NCBI GenBank assembly: GCA_028711115.1
Contig: JAQTSV010000001.1
Span: 838,032 to 902,031 of the forward strand
Length of the DNA stretch: 64,000 bases
Origin: Candidatus Omnitrophota bacterium
Lineage (GTDB): Bacteria > Omnitrophota > Gorgyraeia > Velamenicoccales > JABMQK01
Reading direction: 5' to 3'
Part shown: in pieces, positions 1-64,000 of the stretch
Layout of the letters: each line of letters opens with the position of its first letter
Numbering within the stretch: position 1 is the first letter of the stretch
Position numbers and translations under genes: made by a program
The notes under the pieces: model-generated
What the model was told of the DNA's origin: nothing
Database searches by the model: none
The model's input: the letters and a program-made list of their open reading frames with translations, nothing else

Positions 1-195
1 TCTGTTAAAAGATGTAATTATAAATATGCCCCATAACGTAAAAATAAAAGCATATTCTATAAAATACGGGAAGCTCTTTTCGATAAGCAGATTAGCTCTA
101 TATCTAATAATATAAGAAAGCAACAAGCAGATAGCAATTATCAGAATATCCACAAGAAGATAGAATGGGTAAATTTTCCGAGATGATTTAATCAT
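1..195 (-). CDS. 5' end of a membrane-protein gene running off the left edge. The N-terminus resembles those of WbaP-type phosphoglycosyl transferases or CapD/WbpM-type membrane dehydratases.
   Basis: Not in the ORF track. ATG at 195-193 overlaps the upstream stop (ATGATTAA), and the frame stays open to nt 1. My translation: MIKSSRKIYPFYLLVDILIIAICLLLSYIIRYRANLLIEKSFPYFIEYAFIFTLWGIFIITSFNR, which has two hydrophobic helices. Function is guessed from architecture only. Confidence 0.3.
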   Translation of the reverse strand, partial: MIKSSRKIYPFYLLVDILIIAICLLLSYIIRYRANLLIEKSFPYFIEYAFIFTLWGIFIITSFNR

Positions 196-1339
196 ACAAT
201 TTCCAATAGGTTAAAAAAGAGTTTAAGCTGCATAAAAAAAGGAAACTGGTATAAAAAATAACAAAACCGATAAATAAAGGTCTATATTTTCTAAAAGAAT
301 GAATGCCTTTTACAATAAAATAGAAAACAAAAGGAGCAAAAAACAGCGATGTCCTCGCGCCAGTAAAAGGATATTTTCTTAGCACGCCCAAGATAAATAA
401 CTCAGAGAATATGACCAGGCCCAGAGAATCCAAACCCCATAGTTTTAATTTATTTTCTCTGAGGGATTTAAGTCCATATACAAAAAGAGAGACTGCAAAG
501 AAAGGAATCAGCGGAGAAGCTGCCCTTCTGAAAAGAATGCTATTGCCGAACCACCAGACTACTAATTTTCTCAGCCCTTCTCCAAATGATTTCAAGAAAC
601 AATAAGGAGATTTTGTGCATAAGAAGTAGTCGTTCCAAAACGAAAAAGGAACTTTGGCGGATAAGGTGTACTTTATATCAAAATGATAAATGGAGAAAAT
701 AATCAAAAAAGCCAAGGAAACATAAATAATCAAAGGCGATAAAAGTTTGGGATTTCTTCTTATCATAAATAAAAAGTTGTAAATTGCTATCCAGAAGACA
801 AAAAAGCTGCTGTATGAGAATAACATGGCAAGCGGTAAAAGAACGGTTGCAATTATAAATTTTCTTGTCGGTGCTTTATAGATATATTCTTTTTGGTATA
901 TTAAATAGAGATAAAAAATCGCGATTGTAAATACATCCATAGAATAATGTTTAAATTCAGAAGCATAATAACTTAAATAATAACTGCTTACAAAAGAAAA
1001 TATCGCCAACAGAGAAATCCATTTGTCCGAGAATTCATTTCGGTAGATTCTTAGCCAAATGAGAAAACCAGAGATCATAACTACGAGCGGTAAAAATCTT
1101 AAAGAAAGGACATGGTAATTAAATCTTTGGGAGAGTTCTTTGATTAACATAAGATAAACCCTGGGAAAATATTGACAGTTATCAAGCGGCCCAAAAATCT
1201 GAATTGTTTTAATGTTCTTTATGCTTTCTAAAATAAGATTTTCGTCAAGCCACAGAGGCCTTAAGGAGAGATAATGCACAAGACATAGAAATATAAACCA
1301 TACCGCGCATCCCCAGATTAACAATTTATAAGTTTTCAC
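188..1339 (-). CDS. Polytopic membrane protein, GT-C-like (ArnT/PMT-type, polyprenyl-phosphate-sugar dependent) glycosyltransferase candidate
   Basis: 383 aa with about 10 hydrophobic segments. An acidic 'PLWLDE' motif follows TM1, where GT-C enzymes carry their catalytic D/E motif. The start codon is GTG. Confidence 0.45.
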   Translation of the reverse strand: MKTYKLLIWGCAVWFIFLCLVHYLSLRPLWLDENLILESIKNIKTIQIFGPLDNCQYFPRVYLMLIKELSQRFNYHVLSLRFLPLVVMISGFLIWLRIYRNEFSDKWISLLAIFSFVSSYYLSYYASEFKHYSMDVFTIAIFYLYLIYQKEYIYKAPTRKFIIATVLLPLAMLFSYSSFFVFWIAIYNFLFMIRRNPKLLSPLIIYVSLAFLIIFSIYHFDIKYTLSAKVPFSFWNDYFLCTKSPYCFLKSFGEGLRKLVVWWFGNSILFRRAASPLIPFFAVSLFVYGLKSLRENKLKLWGLDSLGLVIFSELFILGVLRKYPFTGARTSLFFAPFVFYFIVKGIHSFRKYRPLFIGFVIFYTSFLFLCSLNSFLTYWKLYD

Positions 1340-1345
1340 TCTTTA

Positions 1346-2422
1346 TTAAGGTAGAGAAGCCGATTTATTTGTAAATTTTCCCATAAAATAAACGATGGCA
1401 GAATTCCAGCACCAGCCAATTAGAAAAGCAAAAAGTGGCATTGCCCATACAAACTGTCTTGGTAAAAACCAATATTTATAAATAATACTGGAGAGCAAAA
1501 TTAACCCAATCGGCAACATAATCATTACGATAAAGAACATTATTTGTTTTAATCTTTCTTTATGCGGGATCAAAAAAGCAAAAATTAATCCAGCCAATAA
1601 GAAATACAGCTTCTTGAAACAAATAAGATTGCCGAATATGCCTTTGGCCATGGGGATGATTCCTCTATGTATGTATTCAAAGCTACCTTCGCTTGTCTGG
1701 GTAAAACTCTTTAAATATGATTTATCGCTGCCAAAGGCAAAATAGTACCATATCGGTAAAGCAATCAGCAGTGATACTCCATAGTATTTCAGATGTTTTG
1801 AGATAAAATATCTGATTGTGTTTTCTTTTCTCGAAAATAAAATATGGAACAAATAGGCAAAAAATATAATCAATGATCCATAGAGATGAAACAGAATAAC
1901 AGTAATGATGAATATTGAAATAAGTACTTTCATAATTCTCGAAGGAGATTCTTTTTCAAAAATATACTGCATTATAACAAATACTGCTATGCCTAAATTG
2001 GCTAAAACAGCATAAGGACGTATTTCAAATGCATGAGAAATCAGGTTATTATTCAGAGCGACAAGACTGAAAGCTATAATATATCCCCAGGTGGTTTTGA
2101 AATATTTGCCACATAGGATATAAAGAAGATAAAAGCCCAAAATGGTTATTATAATATGTGGAATTGCTAAGCCCCATTTGTTTTCTCCAAATAATTTATA
2201 AAAAGGGTAAACCAGCAGGACATCTCCTGGAAATTGCATAATTCTTCTTGCATCACTGATCGCATACCATAAAGATACTTTCATGGTGTTAATTTGGTAT
2301 GGTTCGTCCATAGATAATTCTTTATTGCTCCTATTTACAAACCTTAAATACATACCAAAAGAGACAATGAGTAGAACTATAACTAATCTCATAAAAGTAT
2401 GTTTTTTAGACATTAAAAACAC
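1346..2422 (-). CDS. Polytopic membrane protein, second GT-C-like glycosyltransferase candidate, tandem to 188-1339
   Basis: 358 aa and multi-TM, with 'ELSMDEPYQ' after TM1. The track start is GTG. An ATG at 2413 (MSKKHTF...) is an equally plausible start. Confidence 0.45.
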   Translation of the reverse strand: MFLMSKKHTFMRLVIVLLIVSFGMYLRFVNRSNKELSMDEPYQINTMKVSLWYAISDARRIMQFPGDVLLVYPFYKLFGENKWGLAIPHIIITILGFYLLYILCGKYFKTTWGYIIAFSLVALNNNLISHAFEIRPYAVLANLGIAVFVIMQYIFEKESPSRIMKVLISIFIITVILFHLYGSLIIFFAYLFHILFSRKENTIRYFISKHLKYYGVSLLIALPIWYYFAFGSDKSYLKSFTQTSEGSFEYIHRGIIPMAKGIFGNLICFKKLYFLLAGLIFAFLIPHKERLKQIMFFIVMIMLPIGLILLSSIIYKYWFLPRQFVWAMPLFAFLIGWCWNSAIVYFMGKFTNKSASLP

Positions 2423-2437
2423 CCACTCTGTTAAAAA

Positions 2438-3874
2438 CTAATAAGCCCCCCTGCCTATTAATACAACAGGTATGGTTTTGAACATAATGTATATGTCTAG
2501 CCAGAGAGACCAGTTATTAATATATTTTATGTCGTAATTTATTAGTTCTTGAAACGTAGTATCGCTTCTTCCTTCAATTTGCCACAGCCCGGTTATGCCG
2601 GGTTTTATTATTAATCTTTTCAATTGATTAAAATCATGATTTTCTACTTGCCCTAAAGGAAGCGGCCTGGGACCTACGATACTCATTTCTCCCTTTAAAA
2701 CATTCCATAGCTGTGGAAGTTCATCAAGACTATATTTTCTCAAGAACCTTCCTATCTTGCTAATTCTTGGATCGTCCTTTATTTTGAAAATAGGTCCGTC
2801 TTTTTCATTTTTATTTCTTAAAGTTTCCAACATGGAATCGGCATTAATATTCATCGTCCTGAATTTATATAAGTTGAATGGTTCTCCCTTTTTACCGTAA
2901 CGCCTGGAAACATAGAAAACTGAGCCCCCATCGCTTAGTTTTATAATAATACTTAAAATTATAAACAAGGGTGATAATAAAATTATGCCGAAGACAGATG
3001 CTATAATATCTATCGTTCTTTTTTCTAACAGATCAGCTCCGTGGAGTTCTTTTATAGAGTAACCGATAATCGGTATATTTCCTATTTTATCAACGCTGAG
3101 AGTTTCTACTGACAATTCTGACGGATCAGGGATTATTTTTATGCTTATATTTAACTCCTTGGCCAGGCCGAGCAGATACATCCTCATTTGTTTGTCTTCG
3201 GGAATTGTAATTAAAATTTCATCTATAAAATGCTGCCTGGCAATTCTTTCAAAGTCACTTATTCTGCCTAAAACTTTGTAACCGTAAAACAATTTGCCCT
3301 TTTCCTCGTTATCATCCAGGATCCCTTCTATTTTCCATCCTAAATGGGGATGGTTTTGTATTTCGGCAATTAATTCCTTCGTTACATTACCAGTGCCAAT
3401 GATTAAAATTTTAAAATTGTTATATCCCCTTAAAACAAAATGTCTTATGGTTATCCTTTTGACCGCTCTCCATAAACTAAGAAGAACGCATAGGGAAATA
3501 AAATTCAAAATAAATACTAAACGGGAAATATGGATAGCTTTTATGAAAAATACGACCAGCCCGGCAATTAAAGTGGAATATAGAACTGCCTTTATAACAA
3601 ACCACGTTTCTCTGGCCATGGAAAGCAATCTGTCTGTTTTATAAAGGCGCCTCTGGCTTAATGAAAGGATTGTTATTATTCCCCAAAATATATAGAGTTT
3701 AAAATATTGGTCCGGGGTAGGCAGGAATAATCTTGATGTATGCTCGCTTGTGTAAAGAATATTCCACCTGATTATATAAGGAAGGCAGAATGACAAAATG
3801 ATAAAGAATGCATCCGTGATGGTATACAGTGTATAAGCTGCTAGGTTTAGTTGTTTTTGTCTAAACATGGGCAT
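2438..3874 (-). CDS. Polyprenyl-phosphate sugar-phosphate transferase (WbaP/WcaJ-type bacterial sugar transferase), the initiating enzyme
   Basis: 478 aa with N-terminal TM helices and a central Rossmann-like region ('KILIIGTGN'). The C-terminal signature is 'DELPQLWNVLKGEMSIVGPRPLP ... GITGLWQ'. Confidence 0.85.
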   Translation of the reverse strand: MPMFRQKQLNLAAYTLYTITDAFFIILSFCLPYIIRWNILYTSEHTSRLFLPTPDQYFKLYIFWGIITILSLSQRRLYKTDRLLSMARETWFVIKAVLYSTLIAGLVVFFIKAIHISRLVFILNFISLCVLLSLWRAVKRITIRHFVLRGYNNFKILIIGTGNVTKELIAEIQNHPHLGWKIEGILDDNEEKGKLFYGYKVLGRISDFERIARQHFIDEILITIPEDKQMRMYLLGLAKELNISIKIIPDPSELSVETLSVDKIGNIPIIGYSIKELHGADLLEKRTIDIIASVFGIILLSPLFIILSIIIKLSDGGSVFYVSRRYGKKGEPFNLYKFRTMNINADSMLETLRNKNEKDGPIFKIKDDPRISKIGRFLRKYSLDELPQLWNVLKGEMSIVGPRPLPLGQVENHDFNQLKRLIIKPGITGLWQIEGRSDTTFQELINYDIKYINNWSLWLDIYIMFKTIPVVLIGRGAY

Positions 3875-5363
3875 TGTTTGTAATCTTTATGGCAATATGT
3901 TTAAATCTCTGGTTGTAGTACGGAGTGTTCAGGCTTTTATCCAGTTTCTTATTACTGTCGTTGATGAATTTATCCATCGACTCATTTTTTGCCCCGTCTT
4001 TCTTAAGATTAAATACTTTTTTAATAAGTTTTCCAAATTTATCTTTATGCCTTGGAAAGGCATAAAGATTGAGTATCCATCCGGCTATTTTATAGATAGT
4101 CTGAATTTCTCCTTTTTCGAAATGTTTAGATACTATCGGAGAGTCTGTCCTGTAATTCCTTAATTCTTTAAGCATATTATATTTAATTAATTTATTCCTT
4201 GAACAAAATTCATAAAGCTCAGTTTTTTCTATGGGATAATAAATAGAGAGCCAGAAATTATCCGGTTTTATTATACTGTTTAATTTAAATGTGCTATAGA
4301 GATTTTTTCTTGTTTCCGTAGGCAGGCCTATCATGTTAAAAGCCCATGTTTCCACTTTGTATTTATCACATATCCTAAAGGCATTGATTATGGTTTTATC
4401 CTTTATATTTCTGTTAAGGATTTGTTTCCTTATCCTGGGACTGCCGGATTCCACTCCGAATTTTACTATTCTCACACCCGCTTCTTTTAATTTCTTGCAC
4501 GTTTCTTCATCAAAAAGATCTACCCTGCATAGCACATTAAATTTAATTCCGTGTTTCTTAAATATATATTTTTTGTATTTATCGCAAAACTCGGAAAGGT
4601 ATTTTTTATTAAGATTGAAGGTATCATCATTAAAATTAAAGAAATCTATGCTGCCTTTATATTTGGCAATTATTTCTTTTAGGTTATCAATTACTATATC
4701 AATGGGCGCATGCCGTACATAATATTTATTTTTGTATATTTTGTGAATGTAGGCGCTTTGGCAATGTGAACAATTAAATGGGCATCCTCTAATTAGAGAA
4801 TAATCAAACCAGCCGTCTCTGCATTTTAATATTTTCTTCATTTCTTCAAAAACGCTGAAGTCGATAGGATATAAATTCTTTATATCCATCGGTGGCCTGA
4901 CTGGATTTTTTATCATTTTGCCGTTTTGCTTGAACCATATGTTCGGTATGTCGAAATAATTCTTGCCATTTTTATATTTATCTAGAAATTCTATAAACGC
5001 CTCCTCACCCTCACCCACGCAGACAAAATCGATAGATTTGTTTCTTAAGCATTTTTCTGGCATTACCGTAGGGCATGGCCCACCGTAAATTACAGGAATA
5101 TTGATTTTGCTCCTAAGGTAATCAGCTATTTTTATTACTACTTCGTATTGCGAATTAACGCTGGAAAATGCTATTATATCAGCAGAAAATTTGCATAAAT
5201 CCCTGTATATTCTTTTTGGGTCCAAAGGATATCCTAACTCATTGTTTATAATTATTAGCTTAACTTTATGACCGGCTTTATTTAACTGAGTTGCCAGAGA
5301 AGCAATGCCTACGGGTGCTACTGGCTGGCAATCTAAAATAGGATATATAAGTAATATTCTCAT
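3861..5363 (-). CDS. Cobalamin-binding-type (class B) radical SAM enzyme
   Basis: The N-terminus 'MRILLIYP...PVGIASLATQLNKAGHKVKLI' looks like a flavodoxin/B12 domain. It is followed by the CX3CX2C cluster 'RGCPFNCSHC'. Confidence 0.75.
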   Translation of the reverse strand: MRILLIYPILDCQPVAPVGIASLATQLNKAGHKVKLIIINNELGYPLDPKRIYRDLCKFSADIIAFSSVNSQYEVVIKIADYLRSKINIPVIYGGPCPTVMPEKCLRNKSIDFVCVGEGEEAFIEFLDKYKNGKNYFDIPNIWFKQNGKMIKNPVRPPMDIKNLYPIDFSVFEEMKKILKCRDGWFDYSLIRGCPFNCSHCQSAYIHKIYKNKYYVRHAPIDIVIDNLKEIIAKYKGSIDFFNFNDDTFNLNKKYLSEFCDKYKKYIFKKHGIKFNVLCRVDLFDEETCKKLKEAGVRIVKFGVESGSPRIRKQILNRNIKDKTIINAFRICDKYKVETWAFNMIGLPTETRKNLYSTFKLNSIIKPDNFWLSIYYPIEKTELYEFCSRNKLIKYNMLKELRNYRTDSPIVSKHFEKGEIQTIYKIAGWILNLYAFPRHKDKFGKLIKKVFNLKKDGAKNESMDKFINDSNKKLDKSLNTPYYNQRFKHIAIKITNNAHV

Positions 5364-6142
5364 CTTAACTCACGGCGCTTAAAAAATAAATGTGTTAGTC
5401 CTTGTTTTATCAATAAGATTATAAACATGGTATTATTAATTAAGTATCTTCTCCATAGCCTTTTGGGTTCCTGCAATAGTCTAAACAGCCATTCCAGTCC
5501 TGTATTTTGCATCCATACAGGAGCTTGTTTCTTATTCCCGGAGAAGAAATCAAAGGCAGCACCAACGCCTATTAATACGGGGCATCTGATGTGATCTCTA
5601 AACTCATACATCCATTTTTCCTGTTTGGGATAGCCTAAGCCAACCCAGATAATATCTGGTTTTAAACTGTTAATATTCTCGGTAATTGCTTGTTTTTCTG
5701 TTTTAGACAAGTCTCTAAACGGCGGAGAAAAATAACCAGTTATCTTTAGATTAGGATATTCTTTCTTAATTTTATTTATCATATTATTAAGGACTTTTTC
5801 GCTAGAACCGTAAAAATAATTTGCATAACCTTTTTTTTGGGAAAGCTCCAGAGTGTTTTTCATCAGATTAAGACCATACACCCTTTTTTTTAATTCAAGA
5901 CCTTTTAGCCTGCCCAACCAGACTAAAGGCATACCATCGCACACGGAAAGATCCGATTCATTTGCAATCTGTTTTAAATAAGGGTCTTTCTGTGCCTCTA
6001 CGACGCTATTTACATTAGTTACGCAGATATATTTTCCTGCTTGAGGATTAGGATGATTAATCCATTGTTCAATCTCTTTTATTACTTCAACGATTTCTAA
6101 CGCATCCAACTTTACATCCAAGACTTTGAAAGAATTAATCAA
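5360..6142 (-). CDS. WecG/TagA/CpsF-family (GT26) glycosyltransferase
   Basis: C-terminal family signature 'GVGAAFDFFSGNKKQAPVWMQNTGLEWLFRLLQEPKRLWRRYL'. Confidence 0.85.
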   Translation of the reverse strand: MINSFKVLDVKLDALEIVEVIKEIEQWINHPNPQAGKYICVTNVNSVVEAQKDPYLKQIANESDLSVCDGMPLVWLGRLKGLELKKRVYGLNLMKNTLELSQKKGYANYFYGSSEKVLNNMINKIKKEYPNLKITGYFSPPFRDLSKTEKQAITENINSLKPDIIWVGLGYPKQEKWMYEFRDHIRCPVLIGVGAAFDFFSGNKKQAPVWMQNTGLEWLFRLLQEPKRLWRRYLINNTMFIILLIKQGLTHLFFKRRELR

Positions 6143-6154
6143 TGCCGGCCCCTT

Positions 6155-7402
6155 TTAATTAGACAAGATTTGTTCATATTTTTGTTTGGCTGAACGGACA
6201 ATATTCTTCCAGTCATAATCTTGAGCAATCCTATTAGAAATTTGCCCTTTTTGTTTCAACTGTCCTGCTTCTACTAAACGAATAACCGCATCGCTGATTG
6301 ATTTTGGTTCATTGTTTTCTAAGGTGATGCCATTTTCATTATTTTTCACCAACCAAGGCTGGGCTGTGGTTATAATAGGCAAAAAACAAGCCATTGCTTC
6401 TAATGCGCTTATGCTCGATGCTAAAAAAGAAAGAGCAGATATATAAATATCTGAAATGCGATAAAATCCATACAGCTCTTCTTCCGGGATATTTTTAAAG
6501 TGAAAAACATCATTTTTGAGCCTGTTATCAGCAATTAATTTTAATATTTCTTTTTCCTGATATCCGCTGCCAATTATAATCAACTTAATATTAGGTAGTT
6601 TTCTTTTTATATCAATAAAGGCATGAATAACCTTATCCACTCCTTTATCTGCGGCTAATCGCGCAACTGTCAATAAAACCAAATCGTTTTCCATAATTCC
6701 AATGGCTTTTCTGGTAATTCTATTTTCACTTAATCTCGAGTTAATAAATGACATATCAATTCCAACAGGAGCTATATGGCATTTTTTGGGATTGATATTA
6801 TAAAGTTCAATAATTTCCCTACGGAATATTTCTTGTTCTGAAAATACTAAATCGGATTTAGTTAAACAATATTGTATAGGTTTGATTTTAAGAAAATATT
6901 GAAAAGGATATTTTAAAATCGTCATTTTACCAGCCTCAGGAGATATGGCTATTTTATTTCTTTTAATATTATCTATGTTATGCCCCCAAAATGAAGCTAA
7001 TTTCCAGATAGGGATAGAATTGCACATATAATTATCAGTAAAAATATGAGTAATTACTGGTTTTCGTTTTTTCCGTTTGAGATATTGATAACCGGTTATA
7101 TCAAAAGTATGCAATAAATCAAATTCTATATTTTTAAGATATTTGGCAAGATTTAAACTAAAAATATGAACACCTAACCAGCCGATAGGGTATTCTAAAT
7201 ACTGATATATCCTTGGAGCCAGTAATGTATATTTAATTCCTTCGTAAATTTCTGTTCTTGGTTTTCCTTTGTCTAAGGGAGCAACTATTTCTGTCTCTAC
7301 TCCTTCTTTAGCCAAAAATTTGGCGTAATTATACACATATTTTTGTATTCCGCCAAAGGGATGAAATGGGTGAACGCATTTTGCCGCCAAAATAATTTTC
7401 AT
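6155..7402 (-). CDS. GT-B glycosyltransferase (GT4-like)
   Basis: 415 aa. The N-terminus 'HPFGGIQKY' is typical of GT4. The C-terminal domain contains 'LLTVARLAADKGVD' and 'SISALEAMACFLPIITT'. Confidence 0.7.
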   Translation of the reverse strand: MKIILAAKCVHPFHPFGGIQKYVYNYAKFLAKEGVETEIVAPLDKGKPRTEIYEGIKYTLLAPRIYQYLEYPIGWLGVHIFSLNLAKYLKNIEFDLLHTFDITGYQYLKRKKRKPVITHIFTDNYMCNSIPIWKLASFWGHNIDNIKRNKIAISPEAGKMTILKYPFQYFLKIKPIQYCLTKSDLVFSEQEIFRREIIELYNINPKKCHIAPVGIDMSFINSRLSENRITRKAIGIMENDLVLLTVARLAADKGVDKVIHAFIDIKRKLPNIKLIIIGSGYQEKEILKLIADNRLKNDVFHFKNIPEEELYGFYRISDIYISALSFLASSISALEAMACFLPIITTAQPWLVKNNENGITLENNEPKSISDAVIRLVEAGQLKQKGQISNRIAQDYDWKNIVRSAKQKYEQILSN

Positions 7403-7404
7403 AA

Positions 7405-8544
7405 TTAACCTTTGGTTTTGTTAACTGCGTAATCGATTGCCTGCATGAAACAAAGATATGTTTGTTCAGGAGTGTATTCTTTTACTTTTTCTCTGCCTGC
7501 CTGAGCCATGGATCGCCATAATTTATCATCTGTTAATAGTTTTTCCATTGCCTTTCTTATTTCTTCGCTGTTTTTTTCAGGTATGATTATGCCGTTTATC
7601 CCGTCTTCTACCAATCCACCACCAGCAGCGCCAACGGCATTTGTAACAATAGCGGGGCACCCTTGGTTCATGGCTTCATTTACAACTAATCCCCATGGTT
7701 CTTTAAAATTATCAGTCGTAATAGATGGCAGTATAAAAATATCAGCTATAGCATAATAACGGAACAGTTCTTTATTATGCACGTATCCTAAGAAAATATA
7801 TTTTATCTTTGATGCCTTGCATTTTTCTTCCAAGGTATCTTTATATTCACCTTTGCCTATAAATAAAACGCTAATATTGGATAATTTTATTTTTGAAACA
7901 GCATCGACCAAATAATCCAATCCTTTACATTTATCTATTCTACCAACATATAATATTATTTTGTTGTTTTCTATGTTTAGTTTTCTTTTGAGATTATTTT
8001 TTTCTTCTACTGAGATGTATTTATCGAAACTAGAGTTATCCAGTGAATGCATAGCGCAGAATATCTTGTCTTCTTTTATACCAAGACTGACTAAATAGTT
8101 TTTAACATGTTTTCCGTATGTGATTATAGCATCAGAGTTTTTATAGATAAATTTAGTAAGCCAGTAAGTTAATTTATGCGTGAGTGTTTGAGGATGGTGC
8201 CATATTCCGGTCCAAAGTATTAAGGGTTTTCTCAGTATTCTGGATATGAAGAAAACACACAACAAAGCAAATCTATCGTCCATTGTTTTGATAAAAACGT
8301 CTGTTTTTTCAAAGAATAATACAAATAATCCCAAAGTTATTTTAATCTTCGGAAATAAAAAGAAGCCATTTAACTTTCGTGCCTTGAAATTGCCACTGCT
8401 AGATTCTTTATCTTTGCTTGACAGATAGTTTTCGTAACCGCCAGTAAATATAATTTCCGCGTCATATTTATCCGCTAATAATTCGAATAGCTTGATAACA
8501 TGGTGGTGGCAGATGTTTGTAATAAATTTTATTTTTAAACGCAT
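7405..8544 (-). CDS. GT-B glycosyltransferase (GT4-like)
   Basis: EX7E motif 'EPWGLVVNEAMNQGCPAIVT', plus 'ILYVGRIDKCKGLDYL'. Confidence 0.75.
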   Translation of the reverse strand: MRLKIKFITNICHHHVIKLFELLADKYDAEIIFTGGYENYLSSKDKESSSGNFKARKLNGFFLFPKIKITLGLFVLFFEKTDVFIKTMDDRFALLCVFFISRILRKPLILWTGIWHHPQTLTHKLTYWLTKFIYKNSDAIITYGKHVKNYLVSLGIKEDKIFCAMHSLDNSSFDKYISVEEKNNLKRKLNIENNKIILYVGRIDKCKGLDYLVDAVSKIKLSNISVLFIGKGEYKDTLEEKCKASKIKYIFLGYVHNKELFRYYAIADIFILPSITTDNFKEPWGLVVNEAMNQGCPAIVTNAVGAAGGGLVEDGINGIIIPEKNSEEIRKAMEKLLTDDKLWRSMAQAGREKVKEYTPEQTYLCFMQAIDYAVNKTKG

Positions 8545-8570
8545 TTTTATTTAAGCCAGCCTAACTCACC

Positions 8571-11048
8571 TTATCGTAATTGCTTAAGATAGTATTTATT
8601 GCCATAGATTAGACGCAATAACCCATTTTTTATTATTCTCAAGGTATTATTATATCTATTGTCGTTATTGGTATAAGTTATAGAGCAGCGGTTACAACCG
8701 CTTATGTTTTGCCTCTTGCCCCTGAGCATTAAATTAATAAATTGCTTTCTGGTCATTGAATGCCATATATTCTCTAAAGTATCTTTAGAGAAATCTGCAT
8801 ATTCGGTCAATCCTTTTAGGTCCATGCAACATTTTGATATCTTTCCGGAACTATTAAGGGTAACGTTATTAAAAACAAACGAACAAAATCCTTTAGCAGA
8901 GCTAAAAACTTTGTCTTCTGTTTTAAACGATTCATTCCAGTTTTGCGGCTTCCAAAAACTGACATAATCTGCCATTTGGAAAATTTCTTTCATATGTTCG
9001 CTTATTTCTTTGCCCGATGAATTTTTATCTCTGCCATTATTAATTTGCACAAAAACAGGATGGCCGAGTTCCTCATTCCTTTTTGTCAACAGGCGCATAT
9101 TGTTCATAATAGTTTGAAACTTTGCTGGTGGCCGCATCTCCTCAAATGATGTTTCATCATAGCCGTCAATACTGCATATGATTTGTTTTATGATTCCTGA
9201 TTTCAGCACCAAATCAATTTTATCCTCATCCATCAATACCATATTATCGTTTAAAATAATATGAGGGGAAAAATTAGGGTATTTATTCATATAATCCCTG
9301 GTGATTTCTATTACTTTCTTATACTCAGGGCATAAAAAGAATTCCCCGCCTATAGGCCACTCCATTACCTTTATGTTATATTTTTTATTCTCACAGATTT
9401 CCTTGATTAACTTTTCATAAATATTTATATCCAGGTATTTTGGCCTATTCAGTTGTTCTAAGAAGCAATATTTGCACTTTAGGTTGCAAACAGAACAAAA
9501 TTCAATAGAAAGTATTTTTATGTCTTTCAATGTATTAAAACCCTTTATTAACTTTAGATATCTGTAAAGCCACACAAAATAGGTAAAGAAACAAGAAGTA
9601 CTTTGATATAATACCTTAATTAAGGTGATGAATATGTTTATTAAAGAAGAAGGGAATTCTTTTAATCTCTCTTTCACTGCCTCTATCACAGGGCGATAAT
9701 AATAAAACGAATGATTAGGAGTAGAGAGAAATTGTTTGATATGATACATGATTACTTTTTTACTTGAATAGAATTCCTGCAAAAATTTCCTCTGGTATTT
9801 TTCTAGTTCTTTTTTCGTTAAGGCTTTTGTCTCTATGACGCTGTTTCCCCACCTTTTGAAATCTTTCCAATCTTTGCAGACTAGCCTTATACCGTTTCTG
9901 CCCGATAAGGCATCTTTATATAAATCTGTCCCCGGATATGGTGTAAGTATATTGACGCCTATTTTGAATAAGGGAAGTTTTTTTGCGAAATTAATTGAAT
10001 CTTGAATAGTCTGGGGTGTTTCACCGGGATTGCCTATAATAAAACTCCCTCTCGTTTCTATGCCGAGTTTATTCATAATCTTGTAGGCTTTTTCATAATG
10101 TTCTAGTTTTGTAATTTTATTCATACGGTTTAGAATTTCCTGGTTTCCGGATTCTATGCCAAGGGTAATCTTATCAAAGCCAGCTTTTTTCATTAATGTA
10201 AGCAGTTCTTTATCGAGGACATCTGCTCTGGTAAAACAGAAGAAACTCAATTTTAACCTTTTTCTCAGAACCTCATTACAAATAGTTACCACCCTTTCTC
10301 TCTTTAAAGTAAATGTGTCGTCAAAGAATATAATCATCCGTACCCCTAATTTCTTATACGAATGTTCTATTTCGGATACTACTTGGAAAGGATTTTTAAA
10401 TCTTACTTCTTCTCCAAATAGATGGAAACAAAACGAACATTTAAAAGGGCAACCCCGCGAAGTCTCAATTGCATCAGTCTTAACTAAACCGCTAATGGGA
10501 TCTGGATGCCTATAATTTTTGTAATCAATAAGGTGCTTGCTGGGTAACGGTAATAAATTAAGATTGCCTATTAATGGGAAATGCAAGATTTTTTCCTTGG
10601 GTTTATTCTTGCAGATATAAACGATGGCCTGTTCGCCTTCGCCAGTTACTATATAGTCAATAATACCCTTTGCTTCTGCCAGAGATTCTTCCGGTAGCGC
10701 AGATACATGGGCGCCGCCAAAGACAATAGTGATTTTAGAATTACGATTCTTGATAAATTCTGCAATCTCTAGTGCAATATGATATTCCGGAGTGGTTGAC
10801 GTTATGCCCACGAATGAAGGGTTGTGATGGAGTGCTTCTTCGGCAATTTCTTCGCTATTCAGCAAAAATGGTTCGCCGTCAATTATAGTAACATTAAATC
10901 CTTCTTTTTCCAGGCTGCCGGCTAAACTTAAAAGACCTAGCGGCGGTCTTATCTCTCGATTTTTAGGAATTTTTCTATATATGCCTTCATAGATATTGCT
11001 GTATGAAGGTCTGATTAATACGATTTTATTATCAACTAGAGTTTTCAT
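8571..11048 (-). CDS. Fusion protein: B12-type radical SAM domain, hydrophobic linker, then a second radical SAM domain with a SPASM/twitch-like Cys-rich C-terminus
   Basis: 825 aa in one uninterrupted frame. First cluster is 'SRGCPFKCSFC' after a 'PPLGLLSLAGSLEKEGFNVTIIDGE' B12-like domain. The linker is 'FITLIKVLYQSTSCFFTYFVWLY'. Second cluster is 'FCSVCNLKCKYCF', and the C-terminus has 'GKISKCCMDLKG' and 'ISGCNRCSI'. Confidence 0.7.
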   Translation of the reverse strand: MKTLVDNKIVLIRPSYSNIYEGIYRKIPKNREIRPPLGLLSLAGSLEKEGFNVTIIDGEPFLLNSEEIAEEALHHNPSFVGITSTTPEYHIALEIAEFIKNRNSKITIVFGGAHVSALPEESLAEAKGIIDYIVTGEGEQAIVYICKNKPKEKILHFPLIGNLNLLPLPSKHLIDYKNYRHPDPISGLVKTDAIETSRGCPFKCSFCFHLFGEEVRFKNPFQVVSEIEHSYKKLGVRMIIFFDDTFTLKRERVVTICNEVLRKRLKLSFFCFTRADVLDKELLTLMKKAGFDKITLGIESGNQEILNRMNKITKLEHYEKAYKIMNKLGIETRGSFIIGNPGETPQTIQDSINFAKKLPLFKIGVNILTPYPGTDLYKDALSGRNGIRLVCKDWKDFKRWGNSVIETKALTKKELEKYQRKFLQEFYSSKKVIMYHIKQFLSTPNHSFYYYRPVIEAVKERLKEFPSSLINIFITLIKVLYQSTSCFFTYFVWLYRYLKLIKGFNTLKDIKILSIEFCSVCNLKCKYCFLEQLNRPKYLDINIYEKLIKEICENKKYNIKVMEWPIGGEFFLCPEYKKVIEITRDYMNKYPNFSPHIILNDNMVLMDEDKIDLVLKSGIIKQIICSIDGYDETSFEEMRPPAKFQTIMNNMRLLTKRNEELGHPVFVQINNGRDKNSSGKEISEHMKEIFQMADYVSFWKPQNWNESFKTEDKVFSSAKGFCSFVFNNVTLNSSGKISKCCMDLKGLTEYADFSKDTLENIWHSMTRKQFINLMLRGKRQNISGCNRCSITYTNNDNRYNNTLRIIKNGLLRLIYGNKYYLKQLR

Positions 11049-11051
11049 AGT

Positions 11052-12347
11052 TTAATTAAGTATTAGTTCCTGAGGTATTGCTCTATCATTAATCAAAATT
11101 TGATAGAGTTTCTTCGCAATCAATAAATTTCCGTAATCATTATAATGTACGTAATCAGAGTACACCTCTTCTTTATCCGGAAAAATATTGGTGAAGTTAT
11201 AGTAATTGATGGAAGAATTTCTTAGATTCTCATCAACGCCTTTCCAAAAATAATCAGCGTGCCTTACGATATCAACACCCATTTTTTTAGAAAATTCTGA
11301 CTTTACTATGTTTAAAGCCTCTTTTTCCATAGGGGGAAGCTTTCTTGTGTCTGTCAATAAAGTTGGCTGAAGAATATAATAGTACTTCTTCCCCATTCCG
11401 CTAACGAGCGCATTTGCCTGTTTGATATAAGAGGTAGTATATAATATTTTTTCACGCATCTCGATTTCCAAATTTCTTTCGTTATGCGTTATATTCTTAG
11501 CTGGAGACTTATAAACCTTCATTATTTTTTTAACATTGTATATTATATTTTCTCTTGAATCAGAGCCAGCCCTGCCAGTTAAAAATGCCCAACCCTTTTC
11601 TAAAACAAATCTGGTATAGGTAAATTCCGTAAATTTTGTAAGATTATAGATAAGATTGCCTATAGACCATTTTATTGATTTAGTTAGTTTGAGCGTTTGG
11701 AAAAGCTGCCTGTCGTATTCGCTTATGAAATATGTGAATTTTCTGCCTCCGTAGTTACTGATTTCGTGTTCGAAGTCGTTTGTTCCGCCAATATCTATTA
11801 TGATATCCGGGTCATAAAAGAGTATCTCATTGGAAATTCTTAAAAGTTCCTTGGCGGAAAAGTAACCAGCTACCCCGGCATTAATCACTTCTATGTTTTT
11901 ATACCTGCTTTGCAATAATCTTTCAAGATGAGCAGATATAGTTTGATCATTGCAGGAAGCCCCCAGACCAGCAACAGTGGAGCCGCCAAGTATAAATATT
12001 GTAAATTTTTCGGGAGTTATAATTCTTGCCTTATCGCCATTATGGATAAAGCCATACCTATCTGTTGTTTGATTGCATTCATCAGAGATGTAAATTCTAT
12101 TTACATAACCAAAGACAGGGTAAATTTCCTGCCAATTATTTTCGTATTGCAGGATATTTACGCCAGTCACAAGAGGATGAAAGCGAAATAACGTAATTCT
12201 CTTCGGTGTACCAAGTAGACGATGTGACAATAAAATTACCACGCCCGAAGTAGATTCTATCATAATGAACATCACGGCTATCATAATTATAATTACGCTT
12301 TTACGGTGTTTATTCAAAAAAAGGCTTAAATTGTTAGATTTGCGCAT
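11052..12347 (-). CDS. Membrane-anchored SGNH/GDSL-family hydrolase or acyl-esterase, a candidate for glycan O-acyl handling
   Basis: N-terminal TM helix. SGNH blocks are 'ILGGSTVAG' (block I), 'IGGTNDFEH' (block III) and 'DYVHYNDYGN' (block V, DxxH). Confidence 0.6.
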   Translation of the reverse strand: MRKSNNLSLFLNKHRKSVIIIMIAVMFIMIESTSGVVILLSHRLLGTPKRITLFRFHPLVTGVNILQYENNWQEIYPVFGYVNRIYISDECNQTTDRYGFIHNGDKARIITPEKFTIFILGGSTVAGLGASCNDQTISAHLERLLQSRYKNIEVINAGVAGYFSAKELLRISNEILFYDPDIIIDIGGTNDFEHEISNYGGRKFTYFISEYDRQLFQTLKLTKSIKWSIGNLIYNLTKFTEFTYTRFVLEKGWAFLTGRAGSDSRENIIYNVKKIMKVYKSPAKNITHNERNLEIEMREKILYTTSYIKQANALVSGMGKKYYYILQPTLLTDTRKLPPMEKEALNIVKSEFSKKMGVDIVRHADYFWKGVDENLRNSSINYYNFTNIFPDKEEVYSDYVHYNDYGNLLIAKKLYQILINDRAIPQELILN

Positions 12348-12368
12348 ATTCTAACTCCGACTGTTCAG

Positions 12369-13169
12369 CTATTGAAATCTTTCGATTCTACTCTTATCGT
12401 CGCTACATCGAAAATACATATTCAATCTACCTGGTGATTCCAGGTATATACACTTTATATATTTGAAAAATGGCGAAAATAGTTCTTCAAAATCATTTTT
12501 TTTCGAAAAAACCATTTTGTGGTCCCAGCTTTTAATTGCCTCCTTTTCCATTTCTTCGTAACCAACCAAGACTCCATTGGTCGCAAGGCATTTTTTTATT
12601 TTCTCAAGCAGGATTTTAAGTTCCTCAGAAGAAAAATGAGCTAAAGACCCGTCTAGGCAAACTACATCATAATCACTACTCGGAAAGCTTTGTTTTATCG
12701 CATCAAGATTAAAATAGCGAATTTTAGGATGGCTATTATATTTTTTTGCGTGTTTTATAGCGGTCTGGTCAATGTCCAAGCAGTCAATCGTAGATGCAGC
12801 AGAGGCATAAAAATATTTTGCATAAAAACCATCTCCACAGCCAATGTCTAAAACTTTACTGTCAGGGCGCATCAATTCTTTTGAATATATACCCCGTTCA
12901 ACCCAATGAGAGTTGAGGCGTTCTGGCCAAGTAAATAAATCAATCCTGTGGTCTCCCCAATGAGGAGGATTTTTATGCCACTGCCTCCATTGTAAATGTG
13001 AATAATACATCGAGAGGTATTTTTGAAATAACTTAGCAATAGGCTCCCAGAAAAATGGCCTGCTAATATGGCCTAAGACATGTATTAATCTGCCAATCTT
13101 GACTTTTTCAGAAGGATCTATTTTTTCTTTTTGTATCAATTTCTGTAAATTAGAAAACGCCTTTAGCAT
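12369..13169 (-). CDS. Class I SAM-dependent methyltransferase
   Basis: Motif I 'VLDIGCGDGFYA', preceded by an N-terminal extension of about 100 aa. Confidence 0.7.
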   Translation of the reverse strand: MLKAFSNLQKLIQKEKIDPSEKVKIGRLIHVLGHISRPFFWEPIAKLFQKYLSMYYSHLQWRQWHKNPPHWGDHRIDLFTWPERLNSHWVERGIYSKELMRPDSKVLDIGCGDGFYAKYFYASAASTIDCLDIDQTAIKHAKKYNSHPKIRYFNLDAIKQSFPSSDYDVVCLDGSLAHFSSEELKILLEKIKKCLATNGVLVGYEEMEKEAIKSWDHKMVFSKKNDFEELFSPFFKYIKCIYLESPGRLNMYFRCSDDKSRIERFQ

Positions 13170-13207
13170 TTACCCTCCAATAATTTAGTTAAGATTATTG
13201 CTTCTTA

Positions 13208-14017
13208 TCAAACTTTCTTGTGAAAATAACTATGATACCAGCCTATATTTCCTTTTATCTCAGAAGTTTGTTCTAATTGTTTAAGCCATAGAGGTGTATC
13301 CATTGCATCTTTTTTATTTTCACAAACAAAAACATAACACCAATAGAGACTGGTTATTTTAAGGAATAATAACCTTGTAATAAATTGTACTGCCCTGATT
13401 ATAACCTGTATTAATCTAAGCAGGATAAGTGAAATAATTTTATTTTTTAATTTTGCTTCAATTAATTTACCGATATTATCTGTATTTAACACAGGACCCC
13501 ATACATAAAATTTATTAATCTTAAAGTAATTCTGCCTTAAAAATATCCTAAAGAATTTAGGTGTGATAAGCCCAGGATAAATCATAAGATGCCCTCCAAG
13601 ATAATTGGGGATACTCAAGATTAATTTACCTCCGGGTTTCAGGACTCTTTGTATTTCCGTTAAGGCATGATAAGGGTTTTGCAGGTGTTCAAATACCTCC
13701 AGGCAGACAACTTTATCAAACTGGTTATCCCGAAACTTAATTTTTTCATTTGAAATATCTGCCAGCTGACTGTCTTTTACATAAGAACTTATTTTATTTA
13801 ATGCAGATTCGGCAGCGTCAATAACAAATAGGCTAATTTTTTTATATCTATCTACATTACGTGCAAGCTCTCCCCATCCTACTCCTATTTCTAACACATT
13901 ATCGCCATCATTTAATTCATTAATTGCCATCATAAAGCGATCGGTTAAATGGCAATCCGGTTTTTTATAAATATTTTTCGACTGGTTTATAATATCCATA
14001 ATTTCCCCTTTGCTCAA
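13208..14017 (-). CDS. Class I SAM-dependent methyltransferase with a hydrophobic C-terminal tail
   Basis: Motif I 'VLEIGVGWGELA', plus 'VLKPGGKLILSIPN'. The C-terminus 'IISLILLRLIQVIIRAVQFITRLLFLKI' is hydrophobic. Confidence 0.7.
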   Translation of the reverse strand: MSKGEIMDIINQSKNIYKKPDCHLTDRFMMAINELNDGDNVLEIGVGWGELARNVDRYKKISLFVIDAAESALNKISSYVKDSQLADISNEKIKFRDNQFDKVVCLEVFEHLQNPYHALTEIQRVLKPGGKLILSIPNYLGGHLMIYPGLITPKFFRIFLRQNYFKINKFYVWGPVLNTDNIGKLIEAKLKNKIISLILLRLIQVIIRAVQFITRLLFLKITSLYWCYVFVCENKKDAMDTPLWLKQLEQTSEIKGNIGWYHSYFHKKV

Positions 14018-15318
14018 TAAGATATATTATGCCTGAGAGATTTGACTAAGTTTAAAGATTCCATTTGTAACCGAAAGATAGGCCTGGTCTTTTTGCTAAT
14101 TAGATTTGCGGCTACCACTACAAAGAATTGAGAAAAAACAGTAGTAGCTGCTGCTCCATTTATGCCCCATATAGGGATAAGAATAAAATTTAATAATATG
14201 TTTAATACTGCTCCGATAATCATATAAAACATTAAGTAAATTTGCAGATTCTCAGCAAGTATCCATTTACTTTCAGCTGCCCCTAGAAAAACAAAGACAG
14301 ACGCCCATACATGCAAAGATAGCACGCTGGCTGTAGGATAATACTGTTGACCGTAGACAATATTTACCAGTGGCCGGGATATGAGCGTTATAAAAATAGC
14401 CATGGCTATCCCAGTCCATAAAAGCATAGAGAATAATGCCCTGATTCTATTTTGATACAAGATGTTATCTTTCGTTTTTGTTTTAACAATAGCTGGAAAC
14501 AATGAGCCAGTTATAGCTAAGGGTACAAAATAGAATGATTCGCTAATTGGAACAGCCGCAGCATAATACCCTACCGAAGCCGAATCCAGCATTAACTTAA
14601 GCATAATCTGGTCGATGCGCATATAGATAGAAATCGCAATAATTGATAAAGCCAAAGGCCAACTGTTTGCTAATAAGTCCTTTGCGGTAGCTATATTGCA
14701 TCTCCAGGGGAAGATTTTCTTTTGTGTAATGTAAAAAATGGTTAGCCCTAATGCCAAGACTGCTGCTTCAGCCACTACTACAATAGCAAAATAAATCAAA
14801 GGCAGCTTGAGATGGATAAATAGTAGACACAAAATAGAAGTACAAACCAAAGATAAAATCTTTGCATACACAGAATATTTAGACATAACCTCTGCCTGGA
14901 AATAAGAATCTATATGGTTGAAAGACTGAAAAAATAAACGGAATGACATGATTAAAATAAGTATTCGGGAGAGATGATCTATGGCAAATACATAAGCACT
15001 GATGAAAATCAGCAATATCGCCGATATGCTGCCTAGAAGTTTTAAAAACAATGCTGTTCCTAATATTAGTTTTTCTTTTTGTTTGTTTGTTATCAGGTCT
15101 CTGACGATAATATCATTTAGGCCAAGATCCGATAGAATGCTAAATAGAAAAACGAAGCTGAAGGCATAACTAAAAATTCCGTATTGTTCAGGCCCTAGGT
15201 AACGAACAACAATAGCCCAGATAGTCAATGTTACAATTATTCTTGCGATTTTCTCTAAGAATAAGTATCCTGTATTAACAGTATATTTTTTAATTCCTTC
15301 AGTAAGTTTTATTGCCAT
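14014..15318 (-). CDS. wzx: Wzx-type oligosaccharide flippase (MOP/PST family)
   Basis: 434 aa with about 12 TM segments. The N-terminus ('...LFLEKIARIIVTLTIWAIVVRYLGPEQYGIFSYAFSF') is typical of polysaccharide-biosynthesis flippases. The glycan-locus context fits. Confidence 0.7.
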   Translation of the reverse strand: MAIKLTEGIKKYTVNTGYLFLEKIARIIVTLTIWAIVVRYLGPEQYGIFSYAFSFVFLFSILSDLGLNDIIVRDLITNKQKEKLILGTALFLKLLGSISAILLIFISAYVFAIDHLSRILILIMSFRLFFQSFNHIDSYFQAEVMSKYSVYAKILSLVCTSILCLLFIHLKLPLIYFAIVVVAEAAVLALGLTIFYITQKKIFPWRCNIATAKDLLANSWPLALSIIAISIYMRIDQIMLKLMLDSASVGYYAAAVPISESFYFVPLAITGSLFPAIVKTKTKDNILYQNRIRALFSMLLWTGIAMAIFITLISRPLVNIVYGQQYYPTASVLSLHVWASVFVFLGAAESKWILAENLQIYLMFYMIIGAVLNILLNFILIPIWGINGAAATTVFSQFFVVVAANLISKKTRPIFRLQMESLNLVKSLRHNISY

Positions 15319-15329
15319 TTTTGAAATGA

Positions 15330-16103
15330 TTAAATTTCCTGGGTTTTTTTCATAAATTTGGGTAAAACCCTGTCTTTTTTAATCAGGAAAATAATATAAT
15401 TTCCTAAACTGGGACAGAAGCAATTTGCCATCCCGTTGATTATTTTTAAAATTAAGAATTCAATCTGTGTCTTCGCCACTCTATGTAAAGAAAAAAATCT
15501 AGTTAGGCTGTATTTGTAGAATAATGCTTTATTTATCTTACCTACATCTCTTTTCGAAAATCGATAGACATAGTTGCCGTGTTCTGTTTCATATTCATGA
15601 GCCCATCCTAATTTCTCAAATAGTCTTGTAAGCCAGGAATCATTAGGTTCTATTACAATTAAACCTTCCTTAGCAACACGCAATAATTCATATAGCCCTT
15701 TGATTGGTTCTTTTAAATGATGTAGCGAAGCCGCAATTAAGACATAATCAAAAGCATTGTCTTTGAATGCAATCTTACAGTTATCTGCTAAAATAAAAAT
15801 CTCATTATAGAAGTTTGATTTCGTTTTTTCCATAGCCATCATATGAATATCAGTAAAATATATCTTTTTGGGTTGATAAAATTTCTTTAAATAATGGGCA
15901 TCTATACCGCAACCGCAACTGGCAATTAAAATAGTCTTATTATCTAGATTTATTTTGTTTCTATCTAATAAATTTTTCAGCCGGATAAAGGGAATTGCAC
16001 GGAAATAATCATGAAAATAATTGCTTTCGTAAACAAAGGGGTTTTCCAAGGTGTATTCCCCTTTTTTATCAGTTGATTTATTATTGGTAAAGCCTGTTTT
16101 CAT
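15330..16103 (-). CDS. Class I SAM-dependent methyltransferase
   Basis: Motif I variant 'ILIASCGCGIDA', then 'FDYVLIAASLHHL' and 'RVAKEGLIVIEP'. Confidence 0.6.
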   Translation of the reverse strand: MKTGFTNNKSTDKKGEYTLENPFVYESNYFHDYFRAIPFIRLKNLLDRNKINLDNKTILIASCGCGIDAHYLKKFYQPKKIYFTDIHMMAMEKTKSNFYNEIFILADNCKIAFKDNAFDYVLIAASLHHLKEPIKGLYELLRVAKEGLIVIEPNDSWLTRLFEKLGWAHEYETEHGNYVYRFSKRDVGKINKALFYKYSLTRFFSLHRVAKTQIEFLILKIINGMANCFCPSLGNYIIFLIKKDRVLPKFMKKTQEI

Positions 16104-17275
16104 TGATAATTTTTAATCGTTCCCGTATAAATATCTATTAATTTTTTGTAATTCTTTTCTAAGGTATATTTATTCTCAAATTCAAGTCTGGCATTCTTGC
16201 CCATCTTTTCTGTCTCTTGCCTATTTTTAAAAATAGATTCTACTTTCGCTACTAAATCATTAATATCTCCCGGTTCAAATAATAACCCTGTCTTTTTATC
16301 TTCTATAATCTCTGCCAGCGCTCCGTTCCTGCTGGCGATGATAGGTATGCCGCAGGCAAAAGATTCCACTATTATGCGCGGAAAGTTTTCATTACATCTG
16401 GAAGGTAGAATAACAACCATAGATTTTTTCATATAAGTAATAACTTCCTCTTGAGCCCTCTGACCTAAAAATTCAATGTTTAGAGAGAATTCATTCGCAT
16501 ATTTTTTAAATTCATCAGATTGATAACCTGTGCCAATAATCTTTAGGGGAAGATAATTAATTTGCTTCCATGCTTCAAGAAGGATATCCGTCCCTTTCTC
16601 CGGGCTGAATCTTCCTATATTAAGAGCAAAGTTTCCTCTGCTCCCACTAATACCTGGATCAAAACTTATAAAGTTGGGTTTAACCTTTATTTTCTCCGCA
16701 TCAAACCCGGCCTTTACAAACTGTTGTTTACTAAAACTGCTTAAAGCAATATAGGTGTCTATGAATTTTTTAAATGTATTATTCTTATAATGGAATTTCA
16801 ATATCGCTAACATTGCCATAGCCCACCATATGGATTTTCTGCCACATTTATATTTTATGCTCATCAATAACCCCTTATCCAAACATTCTCTGCAAACCTT
16901 ACCGTCTCTGTATAAAATTCCTAAAGGGCAAATAAAACGATAGTTATGCAAGGTCTGCACAATTGGAACTTTTTCAGCTCTGCAGGCATAATAAACAGAA
17001 GGCGACATAAGAAAAAAAGTGTTATGCACATGGACAATATCTGGTTTCTCTTTTTTTATAAGATAACGAACTTTTTTATAGGATTTTACAGACCATATGA
17101 TAGTAAACGGCAGTAATATCTTTTTAAAAATATTGTAGCTATTTAATTTTTCATTAGATAGTTCGAAAAGTATAACCCTATGCCCATTATTCTTAAGTAA
17201 ATCAACTTCCGAGGAGATTACCGCTTCTTCTCCTCCTTCAAATTGATAGCGATTATGAATAATTAATATTTTCAT
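16100..17275 (-). CDS. GT-B glycosyltransferase (GT4-like)
   Basis: 'MKILIIHNRYQFEGGEE' at the N-terminus and EX7E motif 'ENFPRIIVESFACGIPIIAS'. Confidence 0.75.
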   Translation of the reverse strand: MKILIIHNRYQFEGGEEAVISSEVDLLKNNGHRVILFELSNEKLNSYNIFKKILLPFTIIWSVKSYKKVRYLIKKEKPDIVHVHNTFFLMSPSVYYACRAEKVPIVQTLHNYRFICPLGILYRDGKVCRECLDKGLLMSIKYKCGRKSIWWAMAMLAILKFHYKNNTFKKFIDTYIALSSFSKQQFVKAGFDAEKIKVKPNFISFDPGISGSRGNFALNIGRFSPEKGTDILLEAWKQINYLPLKIIGTGYQSDEFKKYANEFSLNIEFLGQRAQEEVITYMKKSMVVILPSRCNENFPRIIVESFACGIPIIASRNGALAEIIEDKKTGLLFEPGDINDLVAKVESIFKNRQETEKMGKNARLEFENKYTLEKNYKKLIDIYTGTIKNYQ

Positions 17276-19104
17276 TTATTAATATCCGTTTTTATTCTAT
17301 TAGAATAAGCTAAAGTGATTCCAAAAAGGCTCCAGAAGAAAATAGCAGAGTACGGCATCTCAAATGTTACATAAACAAATGCCACTGTAAGCCAGTATAT
17401 AATGATGCTAACTAGCAATATGCCGATTAGTGATTTTGAGTTTACAAACCTTTTTATCATTTTAAACAAAGTAATAAAAAGATATATAATCAAGATGATT
17501 CCTATTATTCCGGACCGATAAATTAACTCAAGATATGAATTGTGGGCGGCAATCCATCCGTCCCTGGTCCACTCTCCATAGGCCATTCTTGAGATCTCAA
17601 TGCTTTCAGAACGCAGGGGCTTACCGAAGTTAAAGCCAAATATTGCTTTTTTACTTATTAATTCTTTTATCATATCTCTCCATGTTAGGAAACGATATGT
17701 AATTGTGCTTAAGCCTACTGTTAAATATTTTGTAGTATCGCCTTTCTTTATAGTTAAATCTGCCAAATAATTAATTATAGTTTTTCTGAAACGTGATTTT
17801 TTAGGTATTAAAATAATCACTTCTTTTTGTTGAGGCTCTTTTTTTTCTATAGCTCGTTCTATTGTTATGGCAGAAGATGAAATTATTTCTTGTGTTGTCT
17901 TTAGTCCAGGAGATGTTTCTGATATTGGTTTCTGGGATTCACTAGACGGTTCCGCTACTTTAGATGAGATCAATTCTTCTATGGATGATGGGATAATCTT
18001 TTGCCCAGGAGATGTTTTTGGTATTTGTTTTTGAGATTCATAGAGTTGAATAGCCCCTCCCTTAAATTCTATATTCTTTATTATTTCCCGTATTTCTTTG
18101 TACTCTTTTTGAGATAATGTTATTTTTATTTCTTCCAACTCAGCATGTTTTTCTGTAGCTATTTTTGCAAATTGGAAATTAAATTGAGGCAGAGTTTCTT
18201 TTGTCTCAGGACTATAGAGCTTGATAGGAATTTCTTCTTTGTGGTATTCTCCACCCCTATCCTTAATATTTCTCTCCCATTCATTAATGCTGCTAATTAT
18301 GGAGGTAGGGTAAATTAAAAATCGCATTCCCCCTCTATGGTACGATAATTTAATAATACTAAAAATAAAAATGATCATACATAAAACAAGGATACCTATT
18401 TTATGTATTCTTTTTATTTTTAAAATCATTATAATAGTCAGAAATAAAAAGGTAAATCCAGCAATGTTACCTATAATTTGAGTCCTAGGACAGTGTGAAA
18501 ATAATTTGATAAAAATAGGCATACAATCAGAGCGAGATAATACAATAAATAATAAGCCTAAAACTCTCAACAAATTATTGCGTACAATAAAAACATAAAG
18601 AAACATTAAAATCAAGTAGGTAAATTTATAATAAGTGCTTATTCCTATAAAATTCAAAATGAGAAATAAAGGAATTAATAATATATGGGGATTATTAAAT
18701 TTATTTTGATATGCTTCATATGCGATTAAAGCGAATAAAGGGTAATAGAACATGGCTGCATGCCGAAAGGCAAGTGCATTAAATTTTGGAACCCCCAGAT
18801 ATCCCCAGAATGCTTTTAATAAAACAAAGAATAAATAGAAAATTAGAATAATATGAAATCCGCTAAACTTCTTTTTTATTAAAATCCATTTATATATAGT
18901 GAGTAGAATACATACAAATAAAATAATTTCACCAATAAAAATAGGAAAGTTTAAAAAAGGTAATTTAATATGAATTTCGGCAAAAGCTTTGTAACCTATA
19001 GAATAAGCCAGAAAAGACATCCATAATATGGATAAAATAATAAAATCTACAGCATCTGTTTTTGATTCAATACCATATTTTTTAAAAAAATTCATATAAG
19101 CCAC
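17272..19104 (-). CDS. Wzy/O-antigen-ligase-family membrane protein with a large hydrophilic insert
   Basis: 610 aa and multi-TM. Wzy_C-type motif 'AAHNSYLELIYRSGIIG' lies near the C-terminus. A K/E/S-rich insert of about 190 aa sits between the TM blocks. Confidence 0.6.
   Translation of the reverse strand: MAYMNFFKKYGIESKTDAVDFIILSILWMSFLAYSIGYKAFAEIHIKLPFLNFPIFIGEIILFVCILLTIYKWILIKKKFSGFHIILIFYLFFVLLKAFWGYLGVPKFNALAFRHAAMFYYPLFALIAYEAYQNKFNNPHILLIPLFLILNFIGISTYYKFTYLILMFLYVFIVRNNLLRVLGLLFIVLSRSDCMPIFIKLFSHCPRTQIIGNIAGFTFLFLTIIMILKIKRIHKIGILVLCMIIFIFSIIKLSYHRGGMRFLIYPTSIISSINEWERNIKDRGGEYHKEEIPIKLYSPETKETLPQFNFQFAKIATEKHAELEEIKITLSQKEYKEIREIIKNIEFKGGAIQLYESQKQIPKTSPGQKIIPSSIEELISSKVAEPSSESQKPISETSPGLKTTQEIISSSAITIERAIEKKEPQQKEVIILIPKKSRFRKTIINYLADLTIKKGDTTKYLTVGLSTITYRFLTWRDMIKELISKKAIFGFNFGKPLRSESIEISRMAYGEWTRDGWIAAHNSYLELIYRSGIIGIILIIYLFITLFKMIKRFVNSKSLIGILLVSIIIYWLTVAFVYVTFEMPYSAIFFWSLFGITLAYSNRIKTDINK
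17906..18040 (-). repeat. In-frame 99-nt-period imperfect duplication inside the Wzy-like gene
   Basis: 36-nt cores at 17906-17941 and 18005-18040 match at 31/36 positions by hand alignment. They encode 'ESQKPISETSPGL' and 'ESQKQIPKTSPGQ'. Confidence 0.6.
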
Positions 19105-19116
19105 CTCAAGATTGGA

Positions 19117-20145
19117 TTAGTTTGTCAATATTGCCCTAGCCATTTTTTTATATAATTTATTATCTAGTAAAATATTTGGATTTACGACAATTCGCCTCAA
19201 TGATTCTGCCACGGAATAAAAAGTATTAGTTTTTATAAGCTGCAATAAATAAAATAATTCTATTTTTGTCTGTATTTCTTTAATGGTTTTTTTATCTTCC
19301 TGCCCGTTCATATATTTTTTAAAAAAGATATTAAATGCATTTAACACCTTTAATCCGTCTTTTTTGCATCTTTGTGGCTTATATTGCAACATACGCACTA
19401 ACGGTATAAGCTCTTCTTCTGATAAACAAGGCAAATAATATCGGATATTAGCAATTATAATTTTTTCACATTCTGTCTCTACATCATCTTTAAATTCTTT
19501 TGATTGTTGTTTAGCGGTTATGCGGTGTTTGACTAAAAACTGATCCAGATTGGCTAATTTATATTTTCTAACAACACGTACCCATAAGTCATAATCTTGG
19601 GTCCGGTAAGCTTCATTATAAAATCCGGTTTCCAATAAAACATTCCGTCGTATGAGTACCGTCGGATGAGATATGCAATAATATCCTAACTCACCGGGGC
19701 TTATTAAATAACATTTTATCTCCAAGGGATCGGTTGGTAATTTAAAAAATTTTATATGCTTGCCATTTTTGTCTATTTCTTCATGCCATGTTCCGACTAC
19801 AGCGACATCGCCTTTCTTTTCTAAATATTTATATTGTAATTCCAGCCTTTCAGGCAGAGAGATATCATCAGCATCCATACGCGCAATGAATTTTCCTCTC
19901 GAACGCATAATTCCTATTCTCAGGGCTTTTGTTTGGCCAAGATTTTGATCATTTTCGATGAGAATAATTCTTCGGTCATTATAAGAAGAAACAATTTCTT
20001 TTGTTCTGTCGGTACTGGCATTATCGACGATAATAAATTCAAAATCGGAAAAGGTTTGATTCAAAATACTGTCGATGGCTTCTTTGATAAATTTATCGCC
20101 ATTGAAAACAGTCATTACAACACTAATTGTAGAATTTATGTCCAT
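19117..20145 (-). CDS. GT2-family glycosyltransferase
   Basis: 'ISVVMTVFNGDKFIKEAIDSILNQTFSDFEFIIVDNASTDRT' and 'ARMDADDIS' (the DxD region). Confidence 0.8.
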   Translation of the reverse strand: MDINSTISVVMTVFNGDKFIKEAIDSILNQTFSDFEFIIVDNASTDRTKEIVSSYNDRRIILIENDQNLGQTKALRIGIMRSRGKFIARMDADDISLPERLELQYKYLEKKGDVAVVGTWHEEIDKNGKHIKFFKLPTDPLEIKCYLISPGELGYYCISHPTVLIRRNVLLETGFYNEAYRTQDYDLWVRVVRKYKLANLDQFLVKHRITAKQQSKEFKDDVETECEKIIIANIRYYLPCLSEEELIPLVRMLQYKPQRCKKDGLKVLNAFNIFFKKYMNGQEDKKTIKEIQTKIELFYLLQLIKTNTFYSVAESLRRIVVNPNILLDNKLYKKMARAILTN

Positions 20146-20154
20146 TTTAAAATA

Positions 20155-21540
20155 TTAACTCATCACTATCCAATGGTAAAATCTTTTCGTTAAAAACAAA
20201 AGATGCCTTAATGATTTTATGCTTAAAATATTCTTCCACAGGATTTTAGGCCTGGCATAAAATCTAAGAAAGGCAATTCGATGTAATCTCTTCAATTCTT
20301 TTCTGGATATTCCTATTGGCGTATAGGCAGAGTTCATAAAATAAAACCTGTCCCAATTGACTCTCTCAAGCTCGCCATTTTTTGCTAATTCGCTATAGCT
20401 TTCTGTTCCCGGGAAAGGTAAATAAGTAAAGAAATTTGCCCTGATTAAATCAAGCTCCAGCGAAAGATTAATGGTATCCATAATTTCTTCTTTTTTCTCT
20501 CCCGGGAATCCCAATATGAAAAACCCCGCTATATCTATACCGCAACTTTTAATTAAGGCTATTGATTTCCTTATCTTCTCGACTGTAAGATTTTTCTTCA
20601 TCAATTTAAGGATCCTATCTGAGCCGGATTCTATTCCCAGGGATATCAAATAAAGTCCGCTTTGCTTCATCAAGGCAAGCAATTCTTTATCCAACATATC
20701 CATCCTGACTCCATTTGGCGTAGACCAGCTAATATCTAGATTTTTGACAATTAGTTCTCTCAGGAAGGTTTTGGCATAAGCCACGTCTAAAGTGAAATTA
20801 TCATCTATAACATGAAATTCTCTTATGCCGTAATCTTTATAAAGCATGTCTATTTCGTTAATGACTTCTTTGATACCGCGTTTTCTTAATTTTACGCCGC
20901 TGACAAGTTTTCCCGCGCAAAAGGTACACTGATAAGGACATCCCCGGGTAATCATTATAGGCGCTATGGGGAACTTTTTATAAAAAGCACCGTGCTGAGA
21001 CTCCGGATATTGTTCAGGATGTATAAGATCCCAAGACAACATACCTAAGCTATCAAGATTATTCTCAAAATAGCAATCATTTGATTCTATGGTACCGTTT
21101 TTTCTCCATACAAAACCAGGGATATCAGAGAAGTTTATCTTTTCGCCATTTAAATAATCCACAAAAAGCGAGAAGCTCTTTTCAGCTTCACCCTTGAATG
21201 CAAAATCAAGCTTATTGCCGAAATATTCCATGGTTTGCTGCGGAACCGCTGAAGGATGCGGCCCGCCCATAACGGTAATAATCTTTTCATCGTAGTTTTT
21301 AACAATATTAAGAGCATCCTTAAGAAAACGCAGATCAAAAGTATAGCACTGGAAACCAACCAAGTCGGGCTTATAATTTTTTATTATCTCTCCAAGTTGT
21401 TCTATCTCTACTCTTTCTTTTATGCAGTCCAAGATTCTAACATCGCTTTTATTACGTATGGCTGTCGCCAAATAACCTAACCCAAGCGATGGCTGTATAT
21501 GATCCGTTAAATTATATGGTTTTACTAATAGTGTCTTCAT
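20155..21540 (-). CDS. Cobalamin-binding-type (class B) radical SAM enzyme
   Basis: N-terminus 'MKTLLVKP...PSLGLGYLATAI', followed by the cluster 'TRGCPYQCTFC'. Confidence 0.75.
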   Translation of the reverse strand: MKTLLVKPYNLTDHIQPSLGLGYLATAIRNKSDVRILDCIKERVEIEQLGEIIKNYKPDLVGFQCYTFDLRFLKDALNIVKNYDEKIITVMGGPHPSAVPQQTMEYFGNKLDFAFKGEAEKSFSLFVDYLNGEKINFSDIPGFVWRKNGTIESNDCYFENNLDSLGMLSWDLIHPEQYPESQHGAFYKKFPIAPIMITRGCPYQCTFCAGKLVSGVKLRKRGIKEVINEIDMLYKDYGIREFHVIDDNFTLDVAYAKTFLRELIVKNLDISWSTPNGVRMDMLDKELLALMKQSGLYLISLGIESGSDRILKLMKKNLTVEKIRKSIALIKSCGIDIAGFFILGFPGEKKEEIMDTINLSLELDLIRANFFTYLPFPGTESYSELAKNGELERVNWDRFYFMNSAYTPIGISRKELKRLHRIAFLRFYARPKILWKNILSIKSLRHLLFLTKRFYHWIVMS

Positions 21541-21545
21541 TGTAT

Positions 21546-22235
21546 TTAGTCAAAAAATCTATACCAAATAAGTGCTGCAATAGCACTAAAACCTTGACGC
21601 CAGGTTATCTTCTTGCCTTCTTTGTAAGTCCTGCCGTGATAAGAACTAGGAACCTCGTATACTCTATACTTATTGTTTTTGAATATCTTTGCTGTTATTT
21701 CGGGCTCTATAGAAAATCCATCAGATTTTAAATTCAAATTTTTGATAACATCTTTATGAAAGACTTTATAACCAGTTTCCATGTCTGAAACAGTGGTGTT
21801 ATATAGAATATTAGTCAGAAAAGTTAAGAATTTGTTGCCTACTTTATGCCAGAACATATATACTCTTTGTGTCTTGCCGCCCATCATCCTTGAACCGTAT
21901 ACTACATCAGCCAGTCCTTCCTGTATCGGCTTAATTAATTCACCGTATTCTTTGGGGTCATATTCTAAATCTGCATCCTGAATAATTATAATATCCCCTG
22001 TGGTGTGTTTAAAACCGGTGCGTATGGCCGCCCCTTTGCCTCTGTGTTCCTTTTGATAATAAACCGTGAAGCCATATTTTAAGCTTAATTCTTTGAGGAT
22101 TTCTTTTGTGCCATCGTTTGAACAATCATCAACAACAATTATCTCTTCGGCTAGACCGGTATTTTTGATTCTTTTGATAATCTCCTCAATGAATTTTATT
22201 TCGTTATAAACTGGGACAATAACAGATATTTTCAT
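21546..22235 (-). CDS. GT2 glycosyltransferase of the DPM1/ArnC type (polyprenyl-phosphate sugar synthase-like)
   Basis: 229 aa: 'ISVIVPVYNEIKFIEEII...VVDDCSNDGT...GKGAAIRTGF...IIIQDADLEYDP'. Confidence 0.7.
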   Translation of the reverse strand: MKISVIVPVYNEIKFIEEIIKRIKNTGLAEEIIVVDDCSNDGTKEILKELSLKYGFTVYYQKEHRGKGAAIRTGFKHTTGDIIIIQDADLEYDPKEYGELIKPIQEGLADVVYGSRMMGGKTQRVYMFWHKVGNKFLTFLTNILYNTTVSDMETGYKVFHKDVIKNLNLKSDGFSIEPEITAKIFKNNKYRVYEVPSSYHGRTYKEGKKITWRQGFSAIAALIWYRFFD

Positions 22236-22966
22236 TTTGTATTCCTTTCTATGGAACCAATGTCTTTGTGTGCAATCAGTAATAGCGATAAACCAAATGG
22301 AAAATGTAAAGAATTCTCAAGAAAGATAAAAATATCGACCAAATTTTCAAATATGCTCAATAAAGAATCAGACAATTCTCTTTTTTTAAGAATTTTTCCC
22401 TGTATAAACCACCCTAAAGTTCCAAAAAGATTAAAGTAAGCCACATTTTCTACTGAAAATCCGCCATCTCTCACCTTGGAAACAATTTCTTTTTTGCTAT
22501 AACGCCTGCAATGCCCAGCAGCTTCGTCCAGGGTAGAATATAGAAATTTTAATGCCGGGATTAAAATAATTAATTTGCCTCCGGGATTTAAAATATCGTA
22601 AAAATTTTTTATTACACAGGAGTCATTCTTTATGTGCTCCAGCGTATTTATGCATAAGATTGTATCGATGTTATCTTTTTGAAGAAGCGGTATCATTTGA
22701 GAATCAGAGATATCAAAATTAATTACTTTCAGATTAACAGATACTGCCAAATTCTTTTTTATATCATTAATAATTTGTTCATTGTTATCTATAGCAATCA
22801 CTAATTCTTTTTCTTTCAGATATTTTGTTATATTGCCGTTTCCGCATCCAGCGTCTAAAATTCTATTGCCTAGAAAAGGCTCGATTGTTTCAAAGAGCCA
22901 TTTGTTTAATTTATTCATTTTTGAAATCTTGGCCAGAGAATCCCTGACCATTAATGCACTTTGCAT
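22232..22966 (-). CDS. Class I SAM-dependent methyltransferase
   Basis: Motif I 'ILDAGCGNGNIT', plus 'ILNPGGKLIILIP'. Confidence 0.7.
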   Translation of the reverse strand: MQSALMVRDSLAKISKMNKLNKWLFETIEPFLGNRILDAGCGNGNITKYLKEKELVIAIDNNEQIINDIKKNLAVSVNLKVINFDISDSQMIPLLQKDNIDTILCINTLEHIKNDSCVIKNFYDILNPGGKLIILIPALKFLYSTLDEAAGHCRRYSKKEIVSKVRDGGFSVENVAYFNLFGTLGWFIQGKILKKRELSDSLLSIFENLVDIFIFLENSLHFPFGLSLLLIAHKDIGSIERNTK

Positions 22967-23862
22967 ATCGTATTCTCCATTAAAATATCTTCCTTTAGCA
23001 TACCTAAGGCTTCTTCAAGATTATGAAGCCTTGTTTTGAATTTGTTGCGGAATTTGTCTGTATTAAGACTTATTCTATGAGGGCGCAAGACTATATTTTT
23101 AGGAATGGATTCCTGCGGTAAAATTAAAGATGAATCCCATCCTAAGAATTTGAATGTTTTCTTTAGCCATTCGTATCGGTTAATAAAAGTAGCTCCGCAA
23201 ATATGGAATATACCCGATTCTTTAGACAGACATAATTCTATGAGTGCCTTAGCCAAATCTTTAACATAAGTAGGATTACTCCATCTAAAAGTCGGAATTA
23301 AAACCTTGTCGCCTTTTAACGTGGTAAAATAGGCGTTCATAACAGCGTTTGGTGCTTTTGTTTTTGGATCCCAGCCATAAACAGACATAGTCCTTGCTAT
23401 TAGGTAATCTTTTAAATTATCCTGAATCCATCTTTCAGCTTCGGCCTTGCATTTGCCGTAAATATTTAATGGATTTACTTTATCCTTCTCCTCGTATACT
23501 TCTTTTTTTCCGTCAAATACGCACTCAGAAGAAATAAATACAAACCTGGAATTATGTTTAAGGCACTCCCTGGCAATATTGACAGCTCCTTCAAAATGGA
23601 AAGTCCGCGCTGAACCAGGATTCTTTTCACAGAAATCCACCCCTCCGACGAGATTAACACAGTAAACCACATGAGTGGGAGATTCTGTATCGAATATCTC
23701 TTTTATACGTTCTTTATTAGCAATGTCTAACGGGGTCATCCCCCTGGACTTTTTAGAAAAATAAGTGCCCAGCCATTGATAATAACCGCCAAGTTCTTCG
23801 GCTACTGCCTTACCAATTAGTCCAGTGGCCCCTACGATTAGGATTTTTTTAGTGTAATCCAT
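22951..23862 (-). CDS. NAD(P)-dependent sugar-nucleotide 4-reductase/epimerase (RmlD-like extended SDR)
   Basis: 'ILIVGATGLIGKAV' and YxxxK 'YGKCKAEAE'. It lies downstream of the cytidylyltransferase and dehydratase. Confidence 0.6.
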   Translation of the reverse strand: MDYTKKILIVGATGLIGKAVAEELGGYYQWLGTYFSKKSRGMTPLDIANKERIKEIFDTESPTHVVYCVNLVGGVDFCEKNPGSARTFHFEGAVNIARECLKHNSRFVFISSECVFDGKKEVYEEKDKVNPLNIYGKCKAEAERWIQDNLKDYLIARTMSVYGWDPKTKAPNAVMNAYFTTLKGDKVLIPTFRWSNPTYVKDLAKALIELCLSKESGIFHICGATFINRYEWLKKTFKFLGWDSSLILPQESIPKNIVLRPHRISLNTDKFRNKFKTRLHNLEEALGMLKEDILMENTICKVH

Positions 23863-23864
23863 AC

Positions 23865-24833
23865 TTAAATATTCTTATCATACCAGGCGATTGTCTTTAT
23901 AAGCCCTTTTTCAAGCGAATAATCAGGCAACCAGCCTAAAATAGATTTGGCTTTTTTTGCCGAGAGATATTGATGTTTTATCTCATATTTTGCCTTATTC
24001 AAAATCTTCGGTGGATAAACTTTCATAAAGGATATGCGCTCTATCTTTTTAAATAACTTTAAAACTGTTATTGGTTTTTCATTGCTAAAGTTAAAAGCTT
24101 CACCATATAATTTCAAATTCCTCATTTTTTCGGCAAGTAGCAAATAGCCATTTACTACATCTTCTACATAAATGTAATCTCGTGTAAATTTTCCGTCACT
24201 TCTTATAACAAATCTCTTTTTTCTCAATATGCTTTTGATGGCATCCGGGACTATTCTGGAAAAATTAAGATCCCCCGGGCCATAAATATTGCCGCATCTT
24301 GTAATGCAAACCGGCAGCTTATAGGTATTGTAATATGTTGTTGCAATAAGATCAGTACAGCTTTTGGAGACATCATAAGGATATACGCCTCTCACAGGCA
24401 TATCCTCAGTATAAGGAAGATTTTTTTGAGGACCGTATGCTTTATCGCTAGAGGCTATAATGATACCATTTACAAAACTTTTACCCCGGCAGGCCTCCAG
24501 GATATTCCAGGTTCCTTCCACATTGGACCTAAAAGTTCTGAGCGGATTTTTATTCGCCCTGACCACGATTGCCTCGGCAGCAAGATGGAATATAAATTCT
24601 GGTTTATAATCATTAATAATCTTTTCTGTTTTTTTAAAATCAGCGATGTCTCCTTTTATGCAGATCAAGCGGTTTCTTAATTCTTTCAAAATTGATTTCG
24701 GCCTTTTATAAACGATATCTAATCCAATAACCTCGGCTTTTTTACTTACTAATATACTGGCTAGCCAGGAGCCCAGGAATCCCTCGTAACCGGTAATAAG
24801 CACCCGTTTATTATTCCAAAAATTATGTCCCAT
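23865..24833 (-). CDS. rfbG: CDP-glucose 4,6-dehydratase-like extended SDR
   Basis: The N-terminus 'FWNNKRVLITGYEGFLGSWLA' follows the FW.gk.V.vTG.tGF.GsWL pattern of RfbG. Also 'SSDKAYG' and 'YDVSKSCTD' (YxxxK). It sits next to rfbF. At 322 aa it is somewhat short for the family. Confidence 0.6.
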   Translation of the reverse strand: MGHNFWNNKRVLITGYEGFLGSWLASILVSKKAEVIGLDIVYKRPKSILKELRNRLICIKGDIADFKKTEKIINDYKPEFIFHLAAEAIVVRANKNPLRTFRSNVEGTWNILEACRGKSFVNGIIIASSDKAYGPQKNLPYTEDMPVRGVYPYDVSKSCTDLIATTYYNTYKLPVCITRCGNIYGPGDLNFSRIVPDAIKSILRKKRFVIRSDGKFTRDYIYVEDVVNGYLLLAEKMRNLKLYGEAFNFSNEKPITVLKLFKKIERISFMKVYPPKILNKAKYEIKHQYLSAKKAKSILGWLPDYSLEKGLIKTIAWYDKNI

Positions 24834-25610
24834 CTACCACACCTTCCAAGGCGCTTTCGATTCTGCCCATAAATTTGTTAACAGGTCTAATTCTCTCTGC
24901 GTATCCATGCACTGCCAGAAACCTTCATGGATATAAACAGAAAGCTGTCCTTTGGCAGCTATCTTTTCCAGGACATCCCGCTCCAAATCGCATCCTTCTT
25001 TATTGTTTAAATATTTGAATACCTTGCGATTAAAAACAAAAAATCCTCCGTTGATAAAACCTTGACTGGTTCGAGGTTTTTCGCTGAATTTTATAACTCT
25101 CTTACCTTTTATTATCAACTCTCCGAAACGTGACGAAGGATGGACTCCAGTTACTGTGCTTAACCTCTTTTGCGATTTGTGAAAACTGAACAGGTCTTTA
25201 ATATTTATATTGGCGACACCGTCTCCATATGTCATCATGAATAAATCGCCATCTATATATTTCTCTATTCTTTTTATCCGTGCACCAGTATTGGAATTTA
25301 AGCCGGTATCCACGAGGGCAATCTTCCAGTTTGTCTCCGGATGTTTACTATGAAATTTTATGCGATCTTTTTCGTCTAATCGAATAGTAAAATCGTTATT
25401 CATCGCTTCATAATTCAGGAAATATTCTTTAATCATTTCCCCTTTATACCCCAGACAAAGTACAAAATCGTTGAATCCGTAAGAGGAATAGATTTTCATT
25501 ATATGCCATAAAATAGGCTTACCGCCTATTTCCACCATCGGCTTTGGCTTAAATTCTGTTTCTTCTTTTAACCTAGTGCCACGGCCGCCACAAAGAATCA
25601 CAACTTTCAT
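24834..25610 (-). CDS. rfbF: Glucose-1-phosphate cytidylyltransferase
   Basis: 'MKVVILCGGRGTRLKEETEFKPKPMVEIGGKPILWHIMKIYSSYGFNDFVLCLGYKG' matches RfbF/DdhA closely along the N-terminus. Confidence 0.85.
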   Translation of the reverse strand: MKVVILCGGRGTRLKEETEFKPKPMVEIGGKPILWHIMKIYSSYGFNDFVLCLGYKGEMIKEYFLNYEAMNNDFTIRLDEKDRIKFHSKHPETNWKIALVDTGLNSNTGARIKRIEKYIDGDLFMMTYGDGVANINIKDLFSFHKSQKRLSTVTGVHPSSRFGELIIKGKRVIKFSEKPRTSQGFINGGFFVFNRKVFKYLNNKEGCDLERDVLEKIAAKGQLSVYIHEGFWQCMDTQRELDLLTNLWAESKAPWKVW

Positions 25611-25623
25611 ATTTCCTCCCGTT

Positions 25624-26823
25624 TTATATAGCAGTATTTCCTAAGATGTAAATATCGGGTTTTTCTCCAATAACTTTTCTATAATATAGCCTGTAGTACA
25701 GAATAATTCTTTTAATGTAATAATATAAATTTTTAAGAATTCCTCTCCATTTCTTTTGTTTAATTTGAATGCTTATAAAGGATATTGATAAGAACTTTTT
25801 TTCATAAACTGACGGCAATAAAATTGCGATTAATGCAATTATGTAATGATGTAGTCCTCTATATTTTTTATATTGATATCCGTAGTATTCTAAACTTTTG
25901 GATAGTAAAAAATCCAAAAGATACTCATCGATAATATTTAACTTTTTTCCCGGATTGCTGTTAATGACTGTTTTAGAAAAACCCTGTTCTTCAGGTTTTG
26001 GGCTGTTAGTTGATAACCTGTCTCCCCACCATCTCAAACCGGCCCATGTACTTTTTCTCAAGCAGGGGTCGTAAGATATCCCAAGCCATTTGCAAATTTG
26101 ATGCATTTTTTTCTCATCTTCCAAATCTTCTAGCCTTAACACCGCAGATTCATTGCCGTATTTTTTTAATTTTGATACTTCATTTACTATTCTTTCCAGG
26201 CTAACAAATACACGCCAAAGATTAAAATCTGTATTTGGTCTGTAGCGGAACCAGTGTTCAACACCTGAAACAAAAGTTGCTTTGAAATCGCGAATCATAG
26301 CTATAATTTTACTTTCAGGAAAATCTTTTAAATACTTATCCAAATCTTCAGAGTGGTGAATGTGATGAAAAAAAAGTTTCTTTTTTTCGATGTTTTGCCC
26401 CAGACAAATCGCATAAGCAATGTATACTGATTGGAGAAAATTCTTTGAACAGATATTTCTTTGTTTGGCTAAATTCACAAGGTGCTTTTTAAATTCAAGG
26501 AGGTCTATATTAACGGATTCGTTCTTTTTTTCTCCCAATCGATCTTTACCTTCAGCATAATCATACTTAGATTTTAACTTATATATAAAATTTCCGATGA
26601 ATTCATCGGCTAGATCTTCGACTTCTATATTGCCACTGTAATTTACGCAATAAGATTTTTCCCAGAAATTATAGAAAAACAAGCTGCCATTAAATACAAA
26701 AACCTCTGGATGAGAATCAAGTAAGCTTTGAAAGAAATCTGTGCCTACGCGGCCAGTTGTTATTAAGGCGCACCACGGTAAAGTTTCGATATGACTGATT
26801 ATCTTAGGATAGTTAATTTCCAT
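25624..26823 (-). CDS. Sulfotransferase-like protein with a hydrophobic C-terminal segment
   Basis: Candidate 5'-PSB loop 'LITTGRVGTDFFQSLLD' and 3'-PB-like 'IAMIRDFKATFVS'. C-terminal segment is 'YIIALIAILLPSV'. A PAPS-synthesis module lies in the same locus. Confidence 0.45.
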   Translation of the reverse strand: MEINYPKIISHIETLPWCALITTGRVGTDFFQSLLDSHPEVFVFNGSLFFYNFWEKSYCVNYSGNIEVEDLADEFIGNFIYKLKSKYDYAEGKDRLGEKKNESVNIDLLEFKKHLVNLAKQRNICSKNFLQSVYIAYAICLGQNIEKKKLFFHHIHHSEDLDKYLKDFPESKIIAMIRDFKATFVSGVEHWFRYRPNTDFNLWRVFVSLERIVNEVSKLKKYGNESAVLRLEDLEDEKKMHQICKWLGISYDPCLRKSTWAGLRWWGDRLSTNSPKPEEQGFSKTVINSNPGKKLNIIDEYLLDFLLSKSLEYYGYQYKKYRGLHHYIIALIAILLPSVYEKKFLSISFISIQIKQKKWRGILKNLYYYIKRIILYYRLYYRKVIGEKPDIYILGNTAI

Positions 26824-26838
26824 TTTTACTGAAATAAA

Positions 26839-28575
26839 TCAATTTTTATTACTTTCTAAAATATCTAAAACGATATTAAAATCAGGACGGGAAAAATATT
26901 CTTCGATGTTTGCATTTGGATAAACAGGGCTGTTCAGAGCCTTATCGAATTTATCTGAAAAATCGTCTTCATGAGCAATAAATAAATTATCTTTAATGAA
27001 GTGTTCAATGCCGTAAGATAATTCTTCAGGAATCAGGTATAAAGTTTTTATACCCAACAACACAGATTCGAAAGCGACAGAAGAACCAGATGTGATCAAT
27101 AAATTACAATCATTTAAGAGCTCAGCAAATTCATTTTTTACAACCGTGCAATTTTTGTAGCTATGGCAGTCTTTATATGGAAAATCAAATCTCTTAGAGT
27201 ATGGGTGTGGTTTAATCTTAATGGTATAAGCTGAAAGATCTTTTCTTGTTGCCAGCAAATTTAATAACTGCCTATATAAGGATATAGAAATACTTGTACT
27301 TATAGGAAAAGCAATGACTATATTTCTTTCTTCACTATTTACAACCATTTTTCTATCGCGATCAAAAAGATAGCTAAATCTGATCGCCCCCAATTCTTTA
27401 ATTAATATATTTCTATAATTTTCTTTTAAAAAAGACGACCATTTCTTTCCTGCTGTCAATATTACCCTTGGCGAGTAGCTATCTGTATTTTCATATTTAG
27501 ACACCCGATAATCTAACCAGTTATAAGGAATCGTTGAATGTTGGTAAGCTATTCTGTTGAATTTTGAAAGGGCTATATTAAACATTTTCTCCCAAGGCTG
27601 GTTTTCAAATGGATAAATGAAAGAAACGTTTTTATCTAAGCTACGGCTCAAATTCTTGTAAGCATAGAACGACAAAAGATAATTCAGGAAATATAAAGAG
27701 CAGTTTTCTTTAGAAACCTCATTTTCCGAAAGCTTAATCAGAATGTCTAAGTCTTTTATGTTCTCGAAGTTATCTTTAGATAGGGCATTTTTATTAATTG
27801 TGAATTTGATAAAAATAGATTTTAAAAAATCCTGTAAGGACAAATAAGACAGAGGGAATATGATATTTCTAAAATGTTTTTTTAGCTTGTCAATATATTT
27901 CAGAGGTAAAAATATAGGAACTATGCAGCCGACTTTATAGCCTTTATTCTCCAGAAAATCTTCCAAATCACCGAAATTTGAGTTGCAAAACCTAGGCAAT
28001 CTTGTAAATACCCTTTCGTTAATCCAGCTGTGAATAATTATGTCGAATTTATTTATTTCTTTATTCCTTAAAAATTTGCATACCGACCATAAGAAAAAAT
28101 ATCTAAGAATTTTTGTAATATTTATTATTTTGTTCATAAAAGTTTTCTTATAAAAAATATTTTTATTTGACAAATTAATCCGTCCCATAAAAATTTTCTT
28201 GGCATTATTCAGTAGTTCATAATCATCTGTAACAAATAAAATCTCCCTGTTTTCTGATATTAGCCTGTCTATTAATTTTAAATATACATATTGTTGAAAC
28301 ATTGTATTTTGGCTTACAGATTTAGAAGCCATTCTGCTGCAATACCAGATAATCTTGTCATCTTGGCATATGGAGAGCTTGCCAATAAAGTCTATAAAGT
28401 TGTCTCTTATTATATCCGTAATCTGTTCGATATCTTTTGCTACAAATATTCTGTTGTTTTCATCCAGAATGCCTTTTATATAATTAATTCCTTTATGGGT
28501 CCCGAGATATATCCAGGGCAAGCCTGAAAACTTCCCTAGATTAAAGCTGTCATTAAAATATGCAATGTTAATCAT
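26839..28575 (-). CDS. Large uncharacterised protein with a GT-B-like C-terminal half, a candidate CMP/CDP-donor transferase
   Basis: 578 aa. 'IKIKPHPYS' is followed about 40 aa later by 'LLITSGSSVAFESVLLGIKTLYL', an HP...SS arrangement recalling sialyltransferase/TagF-type GT-B enzymes. Confidence 0.3.
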   Translation of the reverse strand: MINIAYFNDSFNLGKFSGLPWIYLGTHKGINYIKGILDENNRIFVAKDIEQITDIIRDNFIDFIGKLSICQDDKIIWYCSRMASKSVSQNTMFQQYVYLKLIDRLISENREILFVTDDYELLNNAKKIFMGRINLSNKNIFYKKTFMNKIINITKILRYFFLWSVCKFLRNKEINKFDIIIHSWINERVFTRLPRFCNSNFGDLEDFLENKGYKVGCIVPIFLPLKYIDKLKKHFRNIIFPLSYLSLQDFLKSIFIKFTINKNALSKDNFENIKDLDILIKLSENEVSKENCSLYFLNYLLSFYAYKNLSRSLDKNVSFIYPFENQPWEKMFNIALSKFNRIAYQHSTIPYNWLDYRVSKYENTDSYSPRVILTAGKKWSSFLKENYRNILIKELGAIRFSYLFDRDRKMVVNSEERNIVIAFPISTSISISLYRQLLNLLATRKDLSAYTIKIKPHPYSKRFDFPYKDCHSYKNCTVVKNEFAELLNDCNLLITSGSSVAFESVLLGIKTLYLIPEELSYGIEHFIKDNLFIAHEDDFSDKFDKALNSPVYPNANIEEYFSRPDFNIVLDILESNKN

Positions 28576-29564
28576 GGTTTTCTGGCTAAAATCATCATAT
28601 GGGAACTGAATCCGTTTTTACTTATCCATTGCTGAAGCTCTTCCTTAGTTTTCTCGCTGCCTTCCTGCGCCAGGAAATGCCAAAACCTGTCTGATTTTGA
28701 AGAAATAACTTTATCCCTAATTTTCTCTTCTACTATATTCCAGTCTAATTTACCTGGGGTGGAAATATTTACTATTTCGAAACCTATTCTTTTAAGAAAT
28801 ATTTTTATAGACTCTGGGTTAAAAAACACCAAGTGTAAAGGAGGTATAAATGCAGAAGATTTATCCCAGAGCACGCGTATATCAAAACCTGTGCTGCTTA
28901 GTGTTGTAAAGAAAAGAAAGCTACCCTTTTTTACCCCTTTGAACAGCTGTTTAAAGAAAGTAAATGGGTTCCCTAGATGTTCAACGAGTTCAAAGCTGGT
29001 TGCGATAACGCCTCTGTTTCTTAACAGCTTGAAGTCAAATTCTTCCAAAAAGACATTATGGGTTTTAATGTGTTTTGATAAACATATTTCTGCCAGTTCT
29101 GTGGAGGGCTCTATTACTTGGCATTCTATATTAAATTTACTTAATTCCTGTGCCAGAAATCCAGCGCCTCCCCCTATATCCAACACGGTGTAATTTGAAA
29201 GCCCATATTTACGTATTAAATTGCTTATAACCTCGGCCCTTGGCCTAAAGATTTTTGTTTTTCTTATATTTGCTGTAGTTTTGTAGATTTTTTCAGATAA
29301 AAACTTAATCGCCAGGGAATTCCTGTAATATTCCTTAACCGCTGCATCTTCGGGAGCAGGATTTACAAATATTGTTCTGCATTTTAGACATTCGCAATAG
29401 ATAAATCCGAATTTCTTAAAAACCCGCTCATAATATGTTGAATTACAGGCAGGGCAGTCAATCTTTTTAAACTTAACCTGCCTGAATCTTACGGAGACCT
29501 CTTTTTCAAGCAAACCTAAAAACTCGCTGTAGAGTTTTTTGGGTCTGATATCTGTTTCCTTCAT
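28572..29564 (-). CDS. Class I SAM methyltransferase with an N-terminal 4-Cys zinc ribbon
   Basis: 'CPACNS...CECLKC' followed by motif I 'VLDIGGGAGFLA'. Confidence 0.7.
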   Translation of the reverse strand: MKETDIRPKKLYSEFLGLLEKEVSVRFRQVKFKKIDCPACNSTYYERVFKKFGFIYCECLKCRTIFVNPAPEDAAVKEYYRNSLAIKFLSEKIYKTTANIRKTKIFRPRAEVISNLIRKYGLSNYTVLDIGGGAGFLAQELSKFNIECQVIEPSTELAEICLSKHIKTHNVFLEEFDFKLLRNRGVIATSFELVEHLGNPFTFFKQLFKGVKKGSFLFFTTLSSTGFDIRVLWDKSSAFIPPLHLVFFNPESIKIFLKRIGFEIVNISTPGKLDWNIVEEKIRDKVISSKSDRFWHFLAQEGSEKTKEELQQWISKNGFSSHMMILARKP

Positions 29565-29565
29565 A

Positions 29566-30459
29566 TTAAACCTTATTGCCTTTTTTTATCTTTGTATCAA
29601 ACAAAGTGTTGAGTTGTTCTAAAAGACCTTGGCCCAAATCTACGTAACTGGAATCAATCAGGCGCTTAGCCAATTTGGGCCTAAAGTTATACGGCGTTAT
29701 TTCGTAATGTTCGTCGTAGTCTTGCTTTGTGTATTTCAACTCAATCTCGTTATTTAACATTTCTTTTATCATAATCAACAGGTCTTTTATCCGAATAGAC
29801 TGCTGGCCGGTTATCATCACATATTGATTTTTGAATTCTTCGCTTGATACTTTAACGCTTAGCCTTGCAGCATCGTGAACGTGTATATATTCCCTGATTT
29901 CATTGCCGTCGCCTATCCTGGTTATTTTCTTCTCGACAAGCGCCTGTTTTAATATTTTATTTATCCAATTAGAATCATCAGATCTAGGTCCGTACAGAGA
30001 GCCGTATCTTAAAATAGTAAAATCGATATTATATTGCTTATGGTAATTTTCGATTATGATTTCGCATGCCTGTTTGCTCGTTCGATAAAATGAACCCGCC
30101 TCGCTATATACATAAACACTGCTGGCGAATATGAAACGCTTCACATTGTTAATCCTGCAGGCTTCCAGTATGTTTGTGGTGCCGATTATATTGGTGCAAA
30201 TAGTCTGGTATGGATCATCTTTTGCCTGGTTTATATCTGCAATGCCGGCAAAATGGTACACGATATCAACTCCTTTAGTAATTTCTTCAACCGCTTTCTT
30301 GTCCAGAATATCACCCACAATCATTTCCTGTGAAGGTTTTATATAGGGCGATGTCCTTTTATCAAACACTAAAACTTTATGGTTGTTTTCGGTAAGATAA
30401 TCAGCAACATGACTTCCCAGAAAACCTGAACCGCCAAAGACTATTATTTTCATAATCAC
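29566..30459 (-). CDS. NAD-dependent epimerase/dehydratase-family SDR
   Basis: 'KIIVFGGSGFLGSHVADYL' and 'YRTSKQACE' (YxxxK). Confidence 0.7.
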   Translation of the reverse strand: MIMKIIVFGGSGFLGSHVADYLTENNHKVLVFDKRTSPYIKPSQEMIVGDILDKKAVEEITKGVDIVYHFAGIADINQAKDDPYQTICTNIIGTTNILEACRINNVKRFIFASSVYVYSEAGSFYRTSKQACEIIIENYHKQYNIDFTILRYGSLYGPRSDDSNWINKILKQALVEKKITRIGDGNEIREYIHVHDAARLSVKVSSEEFKNQYVMITGQQSIRIKDLLIMIKEMLNNEIELKYTKQDYDEHYEITPYNFRPKLAKRLIDSSYVDLGQGLLEQLNTLFDTKIKKGNKV

Positions 30460-30474
30460 ACTCCTTTTTTGTTA

Positions 30475-31143
30475 CTAGTTTTTAATTTTTCCTATAATTG
30501 TACAGGGTGAACTATCCCAGAATGTTATTCTCAATGGAAACACCCATACATCCGATAACTTATCATTTGCTTTTTTAAGGTCCATATCTTCCAATATTAA
30601 AATAGGATTATTTTTACCATTTGGATCAAGAAATACTTTATGCGTTTCTCTTCCGATTTTGCGGTTCTGGTAAGGTGATATGGATATAAAATCTATGCCG
30701 ATGACTTTTATATTAGGTCTATTTTCTCTGAGCCATAAAGCCGCTTCCGGAGCTATACCGGGATTATTAAGATTATACTTTTTCTGTCCTCTGAATTTCT
30801 GAAACCCACTTTTTATTAAAACGATATCTGCCTGGGCAGGAATTGATAAAAATACCTCTTTTTTAATAATTTCGTTTTCTTGCACTTTGAGATTAAGCAG
30901 AAACGGCCGTGTAAAAATCCAAAATTCAGCAGCATAATCAGAAATTGATTTAGCTTTATTGAAAAAGTGGTTGGGGCAATCTATATGAGTTCCTAAGTGA
31001 CTGTTTATTTCCGTGCTGACTATGTTGCAGGAATCGTGTCGGGAAATTGATTTTACAGATTTATATTTTAAAATACGGTTTTCTTTGCCGTATTCAGGCA
31101 TAGTATCTTTAATATCATGTGACAAGAAACAGTACTTAAACAT
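30475..31143 (-). CDS. Cyclase-family protein (kynurenine-formamidase-like metal-dependent amidohydrolase)
   Basis: Signature 'HLGTHIDCPNHF' (HxGTHxDxPxH). Confidence 0.6.
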   Translation of the reverse strand: MFKYCFLSHDIKDTMPEYGKENRILKYKSVKSISRHDSCNIVSTEINSHLGTHIDCPNHFFNKAKSISDYAAEFWIFTRPFLLNLKVQENEIIKKEVFLSIPAQADIVLIKSGFQKFRGQKKYNLNNPGIAPEAALWLRENRPNIKVIGIDFISISPYQNRKIGRETHKVFLDPNGKNNPILILEDMDLKKANDKLSDVWVFPLRITFWDSSPCTIIGKIKN

Positions 31144-32065
31144 TTTTTAGCCCCTTTACAAGATTCAGTACGGCTTCTTTCTCCATCATAATGCGCGCTT
31201 CTTTTGCATAACTGCCGATGTGGGGTGTTAAAATTACATTATCCAATTCTCTGAGCGGACCTAAGTAAGGCTCATATTCAAATACATCTATTGCCGCCCC
31301 TCCTAATTTACCGCTTTTAAGTGCTTTATAAAGAGCCTTTTCATCAATTATGCCGCCACGTGAGCAATTTATAATGAGGGCACCTTTTTTCATCTGTGAA
31401 AATTCTTTTTTACCAAATAATTTGCGAGTAGTTTTTGAATATGGCAGATGCAAACTTATAATGTCTGATTTTTTTAGAAGTTCATTAAATCCGATTTTGG
31501 TAAACGAGTCTAGCGATTTCTTTACAATATTAGGATCGGTAAAATAGACTTCCGCGCCCATTGTTTTAAGAAGACCGGCTACTTTCTTGCCGATTCTTCC
31601 AAAACCAACAATCCCTACTTTCTTGGAGAATAATAATTCACCCATCTTTTTCTTCCAGATACTGGCTCTTATTTCTCGGTCCGAGAGCGATATTTTACGA
31701 AGTAGGGCAAGTATTAGCCCCACAGTTAACTCCGCTACTGCGATGGTTGGGGCATCTGGGGTATTGAATACTTTTATGCCTAATTTTTTAGCCGAAGCCA
31801 TATCTACATTATCCAAACCAGTACCGCAGCGAGAAATAACTTTTAGTTCAGGCATATTTCTGAGCTCCTTTTCTGTTATATTCTCCGTCCCGGCAATCAG
31901 GCCTATCGCGTCTTTAGCGATATCAATAAGTTCACCTGCTGTCAACTTTCTGCCGTAAGTATTTAATACTGCCCTGCATCCGTTTTTCTTTAATAAATCC
32001 AAAGGGGAATTAGAATAAACTCCGAATTCTGTCGTTGTTATTGCTATTTTTTTTATATTTTTCAT
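31136..32065 (-). CDS. D-isomer-specific 2-hydroxyacid dehydrogenase (phosphoglycerate-dehydrogenase-like)
   Basis: 'VGIVGFGRIGKKVAGLL' NAD motif, then 'INCSRGGIIDEKAL' and 'AAIDVFEYEP...LTPHIGS'. Confidence 0.8.
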   Translation of the reverse strand: MKNIKKIAITTTEFGVYSNSPLDLLKKNGCRAVLNTYGRKLTAGELIDIAKDAIGLIAGTENITEKELRNMPELKVISRCGTGLDNVDMASAKKLGIKVFNTPDAPTIAVAELTVGLILALLRKISLSDREIRASIWKKKMGELLFSKKVGIVGFGRIGKKVAGLLKTMGAEVYFTDPNIVKKSLDSFTKIGFNELLKKSDIISLHLPYSKTTRKLFGKKEFSQMKKGALIINCSRGGIIDEKALYKALKSGKLGGAAIDVFEYEPYLGPLRELDNVILTPHIGSYAKEARIMMEKEAVLNLVKGLKNV

Positions 32066-32066
32066 A

Positions 32067-32831
32067 TTAGTATTTTTTTATTAATGGATCGTTTTGCATT
32101 AATTTTTCTACCTGGCGCAAATCTTGTGGTGTATCGACGCTGTAAGTATCAAATTCAGTCAAAACCATTTTTACTTTATAACCGTGCTCCAGAATCCTCA
32201 GCATGTCAACCGATTCCGCCATCTCTAAAGGCGTAGGTTTAAGCTTTTTAAACTTTATCAGGAAATTGCGCCTAAATGGGATTATACAGACTTGTTTATA
32301 TACGGGTACTTCTTTAACGTTTCTTTTCCGCGATGGTATTGGTTCCCGAGAGAAATATAAAGCAAAATTTGATGAATCAGTTACGACCTTGACTTCATTT
32401 ATGTCTTTTTGTTCTGCCTGGGATTTAAGCGTAGCCATCAGATTAACAACTTGGATACCTTTATCTTTTAACATTGGCTCTATTGATTCTTTTATCATTT
32501 CTGGATAAACCATCGGTTCATCACCTTGAATCAAAACAACGATATCTATCCTCTTTTTTATTTTCTTTTCTATTTTTATCATAGCTTCGGCAGTTCTATC
32601 TGAGGCACGTTTGTGCCTTTTACTAGTCATTACTACATTCATATTATTTCTTAAACAATAATCTTTTATTTCTTTATCGCAGGTGGCGATATAAACTTTT
32701 CTAAGGATATTGGCCATTTTGCTTCTACGATACACGTGGTATATCATGGGTTTGCCTAGTATTTTGACCAAAGGTTTTCCAGGAAAACGGCTTGAGCCCA
32801 TCCTTGCCGGAATTATTCCTATAATATTCAC
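32067..32831 (-). CDS. kdsB: KdsB-family cytidylyltransferase (CMP-2-keto-3-deoxy-sugar-acid synthetase-like)
   Basis: 'IIGIIPARMGSSRFPGKPLVKILGKPMIYHV...VMTSKRHKRASDRTAEA...IQGDEPM'. The family is clear. The substrate is uncertain because no kdsA is in the window. Confidence 0.65.
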   Translation of the reverse strand: MNIIGIIPARMGSSRFPGKPLVKILGKPMIYHVYRRSKMANILRKVYIATCDKEIKDYCLRNNMNVVMTSKRHKRASDRTAEAMIKIEKKIKKRIDIVVLIQGDEPMVYPEMIKESIEPMLKDKGIQVVNLMATLKSQAEQKDINEVKVVTDSSNFALYFSREPIPSRKRNVKEVPVYKQVCIIPFRRNFLIKFKKLKPTPLEMAESVDMLRILEHGYKVKMVLTEFDTYSVDTPQDLRQVEKLMQNDPLIKKY

Positions 32832-32832
32832 G

Positions 32833-33792
32833 CTACCCCTTTGTAAAAAATCCTCTTAGTAAATCTCCCTGTAATGATTCATCTAAAATTTCTTGGATAA
32901 TATCAACTAAGGCATTATTTGTTAATCTTTTTTCCATAAAAAGTCTGTCTATAGTAGCCACATCTAAACCATTGCTTATAAGTTTCTTGGGGATAAAACC
33001 GTTTTTCCCTAACATTTCCTTGAAAGACAATACAGAAAACAGCATGAGGTGCCTGTCGCCTTCTATAATTCTATCTACCTTTTTATCTGTGTTTTCTGCA
33101 TACCTTACCAGAAGCGAATCAGCAGAAGGAACTTCTATCACCAATAATCCCTTATCCGTCAGAAGTTTTTTGCACTTTTTTAATATTTTGGACGGATCAT
33201 ATAAATGTTCTAATACGCCCCACAGCATTATTACATCAAATTTACCAGCTTCATTAAAATCATAAACGCTCTTATTCACTACAGAGATACCAAAATGTTC
33301 TTTTGCATAGTCGGCTGCGAAAGGATTGAATTCTATTGCGGTTGTACCCCATCCTCTTTCTTTAAATATGCTCAGCACTTCCCCTAAGCCACATCCTATA
33401 TCCAAAACCTTTCCTGTCTTTTTCAGCGATAGATTAACTATCTGATTGTATTTATTCACTGCCAACACGTTTCTTCTGTATTCCAAAGCGGGAAGCAGCT
33501 TAATCTTATAATACTGCGTGTAATCGTCTTCAGAATATAAATCGTGTACTATCTTTTCTTTCAGGCGTGGATTTACATAGACCATACCGCAAATGCTGCA
33601 GCGTACATGCCTAAAGCCGTATCTATCGTAAAATACAGAAACAAAAGAATCTTTGTTGCAATGGTAGCATTTTATATTCTCGAAATATTTCTTTCTAAAT
33701 CCGCCGTTATCAGTAAAGAATACCCTGGTCTTTTCAGAGATATAATCAGACAATTTTGATAAATTTGGATTTACTTTATCGAATTCAATCAT
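32833..33792 (-). CDS. Class I SAM methyltransferase with an N-terminal 4-Cys zinc ribbon, paralogue of 28572-29564
   Basis: 'CYHCNK...CSICGM' followed by 'VLDIGCGLGEVL'. Confidence 0.7.
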   Translation of the reverse strand: MIEFDKVNPNLSKLSDYISEKTRVFFTDNGGFRKKYFENIKCYHCNKDSFVSVFYDRYGFRHVRCSICGMVYVNPRLKEKIVHDLYSEDDYTQYYKIKLLPALEYRRNVLAVNKYNQIVNLSLKKTGKVLDIGCGLGEVLSIFKERGWGTTAIEFNPFAADYAKEHFGISVVNKSVYDFNEAGKFDVIMLWGVLEHLYDPSKILKKCKKLLTDKGLLVIEVPSADSLLVRYAENTDKKVDRIIEGDRHLMLFSVLSFKEMLGKNGFIPKKLISNGLDVATIDRLFMEKRLTNNALVDIIQEILDESLQGDLLRGFFTKG

Positions 33793-34562
33793 AGGATTTC
33801 CTTTATTTTAACTAACTCTGTCCGGCACTTATTACCTAAAAGTATGGTATCTATGCTAAGCGCCAGGAAACTGAATCCTTGTTTTATTTTATTCTTTAAT
33901 TCTTCAGATTCCGGGTTAATTACATGGAAGCCGGCAGGTTTATTTAACTTTCTGCACACAGTCAGGTATTTTTTAATGCTGTTTTTTACTTCTTTTTTGT
34001 TAAAATTACCGGCACAGCCCAAAGAAGCAGACAAATCATAAGGCCCTATGATACTGGCATCTACGCCGTCGACGCTCAGTATTTCTTCTAAATTATTTAT
34101 CGCATCTATGTGCTCAATCTGAACCACAACAATACTGTCTTTATTTACCCACTTTTTATACTCTTCGAATTCAAAACCATATCCCTGTGCCCTTGCTAGA
34201 CCTACGCCACGTTTACCCAGCGGTGGATATTTAATATAAGCCACTGCCATTTGAGCATCTTCTTCCGAGTTTACATTCGGAACAATAACCCCTGCTGCCC
34301 CGGCATCCATAACCCTCTTTATCTGCACAGCATCATTGCTAGACACTCTTACTAACGGAACAACATTATAAGATTGTATTGTCTGAATGAGTAATTGCGC
34401 CTGATGCAATTCTATTGTGCTGTGTTCTAGGTCTATTGCCAACCATTCAAAACCGGCTTGGGCCATAATTTCAGCTACGGCAGGATGGGCAATCTGTATC
34501 CAGCTGCCAATGGTGGTTTTTCTGTTGTTGAGTTTGTTCTTTAACCCATTTTTAATTTTCAT
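33789..34562 (-). CDS. HpcH/HpaI-family class II (pyruvate-specific) aldolase
   Basis: 'GSWIQIAHPAVAEIMAQAGFEWLAIDLEHS', 'VRVSSNDAVQIKRVMDAGAAGVIVPNV', 'YPPLGKRG' and 'VQIEH'. Confidence 0.75.
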   Translation of the reverse strand: MKIKNGLKNKLNNRKTTIGSWIQIAHPAVAEIMAQAGFEWLAIDLEHSTIELHQAQLLIQTIQSYNVVPLVRVSSNDAVQIKRVMDAGAAGVIVPNVNSEEDAQMAVAYIKYPPLGKRGVGLARAQGYGFEFEEYKKWVNKDSIVVVQIEHIDAINNLEEILSVDGVDASIIGPYDLSASLGCAGNFNKKEVKNSIKKYLTVCRKLNKPAGFHVINPESEELKNKIKQGFSFLALSIDTILLGNKCRTELVKIKEIL

Positions 34563-36100
34563 ATCCTCTCCTTTTCTGCCCTAACAAAATATAATGATGA
34601 AAAAATACTAAAAAAATCATATTCTATTGTATTTATTTCTACAGCCTCAAATGATTTTTTCCATAAAGCATTAAGTTTTTCTTTATCAGCAACGTATATT
34701 GTCATTCCATGCAAGGCGGGATCAGGGCAGGCAGAAGTAATTGTATAGTAATTTTCTCCTGACGCCTCAGCCCATTGCAGATAACCATGCCTGGGAGTTA
34801 AATATCCAATGAATGTTTCACCGCTATTGCTTAAGACTCTCGCCGTTTCCTTGACCAATTGCTCTTGATCGGGTATATAGCTACCCATATCGCTGCTTAT
34901 AACAAAATCAAATGTTCTGTTTTCGTAAGGAAATTCGTAGTTTTTCATTTCATTAAACAATATGCTTTTTGTCTTCTTTATCTTTACCGTTTCTTGTTTT
35001 AATCTTTCCAACATTAACTCAGATGTAGAAAGACCGTAAGCAAGATAATTCATTTTCGATATCATTAATAAATTCGCAATATTTTCTGGCATTAATTCCA
35101 ATACTTTGCCATTTTTCTCTCTGGCTTCTTCTTCATTGCCTATATTTCTATAAAATTTATCCAGCTTTCCTCTGTTTCGAGTTGCTAAAAACCTGACAAA
35201 TGGTTCATAAGGATATCTTTGTTCTAAATTAGATTTATCTTTATATAATAACTTATACTTATGGTCCCATAGCTTAGTATTATTTTTTTCAATTTCTTCT
35301 ATTTTTATAATGTTTTTTTTATTGCTATCCATGGTGTTGTTAATTGTTGGTAAGCTTAAACAATTGCTAAAAACACTTTTAGAATTTTTCTTTTGCCCAA
35401 ATAAATAATAATATGACATAAAAAGAGGATAGGTGTCATATTCTTCCATACCGATAGCTACGTCAAAATATTTGCCATAGGTATCTTCTAATTGTCTTTT
35501 TGATTTGAACAAAAAAAGTTCCAGCCCTACCAATCTAGGATTTGGATGATTCTCTGCAAATTTTACAATTGAGCCAGGTTCTCCATGTATATAATTCATA
35601 TACCCATGGCGGGGAGAAAATAAAGAAAAAAAGATTTTACCTCCTGGTTTTAAAACTCTATGACATTCTTTGGAAAAAATTTCCTGATCGATATTGTAAT
35701 ATACGCATTCCAGGCCGGTTATGACATCAAAACTATTATCCTCGACTGGTAATTTATTGCCTTCAAATAATCCCACAGAAAGATTTTTTTCTAATTTGCT
35801 TGCTGTTATAGCTTTCTTCGCCCTCTCGATAGCTTCTCTTGAAACCTCCAGTCCCAATACTTTGAAACCATAACTCTGCATCATAGACATATTTGTAATA
35901 TTGCCGAAACCTAATTCCAATATTTTTCTCTTATGATTTTTGCCGTATTCTTTCGCTAAAATACTTATAAATCTTGTTAAATGCTGATTAGGATATTTTA
36001 TGCCTGGGATATTTGTATTTTTCTGGTAAGTTTTATAGTAATTATCCCAGCCGATTTTGTTATTATTTATTTTTTCTGTTATTGTTTGATTTGTATCCAT
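34559..36100 (-). CDS. Tandem double methyltransferase-fold protein
   Basis: 513 aa. The first half has 'ILELGFGNITN' and 'VLKPGGKIFFSLFSPRHGYMNY'. The second half repeats the fold ('VLSNSGETFIGYLTPRHGYLQW') but has no glycine-rich motif I ('VLELMPENIAN'). Confidence 0.6.
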   Translation of the reverse strand: MDTNQTITEKINNNKIGWDNYYKTYQKNTNIPGIKYPNQHLTRFISILAKEYGKNHKRKILELGFGNITNMSMMQSYGFKVLGLEVSREAIERAKKAITASKLEKNLSVGLFEGNKLPVEDNSFDVITGLECVYYNIDQEIFSKECHRVLKPGGKIFFSLFSPRHGYMNYIHGEPGSIVKFAENHPNPRLVGLELFLFKSKRQLEDTYGKYFDVAIGMEEYDTYPLFMSYYYLFGQKKNSKSVFSNCLSLPTINNTMDSNKKNIIKIEEIEKNNTKLWDHKYKLLYKDKSNLEQRYPYEPFVRFLATRNRGKLDKFYRNIGNEEEAREKNGKVLELMPENIANLLMISKMNYLAYGLSTSELMLERLKQETVKIKKTKSILFNEMKNYEFPYENRTFDFVISSDMGSYIPDQEQLVKETARVLSNSGETFIGYLTPRHGYLQWAEASGENYYTITSACPDPALHGMTIYVADKEKLNALWKKSFEAVEINTIEYDFFSIFSSLYFVRAEKERI

Positions 36101-36109
36101 TTAGTTTTG

Positions 36110-37141
36110 TTATAGATTAATGGAGTTTAATTTTATTGGTTCTCCAAGATTAATATCTCTTTTCGCTTCTTTACCCAATATCTTTTTTAAAAAATACGGA
36201 GAAAGACCAAAGGCCGGCCTTATTGACCTAACATTTGATTCTGTTAAAGTTTCGCCCTTTTTAATATCGTTAACAGCAAATAAAGAGCGCCTAAAAACTT
36301 TATTTCTTCTTTCGTTTGCTGTCAGGCCATAGTGAATTTTGCCCAACGCTTTTTCAGCAACCCGCACGTCCTCTACGAGTAATTTCAATTCTTTGGGTTC
36401 TATCGAGAAAAAACTATCGGGCGTCTTAATTTTTCTTGAAATAGTAAAGTGCTTTTCAATTAAATTTATTCCTAAAGATACAGAAGCCAGCGCTACGCCA
36501 ATCCCTAGGGTATGATCGGAAAGCCCGATTGGACAATTAAACATTTTCTTCATATGAGGAATAGTTTTTAAATTCATCTCACTGGGCTTGGCTGGATAAT
36601 CACTTACGCATTTTAATAACATTATATCCTTTGCCCCCGCATTCTTGGCTGTTTTGATCGCTTGTTTTATTTCTGCTACGCTAGCCATACCGGTTGAGAT
36701 TATAAGCGGTTTTTTTGTCTTGGCAGCATATTCAATTAAAGGTAAATCTACCAATTCAAATGAAGCAATCTTATGGCAAGGGACATTTAATTCTTCGAGA
36801 AAATCAACTGCTGTCTTATCAAAAGCTGTTGCAAAGAATACAATCCCTAAATTATCCGCTACTTTCTTTAGCTGCTTGAACCACTTCCATGGTGTATAAG
36901 CTTTTTTATATAATTGATACAGGGTTTGGCCACCCCATTCAGGATGCTTTATTCTGAAATATTTGCTGTTTACATTTATCGTCATGGTTTCCGGAGTATA
37001 TGCCTGAAATTTTACAGCATCAGCGCCACATTCTTTTGCTTTTTTGATTAAGGCGATGGCCCGCTTAAAACTTTGACTATGATTGGCAGAAATCTCGGCC
37101 ACCACGATGATCTTTTTATCGATACTTTTAAATAAATTCAT
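36110..37141 (-). CDS. pseI: NeuB-family nonulosonate synthase, assigned as pseudaminic acid synthase from context
   Basis: 'IIVVAEISANHSQSFKRAIALIKKAKECGADAVKFQAYTPETMT', 'GLSDHTLG' and a C-terminal SAF-like domain. It sits next to pseH and pseG. Confidence 0.75.
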   Translation of the reverse strand: MNLFKSIDKKIIVVAEISANHSQSFKRAIALIKKAKECGADAVKFQAYTPETMTINVNSKYFRIKHPEWGGQTLYQLYKKAYTPWKWFKQLKKVADNLGIVFFATAFDKTAVDFLEELNVPCHKIASFELVDLPLIEYAAKTKKPLIISTGMASVAEIKQAIKTAKNAGAKDIMLLKCVSDYPAKPSEMNLKTIPHMKKMFNCPIGLSDHTLGIGVALASVSLGINLIEKHFTISRKIKTPDSFFSIEPKELKLLVEDVRVAEKALGKIHYGLTANERRNKVFRRSLFAVNDIKKGETLTESNVRSIRPAFGLSPYFLKKILGKEAKRDINLGEPIKLNSINL

Positions 37142-37587
37142 TTTTTGTAAATTGTCCTGTCCTTAGTCTTTTTAAATAATTTATATCCTGCTTTAAAAAA
37201 AGCCTTTTGAGAAATAATATTATCGTTTTTTATTTTCGCTATTATCGGCTTGTTTGTTTCTTTTTTTCCATGCAATATTTTTTGGGTACCTAACTTTATT
37301 ATTCTTGTTCCTAGCCCTTTTCCTAAAAAAACAGGATTTAAATTAACGCTTACGCTGATATAATCACTGTTGCTATCGAACCTAATTAGTCCGATTTTAT
37401 CTTTACCTGAACAAGCTATGTATATATGTGTGCGAGGGCTGTTTATTCTTGAATAAAACCATTTTTTGTGCGTATCCCAGGAAATTATTTTCATATTGAA
37501 AAAATTCTTTCTTATCTGCGGGGCATTACGCCATAGCCACATATCTCTACAGTCTTCCTCTCTTGCTCTACGTAGCTTCAATTTCAT
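37138..37587 (-). CDS. pseH: GNAT N-acetyltransferase of the PseH type
   Basis: 149 aa: 'LRRAREEDCRDMWLWRNAPQIRKNFFNMKIISWDTHKKWF' and 'GKGLGTRII'. It overlaps pseI by 4 nt. Confidence 0.65.
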   Translation of the reverse strand: MKLKLRRAREEDCRDMWLWRNAPQIRKNFFNMKIISWDTHKKWFYSRINSPRTHIYIACSGKDKIGLIRFDSNSDYISVSVNLNPVFLGKGLGTRIIKLGTQKILHGKKETNKPIIAKIKNDNIISQKAFFKAGYKLFKKTKDRTIYKK

Positions 37588-37594
37588 TATTTTA

Positions 37595-38275
37595 TCACTT
37601 TAAAATCCTAATTGTTTCAAATGCCTCAGCGTAATTTAGCCCGACATGAACACCCCAGCGTTTTGCAATAATTTTAACTGCTTCTTCGGATCTGGGGTGC
37701 GGAAAAGTTCTCAATTCGGTTTTATAACATTTCATTGCTTCAATTTTCCTATCAATTGAATCGGCAATGTTTACAAATATATTTGGGCTGAACCTACAAG
37801 GATAATTCCACTCTGTGGAAGAAGGAGTTTCAAAAGAATATATTTCTTTTACGGTTTCGCCCTTTATAGGCCTACAGGCGGTCAAAGCAGCATTATAAGT
37901 TATCCTGTGATCAATATTTAAATCTCCTCTATGATGAGTATATAATATATCCGGTTTAATTTTTTTCTTTGTTTCTTCAATTAACTTGATTATTTCCAGT
38001 AATGCTATTGTGTCAAATTTATTGTCAGGTAAATCAAAAGCAAAAACTTTCTCTGCCCCTATAATTTTATTTGCTTTATATAATTGATTTCTTAATTCTT
38101 TGACTTCTTTATTCTTGTTTTCTTTGTCTTTCGTTTGGTATCTGGAAGTTATGCCTTCCCCCAAAATCAATACAAAAGCACTGCAACCGCCACGGACCAT
38201 TTTAGCTACTGTTCCTCCGCATCCTAAGATTTCATCATCTGGATGCGCCGCTACAACTAAAATCTTATTTTTCAT
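37595..38275 (-). CDS. PIG-L/LmbE-family N-deacetylase
   Basis: 'ILVVAAHPDDEILGCGGT' and 'HHRGDLNIDH'. Confidence 0.8.
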   Translation of the reverse strand: MKNKILVVAAHPDDEILGCGGTVAKMVRGGCSAFVLILGEGITSRYQTKDKENKNKEVKELRNQLYKANKIIGAEKVFAFDLPDNKFDTIALLEIIKLIEETKKKIKPDILYTHHRGDLNIDHRITYNAALTACRPIKGETVKEIYSFETPSSTEWNYPCRFSPNIFVNIADSIDRKIEAMKCYKTELRTFPHPRSEEAVKIIAKRWGVHVGLNYAEAFETIRILK

Positions 38276-38970
38276 TTTTTCACCCTTATCTCTGCCTTGG
38301 CTAAAATATTATTTTTTCCGAATTTAGCATTAAAAAACTCAATTTTTAGTTTTGATGTTTCTATGAAAGCCGGTGGATATCCTTCTGCATCAAGCATTCT
38401 TATATAATCATATACTTTTTTTTCGTTAGATAAATTTGCAATGTCACCTTGTTTTGGAGTACGTCTTTTAAACTTTATAACCTTTCCGTATTGAGGAGCA
38501 GGATCCGGCTCATTTTTTATAATATACGGGATCATATTTTTAAAGATTATGTGCGAAGCTCTTTTAAAAATCTGCTCAGCAGATCCATTTAATTCCAATT
38601 TTCTTTTTAAATATATCAGACCGGAATCTATTGTTTTTTCAACTCTTAAAGCTGTGATTTTTGTTTTGGATATTCCTCTGTCGATTAAATTTTGAAGTGG
38701 GCTGCCACCCCTGCCAAATGGTAAGTCCGTCATATGAAAAACAATACATTTATAATTACTATAAATTCTTTCCGGGATTATCCATGACCAATGAGGTAAA
38801 AAGATATACCGGGGATTAAATTTCTTTATTTTTTGATAAGTTAATCCGTTTTTATTGGTTATAAGTCTAATTTTTAAATCTGGATTTCTGGAAATAAATC
38901 TTTTTGCATTATCTATGTTCCAGGATTTAATTGTAGCAATGATATATTTCTTATTGGTGGAGATTGTCAT
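38272..38970 (-). CDS. Formyltransferase-family protein (Fmt/PurN-like N-terminal fold)
   Basis: 'VFHMTDLPFGRGGSPLQN' aligns to the H-x-S-L-L-P-x-x-R-G core. 'IDSGLIY' lies downstream. Confidence 0.55.
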   Translation of the reverse strand: MTISTNKKYIIATIKSWNIDNAKRFISRNPDLKIRLITNKNGLTYQKIKKFNPRYIFLPHWSWIIPERIYSNYKCIVFHMTDLPFGRGGSPLQNLIDRGISKTKITALRVEKTIDSGLIYLKRKLELNGSAEQIFKRASHIIFKNMIPYIIKNEPDPAPQYGKVIKFKRRTPKQGDIANLSNEKKVYDYIRMLDAEGYPPAFIETSKLKIEFFNAKFGKNNILAKAEIRVKK

Positions 38971-38971
38971 A

Positions 38972-39919
38972 TTATATTTTAATAAGTTTATTGATTATTC
39001 TTCCGACACCTTTTCCGTCTACAAGATTTCTGCCTATTCTGCTAAACCTGGCTCTTTTTTTATATGGCATAAATTTATTGATACTGTTTTCGATTCTGTT
39101 TAATAAACCTTTATTCTTATACCATCCGACATATTCGATAAATCCTCTTTTTTGCCATTCTTCTAAATTTAATCTTTGATTTTCAGCAAAACATATTCCG
39201 ATTGTAGGTATCCCTATCCTTGCTAGTTCATACGTAGTCTGCCCACCGCCTGAAATACAAATGTCAGCTTTTAGCATTAAGTTAAGTATTTCTTTAGCAT
39301 TAAATCTATTCTTATTCGGTTCAACTATATGAAAATTAAAATTGAATTTATTTTTCAGATAATTAATTATTTTGTGCATAAGATCTGAATGGTTGATTCC
39401 TCCGGACATAATCAAAATATCTTTCACGCGTTTCTTTATTATTTTATTTACCGATGTTTCCCGAAATTCCTTGCGTAGTATTATGTAATCTTTGCCTAAC
39501 AAATAATCCGAACTATCTCTCTGCGAATAATTAAGTTTATCGCCATATATAGAAGGATTAACTACTATCCCATGCGGATATTTTATTCTTCTATAATCAT
39601 CTATCATAACCAATGATTTTTCGTTGATAATTCCTGAGATCCTATTGTATAAATCTTTATTCGCTAAATAAGAGTCGATTATTACGATGTCTGCCTCAGT
39701 CAACATTTTAAATAACTTATTTTGTTCTTTTAACCAGTTAAATATCTTATAATTCTTGCCTTTCAATAAATCTACTATGTTTTTATCCCCTTTTATTATG
39801 AGTGTTGGTTCGATATTCCTTTCTTTGAATGCTTCATAAAGCGCAACACATCTTGTGATATGACCAAAACCGATATTTTTACCGCCTTCTGTTAAAACGC
39901 ATATTTTTATGGTATCCAT
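38972..39919 (-). CDS. pseG: UDP-2,4-diacetamido-2,4,6-trideoxy-beta-L-altropyranose hydrolase (PseG-type)
   Basis: 'GGKNIGFGHITRCVALYEAF' at the N-terminus and 'ADICISGGGQTTYELARIGIP' at the C-terminus (GT-B, MurG-like). Confidence 0.7.
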   Translation of the reverse strand: MDTIKICVLTEGGKNIGFGHITRCVALYEAFKERNIEPTLIIKGDKNIVDLLKGKNYKIFNWLKEQNKLFKMLTEADIVIIDSYLANKDLYNRISGIINEKSLVMIDDYRRIKYPHGIVVNPSIYGDKLNYSQRDSSDYLLGKDYIILRKEFRETSVNKIIKKRVKDILIMSGGINHSDLMHKIINYLKNKFNFNFHIVEPNKNRFNAKEILNLMLKADICISGGGQTTYELARIGIPTIGICFAENQRLNLEEWQKRGFIEYVGWYKNKGLLNRIENSINKFMPYKKRARFSRIGRNLVDGKGVGRIINKLIKI

Positions 39920-39933
39920 TCTTTAAATATCTT

Positions 39934-41232
39934 CTAATCGATGAAATTAATTAAACCCTTTTTTTCAAATTTTCTAAGGTAGTCGAGTAGTTTAAAATAA
40001 TCGATGTCGTGTTTTAAGGCAATATCTGAAATTGTCTGTTTTCCGTCAAAATATCTGATTACGCAATCCATCAGATAATTCCATTTTCTTTGTTCTTTCG
40101 ATATGGTTAATCTTATGCTCGGGTCTATGGTATGAATGTATAAATCGTATTTAGGATTACTTAACGCCATTAGCCCTTTAAAGTTTCTTGTCATCCTTGT
40201 ATCTGTCTCTAAAATATCTATTATACCTAAAACGGTGTTCACGGACTCTTTCAGCTTGTCTTCATTTATAATCTTTTCATTATCAAGGTTTGAATGATAT
40301 TGTGAATATGGTGCGCGAGATAATGAAATACAGGGAATTTCATAGCCTGGCGACTCCCAGACGGTTTCATCATTTCCTACGATCTTCCTGAATTTATCTG
40401 AATAATAATCCGGAAAGTTATGTTTAAAATATATGTGTGCAGCCTTATCGATTAGGCTATCGCCATTAAAAGATTGCTGCAAGGCAAATCTATTATTATT
40501 TCCCAGCATTTCAAGAAACATGCCATATTTAAACTTTTTTACCTCTCTATCCGGAGTATTTGCTAAATAGAAAATGGTGCCTAGATGTTCTGGTGCAATA
40601 ATTAATTTATAACTATATTTTCTTTTCTTTCTTTTCTTCAGCGTTTTCATAACTTCTATGGCCACAACTACTCCCGAGATATCGTCATTAGCCTGAGCAG
40701 CATGACAATCGTGGGCGTTTAAAAATATAATATCTTCTTTTTCTCCTTTAAGTAAATAATCCAGAACCTTCATAGTGCCTTTTTTATATTCTGTCTTGAG
40801 ATCTATATCGTATTCTCCGGATTTTAATTTTTTAAATAATGTATATGGGGCACTGAATCCCCAATCAGAACGCCAGGGTTTATAATAATAATCGCAGTGG
40901 TAGCCTATCGCATCAGGAAGGTCTTTTCTAAACGATATGTGTTGTTTTAGTTCGCTTAGCGATACCTTTCCTTTAAATGATTTCGCATATCCCATAACAC
41001 CAAGCGGGTGTTTTAGCCCATTATAAATAAGTTTGTTGTTTTTTCTTATTTCTGCTTTTTTTACCTCCCATGAGTAAGGCACTGTCCATCCATTATGCTC
41101 TGAAAGTGATGGATATTTATGCACAAAAAAAGGAAGTTCTTCCAAAAGTATTTGAACTGTCTTATCAGCATCGGCTGAAACTGGTGCAAGGCGTAACGGA
41201 TAAATTCTTTTTAATAACTCAAACATTTCCAT
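39934..41232 (-). CDS. DUF4910/DUF2172-type aminopeptidase-like protein with a C-terminal winged-helix-like tail
   Basis: 'NAHDCHAAQANDDISGVVV' and 'IIAPEHLGTIFYL' match my memory of this family's CHPsmAN..lSG and PeTIGs..yL blocks. Not verified by search. Confidence 0.5.
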   Translation of the reverse strand: MEMFELLKRIYPLRLAPVSADADKTVQILLEELPFFVHKYPSLSEHNGWTVPYSWEVKKAEIRKNNKLIYNGLKHPLGVMGYAKSFKGKVSLSELKQHISFRKDLPDAIGYHCDYYYKPWRSDWGFSAPYTLFKKLKSGEYDIDLKTEYKKGTMKVLDYLLKGEKEDIIFLNAHDCHAAQANDDISGVVVAIEVMKTLKKRKKRKYSYKLIIAPEHLGTIFYLANTPDREVKKFKYGMFLEMLGNNNRFALQQSFNGDSLIDKAAHIYFKHNFPDYYSDKFRKIVGNDETVWESPGYEIPCISLSRAPYSQYHSNLDNEKIINEDKLKESVNTVLGIIDILETDTRMTRNFKGLMALSNPKYDLYIHTIDPSIRLTISKEQRKWNYLMDCVIRYFDGKQTISDIALKHDIDYFKLLDYLRKFEKKGLINFID

Positions 41233-41247
41233 TTTTTGTTATTATAA

Positions 41248-41808
41248 TTATTTAAAAAAACCTTGGCGCTTTTTTTTATCATATCTTGCTCTTGTTAAGC
41301 CGAGGATTGCTACATCGCAATATTTACCATTCGAATACACATATTCTCTTATGATACCTTCGTTATCTAAACCCGCCTTTTCATTTGATTTGATCGAAGG
41401 TAAATTATCAACAACACCATGGTCAATAATCCGGTTAAGATTTAGTTTCTCAAATGCATATTCGATCATTAATCTCATTGCTTCAGTGCCGTAACCTTTA
41501 CCCCACGCTTCTTTGCACAGCATTCTTCCGAATCCTGTTCTTCTATGAATCCAATTAATAGGACCGATTTTTGCGTTACCTATATGTTTATCGGTCTTTT
41601 TTTCAATTACAGCAAAGAATACATAATTGGGATCTTTTGAGATATTTTTTACATATTCTTCCAAGTTTTCTCTGGTTTTAGGAAAAGGGTCATCCATAAA
41701 TTTAGTCACATCACAATCGTTGATCCATTGGATGTATTTTCCATTTAAATCGCTCATATCAAAAGGTCGTAAATAAATTTTCTTCCCCACTAAAAAAGGT
41801 CTATCCAT
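41248..41808 (-). CDS. GNAT N-acyltransferase (RimJ/RimL-like)
   Basis: 'IGNAKIGPINWIHRRTGFGRMLCKEAWGKGYGTEAMRLMIEYAF'. The track start (41871) is a GTG extension overlapping the upstream gene. I use ATG at 41808 (MDRPFLVGKKIYLRPF), 4 nt after the upstream stop. Confidence 0.7.
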   Translation of the reverse strand: MDRPFLVGKKIYLRPFDMSDLNGKYIQWINDCDVTKFMDDPFPKTRENLEEYVKNISKDPNYVFFAVIEKKTDKHIGNAKIGPINWIHRRTGFGRMLCKEAWGKGYGTEAMRLMIEYAFEKLNLNRIIDHGVVDNLPSIKSNEKAGLDNEGIIREYVYSNGKYCDVAILGLTRARYDKKKRQGFFK

Positions 41809-41812
41809 TTTT

Positions 41813-42361
41813 TTACTCCTTTGTCTTTGAAAATAAAGCCAGGCATATTTTATTGACATATACACCATCACAAAAATATTGATTTTTTAATATGGCTTCT
41901 TGCACAAAATTAGCCTTTTGAAAAGCCAATAAAGAACCTATGTTGTTTGCATAACAGCCAGCAGTTAATTTGCGTAGATTCAACTTATAAAATGCGTAAT
42001 TTGAAATCAATTTAATAGCTTCTGTTGCGTATCCTTTTCCCCAGCAGGCCTTTTCTCCTATAAAAAGGCTAATTTCTCCAACGCGGTGTATCCAGTTTAT
42101 AGGGCCTAATTTAATATTACCGATATGCTGCTTTTCATTTTTTAAACATATAGCCAGAAATATTTGCTCTGGATTATTATGAATTTTTTCTACGTATTGT
42201 TTAATATCTTCAATGGTATGAGGAAAATAGCGAGTCTCCATATACTTATTGATATCCTGGTCATTCATCCATCGACAATAATTTTCATTAATATCTTCGG
42301 GAACAATGTTTCTTAAGAATATTCTTTTGCCTTCGATGAAATATGTCTCTTTATTGCCCAT
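41813..42361 (-). CDS. GNAT N-acyltransferase (RimJ/RimL-like), tandem paralogue
   Basis: 'IGNIKLGPINWIHRVGEISLFIGEKACWGKGYATEAIKLISNYAF'. Confidence 0.75.
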   Translation of the reverse strand: MGNKETYFIEGKRIFLRNIVPEDINENYCRWMNDQDINKYMETRYFPHTIEDIKQYVEKIHNNPEQIFLAICLKNEKQHIGNIKLGPINWIHRVGEISLFIGEKACWGKGYATEAIKLISNYAFYKLNLRKLTAGCYANNIGSLLAFQKANFVQEAILKNQYFCDGVYVNKICLALFSKTKE

Positions 42362-43373
42362 TCTTTAATCCTTTTGAGCTATAGGTTGCTTTGAAAGTAA
42401 TAGCTTTTTCGAGATCTTGTGTTAATGAATAAAATCTATCACCCAATTTGATATTTTTCATTAAATCGTTATTATTTTCATCAATAACCTTCTCAACCCT
42501 TAGCGTCCCTTCTTTAGCTAAAACTCTAATAAACTTTTTGTCCTTATGGACGACTATGCCGGCAGAAAAAGGATGGATGTCTTTATCTCTCTTTTCCAAG
42601 AAAACCTTCTTCAAAAATACCCGCTTATTATTAATTCTTGTAGAAGCACCACGGTAAGGCTCATCGAATGCACAGATAAACTTTGTTATTTCCAGTGCAT
42701 TCCAATTCCAGTTGATCCAGCCATTGATTAAAGTATGTAAAAACGGATAGTAGGTACTTTCTTTTTCGTTAAGCATATTTTTCTTAAATTCCTTTCCATA
42801 TTTAACCTGGTTTAAAAATTCGACTATAAAATCTCTCTCAATAGGAACTGCTTGATTAAAGTAATCTATAGGAATGCAGCAATGTCTATCAAAAGTAAAT
42901 ATTTTTCTTTTGATAATTGGTCCCTTATGAAATTTATCTTCACCGCCTTCTATTATCTGCAAATTGCAACACCCTTTTTTATTATTAAATAATATTTGCC
43001 ATGAATAGTGGGCGCCTCCTCGATATCTAGGAAGATCAATCCCCATAAAATCAAGTAGGGGTTTATGAAATTTTCTGACAAATTTCTTTTCGAATACCCA
43101 AGAGGCCCCAAAAGCAATTCCCAGTGCAGACTTATCAATATATCCGTCAATTAACTTGGATTTATTAATATTATCTTCACTGAAAAATTTTATATTATTT
43201 TCGTCTAAAAACTCTCTAAGTAATTTGCCATTTCCGATATCCTCACTTAAATGACGTTTGCTACTGAATACAATTACCTCGTAGATATCAATCAATGAAA
43301 TTCTTTTGGCTACTTCTGCCAATAATATACTGCCTCCGAATAGGATAATTCTTTTTATTTTCCCAAATTTCAT
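42351..43373 (-). CDS. Formyltransferase-like protein with a divergent catalytic motif
   Basis: 340 aa. '...LDFMGIDLPRYRGGAHYSWQIL' keeps the LP.YRG core, but the usual Asn and His positions read D and M. 'EDKFHKGPII' follows. Confidence 0.45.
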   Translation of the reverse strand: MKFGKIKRIILFGGSILLAEVAKRISLIDIYEVIVFSSKRHLSEDIGNGKLLREFLDENNIKFFSEDNINKSKLIDGYIDKSALGIAFGASWVFEKKFVRKFHKPLLDFMGIDLPRYRGGAHYSWQILFNNKKGCCNLQIIEGGEDKFHKGPIIKRKIFTFDRHCCIPIDYFNQAVPIERDFIVEFLNQVKYGKEFKKNMLNEKESTYYPFLHTLINGWINWNWNALEITKFICAFDEPYRGASTRINNKRVFLKKVFLEKRDKDIHPFSAGIVVHKDKKFIRVLAKEGTLRVEKVIDENNNDLMKNIKLGDRFYSLTQDLEKAITFKATYSSKGLKNGQ

Positions 43374-43383
43374 AGCTAAGTTG

Positions 43384-44472
43384 CTATTCCTTTCTATTGG
43401 TTGGTATTACCGCATGTCTCTTTGTCAGTTTATTAAAATCTTCTTCAAGAATCCCCACGTCATTAATAAATTTATCCATTGCCTTTGGCCTTTTACCATC
43501 AAGTGTTTTAACTAAACGCAGCGCTTCTTTCCTGGTTATCAATCCATCGCGCACATCTTTGCTTGCTTGAAATGTTGTCCTTCCTAAATTGCGTTTAATA
43601 AATTTCTGCCAATCCCTCACTGACTCATACGGACAGTCTACCTTATCCCAGTCAACATAAGTTCCTTCAACTTTATTATGTTTCCATCCCAGTTCTTTGG
43701 TAATAATTTCCACATGTTTTCTTTGATCCCAGGGTTCGTAATTTCCTAGATAAATTGCTTTTAATTTAAAGTTCCCTTCGGGCCAAACCATAGGCAACAA
43801 GTCTGATATTGCATATTCCTTAGGTAAGGCCATTTCCGGTTTGATTCCTGCCTGAAAAACTTTTTGATAATGTTCCTCATCTTGTTCCTCAATGTCTTCA
43901 AGCTTATAAGCACCTTCCGTCTGGTATTCAGCTGTGGGTTCTCCCCATATCTGCAGAGGAATATCCCATTGTTTTGAAATGCGGGCAGGGAACGTACCTA
44001 CTCCGTTGTGACAATGCCAACAAAAATCACCCATTATCCCAGTTGTTTTTTTACAGAGTGCGTTCCGTAAACCGTTACCGATACTAAACCTTAAATGGTC
44101 ACAATCCAAGATCTTGGGAATTTCCATAAGATTCCATTCTGCTTCAGGAGATAAAGTGAAGCTGTGATCGAAAGTAACAACCAGAGGCTTCATTTTATAT
44201 TTCCTTACCATGGCCCAAAGAGTATAAACCGTATCCTTGCCTCCGCTATAACCTACAATGCAATTATATTTATTATTTCTTTTTTTAGCATACCTACGGA
44301 ATTTGTGCAAAATTTTATCCAGAATTTTCTGGCGTTCTTTCCAATTGATTTTATTCTTTTTCTTCATAAATTCACTGCACAGACTACAGACACCATCTTC
44401 ATCAAATGATATACCTGACCATGTTTCCGGCATAACACATTTTGTGCACCTTTTTAATGTATTCTTATTCAT
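43384..44472 (-). CDS. N-acetyl sugar amidotransferase (WbuX/PseA/WbpG family, PP-loop ATPase)
   Basis: N-terminal Zn ribbon 'CTKCVMP...GVCSLC', PP-loop 'VGYSGGKDTVY' and 'FCWHCH'. Confidence 0.75.
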   Translation of the reverse strand: MNKNTLKRCTKCVMPETWSGISFDEDGVCSLCSEFMKKKNKINWKERQKILDKILHKFRRYAKKRNNKYNCIVGYSGGKDTVYTLWAMVRKYKMKPLVVTFDHSFTLSPEAEWNLMEIPKILDCDHLRFSIGNGLRNALCKKTTGIMGDFCWHCHNGVGTFPARISKQWDIPLQIWGEPTAEYQTEGAYKLEDIEEQDEEHYQKVFQAGIKPEMALPKEYAISDLLPMVWPEGNFKLKAIYLGNYEPWDQRKHVEIITKELGWKHNKVEGTYVDWDKVDCPYESVRDWQKFIKRNLGRTTFQASKDVRDGLITRKEALRLVKTLDGKRPKAMDKFINDVGILEEDFNKLTKRHAVIPTNRKE

Positions 44473-44497
44473 TTTTACTTCTTGCTCCCATTTTTAA

Positions 44498-45808
44498 TTA
44501 CGCTATCCTTCTAAAACCTGAGTGACAAACAGGAATCTTTGAATATTTTTTGATTTTATTTTTTCTTATAACATTGGCAATAAAACCAAAGGCGTCATCA
44601 ACTGAGTTTAAATAATCTCTAACATTATTTATTTTATGTCCATAAGAAGCGTAAAATGACGTTGTAGCCAAAAATCCCTTTTCAAGCATTAATCTGGTAA
44701 ATAAAGTTTTTAAAATCAAGGGGTCTTTGTAGTTGAAAGTAAAATTAGTTAAAGGATAAATACCCGATATCGTTATGTTTAAATTATGTTTTTCTGCAAG
44801 TTTTTTCCAATTAATTTGTATTTCTTTGCCTATTCTGCTGAGATAATCCGGCACATCATTCTTTTTGAGTTTATTTATTGTAGCTAACGCTGCAGTGGGT
44901 CCGATTCTTTCTGTCCAGTATGTGCTGCTGATAAAAGTATCTTGTGCAGCTTGCATTATTTCTTTTCTTCCTATTATTGCAGCCATGGGATAGCCGTTAC
45001 TAATCGCCTTTGCAAATACGCACATATCCGGATAAACTTGGAATTTCAGATGTGCTCCGCCTATATGTAAACGCCAGCCAGATGTAATTTCGTCAAAAAT
45101 AAGAACAATATTCAATTTTTTGGTTACTTTTCTTATAGTTTCTAAAAAGCCTTTTTTAGGATAGTAACTTCTAATGGGCTCCATAACTACGGCTGCTATT
45201 TTATTTTTATTTGCTTTGATTAATTTCAGAAATCCTTCCGTGTCATTATAATTAAAAGGAATTGATGTATTGCGTAATTTTCTGGGCACACCTTTTGGTT
45301 GCAAGCCGGGCAGAAGGTGCCCGTCTAAAGATTTATCATTTGCTAAGTTTGAAGCTAAATACCAATCATGCCAACCATGATAGCCACAAAATAATATTAA
45401 ATCTTTATCAGTTTTGGCTCTGGCTATTCTTACGGCAATTGCCATGGCTTCACCTCCGCTGCGTGCATATCTCGCCATATCTGCCCACGGATGAATTTTA
45501 CATAATTCCTTGGCAAGTTCTACTTCTTCGGGGCAGTTTAAGGTAGCCATAGAGCCTTTATCTATAGCTTTTTTTATTTTATTATCAACGTCTTCATCGG
45601 CATAGCCCAATATGCAACTGCCAACACCCATGCTGCTCATATCGATATATTTGTTACCATCCAAATCCCATATCTCGCAACCTTTGGCTTTCTCATAATA
45701 AGCCGGCCATAAATTTGGTAGAAACATTTCTGGCCTCTTGGATAAAAGCTGGGTTCCGCCAGGTATTATCTTCTTAGCCTCTTTATAAAGATTTTGTGAT
45801 TTACCCAT
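44498..45808 (-). CDS. Class III PLP aminotransferase (glutamate-1-semialdehyde-aminomutase-like)
   Basis: 'RYARSGGEAMAIAVRIARAKT', 'FCGYHGWHDWY' and 'LIFDEITSGWR'. Confidence 0.75.
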   Translation of the reverse strand: MGKSQNLYKEAKKIIPGGTQLLSKRPEMFLPNLWPAYYEKAKGCEIWDLDGNKYIDMSSMGVGSCILGYADEDVDNKIKKAIDKGSMATLNCPEEVELAKELCKIHPWADMARYARSGGEAMAIAVRIARAKTDKDLILFCGYHGWHDWYLASNLANDKSLDGHLLPGLQPKGVPRKLRNTSIPFNYNDTEGFLKLIKANKNKIAAVVMEPIRSYYPKKGFLETIRKVTKKLNIVLIFDEITSGWRLHIGGAHLKFQVYPDMCVFAKAISNGYPMAAIIGRKEIMQAAQDTFISSTYWTERIGPTAALATINKLKKNDVPDYLSRIGKEIQINWKKLAEKHNLNITISGIYPLTNFTFNYKDPLILKTLFTRLMLEKGFLATTSFYASYGHKINNVRDYLNSVDDAFGFIANVIRKNKIKKYSKIPVCHSGFRRIA

Positions 45809-46588
45809 TTATTTATTCCTTTGTTTAGTACCTAGTATCTTATCCTCTTTTAAAGATTTCAAATAGCCTTCATTTCTTATAATGTTTTTATTCAATTCTT
45901 CTAATTCCGGATTAAGCTTTAAGAATTTCAGAATATCTCCCATATCAAAATTCGGGTTAATTGGATACAGCGATTCCAGTATGGTTTTTATCAATTTGAA
46001 ATCTGCTTCTGTATCTAAAGTCCATCTTTTTTTAGAAAGATTTTCTTTATTCTTAAAATTGATTAATTTAAATTTCTCTGGGTGCTTTTTTAAATATGGC
46101 GTGACGTGTTCTCTCTCTGATAAAAGACTTGAATTTTTCCAGGCATATTCCAAAGCATCAAAGCTAAACACTTCCACATCTTCTCCGTCGGGAAATGTTT
46201 CTTCTAAAGTATTGGAGCAATAATCTGCTTTGTTTTTAAAATAACAATGAACAACATCACTAATTATCCCTGGGTCTAGTAAAGGACAATCAGCTGTAAT
46301 TCTTGCTATATGCTGTATTTTAAATAATTTTGCTGCCTGATAATATCTGTCTAAAACATCGTCTTCAGATCCACGGTATAATTTTATATTTAGCCTACTG
46401 ACTAAATTAGCTATTGGTAAATCGCTTTCTTTTGTTGTAGTGGCCACGACTATATCTTCTATAGCTTTGGATTTCTTTACTCTTTCTACGGCATATTCCA
46501 ATATAGTTTTATCCATAACTTTTAATAACACCTTACCTGGTAGTCTGATAGCGCCAAATCTTGCTTGAATAATAGCGTGTGCTTTCAT
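45809..46588 (-). CDS. SpsF-type cytidylyltransferase (CMP-sugar-acid synthetase family)
   Basis: 'AIIQARFGAIRLPGKVLL', 'VVATT', 'RGSEDDVLDRY' and 'ARITADCPLLDP'. I chose the start at ATG 46588, which forms an ATGA overlap with the upstream stop. The track start is 46594. Confidence 0.7.
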   Translation of the reverse strand: MKAHAIIQARFGAIRLPGKVLLKVMDKTILEYAVERVKKSKAIEDIVVATTTKESDLPIANLVSRLNIKLYRGSEDDVLDRYYQAAKLFKIQHIARITADCPLLDPGIISDVVHCYFKNKADYCSNTLEETFPDGEDVEVFSFDALEYAWKNSSLLSEREHVTPYLKKHPEKFKLINFKNKENLSKKRWTLDTEADFKLIKTILESLYPINPNFDMGDILKFLKLNPELEELNKNIIRNEGYLKSLKEDKILGTKQRNK

Positions 46589-47484
46589 TTCCATTTATTA
46601 GGAATAATCACTTCTTCGTAGTCTAATTTTAGGGATTCCAATAAATCATAGATATTCTTTGTTTTATCTAGGTATTCAAAAGAATCTATGTTTTGTCTTA
46701 GTTGTTCTACAGAATCTACACCGATAATTACCTTATCTAAGAATGGATTTAATAAAACAAAACACAGACATAAAGCAAACAGAGGTATGTTATTATCTAT
46801 TGAAATACGACGTAATTTATTTATATTGTCTTTGGCTAATTGAAAATCCTTATTTATGATATCGGTTTCCAAGAAAAACAAACCCTGCAGGAAAACCGAT
46901 CTTGAATGGATTTCTGCTTTCATATTTTTTAGAACCGAGAAATATGTCTTAAACCTTTGATCAAAAATATTGTAGGGAATTTGGACAATGTCAAATTTAA
47001 TATTATTATTCAATAAATATTCCAATTCACTTACGTTATATAAAGATACGCCTATTTTTTCTACCAGGCCATCTTGTTTTAGAGATTCCAATATGCCCCA
47101 TATTTCTTTATTTTCTATTAAATTGTCAAATTTATGGATTAAATATCCGTATAGGGCTGGCTGTTTTAGATTATTGAGTGTTTTATGAAAATATTTTTCA
47201 ACATCTGAAATGCCTTTATCGCTTAGGTTAGGCAATTTAGAAATGATTTTAAAATAATTGCCGCTCTGGGCAATAAAATCGCCTATTAACTGCTCGCTGT
47301 TTCCATATGAGTAAGCTGTGTCTAAAGCATTTATTCCTTTTCCAAAAGCATATTCTAAAATATTGAAGATATCTTTTGGAGAAGGCTTTGGAGAACGATT
47401 TGCTATTCCGTATTTCATTCCAAATTGTGCTGTTCCTAAGACAATTCTTTTTATTGGCATAAAATTCTCTTTATATTTGAACAA
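46585..47484 (-). CDS. Aldo/keto reductase
   Basis: 'IVLGTAQFGMKYG', 'INALDTAYSYGNSE' and 'GVSLYN'. An ATG at 47460 (MPIKRIVLG) may be the real start. Confidence 0.7.
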   Translation of the reverse strand: MFKYKENFMPIKRIVLGTAQFGMKYGIANRSPKPSPKDIFNILEYAFGKGINALDTAYSYGNSEQLIGDFIAQSGNYFKIISKLPNLSDKGISDVEKYFHKTLNNLKQPALYGYLIHKFDNLIENKEIWGILESLKQDGLVEKIGVSLYNVSELEYLLNNNIKFDIVQIPYNIFDQRFKTYFSVLKNMKAEIHSRSVFLQGLFFLETDIINKDFQLAKDNINKLRRISIDNNIPLFALCLCFVLLNPFLDKVIIGVDSVEQLRQNIDSFEYLDKTKNIYDLLESLKLDYEEVIIPNKWK

Positions 47485-48590
47485 ATATACTCGACTTCTC
47501 TATTTGTTAAACCGGGAAACAAAGGTATGGTTATAGCTTTAGAATAGTATCTTTCTGCTTTCGGGTAATCACCTTTCTTATATCCAAGATTCTTCCTGTA
47601 ATATGGTTGTAAGTGAACCGGGATATAGTGCACCTGGATTCCTATATGATATTTTTTTAACTTATCAAATACAAATCTCCTCACAGAGGCATTTTTTAAT
47701 CTAATGCAATAAATATGCCAAGATGATTTTACGTAGTTTCTTTCTTTTGGCAAAATAATAGTACTGATTTGCGATAAATTACGGTCGTATAATTTTACAA
47801 TTTTCCTTTTTTTGTCTATAAATTTATCGATTTTACCTAGCTGGCTTATTCCTAAAGCACATTGAAAGTCGGTTATGCGATAATTGAAACCCAAATGCTG
47901 CATTTCATAATACCAACTACCAGTTTTCTTAATTTTTTTCCTGTCTTTAGCGATGCCGTGATTCCTGAGCAATAAAAGCCTTTTATATAAATCTTTTCTA
48001 TTCGTAAGAACGGCTCCTCCCTCGCCAGTTGTTATAGATTTTACGGGATGAAAACTAAATACAGCCATGTCAGAATATTTGCAGGAACCAATTTTTGAAT
48101 CTCTGTACTCTGCCCCTAATGCATGTGCGGCGTCTTCTATAACAATTAAATTGTGTTTCTTCGCAATACTCTGGATTCTTTTTAAATCGCAAGGATGACC
48201 AGCAAAGTGAACAGGAATTATTGCCTTAGAATTTTTAGTAATCTTATCAATTATTTCTTCTGGATCTATATTTTGCGTATCCTCTTGAATATCTGTAAAT
48301 ACAGGTTTTCCACCGCAATATAAAATACAATTCGCAGAAGCCACAAAAGTCATAGGCGAAGTAATAACTTCATCGCCTTTTTTTATTCCCGCAGCAAGGC
48401 AGGCAAGATGTAATCCGGCTGTTCCATTAGCTACTGCTACAGCGTATTTAGCTCCGGTGTATTTAGAAAGCGCGCATTCAAATTCATTAATTCTTGGCCC
48501 TTGGGTAATCCAATCGGAACGAAGCGTCTTAACAACCTGCCTGATATCGCTTTCATCAATACATTGGCGACTGTAGGGTATTAATTTCAT
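47451..48590 (-). CDS. pseC: UDP-4-amino-4,6-dideoxy-N-acetyl-beta-L-altrosamine transaminase (DegT/PseC type)
   Basis: 'IPYSRQCIDESDIRQVVKTLRSDWITQGPRINEFE' and the PLP-lysine region 'FSFHPVKSITTGEGG'. It follows pseB. Confidence 0.8.
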   Translation of the reverse strand: MKLIPYSRQCIDESDIRQVVKTLRSDWITQGPRINEFECALSKYTGAKYAVAVANGTAGLHLACLAAGIKKGDEVITSPMTFVASANCILYCGGKPVFTDIQEDTQNIDPEEIIDKITKNSKAIIPVHFAGHPCDLKRIQSIAKKHNLIVIEDAAHALGAEYRDSKIGSCKYSDMAVFSFHPVKSITTGEGGAVLTNRKDLYKRLLLLRNHGIAKDRKKIKKTGSWYYEMQHLGFNYRITDFQCALGISQLGKIDKFIDKKRKIVKLYDRNLSQISTIILPKERNYVKSSWHIYCIRLKNASVRRFVFDKLKKYHIGIQVHYIPVHLQPYYRKNLGYKKGDYPKAERYYSKAITIPLFPGLTNREVEYICSNIKRILCQ

Positions 48591-49564
48591 ATGCTCTCGA
48601 TCATCCTTTCAAGCTCTTTTTTTGTAAGCCACAGATTATTATTGTCGCTTGTATATTTAAAACCTTCTGCCAAATGTTTTCCCTTCTTAAAATTATCCAC
48701 TCTCCACCAAGGATGTTCCGGCTCTACAATAAAATAATCAGCGAATTTTAATGTATGCCTGGATTCATCTTTGGTTATCAAACATTCATGAATTTTCTCG
48801 CCCGGGCGGATTCCTATATATCTAACTTTACATTTAGGGGCGATTGTTTTTGCCAAATCTACAATCTTCATACTGGGAATCCTGGGAACGAAAATCTCTC
48901 CTCCATGCATCATTCCAATAGATTTTATTACAAATTCCACGCCCTGTTCTAAAGTCATCCAAAAACGTGTCATTTCTTTATCAGTGATGGTAATAGTCCC
49001 TATTTTTTTCTGTTCTTTTAATAAAGGCACAATACTTCCTCTGGACGCTACGACGTTACCGTATCTTGTACAAGAAAGTTGTGTTTGCCTTTGTTTTCCT
49101 ACATAAGAATTTGCGGCGACGAATAATTTTTCCATGCACATTTTAGTAGCGCCATACAGATTCACCGGGTTTACTGCCTTATCGCTGCTTATAGCCATCA
49201 CTTTTTCAATATTATGATCTATCGCCGCATCAATTACATTTTGCGCGCCCATAATATTAGTCTTTATAGCTTCGAAAGGATTATATTCACAAAGGGGGAC
49301 TTGTTTTAAGGCTGCAGCGTGGACAACTATATGTGCGCCGTCCATTGCACGTTTTAATCTGTCTTTATCGCGCACATCTCCGATGAAAAATCTCAAACCT
49401 TTAACATTATTAAATTTTTTCTCCATTTCCCACTGTTTTAATTCATCGCGGCTGAAAATTCTGATGACTTTCGGCTTATGTTTTTTAATCATAATTTCGG
49501 TAAATTTCTGGCCAAAGGAACCTGTACCGCCAGTCAATAAAATAATCTTCTTGGACCAATCCAT
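48587..49564 (-). CDS. pseB: UDP-N-acetylglucosamine 4,6-dehydratase (inverting), PseB/FlaA1 type
   Basis: 'KIILLTGGTGSFGQKF' and 'YGATKMCMEKLF' (YxxxK). The track start (49615) is a TTG extension. ATG at 49564 has 'AGAGAGGA' 6-7 nt upstream. Confidence 0.8.
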   Translation of the reverse strand: MDWSKKIILLTGGTGSFGQKFTEIMIKKHKPKVIRIFSRDELKQWEMEKKFNNVKGLRFFIGDVRDKDRLKRAMDGAHIVVHAAALKQVPLCEYNPFEAIKTNIMGAQNVIDAAIDHNIEKVMAISSDKAVNPVNLYGATKMCMEKLFVAANSYVGKQRQTQLSCTRYGNVVASRGSIVPLLKEQKKIGTITITDKEMTRFWMTLEQGVEFVIKSIGMMHGGEIFVPRIPSMKIVDLAKTIAPKCKVRYIGIRPGEKIHECLITKDESRHTLKFADYFIVEPEHPWWRVDNFKKGKHLAEGFKYTSDNNNLWLTKKELERMIESI

Positions 49565-49589
49565 TGTTATCCTCTCTTTCTGATTTAAT

Positions 49590-50234
49590 CTAAATACAGT
49601 TCTTAATATATTCAAATACTCCCCTCATATTCTTAAAGCTGCTCTTTTTTGGTATATTGGGTAAATTGGAATTGTCATCTTTTATCCTAGCGATAAATTT
49701 CACGCCTATTTCTTTTGCAGCATTAAAATCATTGACAGAATCACCGATAAAAACAACTTCGGAGGTATTATAATTATTTTTTCTTAGTATATTAGTTATC
49801 AAATCTGTTTTTTTATCCGGAGAACCGTATATTTCCGTAAAGTATTTTTCTAACTTTCTGCGTTTTATTATTTCTTTAATTTCTTTTTTCGGCGTCCCCG
49901 AAATTACAAACATTTCGTAACGACCGTAACATCTATCTAAAAGTTCTTGCGCACCTTCTACTAAAGGAGAGCGGACCACCTTATCTACTACTAATTCACT
50001 AAAACGCTTACCCAGTTGATTGAATTGAGCTTCACTTAATTTTTCTTTAATGATATTCTGGTAAATAAACCTAAATTTATCATAACGAGATATACCGCCA
50101 TTATTAATATGATATTCTATTATTGCCTTTAAGCATTGTGGATAATCTTTAAATAATGTTCTGAAAGCCCCTGTCTTTATTTCTACAGATTCAGCAATTA
50201 CTCCATCAAAATCAAAAATAATACTTTTAATCAT
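49590..50234 (-). CDS. HAD-superfamily phosphatase
   Basis: Motif I 'IIFDFDGVIAES' and motif IV 'FIGDSVNDFNAA'. Confidence 0.75.
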   Translation of the reverse strand: MIKSIIFDFDGVIAESVEIKTGAFRTLFKDYPQCLKAIIEYHINNGGISRYDKFRFIYQNIIKEKLSEAQFNQLGKRFSELVVDKVVRSPLVEGAQELLDRCYGRYEMFVISGTPKKEIKEIIKRRKLEKYFTEIYGSPDKKTDLITNILRKNNYNTSEVVFIGDSVNDFNAAKEIGVKFIARIKDDNSNLPNIPKKSSFKNMRGVFEYIKNCI

Positions 50235-50961
50235 TGGCTTTCATTCCTTTGTGGCCTAAATGATCTACAATAAAATTCAACCACTCGATGTCTTCTGGCG
50301 TATGTACATCTACAAAACAATTTCGATTATGATAATCCTGGATTATCCCTTTTATTCTTCTTCCTAAATAATTCCATGGTTTTATTCCTTTATCTCTATT
50401 TTGCCAAGAGCTATACCTGAAGCATTCTACTGTATGATCAATTTCGTAAGCTTCGCTGTCTTGACGAGAACCAGAGGCTTTAGATTGTATTTGGGGAAAA
50501 TAAGGGACGAGCTCATTGTTTCTTATCGTCATTAATGCCTCGGGTATATAACCAGTTCTTCTGATAGTGACAACTGAGTCATATTGCAAATTTTCTAAGA
50601 GAAAATTAATGCTTTTATCAAATATATCCGGGTCTCTGAACGGAACAACGCATTGAGGCATCGCTATAATCTCTAAATTGTCATATTTATTCTTGATATA
50701 ATTTATGGCGTGATCTACGGCTTCCATGAATTTTTCATTCTTGGCTAATTCATTGTCCCTGAATATTATTTCTGCGCCAGATTTGCTGCCGATTTCAGCG
50801 GTCTTTTTGCCGTTCGTACTTACGAAAATTTTATCTACAGTTTTGGATTTCTTTCCGTCTTCTATTGTCCATTCAAGCAAAGTTTTATCTTTGATCGTCC
50901 AGATATTTTTACCGGGTAAACCGATACTGCCTTCTTTTGCCATAATCAAGATGATATTCAT
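50227..50961 (-). CDS. Acylneuraminate-cytidylyltransferase-family enzyme (CMP-nonulosonate synthetase), a PseF candidate
   Basis: 'IILIMAKEGSIGLPGKNIW...KTLLEWTIEDGKKSKTVDKIFVSTN...IIFRDNELA'. Confidence 0.65.
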   Translation of the reverse strand: MNIILIMAKEGSIGLPGKNIWTIKDKTLLEWTIEDGKKSKTVDKIFVSTNGKKTAEIGSKSGAEIIFRDNELAKNEKFMEAVDHAINYIKNKYDNLEIIAMPQCVVPFRDPDIFDKSINFLLENLQYDSVVTIRRTGYIPEALMTIRNNELVPYFPQIQSKASGSRQDSEAYEIDHTVECFRYSSWQNRDKGIKPWNYLGRRIKGIIQDYHNRNCFVDVHTPEDIEWLNFIVDHLGHKGMKAND

Positions 50962-52931
50962 TTCTTCCCTTCAGTTGTAAGCGCCATATCAACAAAACTG
51001 AAAAAATTTGATTTATATTCCTTGGGATATCTGTAATCTACCAAATCCTCATTTTTTAACGGATTGTTTTCAAAAATATTAAAAATTCTACGTATTCCCT
51101 GGGCAAGCAACAGCGGATTTGTTAAATAGTACACAGGTTTTTTTGTCATTGTTTGTACATCTTTTGTTTCTTCAATATTAAAATGGTTATACCTTTGCCA
51201 CTTGTCAAATAAAACTACGGGTATTCCATTCTGAAGCGCCTCTTCTATGCAAGTCGAAGAATAACTGACTAGAAGATCAGCAATGGAAAGCATGTCTGAA
51301 AATGGCCCATTATTCAATATCCTCAACCTATTACAAATTGGTAAAGATTTGAGAAAATCCTCTTCGCTAAGGTCACAGGCAGGATGTGGACGTATAATTA
51401 AAAATACATCTTCTAAACTTTTAATGGCATTGACTAGATCAAAAATGGCTGAAATATATTCATCCAAAGTCTCTGTAATATGAAAGCGCATGCCTGTGCG
51501 TAATTTCTGTGTGGTAGCATGAACAATAATCTTCCCAAAGCCTTGTATTCCAAGAATCTCTTTCCTTAACGATTTTCTTATTTTGTCTTTTTTTTCTGAG
51601 TATAGTAATGGTCCACTAAAAATTCGGGGTCTCTTATCACCATAATAATCTAGGAATTTTCCAGCCCATGGCGTCTGAACGGCCACATATTTATAATCGT
51701 TCAGAATAACTCCTGTCCCCAGATGATAATTCTCTATTTTTTCGAATTCATTATTGGGCGGCACATGAGTCCCATGGCTTATGTTTAATGAATAGAAGCC
51801 AAATTGATGGCTAATTTCTCCCATTGCTTGATATATTCCCCTGCTGTACATGGCCATTAAAAGCCTGGGATGCAGTTGTTGCAAGATATTACGTAAAACA
51901 AGGGTTGTATGTTGCAATGAAATAACTTTTGGCTTTAAACCATTTTCTACTTTTTCTGCCAAATAATGGTGGAATGGAATTTTGTCATAAACCAGCAAGT
52001 CTCTTAATTCTGAATTTATTGCGTTTACAAAATTGTCGAATTCTTTCCTGAAATTATTTTGTTGACTAAGATCTCTTTTAAAAATATTCCTAATTAAATC
52101 TAGGTTGATAATTGCATCGAGTAGATTTTCTTTCTTGAGCCTTTTTAAGAAATTTGTCAGTAGTAAATATATTTTAAATATTTCTCTTCTTAGATTAGAC
52201 TCTTCCTCCCAGATCATAATACATCTAACATCGGGATGTTGTTTCTTGATATCCTTTAACAAATTACCCATATTATAAGATGCGGCAGGAACTATAATAG
52301 TTTTTGTGTCCATCTTTTTTCTCAAGGCAAAGAATTTGTACTCTACAAACGCTAAAAACATGGCAACTTGATAAGTAATTCTTGTTGCAATTATATTAAG
52401 AAAATTCGAATGTTTATTTTTTAAAGGTTGTTCATAGAAATTGATTCCGTTAATTTTACAAAAATCTTTTGCTAAAATACCTAAAAATCTTTCCTCGTTT
52501 TGTATAGGGGCTTTCTTAGAATACATATTCTTTTGTTTTTTAGGCAGACAACAATAAAACCCGGCAACAGGGTGTTTGTCTTTAATGCCCTTAAGGATCT
52601 CTATATTGCAAAGGAAATGATTAAGATACATCCGTAGATGGTGAACGCATAGTTCCCTGTATTCTTTTTCTAAATTAAAACCATCCTTTAAATGTAGCTT
52701 TTGCATAAGCCGTGCCGTAAGCTTATCGACAGTTAATATAATCCGATGCTGTGCATTATTGTCCAAATAATCAACTGTACCTTTTGAATCTATGCCTTTA
52801 TTTTTTAGAAAAACACGGATATGCGGATGCAGGCATACAGTTATAGTGTCTTTTGATAAAAATAGACCTTTTCCGTATTTATTCAATAAAATCTTGGCCT
52901 CATCCACAAATTCTAGCAATATTATTTTCAT
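50958..52931 (-). CDS. Large uncharacterised protein with a GT-B/TagF-like C-terminal domain
   Basis: 657 aa. 'LIIRPHPAC' is followed about 42 aa later by 'ADLLVSYSSTCIEEALQNGIPVVLFD'. Confidence 0.3.
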   Translation of the reverse strand: MKIILLEFVDEAKILLNKYGKGLFLSKDTITVCLHPHIRVFLKNKGIDSKGTVDYLDNNAQHRIILTVDKLTARLMQKLHLKDGFNLEKEYRELCVHHLRMYLNHFLCNIEILKGIKDKHPVAGFYCCLPKKQKNMYSKKAPIQNEERFLGILAKDFCKINGINFYEQPLKNKHSNFLNIIATRITYQVAMFLAFVEYKFFALRKKMDTKTIIVPAASYNMGNLLKDIKKQHPDVRCIMIWEEESNLRREIFKIYLLLTNFLKRLKKENLLDAIINLDLIRNIFKRDLSQQNNFRKEFDNFVNAINSELRDLLVYDKIPFHHYLAEKVENGLKPKVISLQHTTLVLRNILQQLHPRLLMAMYSRGIYQAMGEISHQFGFYSLNISHGTHVPPNNEFEKIENYHLGTGVILNDYKYVAVQTPWAGKFLDYYGDKRPRIFSGPLLYSEKKDKIRKSLRKEILGIQGFGKIIVHATTQKLRTGMRFHITETLDEYISAIFDLVNAIKSLEDVFLIIRPHPACDLSEEDFLKSLPICNRLRILNNGPFSDMLSIADLLVSYSSTCIEEALQNGIPVVLFDKWQRYNHFNIEETKDVQTMTKKPVYYLTNPLLLAQGIRRIFNIFENNPLKNEDLVDYRYPKEYKSNFFSFVDMALTTEGKK

Positions 52932-55075
52932 TTATTAGAATCAAATGATGTACAGATAAACTCTGGGGAATAAGCCCCAGAATTCTTAAAAGTATCTTTT
53001 TCTTTTTTTAAATCGACCACCTTGTCGCTTCCCCAGCACGTTCGATATCTATTAATTGCTATTTCCATAGCATCCTGGCCACCCATTCCCTTATCAAATG
53101 CATCCAACAGCCAATTTATAAAATTTCCTATTCTTACCGAAGCATTCCCATCCCTAAAAGCATCAATTTCTTTAAGAATAAAGGAAAAATCTCCTATATT
53201 AGTTTTGTTATGTCTATTGCGGCGAAATTCTCCGATAGCCTGAATCATTTGGCCTAAATCGTCAAAAACAACTCTTCCTATGCCTTTTTTATACAACGGA
53301 TGGTTAACAGAGGATAAAGGATCAAAGGTTATGCCGGGTACGCCAGAAATCAATGCCTCTGTTACGGGAGTACTGGAAACTCCGATACCTATGGCTAAAT
53401 CAGAGGCATAAGCAGCTTCGCAGGGAAAAATGTCACCTTCTAAAACAATACATCTACCGGTAGCAATTGCTTGGTTGAGCAAGCCAACCAACAATGGTAA
53501 TTTGTCTTCGATATTAATGAGTTTCTTGGGCTTAATGATGAGCCCCATAGTTTTATCATCCATAACTTCTTTCAGAAGAAATTTATACATTTTTTCTATT
53601 CCTTTTGTCCAGCCAGGTCTTAAATCAGAACAGTTTTGATCAAAGAAACTAACAATAAATTCAGCACCGCTATCTATAAGTTTGCTTCGATAACGTTTTG
53701 ATTTCTCCTTGCATCTTGTAAAAAAACTATCGTAGGGATAACCCGAATACACCAATCTATCGATAGGATAAAAAATATTATCAAAGAAATTGTCTTTAAA
53801 AAATTGGCCCCAAGAAAAATAAACATCATAAGGTTTTCCCGTATAAACTGTTACAAAATCAAAATTTGACCAATGGGTACCTATATCAATACCTTTTACA
53901 AGTTCGATAGCAATATTGGCCGAACTCATATCTTTCCCCGCCTCATATTGACCGAAATGAACTTTGATATTATAAGTGATAAAAAAAGACTCAAAGAAAT
54001 CAACCGTATTTAAAAGTATGGTTAAATTCTTCCAATACCAAAAATAGATTTTGTCATTCTTGAATAGACAATAAAAAAACAGCCGTAATGTTATGGCCAA
54101 TGTTTTTAAGGATTTTTTCAAATATATAGTGGACGGGAGTCTGTTTAATTCCATTGTTCCAAAAAGATATTTTTTGTTCCCGAGCTTCCACGGCAATAAA
54201 TTAACCCAGGTTATATTATTCTGTTCAATAAACTTTATAATTTCAGCGTTAGGAGAACGTACCGAGTATTTAAAATATAGGATAATTTTACTGGGATTAA
54301 TACCGGAATTAGGATACCAAAAATAATCAGTCTTCTTTTCTAAATTAGCCCCCTGTACGTATAGCACAGCAACTTTTGAATCTTTTGCTGAGTTTTTTGT
54401 AATAATGCTTTTACCAATCAATACCAAGAACAAATTGGCAATTATCTCAATAAAAATCTTAATTGGATAATAAAACATGCTGATGATTTCTTTAAAATTA
54501 AGATATGTATAAAGCCTGATATTGTTGTTTTCGTAATATGAGCGGATATGTGGTATCCAAAAATTATCAGTAACTATTATTAAGTTATACGAATAGGTTA
54601 AATTCTTATTGTTAAGGCAAAACGATTTTACATGGTTGCATAGCTTAACTATATTTTCAATCTCGCGTGAGATCTCTTGTTCAAAAAAGAAAGAAATCTT
54701 TTCTCTGCTGTATCTCGGATTTATATTCTTAAGCAAAGAGCTATATTTATTCGAGGAGCAGATTCTAATCTGTTTATAAATTAAAGAAACAATGTCGTCA
54801 TATGCTTTAATATCGATTTCTTTTTCTTCTTTTGCGGAAATTAAACCTTCTGCTGAAAAAATACATTTCAATTTAAATATGTTGTTATAATATTTTTCGA
54901 TAAATGTCTTTACAAACGGAGCGATTGTCATATATCTTAATTCTACAATTTCATATTTTAGATTTAATCTTCTTAATTTTGAAAATGAAAAAAGAGTTAA
55001 TCTGTCAAACCAGCAGATACATTGTTTTCTAGTTTTCTTATTTTTAAATTTTGTCAATTCTTCTGTACTAAACAT
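52928..55075 (-). CDS. Large uncharacterised protein with a weakly GT-B-like C-terminal region
   Basis: 715 aa. It has a central hydrophobic stretch and 'ASDLAIGIGVSSTPVTEALISGVPGITFD'. The HP motif is absent ('LIIKPKKL'). Confidence 0.25.
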   Translation of the reverse strand: MFSTEELTKFKNKKTRKQCICWFDRLTLFSFSKLRRLNLKYEIVELRYMTIAPFVKTFIEKYYNNIFKLKCIFSAEGLISAKEEKEIDIKAYDDIVSLIYKQIRICSSNKYSSLLKNINPRYSREKISFFFEQEISREIENIVKLCNHVKSFCLNNKNLTYSYNLIIVTDNFWIPHIRSYYENNNIRLYTYLNFKEIISMFYYPIKIFIEIIANLFLVLIGKSIITKNSAKDSKVAVLYVQGANLEKKTDYFWYPNSGINPSKIILYFKYSVRSPNAEIIKFIEQNNITWVNLLPWKLGNKKYLFGTMELNRLPSTIYLKKSLKTLAITLRLFFYCLFKNDKIYFWYWKNLTILLNTVDFFESFFITYNIKVHFGQYEAGKDMSSANIAIELVKGIDIGTHWSNFDFVTVYTGKPYDVYFSWGQFFKDNFFDNIFYPIDRLVYSGYPYDSFFTRCKEKSKRYRSKLIDSGAEFIVSFFDQNCSDLRPGWTKGIEKMYKFLLKEVMDDKTMGLIIKPKKLINIEDKLPLLVGLLNQAIATGRCIVLEGDIFPCEAAYASDLAIGIGVSSTPVTEALISGVPGITFDPLSSVNHPLYKKGIGRVVFDDLGQMIQAIGEFRRNRHNKTNIGDFSFILKEIDAFRDGNASVRIGNFINWLLDAFDKGMGGQDAMEIAINRYRTCWGSDKVVDLKKEKDTFKNSGAYSPEFICTSFDSNK

Positions 55076-55645
55076 TTATATTTCCTTCGTCTTTATAAAA
55101 CTAATAAGTTTTTTTATACAAGTTTTTAAATCATATTTTTCCGTATCTAATACCAAATCCGCATTTTTAGGCATCTGATAGGGTACATTTTTATCAATAC
55201 CGATAAAATTTTCTATCTTTCCGGATAAGGCTTTTTTATACAGCCCCTTGGGGTCTCTTTTAATAACAGTTCCAAGCGAAGCTTTACAATAAATCAAATA
55301 TAGCTGCTCTCCAATTGTGCTTTTTACCTGCTGCCTGGACTCCTCAAACGGAGAAATAACTGTTACAAAAATATAATCATATTTTTTCTTATTGATTTCT
55401 TGTTTACAAATCTCAGCTATTATCCTATTGTTTTTCTTAATGTGTTTTGGTGTAAATTTCAGGTGTCTATTCAGTTTTTGTCTTACAATATCGCCATCAT
55501 AAATTTTGATTTTTTTCTTTATTTTTGAAAGTGATTTCTTAGTTTCATTGGCAATGGTTGTTTTTCCAGAACCAGAAAGACCTGTAAACCAAAAAACTAG
55601 AGTTTTTTTATTCAACAAAGACCTTCCCTCCTTCTTTAATTTCAT
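55076..55645 (-). CDS. cysC: Adenylyl-sulfate (APS) kinase
   Basis: P-loop 'FWFTGLSGSGKTTIA' and 'DGDIVRQKL'. An 'AAGGAGG' followed 7 nt later by TTG at 55618 is an alternative start. Confidence 0.85.
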   Translation of the reverse strand: MKLKKEGRSLLNKKTLVFWFTGLSGSGKTTIANETKKSLSKIKKKIKIYDGDIVRQKLNRHLKFTPKHIKKNNRIIAEICKQEINKKKYDYIFVTVISPFEESRQQVKSTIGEQLYLIYCKASLGTVIKRDPKGLYKKALSGKIENFIGIDKNVPYQMPKNADLVLDTEKYDLKTCIKKLISFIKTKEI

Positions 55646-57788
55646 TTAGAACAAAGTCCGAAACTTCTTTTCTCATAAACCAGTCGGGAGGAGCTTTTTT
55701 AAAACCAAACATTTCTCTCGCATGTGTACCGCTTATCTCTGATATATTTTTATTATTATGTTTGCACTGCTCAACGTATTTACAGCATTTCTTGCAATAA
55801 TGCATTTCATTAAAAAATATCGGGACTATTCCAATATCTCCGAGATAATTGAAAAGCTTATGGGCATCGTCTTGTTTATAGTGGTTACCTACTCCCGTAT
55901 GATCTCTGCCAACAATAAAATGGCTGCATCCGAAATTCTTTCTGCACAAAGCCGTGAATACCGCTTCCCTTGGCCCGGAATATCTTGAATAATTCTGAAA
56001 AGCAGCCAAAAAAACCTTACCTTTAGGATAATACTTTTCTATCATTAGTTCATAGCTTCTCAGGATTACATCTGCCGTATAATCGCCTTTCTTTTTCGGG
56101 CCTATTACAGGATGGATAAAAAGACCGTCGCAGTGATATTTTTCAAAAGCAAGCATTTGAATATATTCATGAACACGATGAGCCACATTTCTTGTATGAA
56201 AACCAACCACCCTGTGCCATCCTTTATTTTCAAAAATTAATCTTGCTTGTCTCGGTGTTATTTCAAAATGTTTATATTTTGAAGGGAGGCGTTCGATTAA
56301 ATCTACTTTTCCGCTGAGAAAATATTCTCCTCTTCTTTTCAATTGCTGAACTCCGTAATGACTTTCATCATTGGTTCTAAAAGTTTCTCTTGCCATTTTA
56401 TCTAAATCGTAAGTATAAATTTCTTCTAAATTCAGTATAGAGAATGCTTTATTAGTGTTTCTCAAAACCAATGCAATTTTATTTCCGGGTTTAAATTTAC
56501 CAATATATTTTCTATCTACTTGTAAGAAAATTGGTAACGGCCAAACAACTCCGTTGGGGAGTTTGTAATTTTTGAGCACAGAATTAATTTCTTCCTTATT
56601 CATAAAACCCTGCAAAGGAGAAAAGGCGCCAATTGCAATCTGTTCAGCATCCAATAAAACAGTTTCATCTACGATTAATGTTTTATATTTATTTATTTCT
56701 TTGATATTTGGTTCCCTGACAACTCTGTTTACAAGAGTACCTCCATGCGGTTCTATTAATACGTATGAATCACTATCTTGTAAATTATCGAGAGAGTGAT
56801 TACGAGAAAAATCGAGGCATTGTTTAATCATCTTAGAAATCATCACTGTACAATTTATAGGATATGCTCCGATTGCGGTTTCAGCAGCAAGTACTAAGCC
56901 ATCTGCGCCATCGAGTAAAGTATTTATAACGTCATTTGCTTCTGCTCTCGTAGGTTTTTTGCTCCTAACCATTGACTCAAGTAAATTTGTAGCCACATAT
57001 ACAGGTATTTTCTTCTTATTTACCTTATTTATAATTAGTTTTTGAATGAGCGGTATTCTTTCTATAGGTTCTTCTCTGGAGAGATCTCCTCTGTCTATAA
57101 GTATAGAATCAGAAACGCTAATTATACCGTCGATATTCTTTACGCCTTCCCTATTTTCTATCTTGGAAATTATGTGAGCATTTTTTCCTAATTGACTACG
57201 GAAATATTCAACACTTTTTCTGTCAGAGGCAAATGACAAAGCAAAATATTGCAGACCGTGTTTTAGCCCGATCTTGATAGCTTCTTTATCTTTTTCAGAA
57301 ATCACTGGTAATTGTATATTTCTATCGACGGTTGCTGCTTTATTGCTTCCAATATAACCGTCAGCAACAACCCTTGCTGTTACGGAATCAAGATTCGTTT
57401 TAATAATTTGCAACAGCACAGATTCAAAGTCGATGCTAATCAAATCGCCAATCCTTAGTTCCCTGACAACAAAATTAGGGGTAAATGAAATCCTGCGAGA
57501 ATTACCGACTATATTTTTCTTTGTTATCTCAATCAAACTGTTTTCTTTTAAATAAACCTTATTATTTTCTACAAATCCGTTACGAATTTGGGCGCCTTCT
57601 GTATCAAGACACAATGGTTTATTCGTAAATCGCTTTATAGATAGTATTAAATTTTCCAAATCTTTTATTTCTGTATGAGAAAGGTTTAAACGAAAGATAT
57701 CCACCCCCAAAGAGTCCAATCTTAAAATAGTTCTTTCATCTATGGAAGAAGGACCAAGTGTACATAATATTTTTATCTTTTTTTTCAT
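55608..57788 (-). CDS. sat: Fusion protein: pyruvate-kinase-like catalytic barrel (about aa 1-335) joined to sulfate adenylyltransferase / ATP sulfurylase (about aa 340-726)
   Basis: PK half: 'KILCTLGPSS', 'FRLNLSHT', 'LDTEGAQIR', 'ISKIENREG', 'IDRGDLS', 'PTRAEANDV' and 'LAAETAIGAYP'. Sulfurylase half: 'EPHGGTLVNR', 'GAFSPLQGFM', 'GFHTRNVAHRVHEY', 'HPVIGPKKKGDY' and 'GPREAVFTALCRKNFGCSHFIVGRDHTGVG'. The frame is continuous. Confidence 0.8.
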   Translation of the reverse strand: MKKKIKILCTLGPSSIDERTILRLDSLGVDIFRLNLSHTEIKDLENLILSIKRFTNKPLCLDTEGAQIRNGFVENNKVYLKENSLIEITKKNIVGNSRRISFTPNFVVRELRIGDLISIDFESVLLQIIKTNLDSVTARVVADGYIGSNKAATVDRNIQLPVISEKDKEAIKIGLKHGLQYFALSFASDRKSVEYFRSQLGKNAHIISKIENREGVKNIDGIISVSDSILIDRGDLSREEPIERIPLIQKLIINKVNKKKIPVYVATNLLESMVRSKKPTRAEANDVINTLLDGADGLVLAAETAIGAYPINCTVMISKMIKQCLDFSRNHSLDNLQDSDSYVLIEPHGGTLVNRVVREPNIKEINKYKTLIVDETVLLDAEQIAIGAFSPLQGFMNKEEINSVLKNYKLPNGVVWPLPIFLQVDRKYIGKFKPGNKIALVLRNTNKAFSILNLEEIYTYDLDKMARETFRTNDESHYGVQQLKRRGEYFLSGKVDLIERLPSKYKHFEITPRQARLIFENKGWHRVVGFHTRNVAHRVHEYIQMLAFEKYHCDGLFIHPVIGPKKKGDYTADVILRSYELMIEKYYPKGKVFLAAFQNYSRYSGPREAVFTALCRKNFGCSHFIVGRDHTGVGNHYKQDDAHKLFNYLGDIGIVPIFFNEMHYCKKCCKYVEQCKHNNKNISEISGTHAREMFGFKKAPPDWFMRKEVSDFVLNEIKEGGKVFVE

Positions 57789-57809
57789 CTTTTAATTCTT
57801 AAATATTTA

Positions 57810-58778
57810 TTAAAACAATTTTCCTTTTTCATGAAGCGATGCTAAACGCATCATCAATTTAAACATTTTAGGAGAAGCCATTTTTTTAATGAACAGCATC
57901 TTTTTCTTTCTTTCTAATGGGTCTATTTTTCTATTACAATTTTCCCTGGCGAGAATCGTTGACATCGATTCAGAAGGAATTGTGTTTAAAAATAATCCCG
58001 CCTTCTTTACAACAGCCCATGAATCTTCTATTAAATCTTCATAAGTAACAAACAAAATATTTTTTTTATGTTTAAGCGGAAGAAGGCCGTAAGCATTTTG
58101 TGATATTTCAGTTATGATTTCTATGCTTTTAATTATGCGATCCATTCTTGATAATTTTATATATTCATCACTCCAGTTATATGCATACCAAGGAATAGTC
58201 TTGTTATTTATATTAACACAAGGGGATAAGTAAAGCGGATCGGAAATTTCCCTACCCCCAAAACCTCTAAGATACCAAGAATACATGATATCTATCGGGT
58301 GTCTTATAATATGAATCATTTTGAAATCAGGAAACGATTTAAAGAATATATTTATGCAAGGTAGGACTTCGTGCGTTACAAATACGGATATTCTTTTATC
58401 TTTATTTATTGCCTTAACGGTCTCTTTGCGATCTTTATCTTGGCTAAAAGTTTTTAATAAATACCTTCCGAGATCGGGGTATTTGAATATGGAGGAACCA
58501 TCGTTATAACGAAAGTTTAAATTCCTACCTATTCCTATATTATATACCCATTGGTCTACCATTATCTGCAACAGAGAAATTGCAGTATCTTCCCTAATAG
58601 CTCCTAATTTTTCTAAATAAGGGATTATTTCTATTAAATCAACAGCCTGAAAATGTTCTGTGCTCTTCAACCCGTCAATAATCCGTCCCAGGAAGAACTT
58701 TCCAGAACGAGTAATACCATCTAATATAACTAATTTCTTGACTAAAAGGTTTTTAGTGGCGACTTTAATTTCCTGCAT
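57810..58778 (-). CDS. Sulfotransferase-family protein
   Basis: 5'-PSB-like 'LDGITRSGKFFLGRI' and 3'-PB-like 'IHIIRHPIDIMYSW'. It lies directly upstream of sat and cysC. Confidence 0.55.
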   Translation of the reverse strand: MQEIKVATKNLLVKKLVILDGITRSGKFFLGRIIDGLKSTEHFQAVDLIEIIPYLEKLGAIREDTAISLLQIMVDQWVYNIGIGRNLNFRYNDGSSIFKYPDLGRYLLKTFSQDKDRKETVKAINKDKRISVFVTHEVLPCINIFFKSFPDFKMIHIIRHPIDIMYSWYLRGFGGREISDPLYLSPCVNINNKTIPWYAYNWSDEYIKLSRMDRIIKSIEIITEISQNAYGLLPLKHKKNILFVTYEDLIEDSWAVVKKAGLFLNTIPSESMSTILARENCNRKIDPLERKKKMLFIKKMASPKMFKLMMRLASLHEKGKLF

Positions 58779-58785
58779 ACGTACT

Positions 58786-58792
58786 CCTCCTT
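58786..58792 (-). promoter_or_regulatory. Shine-Dalgarno sequence AAGGAGG for the sulfotransferase gene
   Basis: The reverse complement of 58786-58792 is AAGGAGG, 7 nt upstream of the ATG at 58778. Confidence 0.6.
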
Positions 58793-58904
58793 AGAAGGTT
58801 TAAATAAATTTAATACGGCTCGAATTTGAGCTTCCAAATGCCGTCTACTTTCCCAAGAACATCCTTGTTGGCAAATTTATCGAGTACATCATCAAATTCT
58901 TTTC
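58792..58904 (-). pseudogene. Left copy of a 113-nt direct repeat: orphan 3' remnant (last 31 codons plus stop) of a WbuX-type amidotransferase gene, with its downstream spacer
   Basis: Hand alignment to 60352-60464 gives 109/113 identical, with mismatches at 58840, 58843, 58845 and 58853. It translates to 'KEFDDVLDKFANKDVLGKVDGIWKLKFEPY*', against 'KEFDDVLDKFANKDVLEKVNGIWKLKFEPY*' in the intact gene. There is no start codon. Confidence 0.85.
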
Positions 58905-58935
58905 GCTCTTTTCTCCTTTGATATCGATACCATAT

Positions 58936-59730
58936 TTACTTAAATGACTTAAAGAAATCGATATCCCAACTCGCCATATCTATGCTACATTTCTGCATTG
59001 TTGATCGTGCATCTGTAAGACCATCTTCAATAAAATTAAACAAATTAGCGGTAGATACAGCATCTGCTTTGCCTTGTAATATCCCGTCAGTAAAATGATT
59101 GAATTTCCCTATTCCGCCAGAGGCAATTAAAGGAACCATTGAGACCTCGGATATTTTTTTAATTATATCTAAGTCGAGGCCTTCTCCGGTACCATCGTTA
59201 TCCATAGAAGTTAAATAAATCTCTCCACAATTTAGTCTCTCGGCCTTTTTTACATGCTCTTCCACAGTTAAGCCTGTAGAATGACTGCCGTCGTGTATAA
59301 AAGTTTCCGTGTGTCTATCGTGTTTCTTATAATCAATGGAGGCCACTATGCACTGGCTGCCGAATGTCTTAATAAACGAAATTACAAGTTCAGGATTAGT
59401 TATAACTGGGGTATTGATGACTAATTTATCAGCTCCAGCGTCAAGTATCATATAGGCATCTTCTATTGAACGTATACCTCCTCCGGCAGCAATCGGCATA
59501 AAGCACCTTTTGCTTAACTCTATAAGGTTACGTGAAAATTCCTTAACGTCTTTTTTCTCTCTCTCCACATTAAAAACAATTAGCTCATCGATAGAAAAGG
59601 CTATGGCGTCAAAATTATAGCATTCCCTTATCCAATCAATATTCCCTACCGACTGCAGAGAGAAATTCCTACTTAGCATATAAACGCCATTTTGCATTAA
59701 CAATGTAAAGATTAATCGTTTCTTTAGCAT
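58936..59730 (-). CDS. hisF: HisF-like cyclase subunit (WbuZ-type glycosyl-amidation partner)
   Basis: 'PIAAGGGIRSIEDA', 'GADKLVINT' and 'PLIASGGIGKFNH'. It lies in a glycan locus beside hisH-like and WbuX-like genes, so it is probably not the histidine-pathway copy. Confidence 0.8.
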   Translation of the reverse strand: MLKKRLIFTLLMQNGVYMLSRNFSLQSVGNIDWIRECYNFDAIAFSIDELIVFNVEREKKDVKEFSRNLIELSKRCFMPIAAGGGIRSIEDAYMILDAGADKLVINTPVITNPELVISFIKTFGSQCIVASIDYKKHDRHTETFIHDGSHSTGLTVEEHVKKAERLNCGEIYLTSMDNDGTGEGLDLDIIKKISEVSMVPLIASGGIGKFNHFTDGILQGKADAVSTANLFNFIEDGLTDARSTMQKCSIDMASWDIDFFKSFK

Positions 59731-59734
59731 ATTC

Positions 59735-60352
59735 TTACAGTTGGCAAAAATTCCTTAATACTACGAGTCCGTTACTTAAACTCTTTTCTGGATGAAACTG
59801 CGTGCCAAAGATATTCTTGTATTGAACACTTGCAATAAACCTCTCTCCGTAATTAGCCCATGAAGAACTATATTTCTCCTGTTCAAGACAAACCATCCTG
59901 TAGCTGTGCACAAAATAAAAATCCGCGCTTTCTCCTAACCCCTTAAATAAATTAACCGGGGTGCCCTGAAAATAAACCCTGTTAAAACCGATATGTGGAA
60001 TCTTAATACCCAATACTTGTGCCGGAAATCGTTTTGCTGCAGCTGGAATCCAGCCAAAACCTTTGGTCAACCCGTCTTCCTCCCCTTCATCAGCAAAAAG
60101 TTGCATCCCAAGACAAATACCTAAAATATAGTTCTTTTTTATAAGCACAGCTTCATTTATTGCATCAAAAAGGCCTCTATTTTTTATGTTATCCATTGCC
60201 ATGCGAAATGAGCCCACTCCCGGAAGTATTAATTTTTCGCTCTCTAAAATCTCAGCGGCAGAATTCACGATTCGGCAATCAACTTTTATAAAATTAAGGG
60301 CATTATACACAGAACGAATATTGCCCATCCCGTAATTGATTATAGAGACCAT
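59735..60352 (-). CDS. hisH: HisH-like glutamine amidotransferase subunit (WbuY-type)
   Basis: 'MVSIINYGMGNIRSV', 'LPGVGSF', the nucleophile 'GICLGMQL' and 'QFHPEKS'. The track start (60397) is a TTG extension into the upstream gene. I use ATG at 60352. Confidence 0.8.
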   Translation of the reverse strand: MVSIINYGMGNIRSVYNALNFIKVDCRIVNSAAEILESEKLILPGVGSFRMAMDNIKNRGLFDAINEAVLIKKNYILGICLGMQLFADEGEEDGLTKGFGWIPAAAKRFPAQVLGIKIPHIGFNRVYFQGTPVNLFKGLGESADFYFVHSYRMVCLEQEKYSSSWANYGERFIASVQYKNIFGTQFHPEKSLSNGLVVLRNFCQL

Positions 60353-60464
60353 AGAAGGTTTAAATAAATTTAATACGGCTCGAATTTGAGCTTCCAAATA
60401 CCATTTACTTTCTCAAGAACATCCTTGTTGGCAAATTTATCGAGTACATCATCAAATTCTTTTC
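60352..60464 (-). repeat. Right copy of the 113-nt direct repeat: hisH start codon, 17-nt spacer and the 3' end of the intact amidotransferase gene
   Basis: See 58792-58904. The offset between copies is exactly 1560 nt. Confidence 0.85.
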
Positions 60465-61542
60465 TCGTTATCCGGAAATACTCCACAAATTTACCTATTA
60501 ATTGTTCCGGATATTCCCCATCATACCTTCTGACAAGAGCTAAGGCCTGCTTCCTGTCTAGGGCACCCCTACGCACATCAATGCAGGCATCGGAAGTAGC
60601 CCTACCGAAACCAAATTTCAAAAACATAAGATACACGTGTAAATCCTGCAAATCGTCATCTAACTGCGCGAAGTTTGTATAAGTGCCGATACTTCGTGTT
60701 GGCAGCGTCTGAAAACCGCAATGCTTCTTAGCAAACAGATAATGCTCATACGGATTCCAGTCTTCAAAATACGACCAATAAGCCATAAGCACGCCACTTT
60801 TATCCAATACCTCTTGGCTCGGGAACCTCCACCACTTGACATCATGATCAGAGATTCCCATTTTTCCCACAGCCCTGTCTGATTCACAACCGCTAAAATA
60901 ATAAGTCACCGTTTCCGCCCTGTCCATAAAGTATTTTTTATCAAAATTTCCAGAGCCACCGTATTCTGCCTCTCCCTGTTCGCCGTACATTAAAAAAGGA
61001 ATGTTGAGTTTTATGCTGAATTCAACGACAATCGTAGTAATTCCGGAAATAAAAGGCTCTTTCGGCTGGCCTTCTTCAATCAATCCTACCTTAGCCAACT
61101 TTCTGTATGATTCCGGGTCAGGGCTTACCATGATATGATCAAACCCCGCTTTGATGAAGTTCTCTAAGTTTCGTTTGCCTATTTCTGTGGGCATTTGCGA
61201 CGCAACGGTTATGCATAAAGGATGCATCCCCAATTCGTGTTTCATCTTCCAAGCGACGTAGCTGCTATCTTTGCCGCCGCTACCAGGAACAATAACATCA
61301 AAACTTCCGTCTTTTCTGCGGTATTTATCGCACAGCTTTTCCACTTCATTCCACCGCTTTTTCCAGTCAGTATTCTTTCTTTTGTATTCAGCGTGCAGGC
61401 AGGCATTACATACTCCTTCTGAATTAAATACAATTCGTGGACGAGCGGATGGCGCCAAACAACTTTTACAATAAAACATTTTTCTTTCTTCTTTTTTTAA
61501 AACGATATCTTTACCATCGCCCTGATTATTTAAAGTTTCCAT
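60370..61542 (-). CDS. N-acetyl sugar amidotransferase (WbuX/PseA family, PP-loop)
   Basis: 'CKSCLAP...GVCNAC' Zn ribbon and 'VPGSGGKDSSY'. It lies directly upstream of the hisH/hisF homologues. Confidence 0.8.
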   Translation of the reverse strand: METLNNQGDGKDIVLKKEERKMFYCKSCLAPSARPRIVFNSEGVCNACLHAEYKRKNTDWKKRWNEVEKLCDKYRRKDGSFDVIVPGSGGKDSSYVAWKMKHELGMHPLCITVASQMPTEIGKRNLENFIKAGFDHIMVSPDPESYRKLAKVGLIEEGQPKEPFISGITTIVVEFSIKLNIPFLMYGEQGEAEYGGSGNFDKKYFMDRAETVTYYFSGCESDRAVGKMGISDHDVKWWRFPSQEVLDKSGVLMAYWSYFEDWNPYEHYLFAKKHCGFQTLPTRSIGTYTNFAQLDDDLQDLHVYLMFLKFGFGRATSDACIDVRRGALDRKQALALVRRYDGEYPEQLIGKFVEYFRITRKEFDDVLDKFANKDVLEKVNGIWKLKFEPY

Positions 61543-61556
61543 AGATATGGCTCCTT

Positions 61557-62945
61557 TTACGTTTGTCTGAAGCCTCTAAAATCCCTGTTTTTATGTAAAT
61601 ATAAATCTTTTGTCTGGTTAAACATTGACTTTATCTTCTTTTGAAAATAATTTCTAAGCAATCTGGTATTTGCCTGCAATAAACATCTATGAAATTCGTC
61701 ATCGCTCATATTGGTAAAATTAACCGACAGCAAATCTGAATTCACGTGTTTATTTTCGTAAAAGTCCTCACAGTCTTTCAATAATCCTTTCTTAATTGCA
61801 TAGTAATATAATGGTGAACCGGGATACGGCGTAACAGGCCGAATTGTTCTGACCTGGGCTCCATCATCGTATTTCAGAAGAAACTCCACTCCTTTTTCTA
61901 AGGTTTCCCTGGTTTCACCGATATTGCCAAAGATAATATTGTAACCCGGGCTAATTCCTATTTTTAACGTTGCCTCAATTCCCGAGATTATCTGTTTTGT
62001 AGTCAGCGTTTTATTCATATTCTTAAGAATTTGGTCATCCATGGCTTCTATTCCATAATTTATGAATACACAGCCGGATTCTTTCATTAATCTTAAAACA
62101 TCTTCACGGGCATAGTTTAATCTGCCATTGCAAGACCACTTAATTTTTAAATTCGCTCTGATAAAATCTCTGCATAATTCTTCGGTTCTCGCTATGGAAG
62201 ACATCAAAAGTTCATCCCCAAAAGCAATATAAGTAATACCGTAATCTTTCTGTAACAATTTGATTTCTTCTATAATCGCTTCATTTTTTCTTGGGCGAAA
62301 ACCTTCATCCATTCGATAACAAAAATTACAATTAAAAGGGCATCCCCTGCCGGAAAGCAGCCGCATTACAAAATCTGTTGTTTCACAATGTGGCATCCGC
62401 AATAATCTGTAATATTCCATGGGGAAAAGTTCGTAAGCCGGTCGTGCGATGCTATCAACGTCTTCTATCAGAGGCTGGCGTTCGTTAATTACGACTTTAT
62501 TTCCGTCACGATAAGCAATCCCTTTGACTTTAGATAATGATTTGTGTTTGCTGAGTGAATCCATCAAATTCAGAATAGTTATTTCGCCTTCTCCGATAAC
62601 AACTGCATCGGCCCCGGTCTTTTTAATAAAATATTCTGGTTCGGGAGCAGGGCCATGGCCGCCTATCACATAAAAAGGTCTATTTTTTGAATTGTTAATT
62701 GCTGTAGATAGTGACAACAACTTTCTATATTGGAAATATCCCCCAATGATGCTAACTCCCACTACGTCAAATTTGTTCTTATTTAAATATTCGGTAAGAT
62801 GCTCATCAGGATAATGATTAAAATCCTGGCTATATATCTCTACCTCTATTCCTTCTTTGCGTAAAACTGAAGCAATGTAAGCCAACCCCATCGGAAAATC
62901 ATGGATATACGATTCGTTATCATAAACAACTAATAATACTCTCAT
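61557..62945 (-). CDS. Cobalamin-binding-type (class B) radical SAM enzyme
   Basis: 'MRVLLVVYD...FPMGLAYIASVLRKEGIEVEIY' and the cluster 'GRGCPFNCNFC'. Confidence 0.75.
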   Translation of the reverse strand: MRVLLVVYDNESYIHDFPMGLAYIASVLRKEGIEVEIYSQDFNHYPDEHLTEYLNKNKFDVVGVSIIGGYFQYRKLLSLSTAINNSKNRPFYVIGGHGPAPEPEYFIKKTGADAVVIGEGEITILNLMDSLSKHKSLSKVKGIAYRDGNKVVINERQPLIEDVDSIARPAYELFPMEYYRLLRMPHCETTDFVMRLLSGRGCPFNCNFCYRMDEGFRPRKNEAIIEEIKLLQKDYGITYIAFGDELLMSSIARTEELCRDFIRANLKIKWSCNGRLNYAREDVLRLMKESGCVFINYGIEAMDDQILKNMNKTLTTKQIISGIEATLKIGISPGYNIIFGNIGETRETLEKGVEFLLKYDDGAQVRTIRPVTPYPGSPLYYYAIKKGLLKDCEDFYENKHVNSDLLSVNFTNMSDDEFHRCLLQANTRLLRNYFQKKIKSMFNQTKDLYLHKNRDFRGFRQT

Positions 62946-62970
62946 ATTTTTCTCTCTATTGTTCCGGCTT

Positions 62971-64000
62971 TTATTCTACTTGGTAACGCAGCTTCCACTT
63001 TCCATCAATTTTTTCCCATAAATGAGGTGATTTGAACTTATCGCATAATTCGAAGAACCGTTCTTCTTCCATGCTGATATATCCCATAACTTCTTTAAAA
63101 TATTTCTTAGGAAATTCTCCGTCAAAACGATGTACCAATGAAACCCCCTCTTGTCTGGTTAAATGCTTATTCCTAATCTCTTGTGAAGCATCATAGGAAG
63201 CCCTGCCAAGACCGAATTTAATGTAAGTGGTATAGTAATGTAATCCGTCTATACGGTCATCTAAACTATTATATTTTGAATACGTCCCTTCTGAACGCTC
63301 AGGATTGGCTTGAAATCCGCTATGCTCAACAGAGTAATAATAGGCTTCCTGCGGAGTCCACTTCAAATAATATCCTAAATAATGTACCTCTATTTTTGAA
63401 CGTTCCAAATCTTCAACGCTTGCCGGTAAATAAGTAAGGATATCATTGAGGGTTAAATTATATTTGCCCATAAGCTCCTGGACACAAACACCGGAAAGAT
63501 ATGTTTTTGAAAAATTCTCCATAGTAAAGTATGATTTATTACGTAACGAAGTGACATTATCAGCAATAGGATTTCCGTATTCTGCTTCGTTCTCACCATA
63601 AAAAATTAACGGGATACCGTATTTCGATGCAATCTTTGGTGCTAAGTTTTTCTGACCCAATATAAACGGCTGAAATGGATGGAGCAAATTCTCAATCGCT
63701 AATCTTGTCAGCAGAGCGTGTACCTTTGCATTGTAATTAAATGAAATATTATCGAATCCGCCTTTGTAAATCCAATTGCGGAAGTTTTTCCAGCCGATAT
63801 CAGTATAAATCAGAGGCGGCCAAGTAACTGTTAAAGGATGCATATTGTATTTGTATTTCAGGACATGTGCGGCGTAAACACTATCTTTACCACCACTGCC
63901 AGGGACTATACAATCATAATGCCCGTCATTACGCCGATGTTTATCTAATAGCTGGAGCAATTCTTCTTCTCTTTTTTTCCAGTTTATCTCTTCTTTTTGT
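62971..64000 (-). CDS. N-acetyl sugar amidotransferase paralogue (WbuX/PseA family), with its 5' end beyond the right window edge
   Basis: 'VPGSGGKDSVY'. The track start at 63960 is a TTG. The frame stays open to nt 64000 ('QKEEINWKKREEELLQLLDKHRR' parallels 'TDWKKRWNEVEKLCDKYRR' of the paralogue), and the expected Zn-ribbon N-terminus is missing. Confidence 0.75.
   Translation of the reverse strand, partial: QKEEINWKKREEELLQLLDKHRRNDGHYDCIVPGSGGKDSVYAAHVLKYKYNMHPLTVTWPPLIYTDIGWKNFRNWIYKGGFDNISFNYNAKVHALLTRLAIENLLHPFQPFILGQKNLAPKIASKYGIPLIFYGENEAEYGNPIADNVTSLRNKSYFTMENFSKTYLSGVCVQELMGKYNLTLNDILTYLPASVEDLERSKIEVHYLGYYLKWTPQEAYYYSVEHSGFQANPERSEGTYSKYNSLDDRIDGLHYYTTYIKFGLGRASYDASQEIRNKHLTRQEGVSLVHRFDGEFPKKYFKEVMGYISMEEERFFELCDKFKSPHLWEKIDGKWKLRYQVE

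Follow-up and report, generated by a model that had tools for sequence, protein, structure and literature searches.

Why a compact glycan gene cluster of an Omnitrophota bacterium should hold, between two intact genes, the last codons of a third gene that is itself still complete in the same cluster, is the question raised by the locus described here. The sequence-only reading took this fragment for a recombination scar, which holds in that the direct repeat is real and the copied piece is a non-coding, lineage-specific remnant of the 3' end of an amidotransferase gene. How the fragment arrived and whether it does anything for the cell are matters of graded likelihood, which are weighed below.

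The direct repeat and the genes around it

Within the window (i.e. the whole 64-kb stretch of DNA that was analysed), repeat search and local alignment pair positions 58789-58904 with 60349-60464, two ungapped copies of 116 nt that are identical at 111 of 116 positions and, by column comparison, lie exactly 1560 nt apart. The core described before (113 nt at 58792-58904, 109/113 identical, same offset) is thereby confirmed and slightly extended, and the proposed self-BLASTN of the window indeed recovers the pair, with E=2e-47. The runner-up repeats in the same self-BLAST are far weaker (69 nt at 78% and 49 nt at 84%), so that the 116-nt repeat is far beyond chance and the strongest of the window by a wide margin. 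Its ends are sharp, as similarity falls to background right outside each of them in both the column comparison and the local alignment. The five mismatches are found, in left-copy coordinates, at 58791, 58840, 58843, 58845 and 58853, and four of them fall within 14 nt (P about 0.02), a clustering that simple neutral decay does not predict.

All genes here are on the minus strand. The most upstream of those concerned is wbuX (60370-61542), coding for an N-acetyl sugar amidotransferase of 390 aa which covers positions 1-343 of the 344 of TIGR03573 and, with 349.7 bits, exceeds the NCBIfam trusted cutoff of 203.2. It is followed by a hisH/wbuY-like glutamine amidotransferase subunit (59735-60352, 205 aa, with the N-terminus MVSIINYGMGN as in relatives) and a hisF/wbuZ-like subunit (58936-59730, 264 aa), the N-terminus of the former and the intact C-terminus of the latter aligning with those of relatives. 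Then comes the sulfotransferase (57810-58778, 322 aa, PF00685), the first gene of the sulfation module, with a PK-PUA-ATP sulfurylase fusion and APS kinase downstream of it. With the two genes between the repeats, the parent gene of the remnant belongs to the acetamidino-sugar trio WbuX/WbuY/WbuZ (WbpG-HisH2-HisF2 type), the three being adjacent in its canonical order wbuX-hisH-hisF (X-H-F). Two features set the locus apart from that trio: the cluster contains a second, divergent F'-H'-X' set, and the hisF-like protein stays under the trusted cutoffs of both TIGR03572 (230.7 vs 299.7 bits) and NF038364 (AglZ/HisF2; 165.1 vs 310). With WbuZ as its best-scoring family and a fitting context, this protein is, as judged from sequence, WbuZ-like rather than a certified member. 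The earlier label "hisH-hisF cassette" is in any case misleading, since these are WbuY/WbuZ-like partners of the amidotransferase and not randomly dropped genes of histidine biosynthesis.

The right, functional copy (60349-60464) consists of the last 31 codons of wbuX, its TAA (60370-60372), a 17-nt spacer (60353-60369) and the ATGG of hisH/wbuY, the hisH ATG (60352-60350) thus lying inside the repeat; read on the minus strand, this is the composition that had been proposed. The left, orphan copy (58789-58904) holds the same 3' end of wbuX with its stop, followed by the spacer and AAGG, the counterpart of the hisH ATG reading AAG. It starts 31 nt past the hisF stop (58936-58938), between hisF/wbuZ and the sulfotransferase gene, and its downstream end falls in the Shine-Dalgarno sequence of the sulfotransferase, the ATG of which is at 58778. 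As read directly, the first four nucleotides (AAGG) of the sulfotransferase ribosome-binding region AAGGAGGAGTACGT (58779-58792, minus strand) are the last four of the remnant. Reading frame and stop are both intact in the left copy, and neither the copy in its frame nor the whole open stretch of 42 codons that runs from the TAA of hisF to that of the remnant contains an ATG, GTG or TTG. The parent gene (96% identity over the repeat) is still intact 1.4 kb upstream, and the 1444 nt between the repeats code for hisH and hisF alone.

The left copy had also been placed in the largest gap of the window, correctly so: the hisF-sulfotransferase gap (58779-58935) measures 157 nt, compared to 38 nt for the next largest between long open reading frames. 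It is the only large intergenic gap in the window because the left copy sits there; without the remnant it would be 41 nt, comparable to the other gaps (at most 38 nt). The spacer of 31 nt that separates the hisF stop from the remnant (58905-58935, minus strand) contains the 9-nt GAGAAAAGA at 58907-58915, which recurs at 60458-60466, where it straddles the beginning of the right copy (shuffling gives P about 0.012). This shared element may represent microhomology at the upstream junction, and is consistent with a microhomology-guided event. Beyond it, local matching within 4 kb gave no significant similarity for the spacer. A second, older remnant hidden in these 31 nt was considered and rejected, as the best local match in 4 kb (to the hisH start, TATGGT.TC.ATA-TCAA) scores 11, below the shuffle mean of 11.6.

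Presence in the genome and absence from relatives

The source is a metagenome-assembled genome, and a chimeric join or a mis-resolved repeat would be the most trivial explanation of such a structure, all the more because the two available NCBI assemblies may share one study. Both assemblies show one and the same arrangement, the second (L003) being identical over 2969 nt at the locus, and the copies differ at five positions, both of which speak against an artefact. Independent evidence, in the form of assembled contigs and unitigs, comes from Logan: unitig L067 corresponds to window positions 60381-58875, i.e. the unique segment with 30 nt of the repeat at either end, contig L004 begins 30 nt ahead of the A/T mismatch, and together the contigs cover the two new junctions, one from hisF through 31 nt into the repeat and the other from the repeat (A variant) into the sulfotransferase. 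Breaking k-1 = 30 nt into shared sequence is the expected behaviour of a k=31 graph and hence points to a true repeat, and the unique unitig occurs in three samples. Assembly error, which had been named as a possible refutation, can thus be regarded as a practically negligible explanation. Neither loss nor amplification of the segment was seen in the contigs, although a variant with hisHF deleted adds no new k-mers and is therefore invisible there. In the JGI metagenome contigs, a 29-mer of the repeat had no matches.

The other proposed refutation, that the remnant might be conserved in relatives, finds no support either. None of 30 related loci has a comparable repeat at the nucleotide level, and none of 18 X-H-F loci has a C-terminal WbuX remnant after hisF at the protein level, where it should be kept in mind that the relatives compared are distant (the nearest being about 60-66% identical, the next WbuX 66% and the next sulfotransferase 56%). 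A profile search of genome contigs with the WbuX alignment gave 51 loci, of which the best is 63% identical. As far as these sequence comparisons reach (nearest loci about 60-66% identical), the left copy is lineage-specific. At the two residues E and N the right copy has the family consensus, while the D of the left copy at the second site is also found in relatives, e.g. L011 and L016, a pattern that would fit decay of the left copy as well as a different allele.

The remnant as a possible functional element

Several observations would fit a left copy that is retained as a promoter, a 5' leader or an RNA structure for the sulfation genes, or as a recombination substrate by which hisHF is deliberately switched on and off. 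It has been kept although the gene array is elsewhere extremely compact, two of the clustered substitutions replace G-U by G-C pairs in a small hairpin of its minimum-free-energy fold, and the change from ATG to AAG betters the Shine-Dalgarno sequence of the sulfotransferase. However, folding of the two copies with flanks, at 142 nt and 82 nt, gave energies on a par with shuffled sequence (z -0.01 to -0.42), Rfam had no match in 57500-62000 at E<=1, and the promoter and terminator scan called neither in the repeat. The motif TTGGAA-16 nt-TATTAA, put forward earlier as weakly promoter-like, is indeed present in both copies, but it was not called, and the 4.5 kb scanned is poorer in promoter-like sites than shuffles are (10 vs 15.3 +/- 4.2), with the reservation that the Omnitrophota consensus may differ from the one scanned. 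As the remnant is moreover missing from all related loci examined, a retained functional element is considered extremely improbable. A related idea is that the repeats are a working switch, in which the wbuY/wbuZ pair (hisHF) would be reversibly lost or amplified through RecA-mediated loop-out or unequal exchange, so that cells would vary in amidination of the sulfated nonulosonic-acid surface glycan with F'-H'-X' as backup, and selection would keep the remnant in a 64-kb gene array otherwise free of gaps; this is considered very improbable. We infer that the left copy is neutral and has no dedicated function.

That a dead fragment of 116 nt persists at 4% divergence, where other gaps measure 38 nt or less, is somewhat surprising for an inert scar. 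A transposable element, MITE or insertion cassette, as recognised by terminal inverted repeats, a transposase or integrase and a target duplication of 2-14 bp, was rejected: the 1444 nt encode only hisH and hisF, inverted repeats are absent from the ends of the unit, and the duplication is 116 nt long.

Origin of the fragment and its meaning

Gene remnants and pseudogene fragments occur at module junctions of O-antigen and capsule gene clusters, where they are read as recombination scars. The fragment described here is similar in being a short, non-coding and lineage-specific piece of a biosynthesis gene at the seam of two modules. Of these, wbuX-hisH-hisF make up the amidination module, and the sulfotransferase, ATP sulfurylase and APS kinase the sulfation module; both belong to one nonulosonic-acid glycan cluster. 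The fragment differs in that it copies a gene that is still intact in the same cluster (96%) instead of being the relic of a lost or foreign gene, and in that no IS element or transposase is found nearby.

Most probably (at roughly 60%), the left copy is a non-functional pseudogene fragment and the scar of a local rearrangement, in which an ancestral wbuX-hisH-hisF-sulfotransferase order gained a downstream copy. We infer a course of events in which the segment from wbuX codon -31 to hisH nucleotide 4 would have been copied into a hisF-sulfotransferase spacer of ~41 nt, either because the 1560-bp unit was duplicated in tandem and the second hisHF then deleted, or through a single templated insertion by template switching. 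The fragment would then have diverged by five substitutions, among which ATG to AAG would have removed an upstream out-of-frame start and lengthened the sulfotransferase Shine-Dalgarno sequence to AAGGAGG. The order wbuX-hisH-hisF is that of the majority of relatives, including the Omnitrophota loci L010 (X-H-F-S) and L011 and also L130; being the commonest, it suggests that the wbuX-hisH junction may be old, with the left copy as the later arrival. That the downstream spacer is identical in the two copies furthermore favours an intragenomic duplication over the arrival of a foreign allele.

An alternative, which the sequence-only reading had also offered as a possibility, is that hisH-hisF was inserted or re-inserted between amidotransferase and sulfotransferase, at an ancestral wbuX-spacer-sulfotransferase junction of which the left copy would be the original wbuX 3' end. 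Such an insertion could possibly have proceeded by homology-facilitated illegitimate recombination (HFIR), with an incoming wbuX-hisH-hisF crossing over homologously in wbuX while its opposite end, 31 nt past hisF, joins illegitimately at resident wbuX codon -31, or possibly by Campbell-type integration of a 1560-bp circle via the 116-nt homology. HFIR has been reported in E. coli (PMC3240628), and displaced 3' remnants are reported to arise in this way in the orphan immunity arrays of the Vibrio cholerae T6SS effector-immunity loci (PMC5361080). There, homology anchors the incoming DNA on its upstream side, the other end is joined illegitimately within the resident gene, and the resident 3' end and the downstream gene stay; for the present locus this analogous process is only one candidate mechanism. 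Insertion would explain why the right repeat boundary falls on the start codon of hisH, a position required of an insert that is selected to work, and it fits a 17-nt spacer in which hisH lacks a Shine-Dalgarno sequence of its own. In addition, a WbuX-family gene directly precedes the sulfotransferase in its closest relatives, L005 (56%) and L061 (54%), as well as in nine other loci, so that the remnant-sulfotransferase junction could itself be ancestral, which counts against the duplication. Those upstream genes are, however, of the X' type and only 38% identical to the wbuX found here, and X-H-F is conserved as a unit in most relatives. Moreover, the donor and recipient spacers would have to match for 20 nt up to the hisH ATG despite different next genes; this requires an earlier breakpoint at the same spot, which brings the insertion to at least as many events as the duplication. 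Altogether, insertion of hisHF is a rather doubtful, tentative history.

Part of the evidence concerns possibly separate histories of the genes. In composition, wbuX stands out as the outlier among the genes of the window (GC3 0.428, against a gene range of 0.24-0.43), while GC3 across the junction (0.35 upstream vs 0.30 downstream) remains inside that gene-to-gene range. The similarity rankings are incongruent as well, wbuX being nearest to L009/L006 and hisH and hisF nearest to L010. Both features hint, at the level of sequence, that wbuX and hisHF may have had separate histories; they would agree with the insertion of hisHF and count against the duplication. Likewise, a copy merely dropped downstream would leave it unexplained why the repeat ends exactly at the hisH start codon, for which an inserted hisHF accounts more naturally.

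The gene order H-F-X in L006-L009 and L012, among which are the closest WbuX homologues (65-66%), brings up yet another history, i.e. an ancestral hisH-hisF-wbuX-sulfotransferase order in which wbuX and its downstream spacer were copied ahead of hisH and the old copy was deleted save for its last 31 codons. Such a circular permutation would account for both the adjacency of wbuX and sulfotransferase and the repeat end at the hisH ATG, and the Shine-Dalgarno-like AAAGGAG in the 31-nt spacer could be a former ribosome-binding site of wbuX. It requires three novel junctions, though, the Omnitrophota relatives L010 and L011 have the X-H-F order, and apart from the generic AAAGGAG the spacer shows no similarity to the present upstream region of wbuX, which makes this history quite unlikely.

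The duplicated pseudogene fragment itself would do no more than lengthen the 5' leader of the sulfotransferase gene and provide 116 nt on which RecA-type recombination could delete or amplify hisHF. Two 116-nt copies at 96% flanking 1444 nt are a standard substrate for RecA-dependent direct-repeat dynamics, and the earlier prediction for looping-out stands: since the left copy keeps frame and stop, loss of hisHF would be expected to leave a full-length amidotransferase gene directly upstream of the sulfotransferase. The locus should be flagged accordingly, as assemblers may break there (the Logan contigs do) and deletion or amplification variants of hisHF could exist, which would then be a small instance of how plastic a glycan locus can be in Omnitrophota. 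For the organism, the fragment appears to be an ordinary leftover of a past rearrangement that matters little beyond annotation, where the remnant should be entered as a pseudogene fragment, and not as a gene or regulatory element, and the hisF-sulfotransferase junction marked as a recombination seam in a glycan cluster of a poorly known phylum.

The repeat pair and its surroundings

The window contains a direct repeat in two copies (58789-58904 and 60349-60464), 116 nt long, 96% identical and spaced by 1560 nt in the repeat search, with 111/116 ungapped identities both in a column comparison at that offset and in a local alignment, and beyond both ends similarity is at background at once. When the full 64-kb window was compared with itself by BLAST, the pair reached E=2e-47; the next-best repeats, 69 nt at 78% (10147-10214/20624-20691) and 49 nt at 84% (17898-17946/17997-18044), probably represent similarity between coding paralogues and a short local repeat. 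The repeat of 113 nt with 109 matches proposed from the sequence-only reading is thus real, being the same repeat less 3 nt.

The right copy (60349-60464, minus strand) is made up of the final 31 codons of wbuX (…KEFDDVLDKFANKDVLEKVNGIWKLKFEPY*), the TAA, a 17-nt spacer and the first four bases (ATGG) of the following gene. The left copy (58789-58904, minus strand) begins 31 nt past the hisF stop (58936-58938), retains the same 17-nt spacer, and ends in AAGG; these four bases open the AAGGAGG Shine-Dalgarno sequence that lies 7 nt ahead of the sulfotransferase ATG (58778). All 59 long ORFs of the window lie on the minus strand, and the gap holding this orphan remnant (58779-58935) was correctly singled out as the largest, at 157 nt versus 38 nt for the next inter-ORF gap; without the remnant it would be 41 nt. 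Taken whole, the window (1-64000) is a co-directional gene array of unusual length and tight packing, with glycan biosynthesis apparently making up much of its content.

The five mismatches are at 58791, 58840, 58843, 58845 and 58853 (left-copy coordinates). Four fall inside 14 nt (P about 0.02), which could reflect a single multi-base event, or gene conversion that wiped out other differences. The fifth (ATG to AAG) means the loss of an out-of-frame upstream start codon and a longer sulfotransferase Shine-Dalgarno sequence. This change may be a product of selection, or the left copy may simply keep the original sequence if hisHF was inserted later.

Over 2969 nt, remnant included, a second NCBI assembly (GCA_028714715.1) has the identical sequence. 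Among independent Logan contigs (k=31), one (L004) extends into the sulfotransferase gene from a point 30 nt ahead of the A/T mismatch at the start of hisH, and another (L067, 1507 nt, 3 samples) equals window 60381..58875, covering the unique hisH-hisF segment with exactly 30 nt of repeat at either end. Such breaks are what is expected of a true repeat at this k, and it follows that both novel junctions are present in read-derived graphs. Contigs give no measure of copy number, nor of deletion variants, since recombination within shared sequence makes no new k-mer.

Genetic setting and tests of function

The repeat flanks genes of an amidination module. The WbuX-family N-acetyl-sugar amidotransferase (60370-61542, minus strand, 390 aa; TIGR03573, 349.7 bits, cutoff 203.2) is followed by a HisH-type glutaminase subunit (59735-60352, minus, 205 aa) and a HisF/WbuZ-like protein (58936-59730, minus, 264 aa), whose best family, TIGR03572, scores 230.7 bits, below its cutoff of 299.7. 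The two 'his' genes are amidotransferase partners, not histidine-pathway genes. Next come a PF00685 sulfotransferase (57810-58778, minus), a 726-aa fusion of pyruvate-kinase barrel (residues 3-312), PUA_2 and ATP sulfurylase (55608-57788, minus), and an APS kinase (55076-55645, minus). The same fusion lies beside the sulfotransferase in many related loci (e.g. L063, L065, L076).

Upstream in the cluster are NeuB, CMP-transferase-type genes, a B12-radical-SAM gene and a further, divergent amidination set, F'(291 aa)-H'(238 aa)-X'(402 aa). The surroundings are therefore those of a nonulosonic-acid glycan cluster in which two amidination systems are joined by a sulfation module. The locus is also found in the Candidatus Omnitrophota MAG GCA_028716625.1 (contig JAQUPK010000001.1). 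Both systems can be seen in one cluster in locus L001 (5796-12607, window about 58936-64000 and past its end), in the order F'-H'-X', B12-binding radical-SAM gene, X(390)-H(205)-F(264), the paralogues of the two sets being only 34-41% identical.

From the hisF TAA to the remnant TAA runs an open frame of 42 codons, in frame with hisF, which contains no ATG, GTG or TTG, so the remnant is not translatable by itself. The hisF C-terminus aligns up to the end of its homologues, and its TAA is therefore the true stop. Neither copy folds more stably than its dinucleotide shuffles do (z from -0.42 to +0.16), two left-copy substitutions that change G-U to G-C pairs in a small hairpin are without statistical weight, and neither an Rfam match (E<=1) nor a terminator within the repeat was called. 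The motif TTGGAA-16-TATTAA, earlier described as weakly promoter-like, occurs in both copies; it was not called by the promoter scan, and the region has fewer promoter-like sites than its shuffles (10 vs 15.3), so that this idea is not borne out.

Relatives of the locus and origin of the repeat

For comparison, 51 genome loci (by WbuX alignment), 80 metagenome loci (by sulfotransferase alignment) and several contigs (by exact protein look-up) were gathered. The searched collections hold no close relative of the locus, the nearest other WbuX being 66% and the nearest other sulfotransferase 56% identical. A 29-mer of the repeat had no match in JGI metagenome contigs, a second copy of the locus's own wbuX 3' end was found in 0/30 related loci, and a WbuX C-terminal remnant after hisF was found at the protein level in 0/18 X-H-F loci; the window's own locus gave E=2.5e-18 in this last test. 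On these comparisons the remnant is lineage-specific. The 17-nt spacer after the wbuX stop is common to both copies, so the remnant most likely arose by duplication within its own lineage and not from an imported foreign allele.

The locus can be written as A-R-U-R'-B, in which A is the wbuX body, R and R' the right and left copies, U hisH-hisF plus 31 nt, and B the remainder of the Shine-Dalgarno sequence plus the sulfotransferase gene (S). The favoured history (probability about 0.6) starts from X-H-F-S, with a copy of R put into the spacer between hisF and the sulfotransferase gene, through either one templated insertion or a tandem duplication of the 1560-bp unit from which the second hisHF was later deleted. 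X-H-F is the majority gene order among relatives, also occurring in Omnitrophota loci L010 (there followed by a distant sulfotransferase) and L011, and as X-H-F-S in L130. In addition, both novel junctions fall together at a single point in what had been a 41-nt spacer, and a 9-nt motif, GAGAAAAGA, occurs two bases upstream of the left copy (58907-58915) and across the start of the right one (60458-60466, minus strand). This pairing (P about 0.012 by shuffling) may mark microhomology used in the rearrangement, and would fit a microhomology-guided switch.

An ancestral X-spacer-S, into which hisHF was inserted or re-inserted, e.g. by homology-facilitated illegitimate recombination (described in the abstract of PMC3240628; PMC5361080 gives an analogous displaced-remnant scenario), likewise takes two novel junctions, and must be considered a possible but rather unlikely origin. 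It is favoured by the exact coincidence of the R boundary with the hisH start codon, and by the nearest sulfotransferase relatives, where a WbuX-family gene lies directly upstream of the sulfotransferase: L005 (56%), L061 (54%) and nine other loci (L069, L072, L084, L085, L087, L095, L096, L111, L118). Their recurrent order is F'-H'-X'-S, and their WbuX, an X'-type protein, shares only 38% identity with the window's wbuX. Relocation of wbuX from an ancestral H-F-X-S is improbable, requiring three junctions, although H-F-X is the order at the closest WbuX homologues (L006-L009, 65-66%) and at L012. The earlier interpretation as a recombination scar is supported, while the direction of the event is not settled by the data.

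By identity, the members of the trio rank their relatives incongruently: for wbuX the closest are L009/L006, with that of L010 only 58% identical, but L010 comes first for hisH (65%) and hisF (66%). As wbuX also has the highest GC (0.418) and GC3 (0.428) of the 59 ORFs, there are hints that wbuX and hisHF had separate histories, on a time scale deeper than that of the 96%-identical repeat, and the trio may be of mosaic ancestry. In several Actinomycetota MAGs (L031, L034, L035, L043, L046, L049, L055, L057) the recurrent order is X-H-F-X2-F2-(S), in which the trio is followed by another, divergent WbuX and another HisF-like gene, X2 being a full second amidotransferase where the window has a fragment only.

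Consequences for the cluster

The remnant is a pseudogene fragment of an ordinary kind, lying where two modules of a glycan cluster meet, its novelty limited to the instance, and it is very improbable that the repeats act as a functional deletion/amplification switch for amidination. The recurrent X'-S adjacency suggests that amidination and sulfation of the same sugar are functionally linked. As expected from standard direct-repeat recombination, exchange between R and R' would delete hisHF and, because R' keeps frame and stop, leave an amidotransferase of full length that differs at two residues at most (E to G, N to D); the reciprocal product would hold two hisHF units. In the deletion product the amidotransferase would lie directly upstream of the sulfotransferase, a kind of layout that is present in relatives.

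Follow-up and report, generated by a model that had tools for sequence, protein, structure and literature searches.

The O-antigen of Legionella is a polymer of 5-acetimidoyl-7-acetyl-legionaminic acid. In Campylobacter jejuni, we take PseA to be the amidotransferase for pseudaminic acid and PtmG (Cj1324) that for legionaminic acid, both presumably without hisH/hisF genes alongside. Three-component systems are represented by WbuX-WbuY-WbuZ of E. coli O145, WbpG-HisH2-HisF2 of P. aeruginosa O5 and AglX-AglY-AglZ of Methanococcus maripaludis, the genes of which we take to follow one another in the order amidotransferase, HisH-type glutaminase, HisF-type barrel (X-H-F).

The N-acetyl-sugar amidotransferase (NASAT) family has been defined in the structure paper on the Legionella enzyme (8WEX) by a PP-loop of the form SGGxDS and a zinc-binding tetracysteine motif, CxxCxn[GN]xCxxC. 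The authors list WbpG and WbuX as family members making ManNAc3NAmA and FucNAm and describe a long insert between the Cys pairs of 8WEX that is absent from other members (PMC10607449). In the SugarBase preprint the acetimidoyl form is credited to PtmG, and the enzyme is suggested to act on the nucleotide sugar. In HisF itself, the catalytic acid and base are D11 and D130 (PMC11350729).

Here we analyze a stretch of 64,000 nucleotides (the window) from an Omnitrophota bacterium, in which two NASAT genes enclose a radical SAM (rSAM) gene and a third lies apart from them. A sequence-only reading had proposed that all three share a single HisH/HisF pair.

Results

All 13,631 of the 13,631 overlapping bases of the window are identical in locus L001, which was taken from the source contig of an Omnitrophota MAG (GCA_028716625.1) and runs on beyond base 64000. 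The end of the window falls inside the third NASAT gene and leaves the initial 179 nt of that gene, Zn-ribbon included, outside. Read on the longer contig, the full order is HisF2-HisH2-NASAT_C / rSAM / NASAT_B-HisH1-HisF1 on the minus strand, and the genes of the operon are spaced by 4-25 nt or overlap. Promoter-like and terminator-like sites were not more frequent than in shuffled sequence. Gene identities, motifs and this gene order are demonstrated directly, and so are the division into lineages and the counts on gene context given below.

Membership in the NASAT family was judged on the whole protein by NCBIfam TIGR03573 (WbuX; curated cut-off 203.2 bits), and all three proteins, encoded on the minus strand, pass: NASAT_A (43384..44472, 362 aa) with 269.3 bits, NASAT_B (60370..61542, 390 aa) with 349.7 bits and NASAT_C (62971..64000 in the window, full gene to window-equivalent position 64179, 402 aa) with 314.1 bits for the part in the window and 355.8 bits at full length. 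The PP-loop reads SGGKDS in NASAT_C and in NASAT_B (at residue 88) and SGGKDT in NASAT_A, the change from Ser to Thr at the last position being conservative. The tetracysteine motif occupies residues 9-32 of NASAT_A, 25-48 of NASAT_B and, taken from L001, 18-56 of NASAT_C. The three NASATs that had been read from the letters are thus borne out, with PP-loop and Zn-ribbon intact in each. NASAT_B shares 36% of its residues with NASAT_C and 27% with NASAT_A, and against 8WEX the scores are 543 bits for NASAT_C (over residues 2-401), 233 bits for NASAT_B and 88 bits for NASAT_A. As judged from sequence, the three are separate lineages, and the Legionella protein whose crystal structure was solved is orthologous to NASAT_C.

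Within the window, tblastn detects a single HisH/HisF pair, downstream of NASAT_B on the minus strand. HisH1 (59735..60352) is a class-I, WbuY-like glutaminase with 212.7 bits against TIGR01855 (cut-off 105.4); its mechanically called reading frame opens at a TTG at 60397, but the likely start is the ATG at 60352 of the source gene call (205 aa). HisF1 (58936..59730) is a WbuZ-like barrel. A second pair begins only 163 nt beyond the window end: HisH2 (window-equivalent 64163-64879, 179.3 bits against TIGR01855) lies directly upstream of NASAT_C, overlapping it by 17 nt, and HisF2 (window-equivalent 64872-65747) stands next to it. The puzzle of one pair for three amidotransferases therefore arose because the window stops just before the second pair, and the claim of a single pair falls with the extension of the contig.

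Both HisH proteins carry the nucleophile motif GICLGMQ and the HPE motif. The best NCBIfam family for both barrels is WbuZ (TIGR03572), yet HisF1 (230.7 bits) and HisF2 (274.4 bits) stay below its cut-off of 299.7 bits, and with 165.1 and 208.8 bits, respectively, also below the 310 bits set for AglZ/HisF2 (NF038364). We therefore call the two WbuZ-like by context, each pair adjoining or overlapping its NASAT gene, though at equivalog level they fall outside the family. Neither qualifies as a true HisF, for which we required both D11 and D130 and at least 294.55 bits against TIGR00735: HisF1 (172 bits) has Leu at position 11 and keeps D130, whereas HisF2 (272.5 bits) keeps D11 and has Glu at position 130. 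The first pattern holds in 4/4 X-H-F triads with a NASAT_B-type partner, the second, as D130 to E or Q with D11 kept, in 17/17 sets of the order F-H-X. Since an exchange of Asp for Glu is conservative, we can only predict that HisF2 no longer acts as a cyclase. R5, E46, K99 and E167 are all present in HisF1; R5, E46 and E167 are kept in all sets compared and K99 in all but two, which have Arg, and the ammonia-gate residues are retained by both HisF-like proteins. Identity is 35% between HisH1 and HisH2 and 41% between HisF1 and HisF2, and we regard the two barrels, by their sequences, as old, separate lineages.

That one HisH/HisF pair feeds all three NASATs is accordingly highly improbable, and at the window locus the second pair refutes sharing in the case of NASAT_B and NASAT_C. 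Each lineage of pairs furthermore tracks its own NASAT clade, F1-type barrels occurring with the NASAT_B type in 4/4 loci and F2-type barrels with the NASAT_C and NASAT_D types in 15/15 NASAT-bearing HisF loci; the adjacency of pair and NASAT is kept in 3/3 loci read for NASAT_B orthologues and in no fewer than 15 NASAT_C/D loci. On the other hand, at two related loci the rSAM gene is likewise flanked by two NASATs but only one HisF/HisH pair is present in the DNA read (L022, 8 kb to each side; L061, 6-8 kb), so that sharing can occur in the family, though not here. No pair accompanies NASAT_A within 14 kb.

NASAT_A is the orphan of a sub-cluster of pseudaminic-acid type (36110..49615, minus strand; NCBIfam and Pfam scans) with genes for PseB (489 bits), PseC (520 bits), PseI (468 bits), a PseG-like protein, a cytidylyltransferase, an aminotransferase, formyltransferase-like proteins, GNATs and a PIG-L deacetylase. 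Its orthologues adjoin NeuB or GNAT genes, hisHF is absent from 2/3 of their contexts, and there are NASAT_A-type proteins fused to NeuB and others fused to GNAT domains. For NASAT_B and NASAT_C, the genes directly upstream encode NeuC, NeuB (453 bits), a formyltransferase-PglD fusion, a cytidylyltransferase and proteins resembling PtmE and the SDR PtmA. A division of labour among the paralogues, each with its own sugar or position, would agree with these surroundings: NASAT_A stands in a pseudaminic context, whereas NASAT_B and NASAT_C close an operon of legionaminic type with NeuC, NeuB, PtmE and CMP-transferase genes.

Downstream of the NASAT_B triad, and likewise on the minus strand, follow genes for sulfation. 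A sulfotransferase (57810..58778; Pfam Sulfotransfer_1, E = 4e-15) comes directly after the triad, an order (NASAT-HisH-HisF-sulfotransferase) found again at locus L083, and is succeeded by a sulfate-activation module for PAPS supply (55076..57788; Pfam) that consists of a pyruvate-kinase-barrel/ATP-sulfurylase fusion (55608-57788; a single protein with the Pfam domains PK, PUA_2 and ATP-sulfurylase) and an APS kinase (55076-55645; Pfam APS_kinase). Between hisF1 and the sulfotransferase gene lies a duplicate of about 113 nt of the NASAT_B 3' end and its downstream spacer (58789..58904, minus strand), a 96% identical direct repeat of 60349-60464. The alignment breaks at the initiation codon of the gene that follows, and the NASAT_B fragment was picked up by tblastn too; the repeat is a rearrangement scar.

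The gene between the two NASATs (61557..62945, minus strand, 462 aa) encodes a B12-binding radical SAM protein (PF02310, 62.2 bits; PF04055, 87.5 bits), in agreement with the reading of a class-B enzyme flanked by two amidotransferases. By sequence it has the N-terminal B12-binding domain, the radical SAM core and the invariant Cx3Cx2C motif (C202/C206/C209) of that class, although its match to AprD4 advises caution as to cobalamin binding. Named class-B equivalogs, among them BchE, HpnJ, PhpK, BzaD and AprD4, were tried and rejected: all 23 NCBIfam hits score far under their curated cut-offs, the best being BchE (143.4 vs 481 bits) and a ladderane-lipid enzyme (143 vs 360 bits). The family is strongly conserved. 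The best 120 homologues are 71-79% identical and nearly all exactly 462 aa long, the proteins from 80 genome loci are 63-76% identical, and altogether the family spans 63-79% identity over more than 15 phyla. Among the 45 rSAM loci flanked by 5 kb or more of sequence on either side, genes of a legionaminic-type nonulosonic acid (NulO) pathway are present in 39, hisHF in 11 and NASAT genes in 9.

The proposal that the amidotransferases have turned to an ATP-dependent chemistry on nitrogen, linked to a radical reaction, is not supported by these counts, which pair the rSAM gene with the NulO pathway far more often than with a NASAT. In its general form, with the rSAM protein and its neighbours acting on one group, for example by C-alkylation of the N-acetyl or acetamidino function or by making or using the amidine, we consider it quite unlikely. 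Three different arrangements of the NASAT-rSAM-NASAT sandwich (window, L022 and L061) speak for it, as do a locus, L013, in which the rSAM gene lies inside a triad between hisH2 and NASAT, a NASAT reading frame no more than 300 nt away in 7 of 16 NASAT-bearing loci, and the tight packing at the window locus itself (rSAM and both flanking NASAT genes on one strand, gaps of 14-25 nt). But 36/45 rSAM loci have no NASAT nearby and 39/45 have NulO core genes, and the rSAM protein (63-79%) is better conserved than the adjacent NASATs (44-70%), which fits an rSAM substrate independent of amidination. We therefore predict that the rSAM protein is a tailoring enzyme of the legionaminic-type pathway in its own right and not a partner of the amidotransferases; because the sandwich recurs in three arrangements and L013 has its rSAM gene within a triad, some functional link to amidination may exist.

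Discussion

Taken together, the region from 60370 to 64000 is probably the tailoring end of an operon for a legionaminic-acid-type NulO, in which two complete, glutamine-dependent NASAT systems of separate evolutionary descent stand as mirror images around one rSAM gene. The operon itself is part of a surface-polysaccharide locus of Wzx type, which takes up the whole 64-kb window and extends past its end.

From what is known of the family, a NASAT would be a Zn-ribbon-bearing ATP pyrophosphatase of the PP-loop type that uses ATP to activate the carbonyl oxygen in the N-acetyl group of a sugar, releasing AMP and PPi, whereupon ammonia would replace the activated oxygen and leave an acetamidino group. 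The ammonia would be provided by the NASAT's own HisH-type glutaminase and handed on by a HisF-type barrel devoid of the full pair of cyclase aspartates. We infer this channel role of the HisF-like proteins, and likewise the substrates and modified positions, for which orthology to one Legionella enzyme, itself known by structure, is the sole guide. Because it is orthologous to that enzyme, NASAT_C likely installs the acetimidoyl group at position 5 of the legionaminic-type sugar. By analogy with Campylobacter PseA, NASAT_A would act in the pseudaminic-acid sub-cluster, either with free ammonia or with a borrowed glutaminase.

For NASAT_B, the most likely target of amidination is a further N-acetyl group, be it N7 of the legionaminic-type sugar or that of another amino sugar in the repeat unit. 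Its three orthologues (60-63% identity) are all arranged as NASAT-HisH-HisF, which matches the order of wbuXYZ and wbpG-hisH2-hisF2, and one might argue that NASAT_B, like WbpG and WbuX, acts on a hexosamine or hexosaminuronic acid and never on a NulO. Genes for other sugar pathways are indeed at hand at 22951-25610 (RmlD-like, GDP-mannose-dehydratase-like and NTP-transferase genes), and acetimidoyl forms of UDP-HexNAc are reported in the SugarBase preprint. We nevertheless hold a role confined to such sugars to be unlikely, since two of the three orthologues (L083 and L084) reside in legionaminic-type clusters; at L084 the gene directly follows that for the CMP-transferase and is the sole NASAT in the 15 kb read.

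The locus is an ordinary gene cluster for sugar decoration, of a kind already known, wrapped around a conserved rSAM protein, and only this uncharacterised family constitutes a lead worth following. In the open-access literature we found no paper that connects the biosynthesis of legionaminic or nonulosonic acids with a radical SAM enzyme. The rSAM step on the legionaminic-type NulO could be a C-methylation or an AprD4-like deoxygenation. It is tempting, if on balance doubtful, to see in the 462-aa protein the founder of an unstudied, laterally spread family of NulO-tailoring enzymes whose product at this locus is amidinated by the two triads at N5 and N7 and possibly sulfated. To our knowledge, a doubly acetamidino NulO has not been described.

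Among the known systems, the Legionella pneumophila enzyme is closest to NASAT_C, the two sharing a full-length alignment, the PP-loop, the tetracysteine motif and the long insert between the Cys pairs. The composition of the Legionella O-antigen fits the legionaminic-type context of NASAT_C, which differs in residing in a locus of anaerobe type, beside a B12-binding rSAM gene and a second triad of another lineage. The NASAT_B triad, with HisH and WbuZ as the best NCBIfam families of its partners, resembles WbuX-WbuY-WbuZ, WbpG-HisH2-HisF2 and AglX-AglY-AglZ in its three components and in their arrangement. Unlike those triads, it stands side by side with one of another lineage in opposite gene order, both barrels score below the cut-offs for their WbuZ and AglZ/HisF2 counterparts, and it probably acts on a nonulosonic acid instead of a hexosamine. 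NASAT_A is reminiscent of PseA and PtmG of C. jejuni, which likewise are not known to have hisH/hisF beside them, but the window locus holds three paralogues, two of them equipped with their own glutaminase and channel genes.

For the rSAM protein, the comparison is one of predicted structure. Its AF2 model (pLDDT 87) superposes on TsrM, MgmA, CysS, TokK, OxsB and AprD4 (Foldseek E 1e-16 to 1e-23), at a sequence identity of only 15-21%. The top TM-scores (0.73-0.75) are to AprD4, a diol-dehydratase that acts on an amino sugar and is of nearly equal length, and the modelled fold may be compatible with methylation or with other radical chemistry.

A second glutaminase/barrel pair beyond the window edge

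The minus strand carries every long open reading frame of the window, among them three N-acetyl-sugar amidotransferases (NASATs) of the WbuX family, NASAT_A (43384-44472), NASAT_B (60370-61542) and NASAT_C (62971 to the window end). In agreement with the sequence-only reading, all three exceed the curated cut-off of TIGR03573 (NCBIfam WbuX, 203.2 bits), with scores of 269.3, 349.7 and 314.1 bits, respectively, the last value being that of the in-window part. The assignment rests on NCBIfam, as the NASATs matched no Pfam family in a scan of the window proteins. Both family-defining motifs, the PP-loop SGGxDS and the Zn-binding CxxCxn[GN]xCxxC (PMC10607449), are present in all three proteins, with SGGKDT as a variant in NASAT_A, and the integrity of PP-loop and Zn-ribbon that had been marked for checking is thus confirmed.

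The same reading held that the three enzymes share a single HisH/HisF pair. Inside the window, HisH1 (59735-60397, minus strand; the 205-aa gene call of the source implies an ATG at 60352) and the HisF homologue HisF1 (58936-59730, minus strand) lie downstream of NASAT_B, and tblastn with both proteins as queries found no second hisH or hisF copy there. However, the exact NASAT_B protein is also encoded on JAQUPK010000001.1 (983,760 nt; GCA_028716625.1), according to its source a Candidatus Omnitrophica MAG. The locus taken from this contig (L001) overlaps the window by 13,631 bases, all of them identical, and reaches 7.5 kb beyond base 64000. Here, NASAT_C is complete (window-equivalent 62971-64179, minus strand, 402 aa) and is preceded by additional hisH and hisF genes on the same strand, HisH2 (window-equivalent 64163-64879; TIGR01855, 179.3 bits) and HisF2 (window-equivalent 64872-65747; best family WbuZ, 274.4 bits). 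Because HisH2 and HisF2 precede NASAT_C past the window edge, the true order on one strand is HisF2-HisH2-NASAT_C-rSAM-NASAT_B-HisH1-HisF1, with rSAM denoting a B12-binding radical SAM gene. Neighboring cassette genes either overlap or have 4-25 nt between them; a scan of 57500-64000 for promoters and terminators was uninformative, the number of matches not being above that in shuffled sequence. Further hisHF pairs in the adjoining sequence had been named beforehand as refuting the shared pair; three paralogues with one pair are therefore an edge artefact, and claims of only one partner at the edge of a window call for extension of the contig before they are believed.

A direct repeat of approximately 113 nt (58789-58904 and 60349-60464, 96% identity), also met by tblastn as a fragment of the 3'-end of NASAT_B, comprises the last 95 nt of this gene, the stop codon and an 18-nt spacer. 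The copy is located between the hisF1 stop codon and the ribosome-binding site of a sulfotransferase gene, and the two copies diverge at the start codon of the next gene. The repeat resembles a scar left by a duplication or insertion event in which the hisH1-hisF1 unit (1,560 nt) took part; at the corresponding position of the orthologous locus L083, the gap measures only 48 nt.

Amidotransferase and partner lineages

A recent duplication as the origin of the two triads is ruled out by identities of 36% between NASAT_B and NASAT_C, 35% between HisH1 and HisH2 and 41% between HisF1 and HisF2; the low values for the partner proteins therefore speak for old lineages. NASAT_A is 27% identical to either of the other two amidotransferases. 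The lineage comparison used the family HMM, the Legionella pneumophila NASAT structure 8WEX and identities calculated by clade for some 20 NASATs of related loci. NASAT_C matches 8WEX over its whole length (543 bits), while NASAT_B and NASAT_A reach 233 and 88 bits. Just as the Legionella enzyme, NASAT_C carries a long insert between the cysteine pairs, which is absent from other family members according to the authors of the structure (PMC10607449).

Orthologues of NASAT_C in related genome loci (57-70% identity) occur in the order HisF-HisH-NASAT, as do the NASATs of a further clade, D, which are 44-51% identical to type C and 37-42% to type B. All three NASAT_B orthologues examined (60-63% identity) show the order NASAT-HisH-HisF, often with sulfotransferase genes downstream. 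Two of these three reside in clusters for legionaminic acid (Leg)-type nonulosonic acids (NulOs) (L083, L084), and the one in L082 neighbors sulfotransferase and sulfate-activation genes. The three orthologues of NASAT_A (67-74% identity) stand beside NeuB and GNAT genes in pseudaminic acid (Pse)-type clusters, two of them without hisH or hisF within 8 kb. NASAT_A-type proteins also occur in natural fusions with NeuB and with GNAT domains (P0304, P0334).

The nucleophile motif GICLGMQ and HPE are conserved in HisH1 and HisH2 alike. When aligned to Thermotoga maritima HisF, all HisF-like proteins retain R5, E46 and E167, which together with K99 form the ammonia gate of HisF; K99 is replaced by R in two proteins and kept in all others. 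With residue roles taken from PMC11350729, F1-type barrels (order NASAT-HisH-HisF; window, L082, L083 and L084) have L at position 11 and D at position 130, and F2-type barrels (order HisF-HisH-NASAT; L001 and 16 related loci) have D at position 11 and E or Q at position 130. The HisF of L087, which is found beside a more distant NASAT in the order NASAT-HisH-HisF, starts with KRIIPVFLLKG and, by eye and outside the alignment, also has L at position 11. By the accepted view of the TIGR03572 family, barrels of this kind conduct ammonia instead of catalyzing the cyclase reaction. The catalytic aspartate that is lost differs by lineage, one each of D11 and D130, and these losses fit such a role. 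HisF1 and HisF2 score below the curated WbuZ, AglZ/HisF2 and HisF cut-offs and are here described as WbuZ-like, not as equivalog-level members. That HisF2/HisH2 represent the housekeeping pair of histidine biosynthesis is unlikely by context, given the occurrence of the HisF-HisH-NASAT cassette in at least 15 loci from many phyla, with D130 replaced throughout.

Each HisF lineage keeps to its own NASAT clade. Since there is one HisF/HisH pair per NASAT lineage, docking specificity is suggested, with F1-type proteins probably serving B-type NASATs and F2-type proteins being common to types C and D in L022 and L061. How many glutaminase pairs are present would accordingly depend on docking compatibility and not on how many NASATs there are.

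A radical SAM family associated with nonulosonic acid genes

The rSAM gene between NASAT_C and NASAT_B (61557-62945, minus strand) encodes a protein of 462 aa with Pfam B12-binding and Radical_SAM domains and an invariant Cx3Cx2C motif (C202/C206/C209). It reached no equivalog in the NCBIfam scan. Of 8,000 candidates scored, 4,875 are homologues at E <= 1e-30, and the best 120 of them share 71-79% identity and are nearly all exactly 462 aa long. A scan with one genome per species yielded 80 orthologue loci (63-76% identity), from phyla including Omnitrophota, Nitrospirota, Planctomycetota, Desulfobacterota, Bacillota, Campylobacterota, Pseudomonadota and candidate phyla. Archaeal carriers are Methanolobus and Promethearchaeota MAGs; cultured carriers comprise Geomonas silvestris, Ectothiorhodospira magna, Heliobacterium chlorum, Desulfoscipio geothermicus, Marinospirillum perlucidum and Wukongibacter baidiensis.

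Genes up to 7 kb from rSAM in the 80 loci were clustered into families, several family identities being read from representative sequences. CMP-transferase (48 loci), NeuB (41), PtmE-like (39), DegT aminotransferase (34), NeuC (32), SDR dehydratase (28) and PglD-type acetyltransferase (22) are followed by HisH (17), HisF (16) and NASAT (14). Of the 45 loci that extend at least 5 kb to either side, NulO genes occur in 39, a NASAT in nine and a HisH/HisF pair in 11. By context, the rSAM protein therefore belongs with the Leg-type pathway and not with the amidotransferases. Loci with a NASAT set mostly have it near rSAM, a NASAT reading frame being at most 300 nt away in seven of 16 such loci. 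We read this closeness as two tailoring modules at a common operon end; a functional link between rSAM and amidination is possible. In L013 (6368-10623), rSAM is located between hisH2 and the NASAT gene, and in L022 (6474-12172) and L061 (3323-8774) rSAM stands between two NASATs from different clades, which are accompanied by a single HisF/HisH pair.

The AlphaFold model of rSAM (pLDDT 87.3) matches the folds of TsrM, MgmA, OxsB, CysS and TokK, with the highest TM-scores (0.73-0.75) against the aminoglycoside diol-dehydratase AprD4. In the fold search, methylases and non-methylating radical enzymes match equally well, so that methylation and other radical chemistry cannot be told apart by fold. 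A search of the open-access literature retrieved no paper tying a radical SAM enzyme to NulO biosynthesis. The family is uncharacterized but sharply defined, with 63-79% identity from Omnitrophota to Methanolobus and Heliobacterium, and as a testable candidate for a new step of NulO biosynthesis it is worth an experiment.

Genomic setting and comparison with known systems

The genes upstream of HisF2, read from L001, encode a NeuC-type hydrolysing 2-epimerase, a formyltransferase-PglD/NeuD fusion (L001 671-2152), NeuB (TIGR03569, 453 bits), a PtmE-like CBS-nucleotidyltransferase, a cytidylyltransferase and a PtmA-like SDR; this set is a Leg-type NulO pathway. Downstream of HisF1 follow a sulfotransferase, a fusion of a pyruvate-kinase barrel with ATP-sulfurylase, and APS kinase. 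The fusion (55608-57788, 726 aa; barrel at residues 3-312, then PUA_2 and ATP-sulfurylase), located between the sulfotransferase and APS kinase genes, has a homologue of 43% identity near the same rSAM in L025.

NASAT_A is surrounded by PseB (489 bits), PseC (520 bits), PseI (468 bits), PseH-like GNATs and a PseG-like protein. A PIG-L deacetylase and two formyltransferase-like proteins are also encoded around it, at 37595-38970 and 42351-43373. A 432-aa DUF4910/DUF2172/peptidase-M28-like protein (39934-41232) is also encoded in this Pse sub-cluster; in L087, the same domain combination is met at a distance of two genes from the orthologue of NASAT_A, and the protein may be a conserved member of the Pse-type pathway. 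The remainder of the window encodes an initiating sugar transferase, Wzx, seven glycosyltransferases, seven class-I methyltransferases, a KdsB-like cytidylyltransferase and three more B12-rSAM paralogues (3861-5363, 8571-11048 and 20155-21540), the second of which (825 aa) combines a B12-binding/radical SAM module with a second module, of the radical SAM/SPASM type. Two large proteins lack Pfam domains (50958-52931, 657 aa; 52928-55075, 715 aa). The former weakly matches the glycosyltransferase family of BFO_1060, the candidate NulO transferase of Tannerella, and a similar family of about 640 aa adjoins rSAM in six other loci; both proteins may be NulO transferases. A single large polysaccharide locus of the Wzx type, including at least two NulO pathways, spans the entire window.

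The genes described in the sequence-only reading are thus confirmed as real and intact, as is their family assignment. Two self-contained sets of NASAT, glutaminase and barrel from different lineages flank the NulO-associated rSAM, and NASAT_A is an orphan in the Pse sub-cluster. By analogy with the family (PMC10607449), a NASAT would convert ATP to AMP and PPi to activate the N-acetyl carbonyl, the oxygen of which would then be replaced by ammonia to give an acetamidino group; the ammonia would stem from glutamine hydrolysis by HisH and be carried by the HisF-like barrel. Orthology and context point to NASAT_C as the probable source of the 5-acetimidoyl group of a Leg-type sugar. NASAT_B would act on a further N-acetyl group, most likely at N7 of this sugar and with lower probability on a different amino sugar, and a Pse-type sugar would be the substrate of NASAT_A. 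For amidotransferases of this kind, the SugarBase preprint suggests the CMP-activated sugar as the substrate.

Surface-glycan loci are known to contain modules of NASATs with HisH/HisF-like partners, and the finding as originally posed changes little. Multiple paralogues in one genome are already on record; two Campylobacter and three Vibrio vulnificus sequences appear in the alignment figure of the paper describing 8WEX (PMC10607449), and what remains is a glycan-tailoring module of an already known sort. The PIG-L/formyltransferase genes of the Pse sub-cluster and the formyltransferase-PglD fusion of the Leg operon resemble the deacetylase/formyltransferase pathway to free-amine and N-formyl NulOs that the SugarBase preprint reports for Kuenenia.
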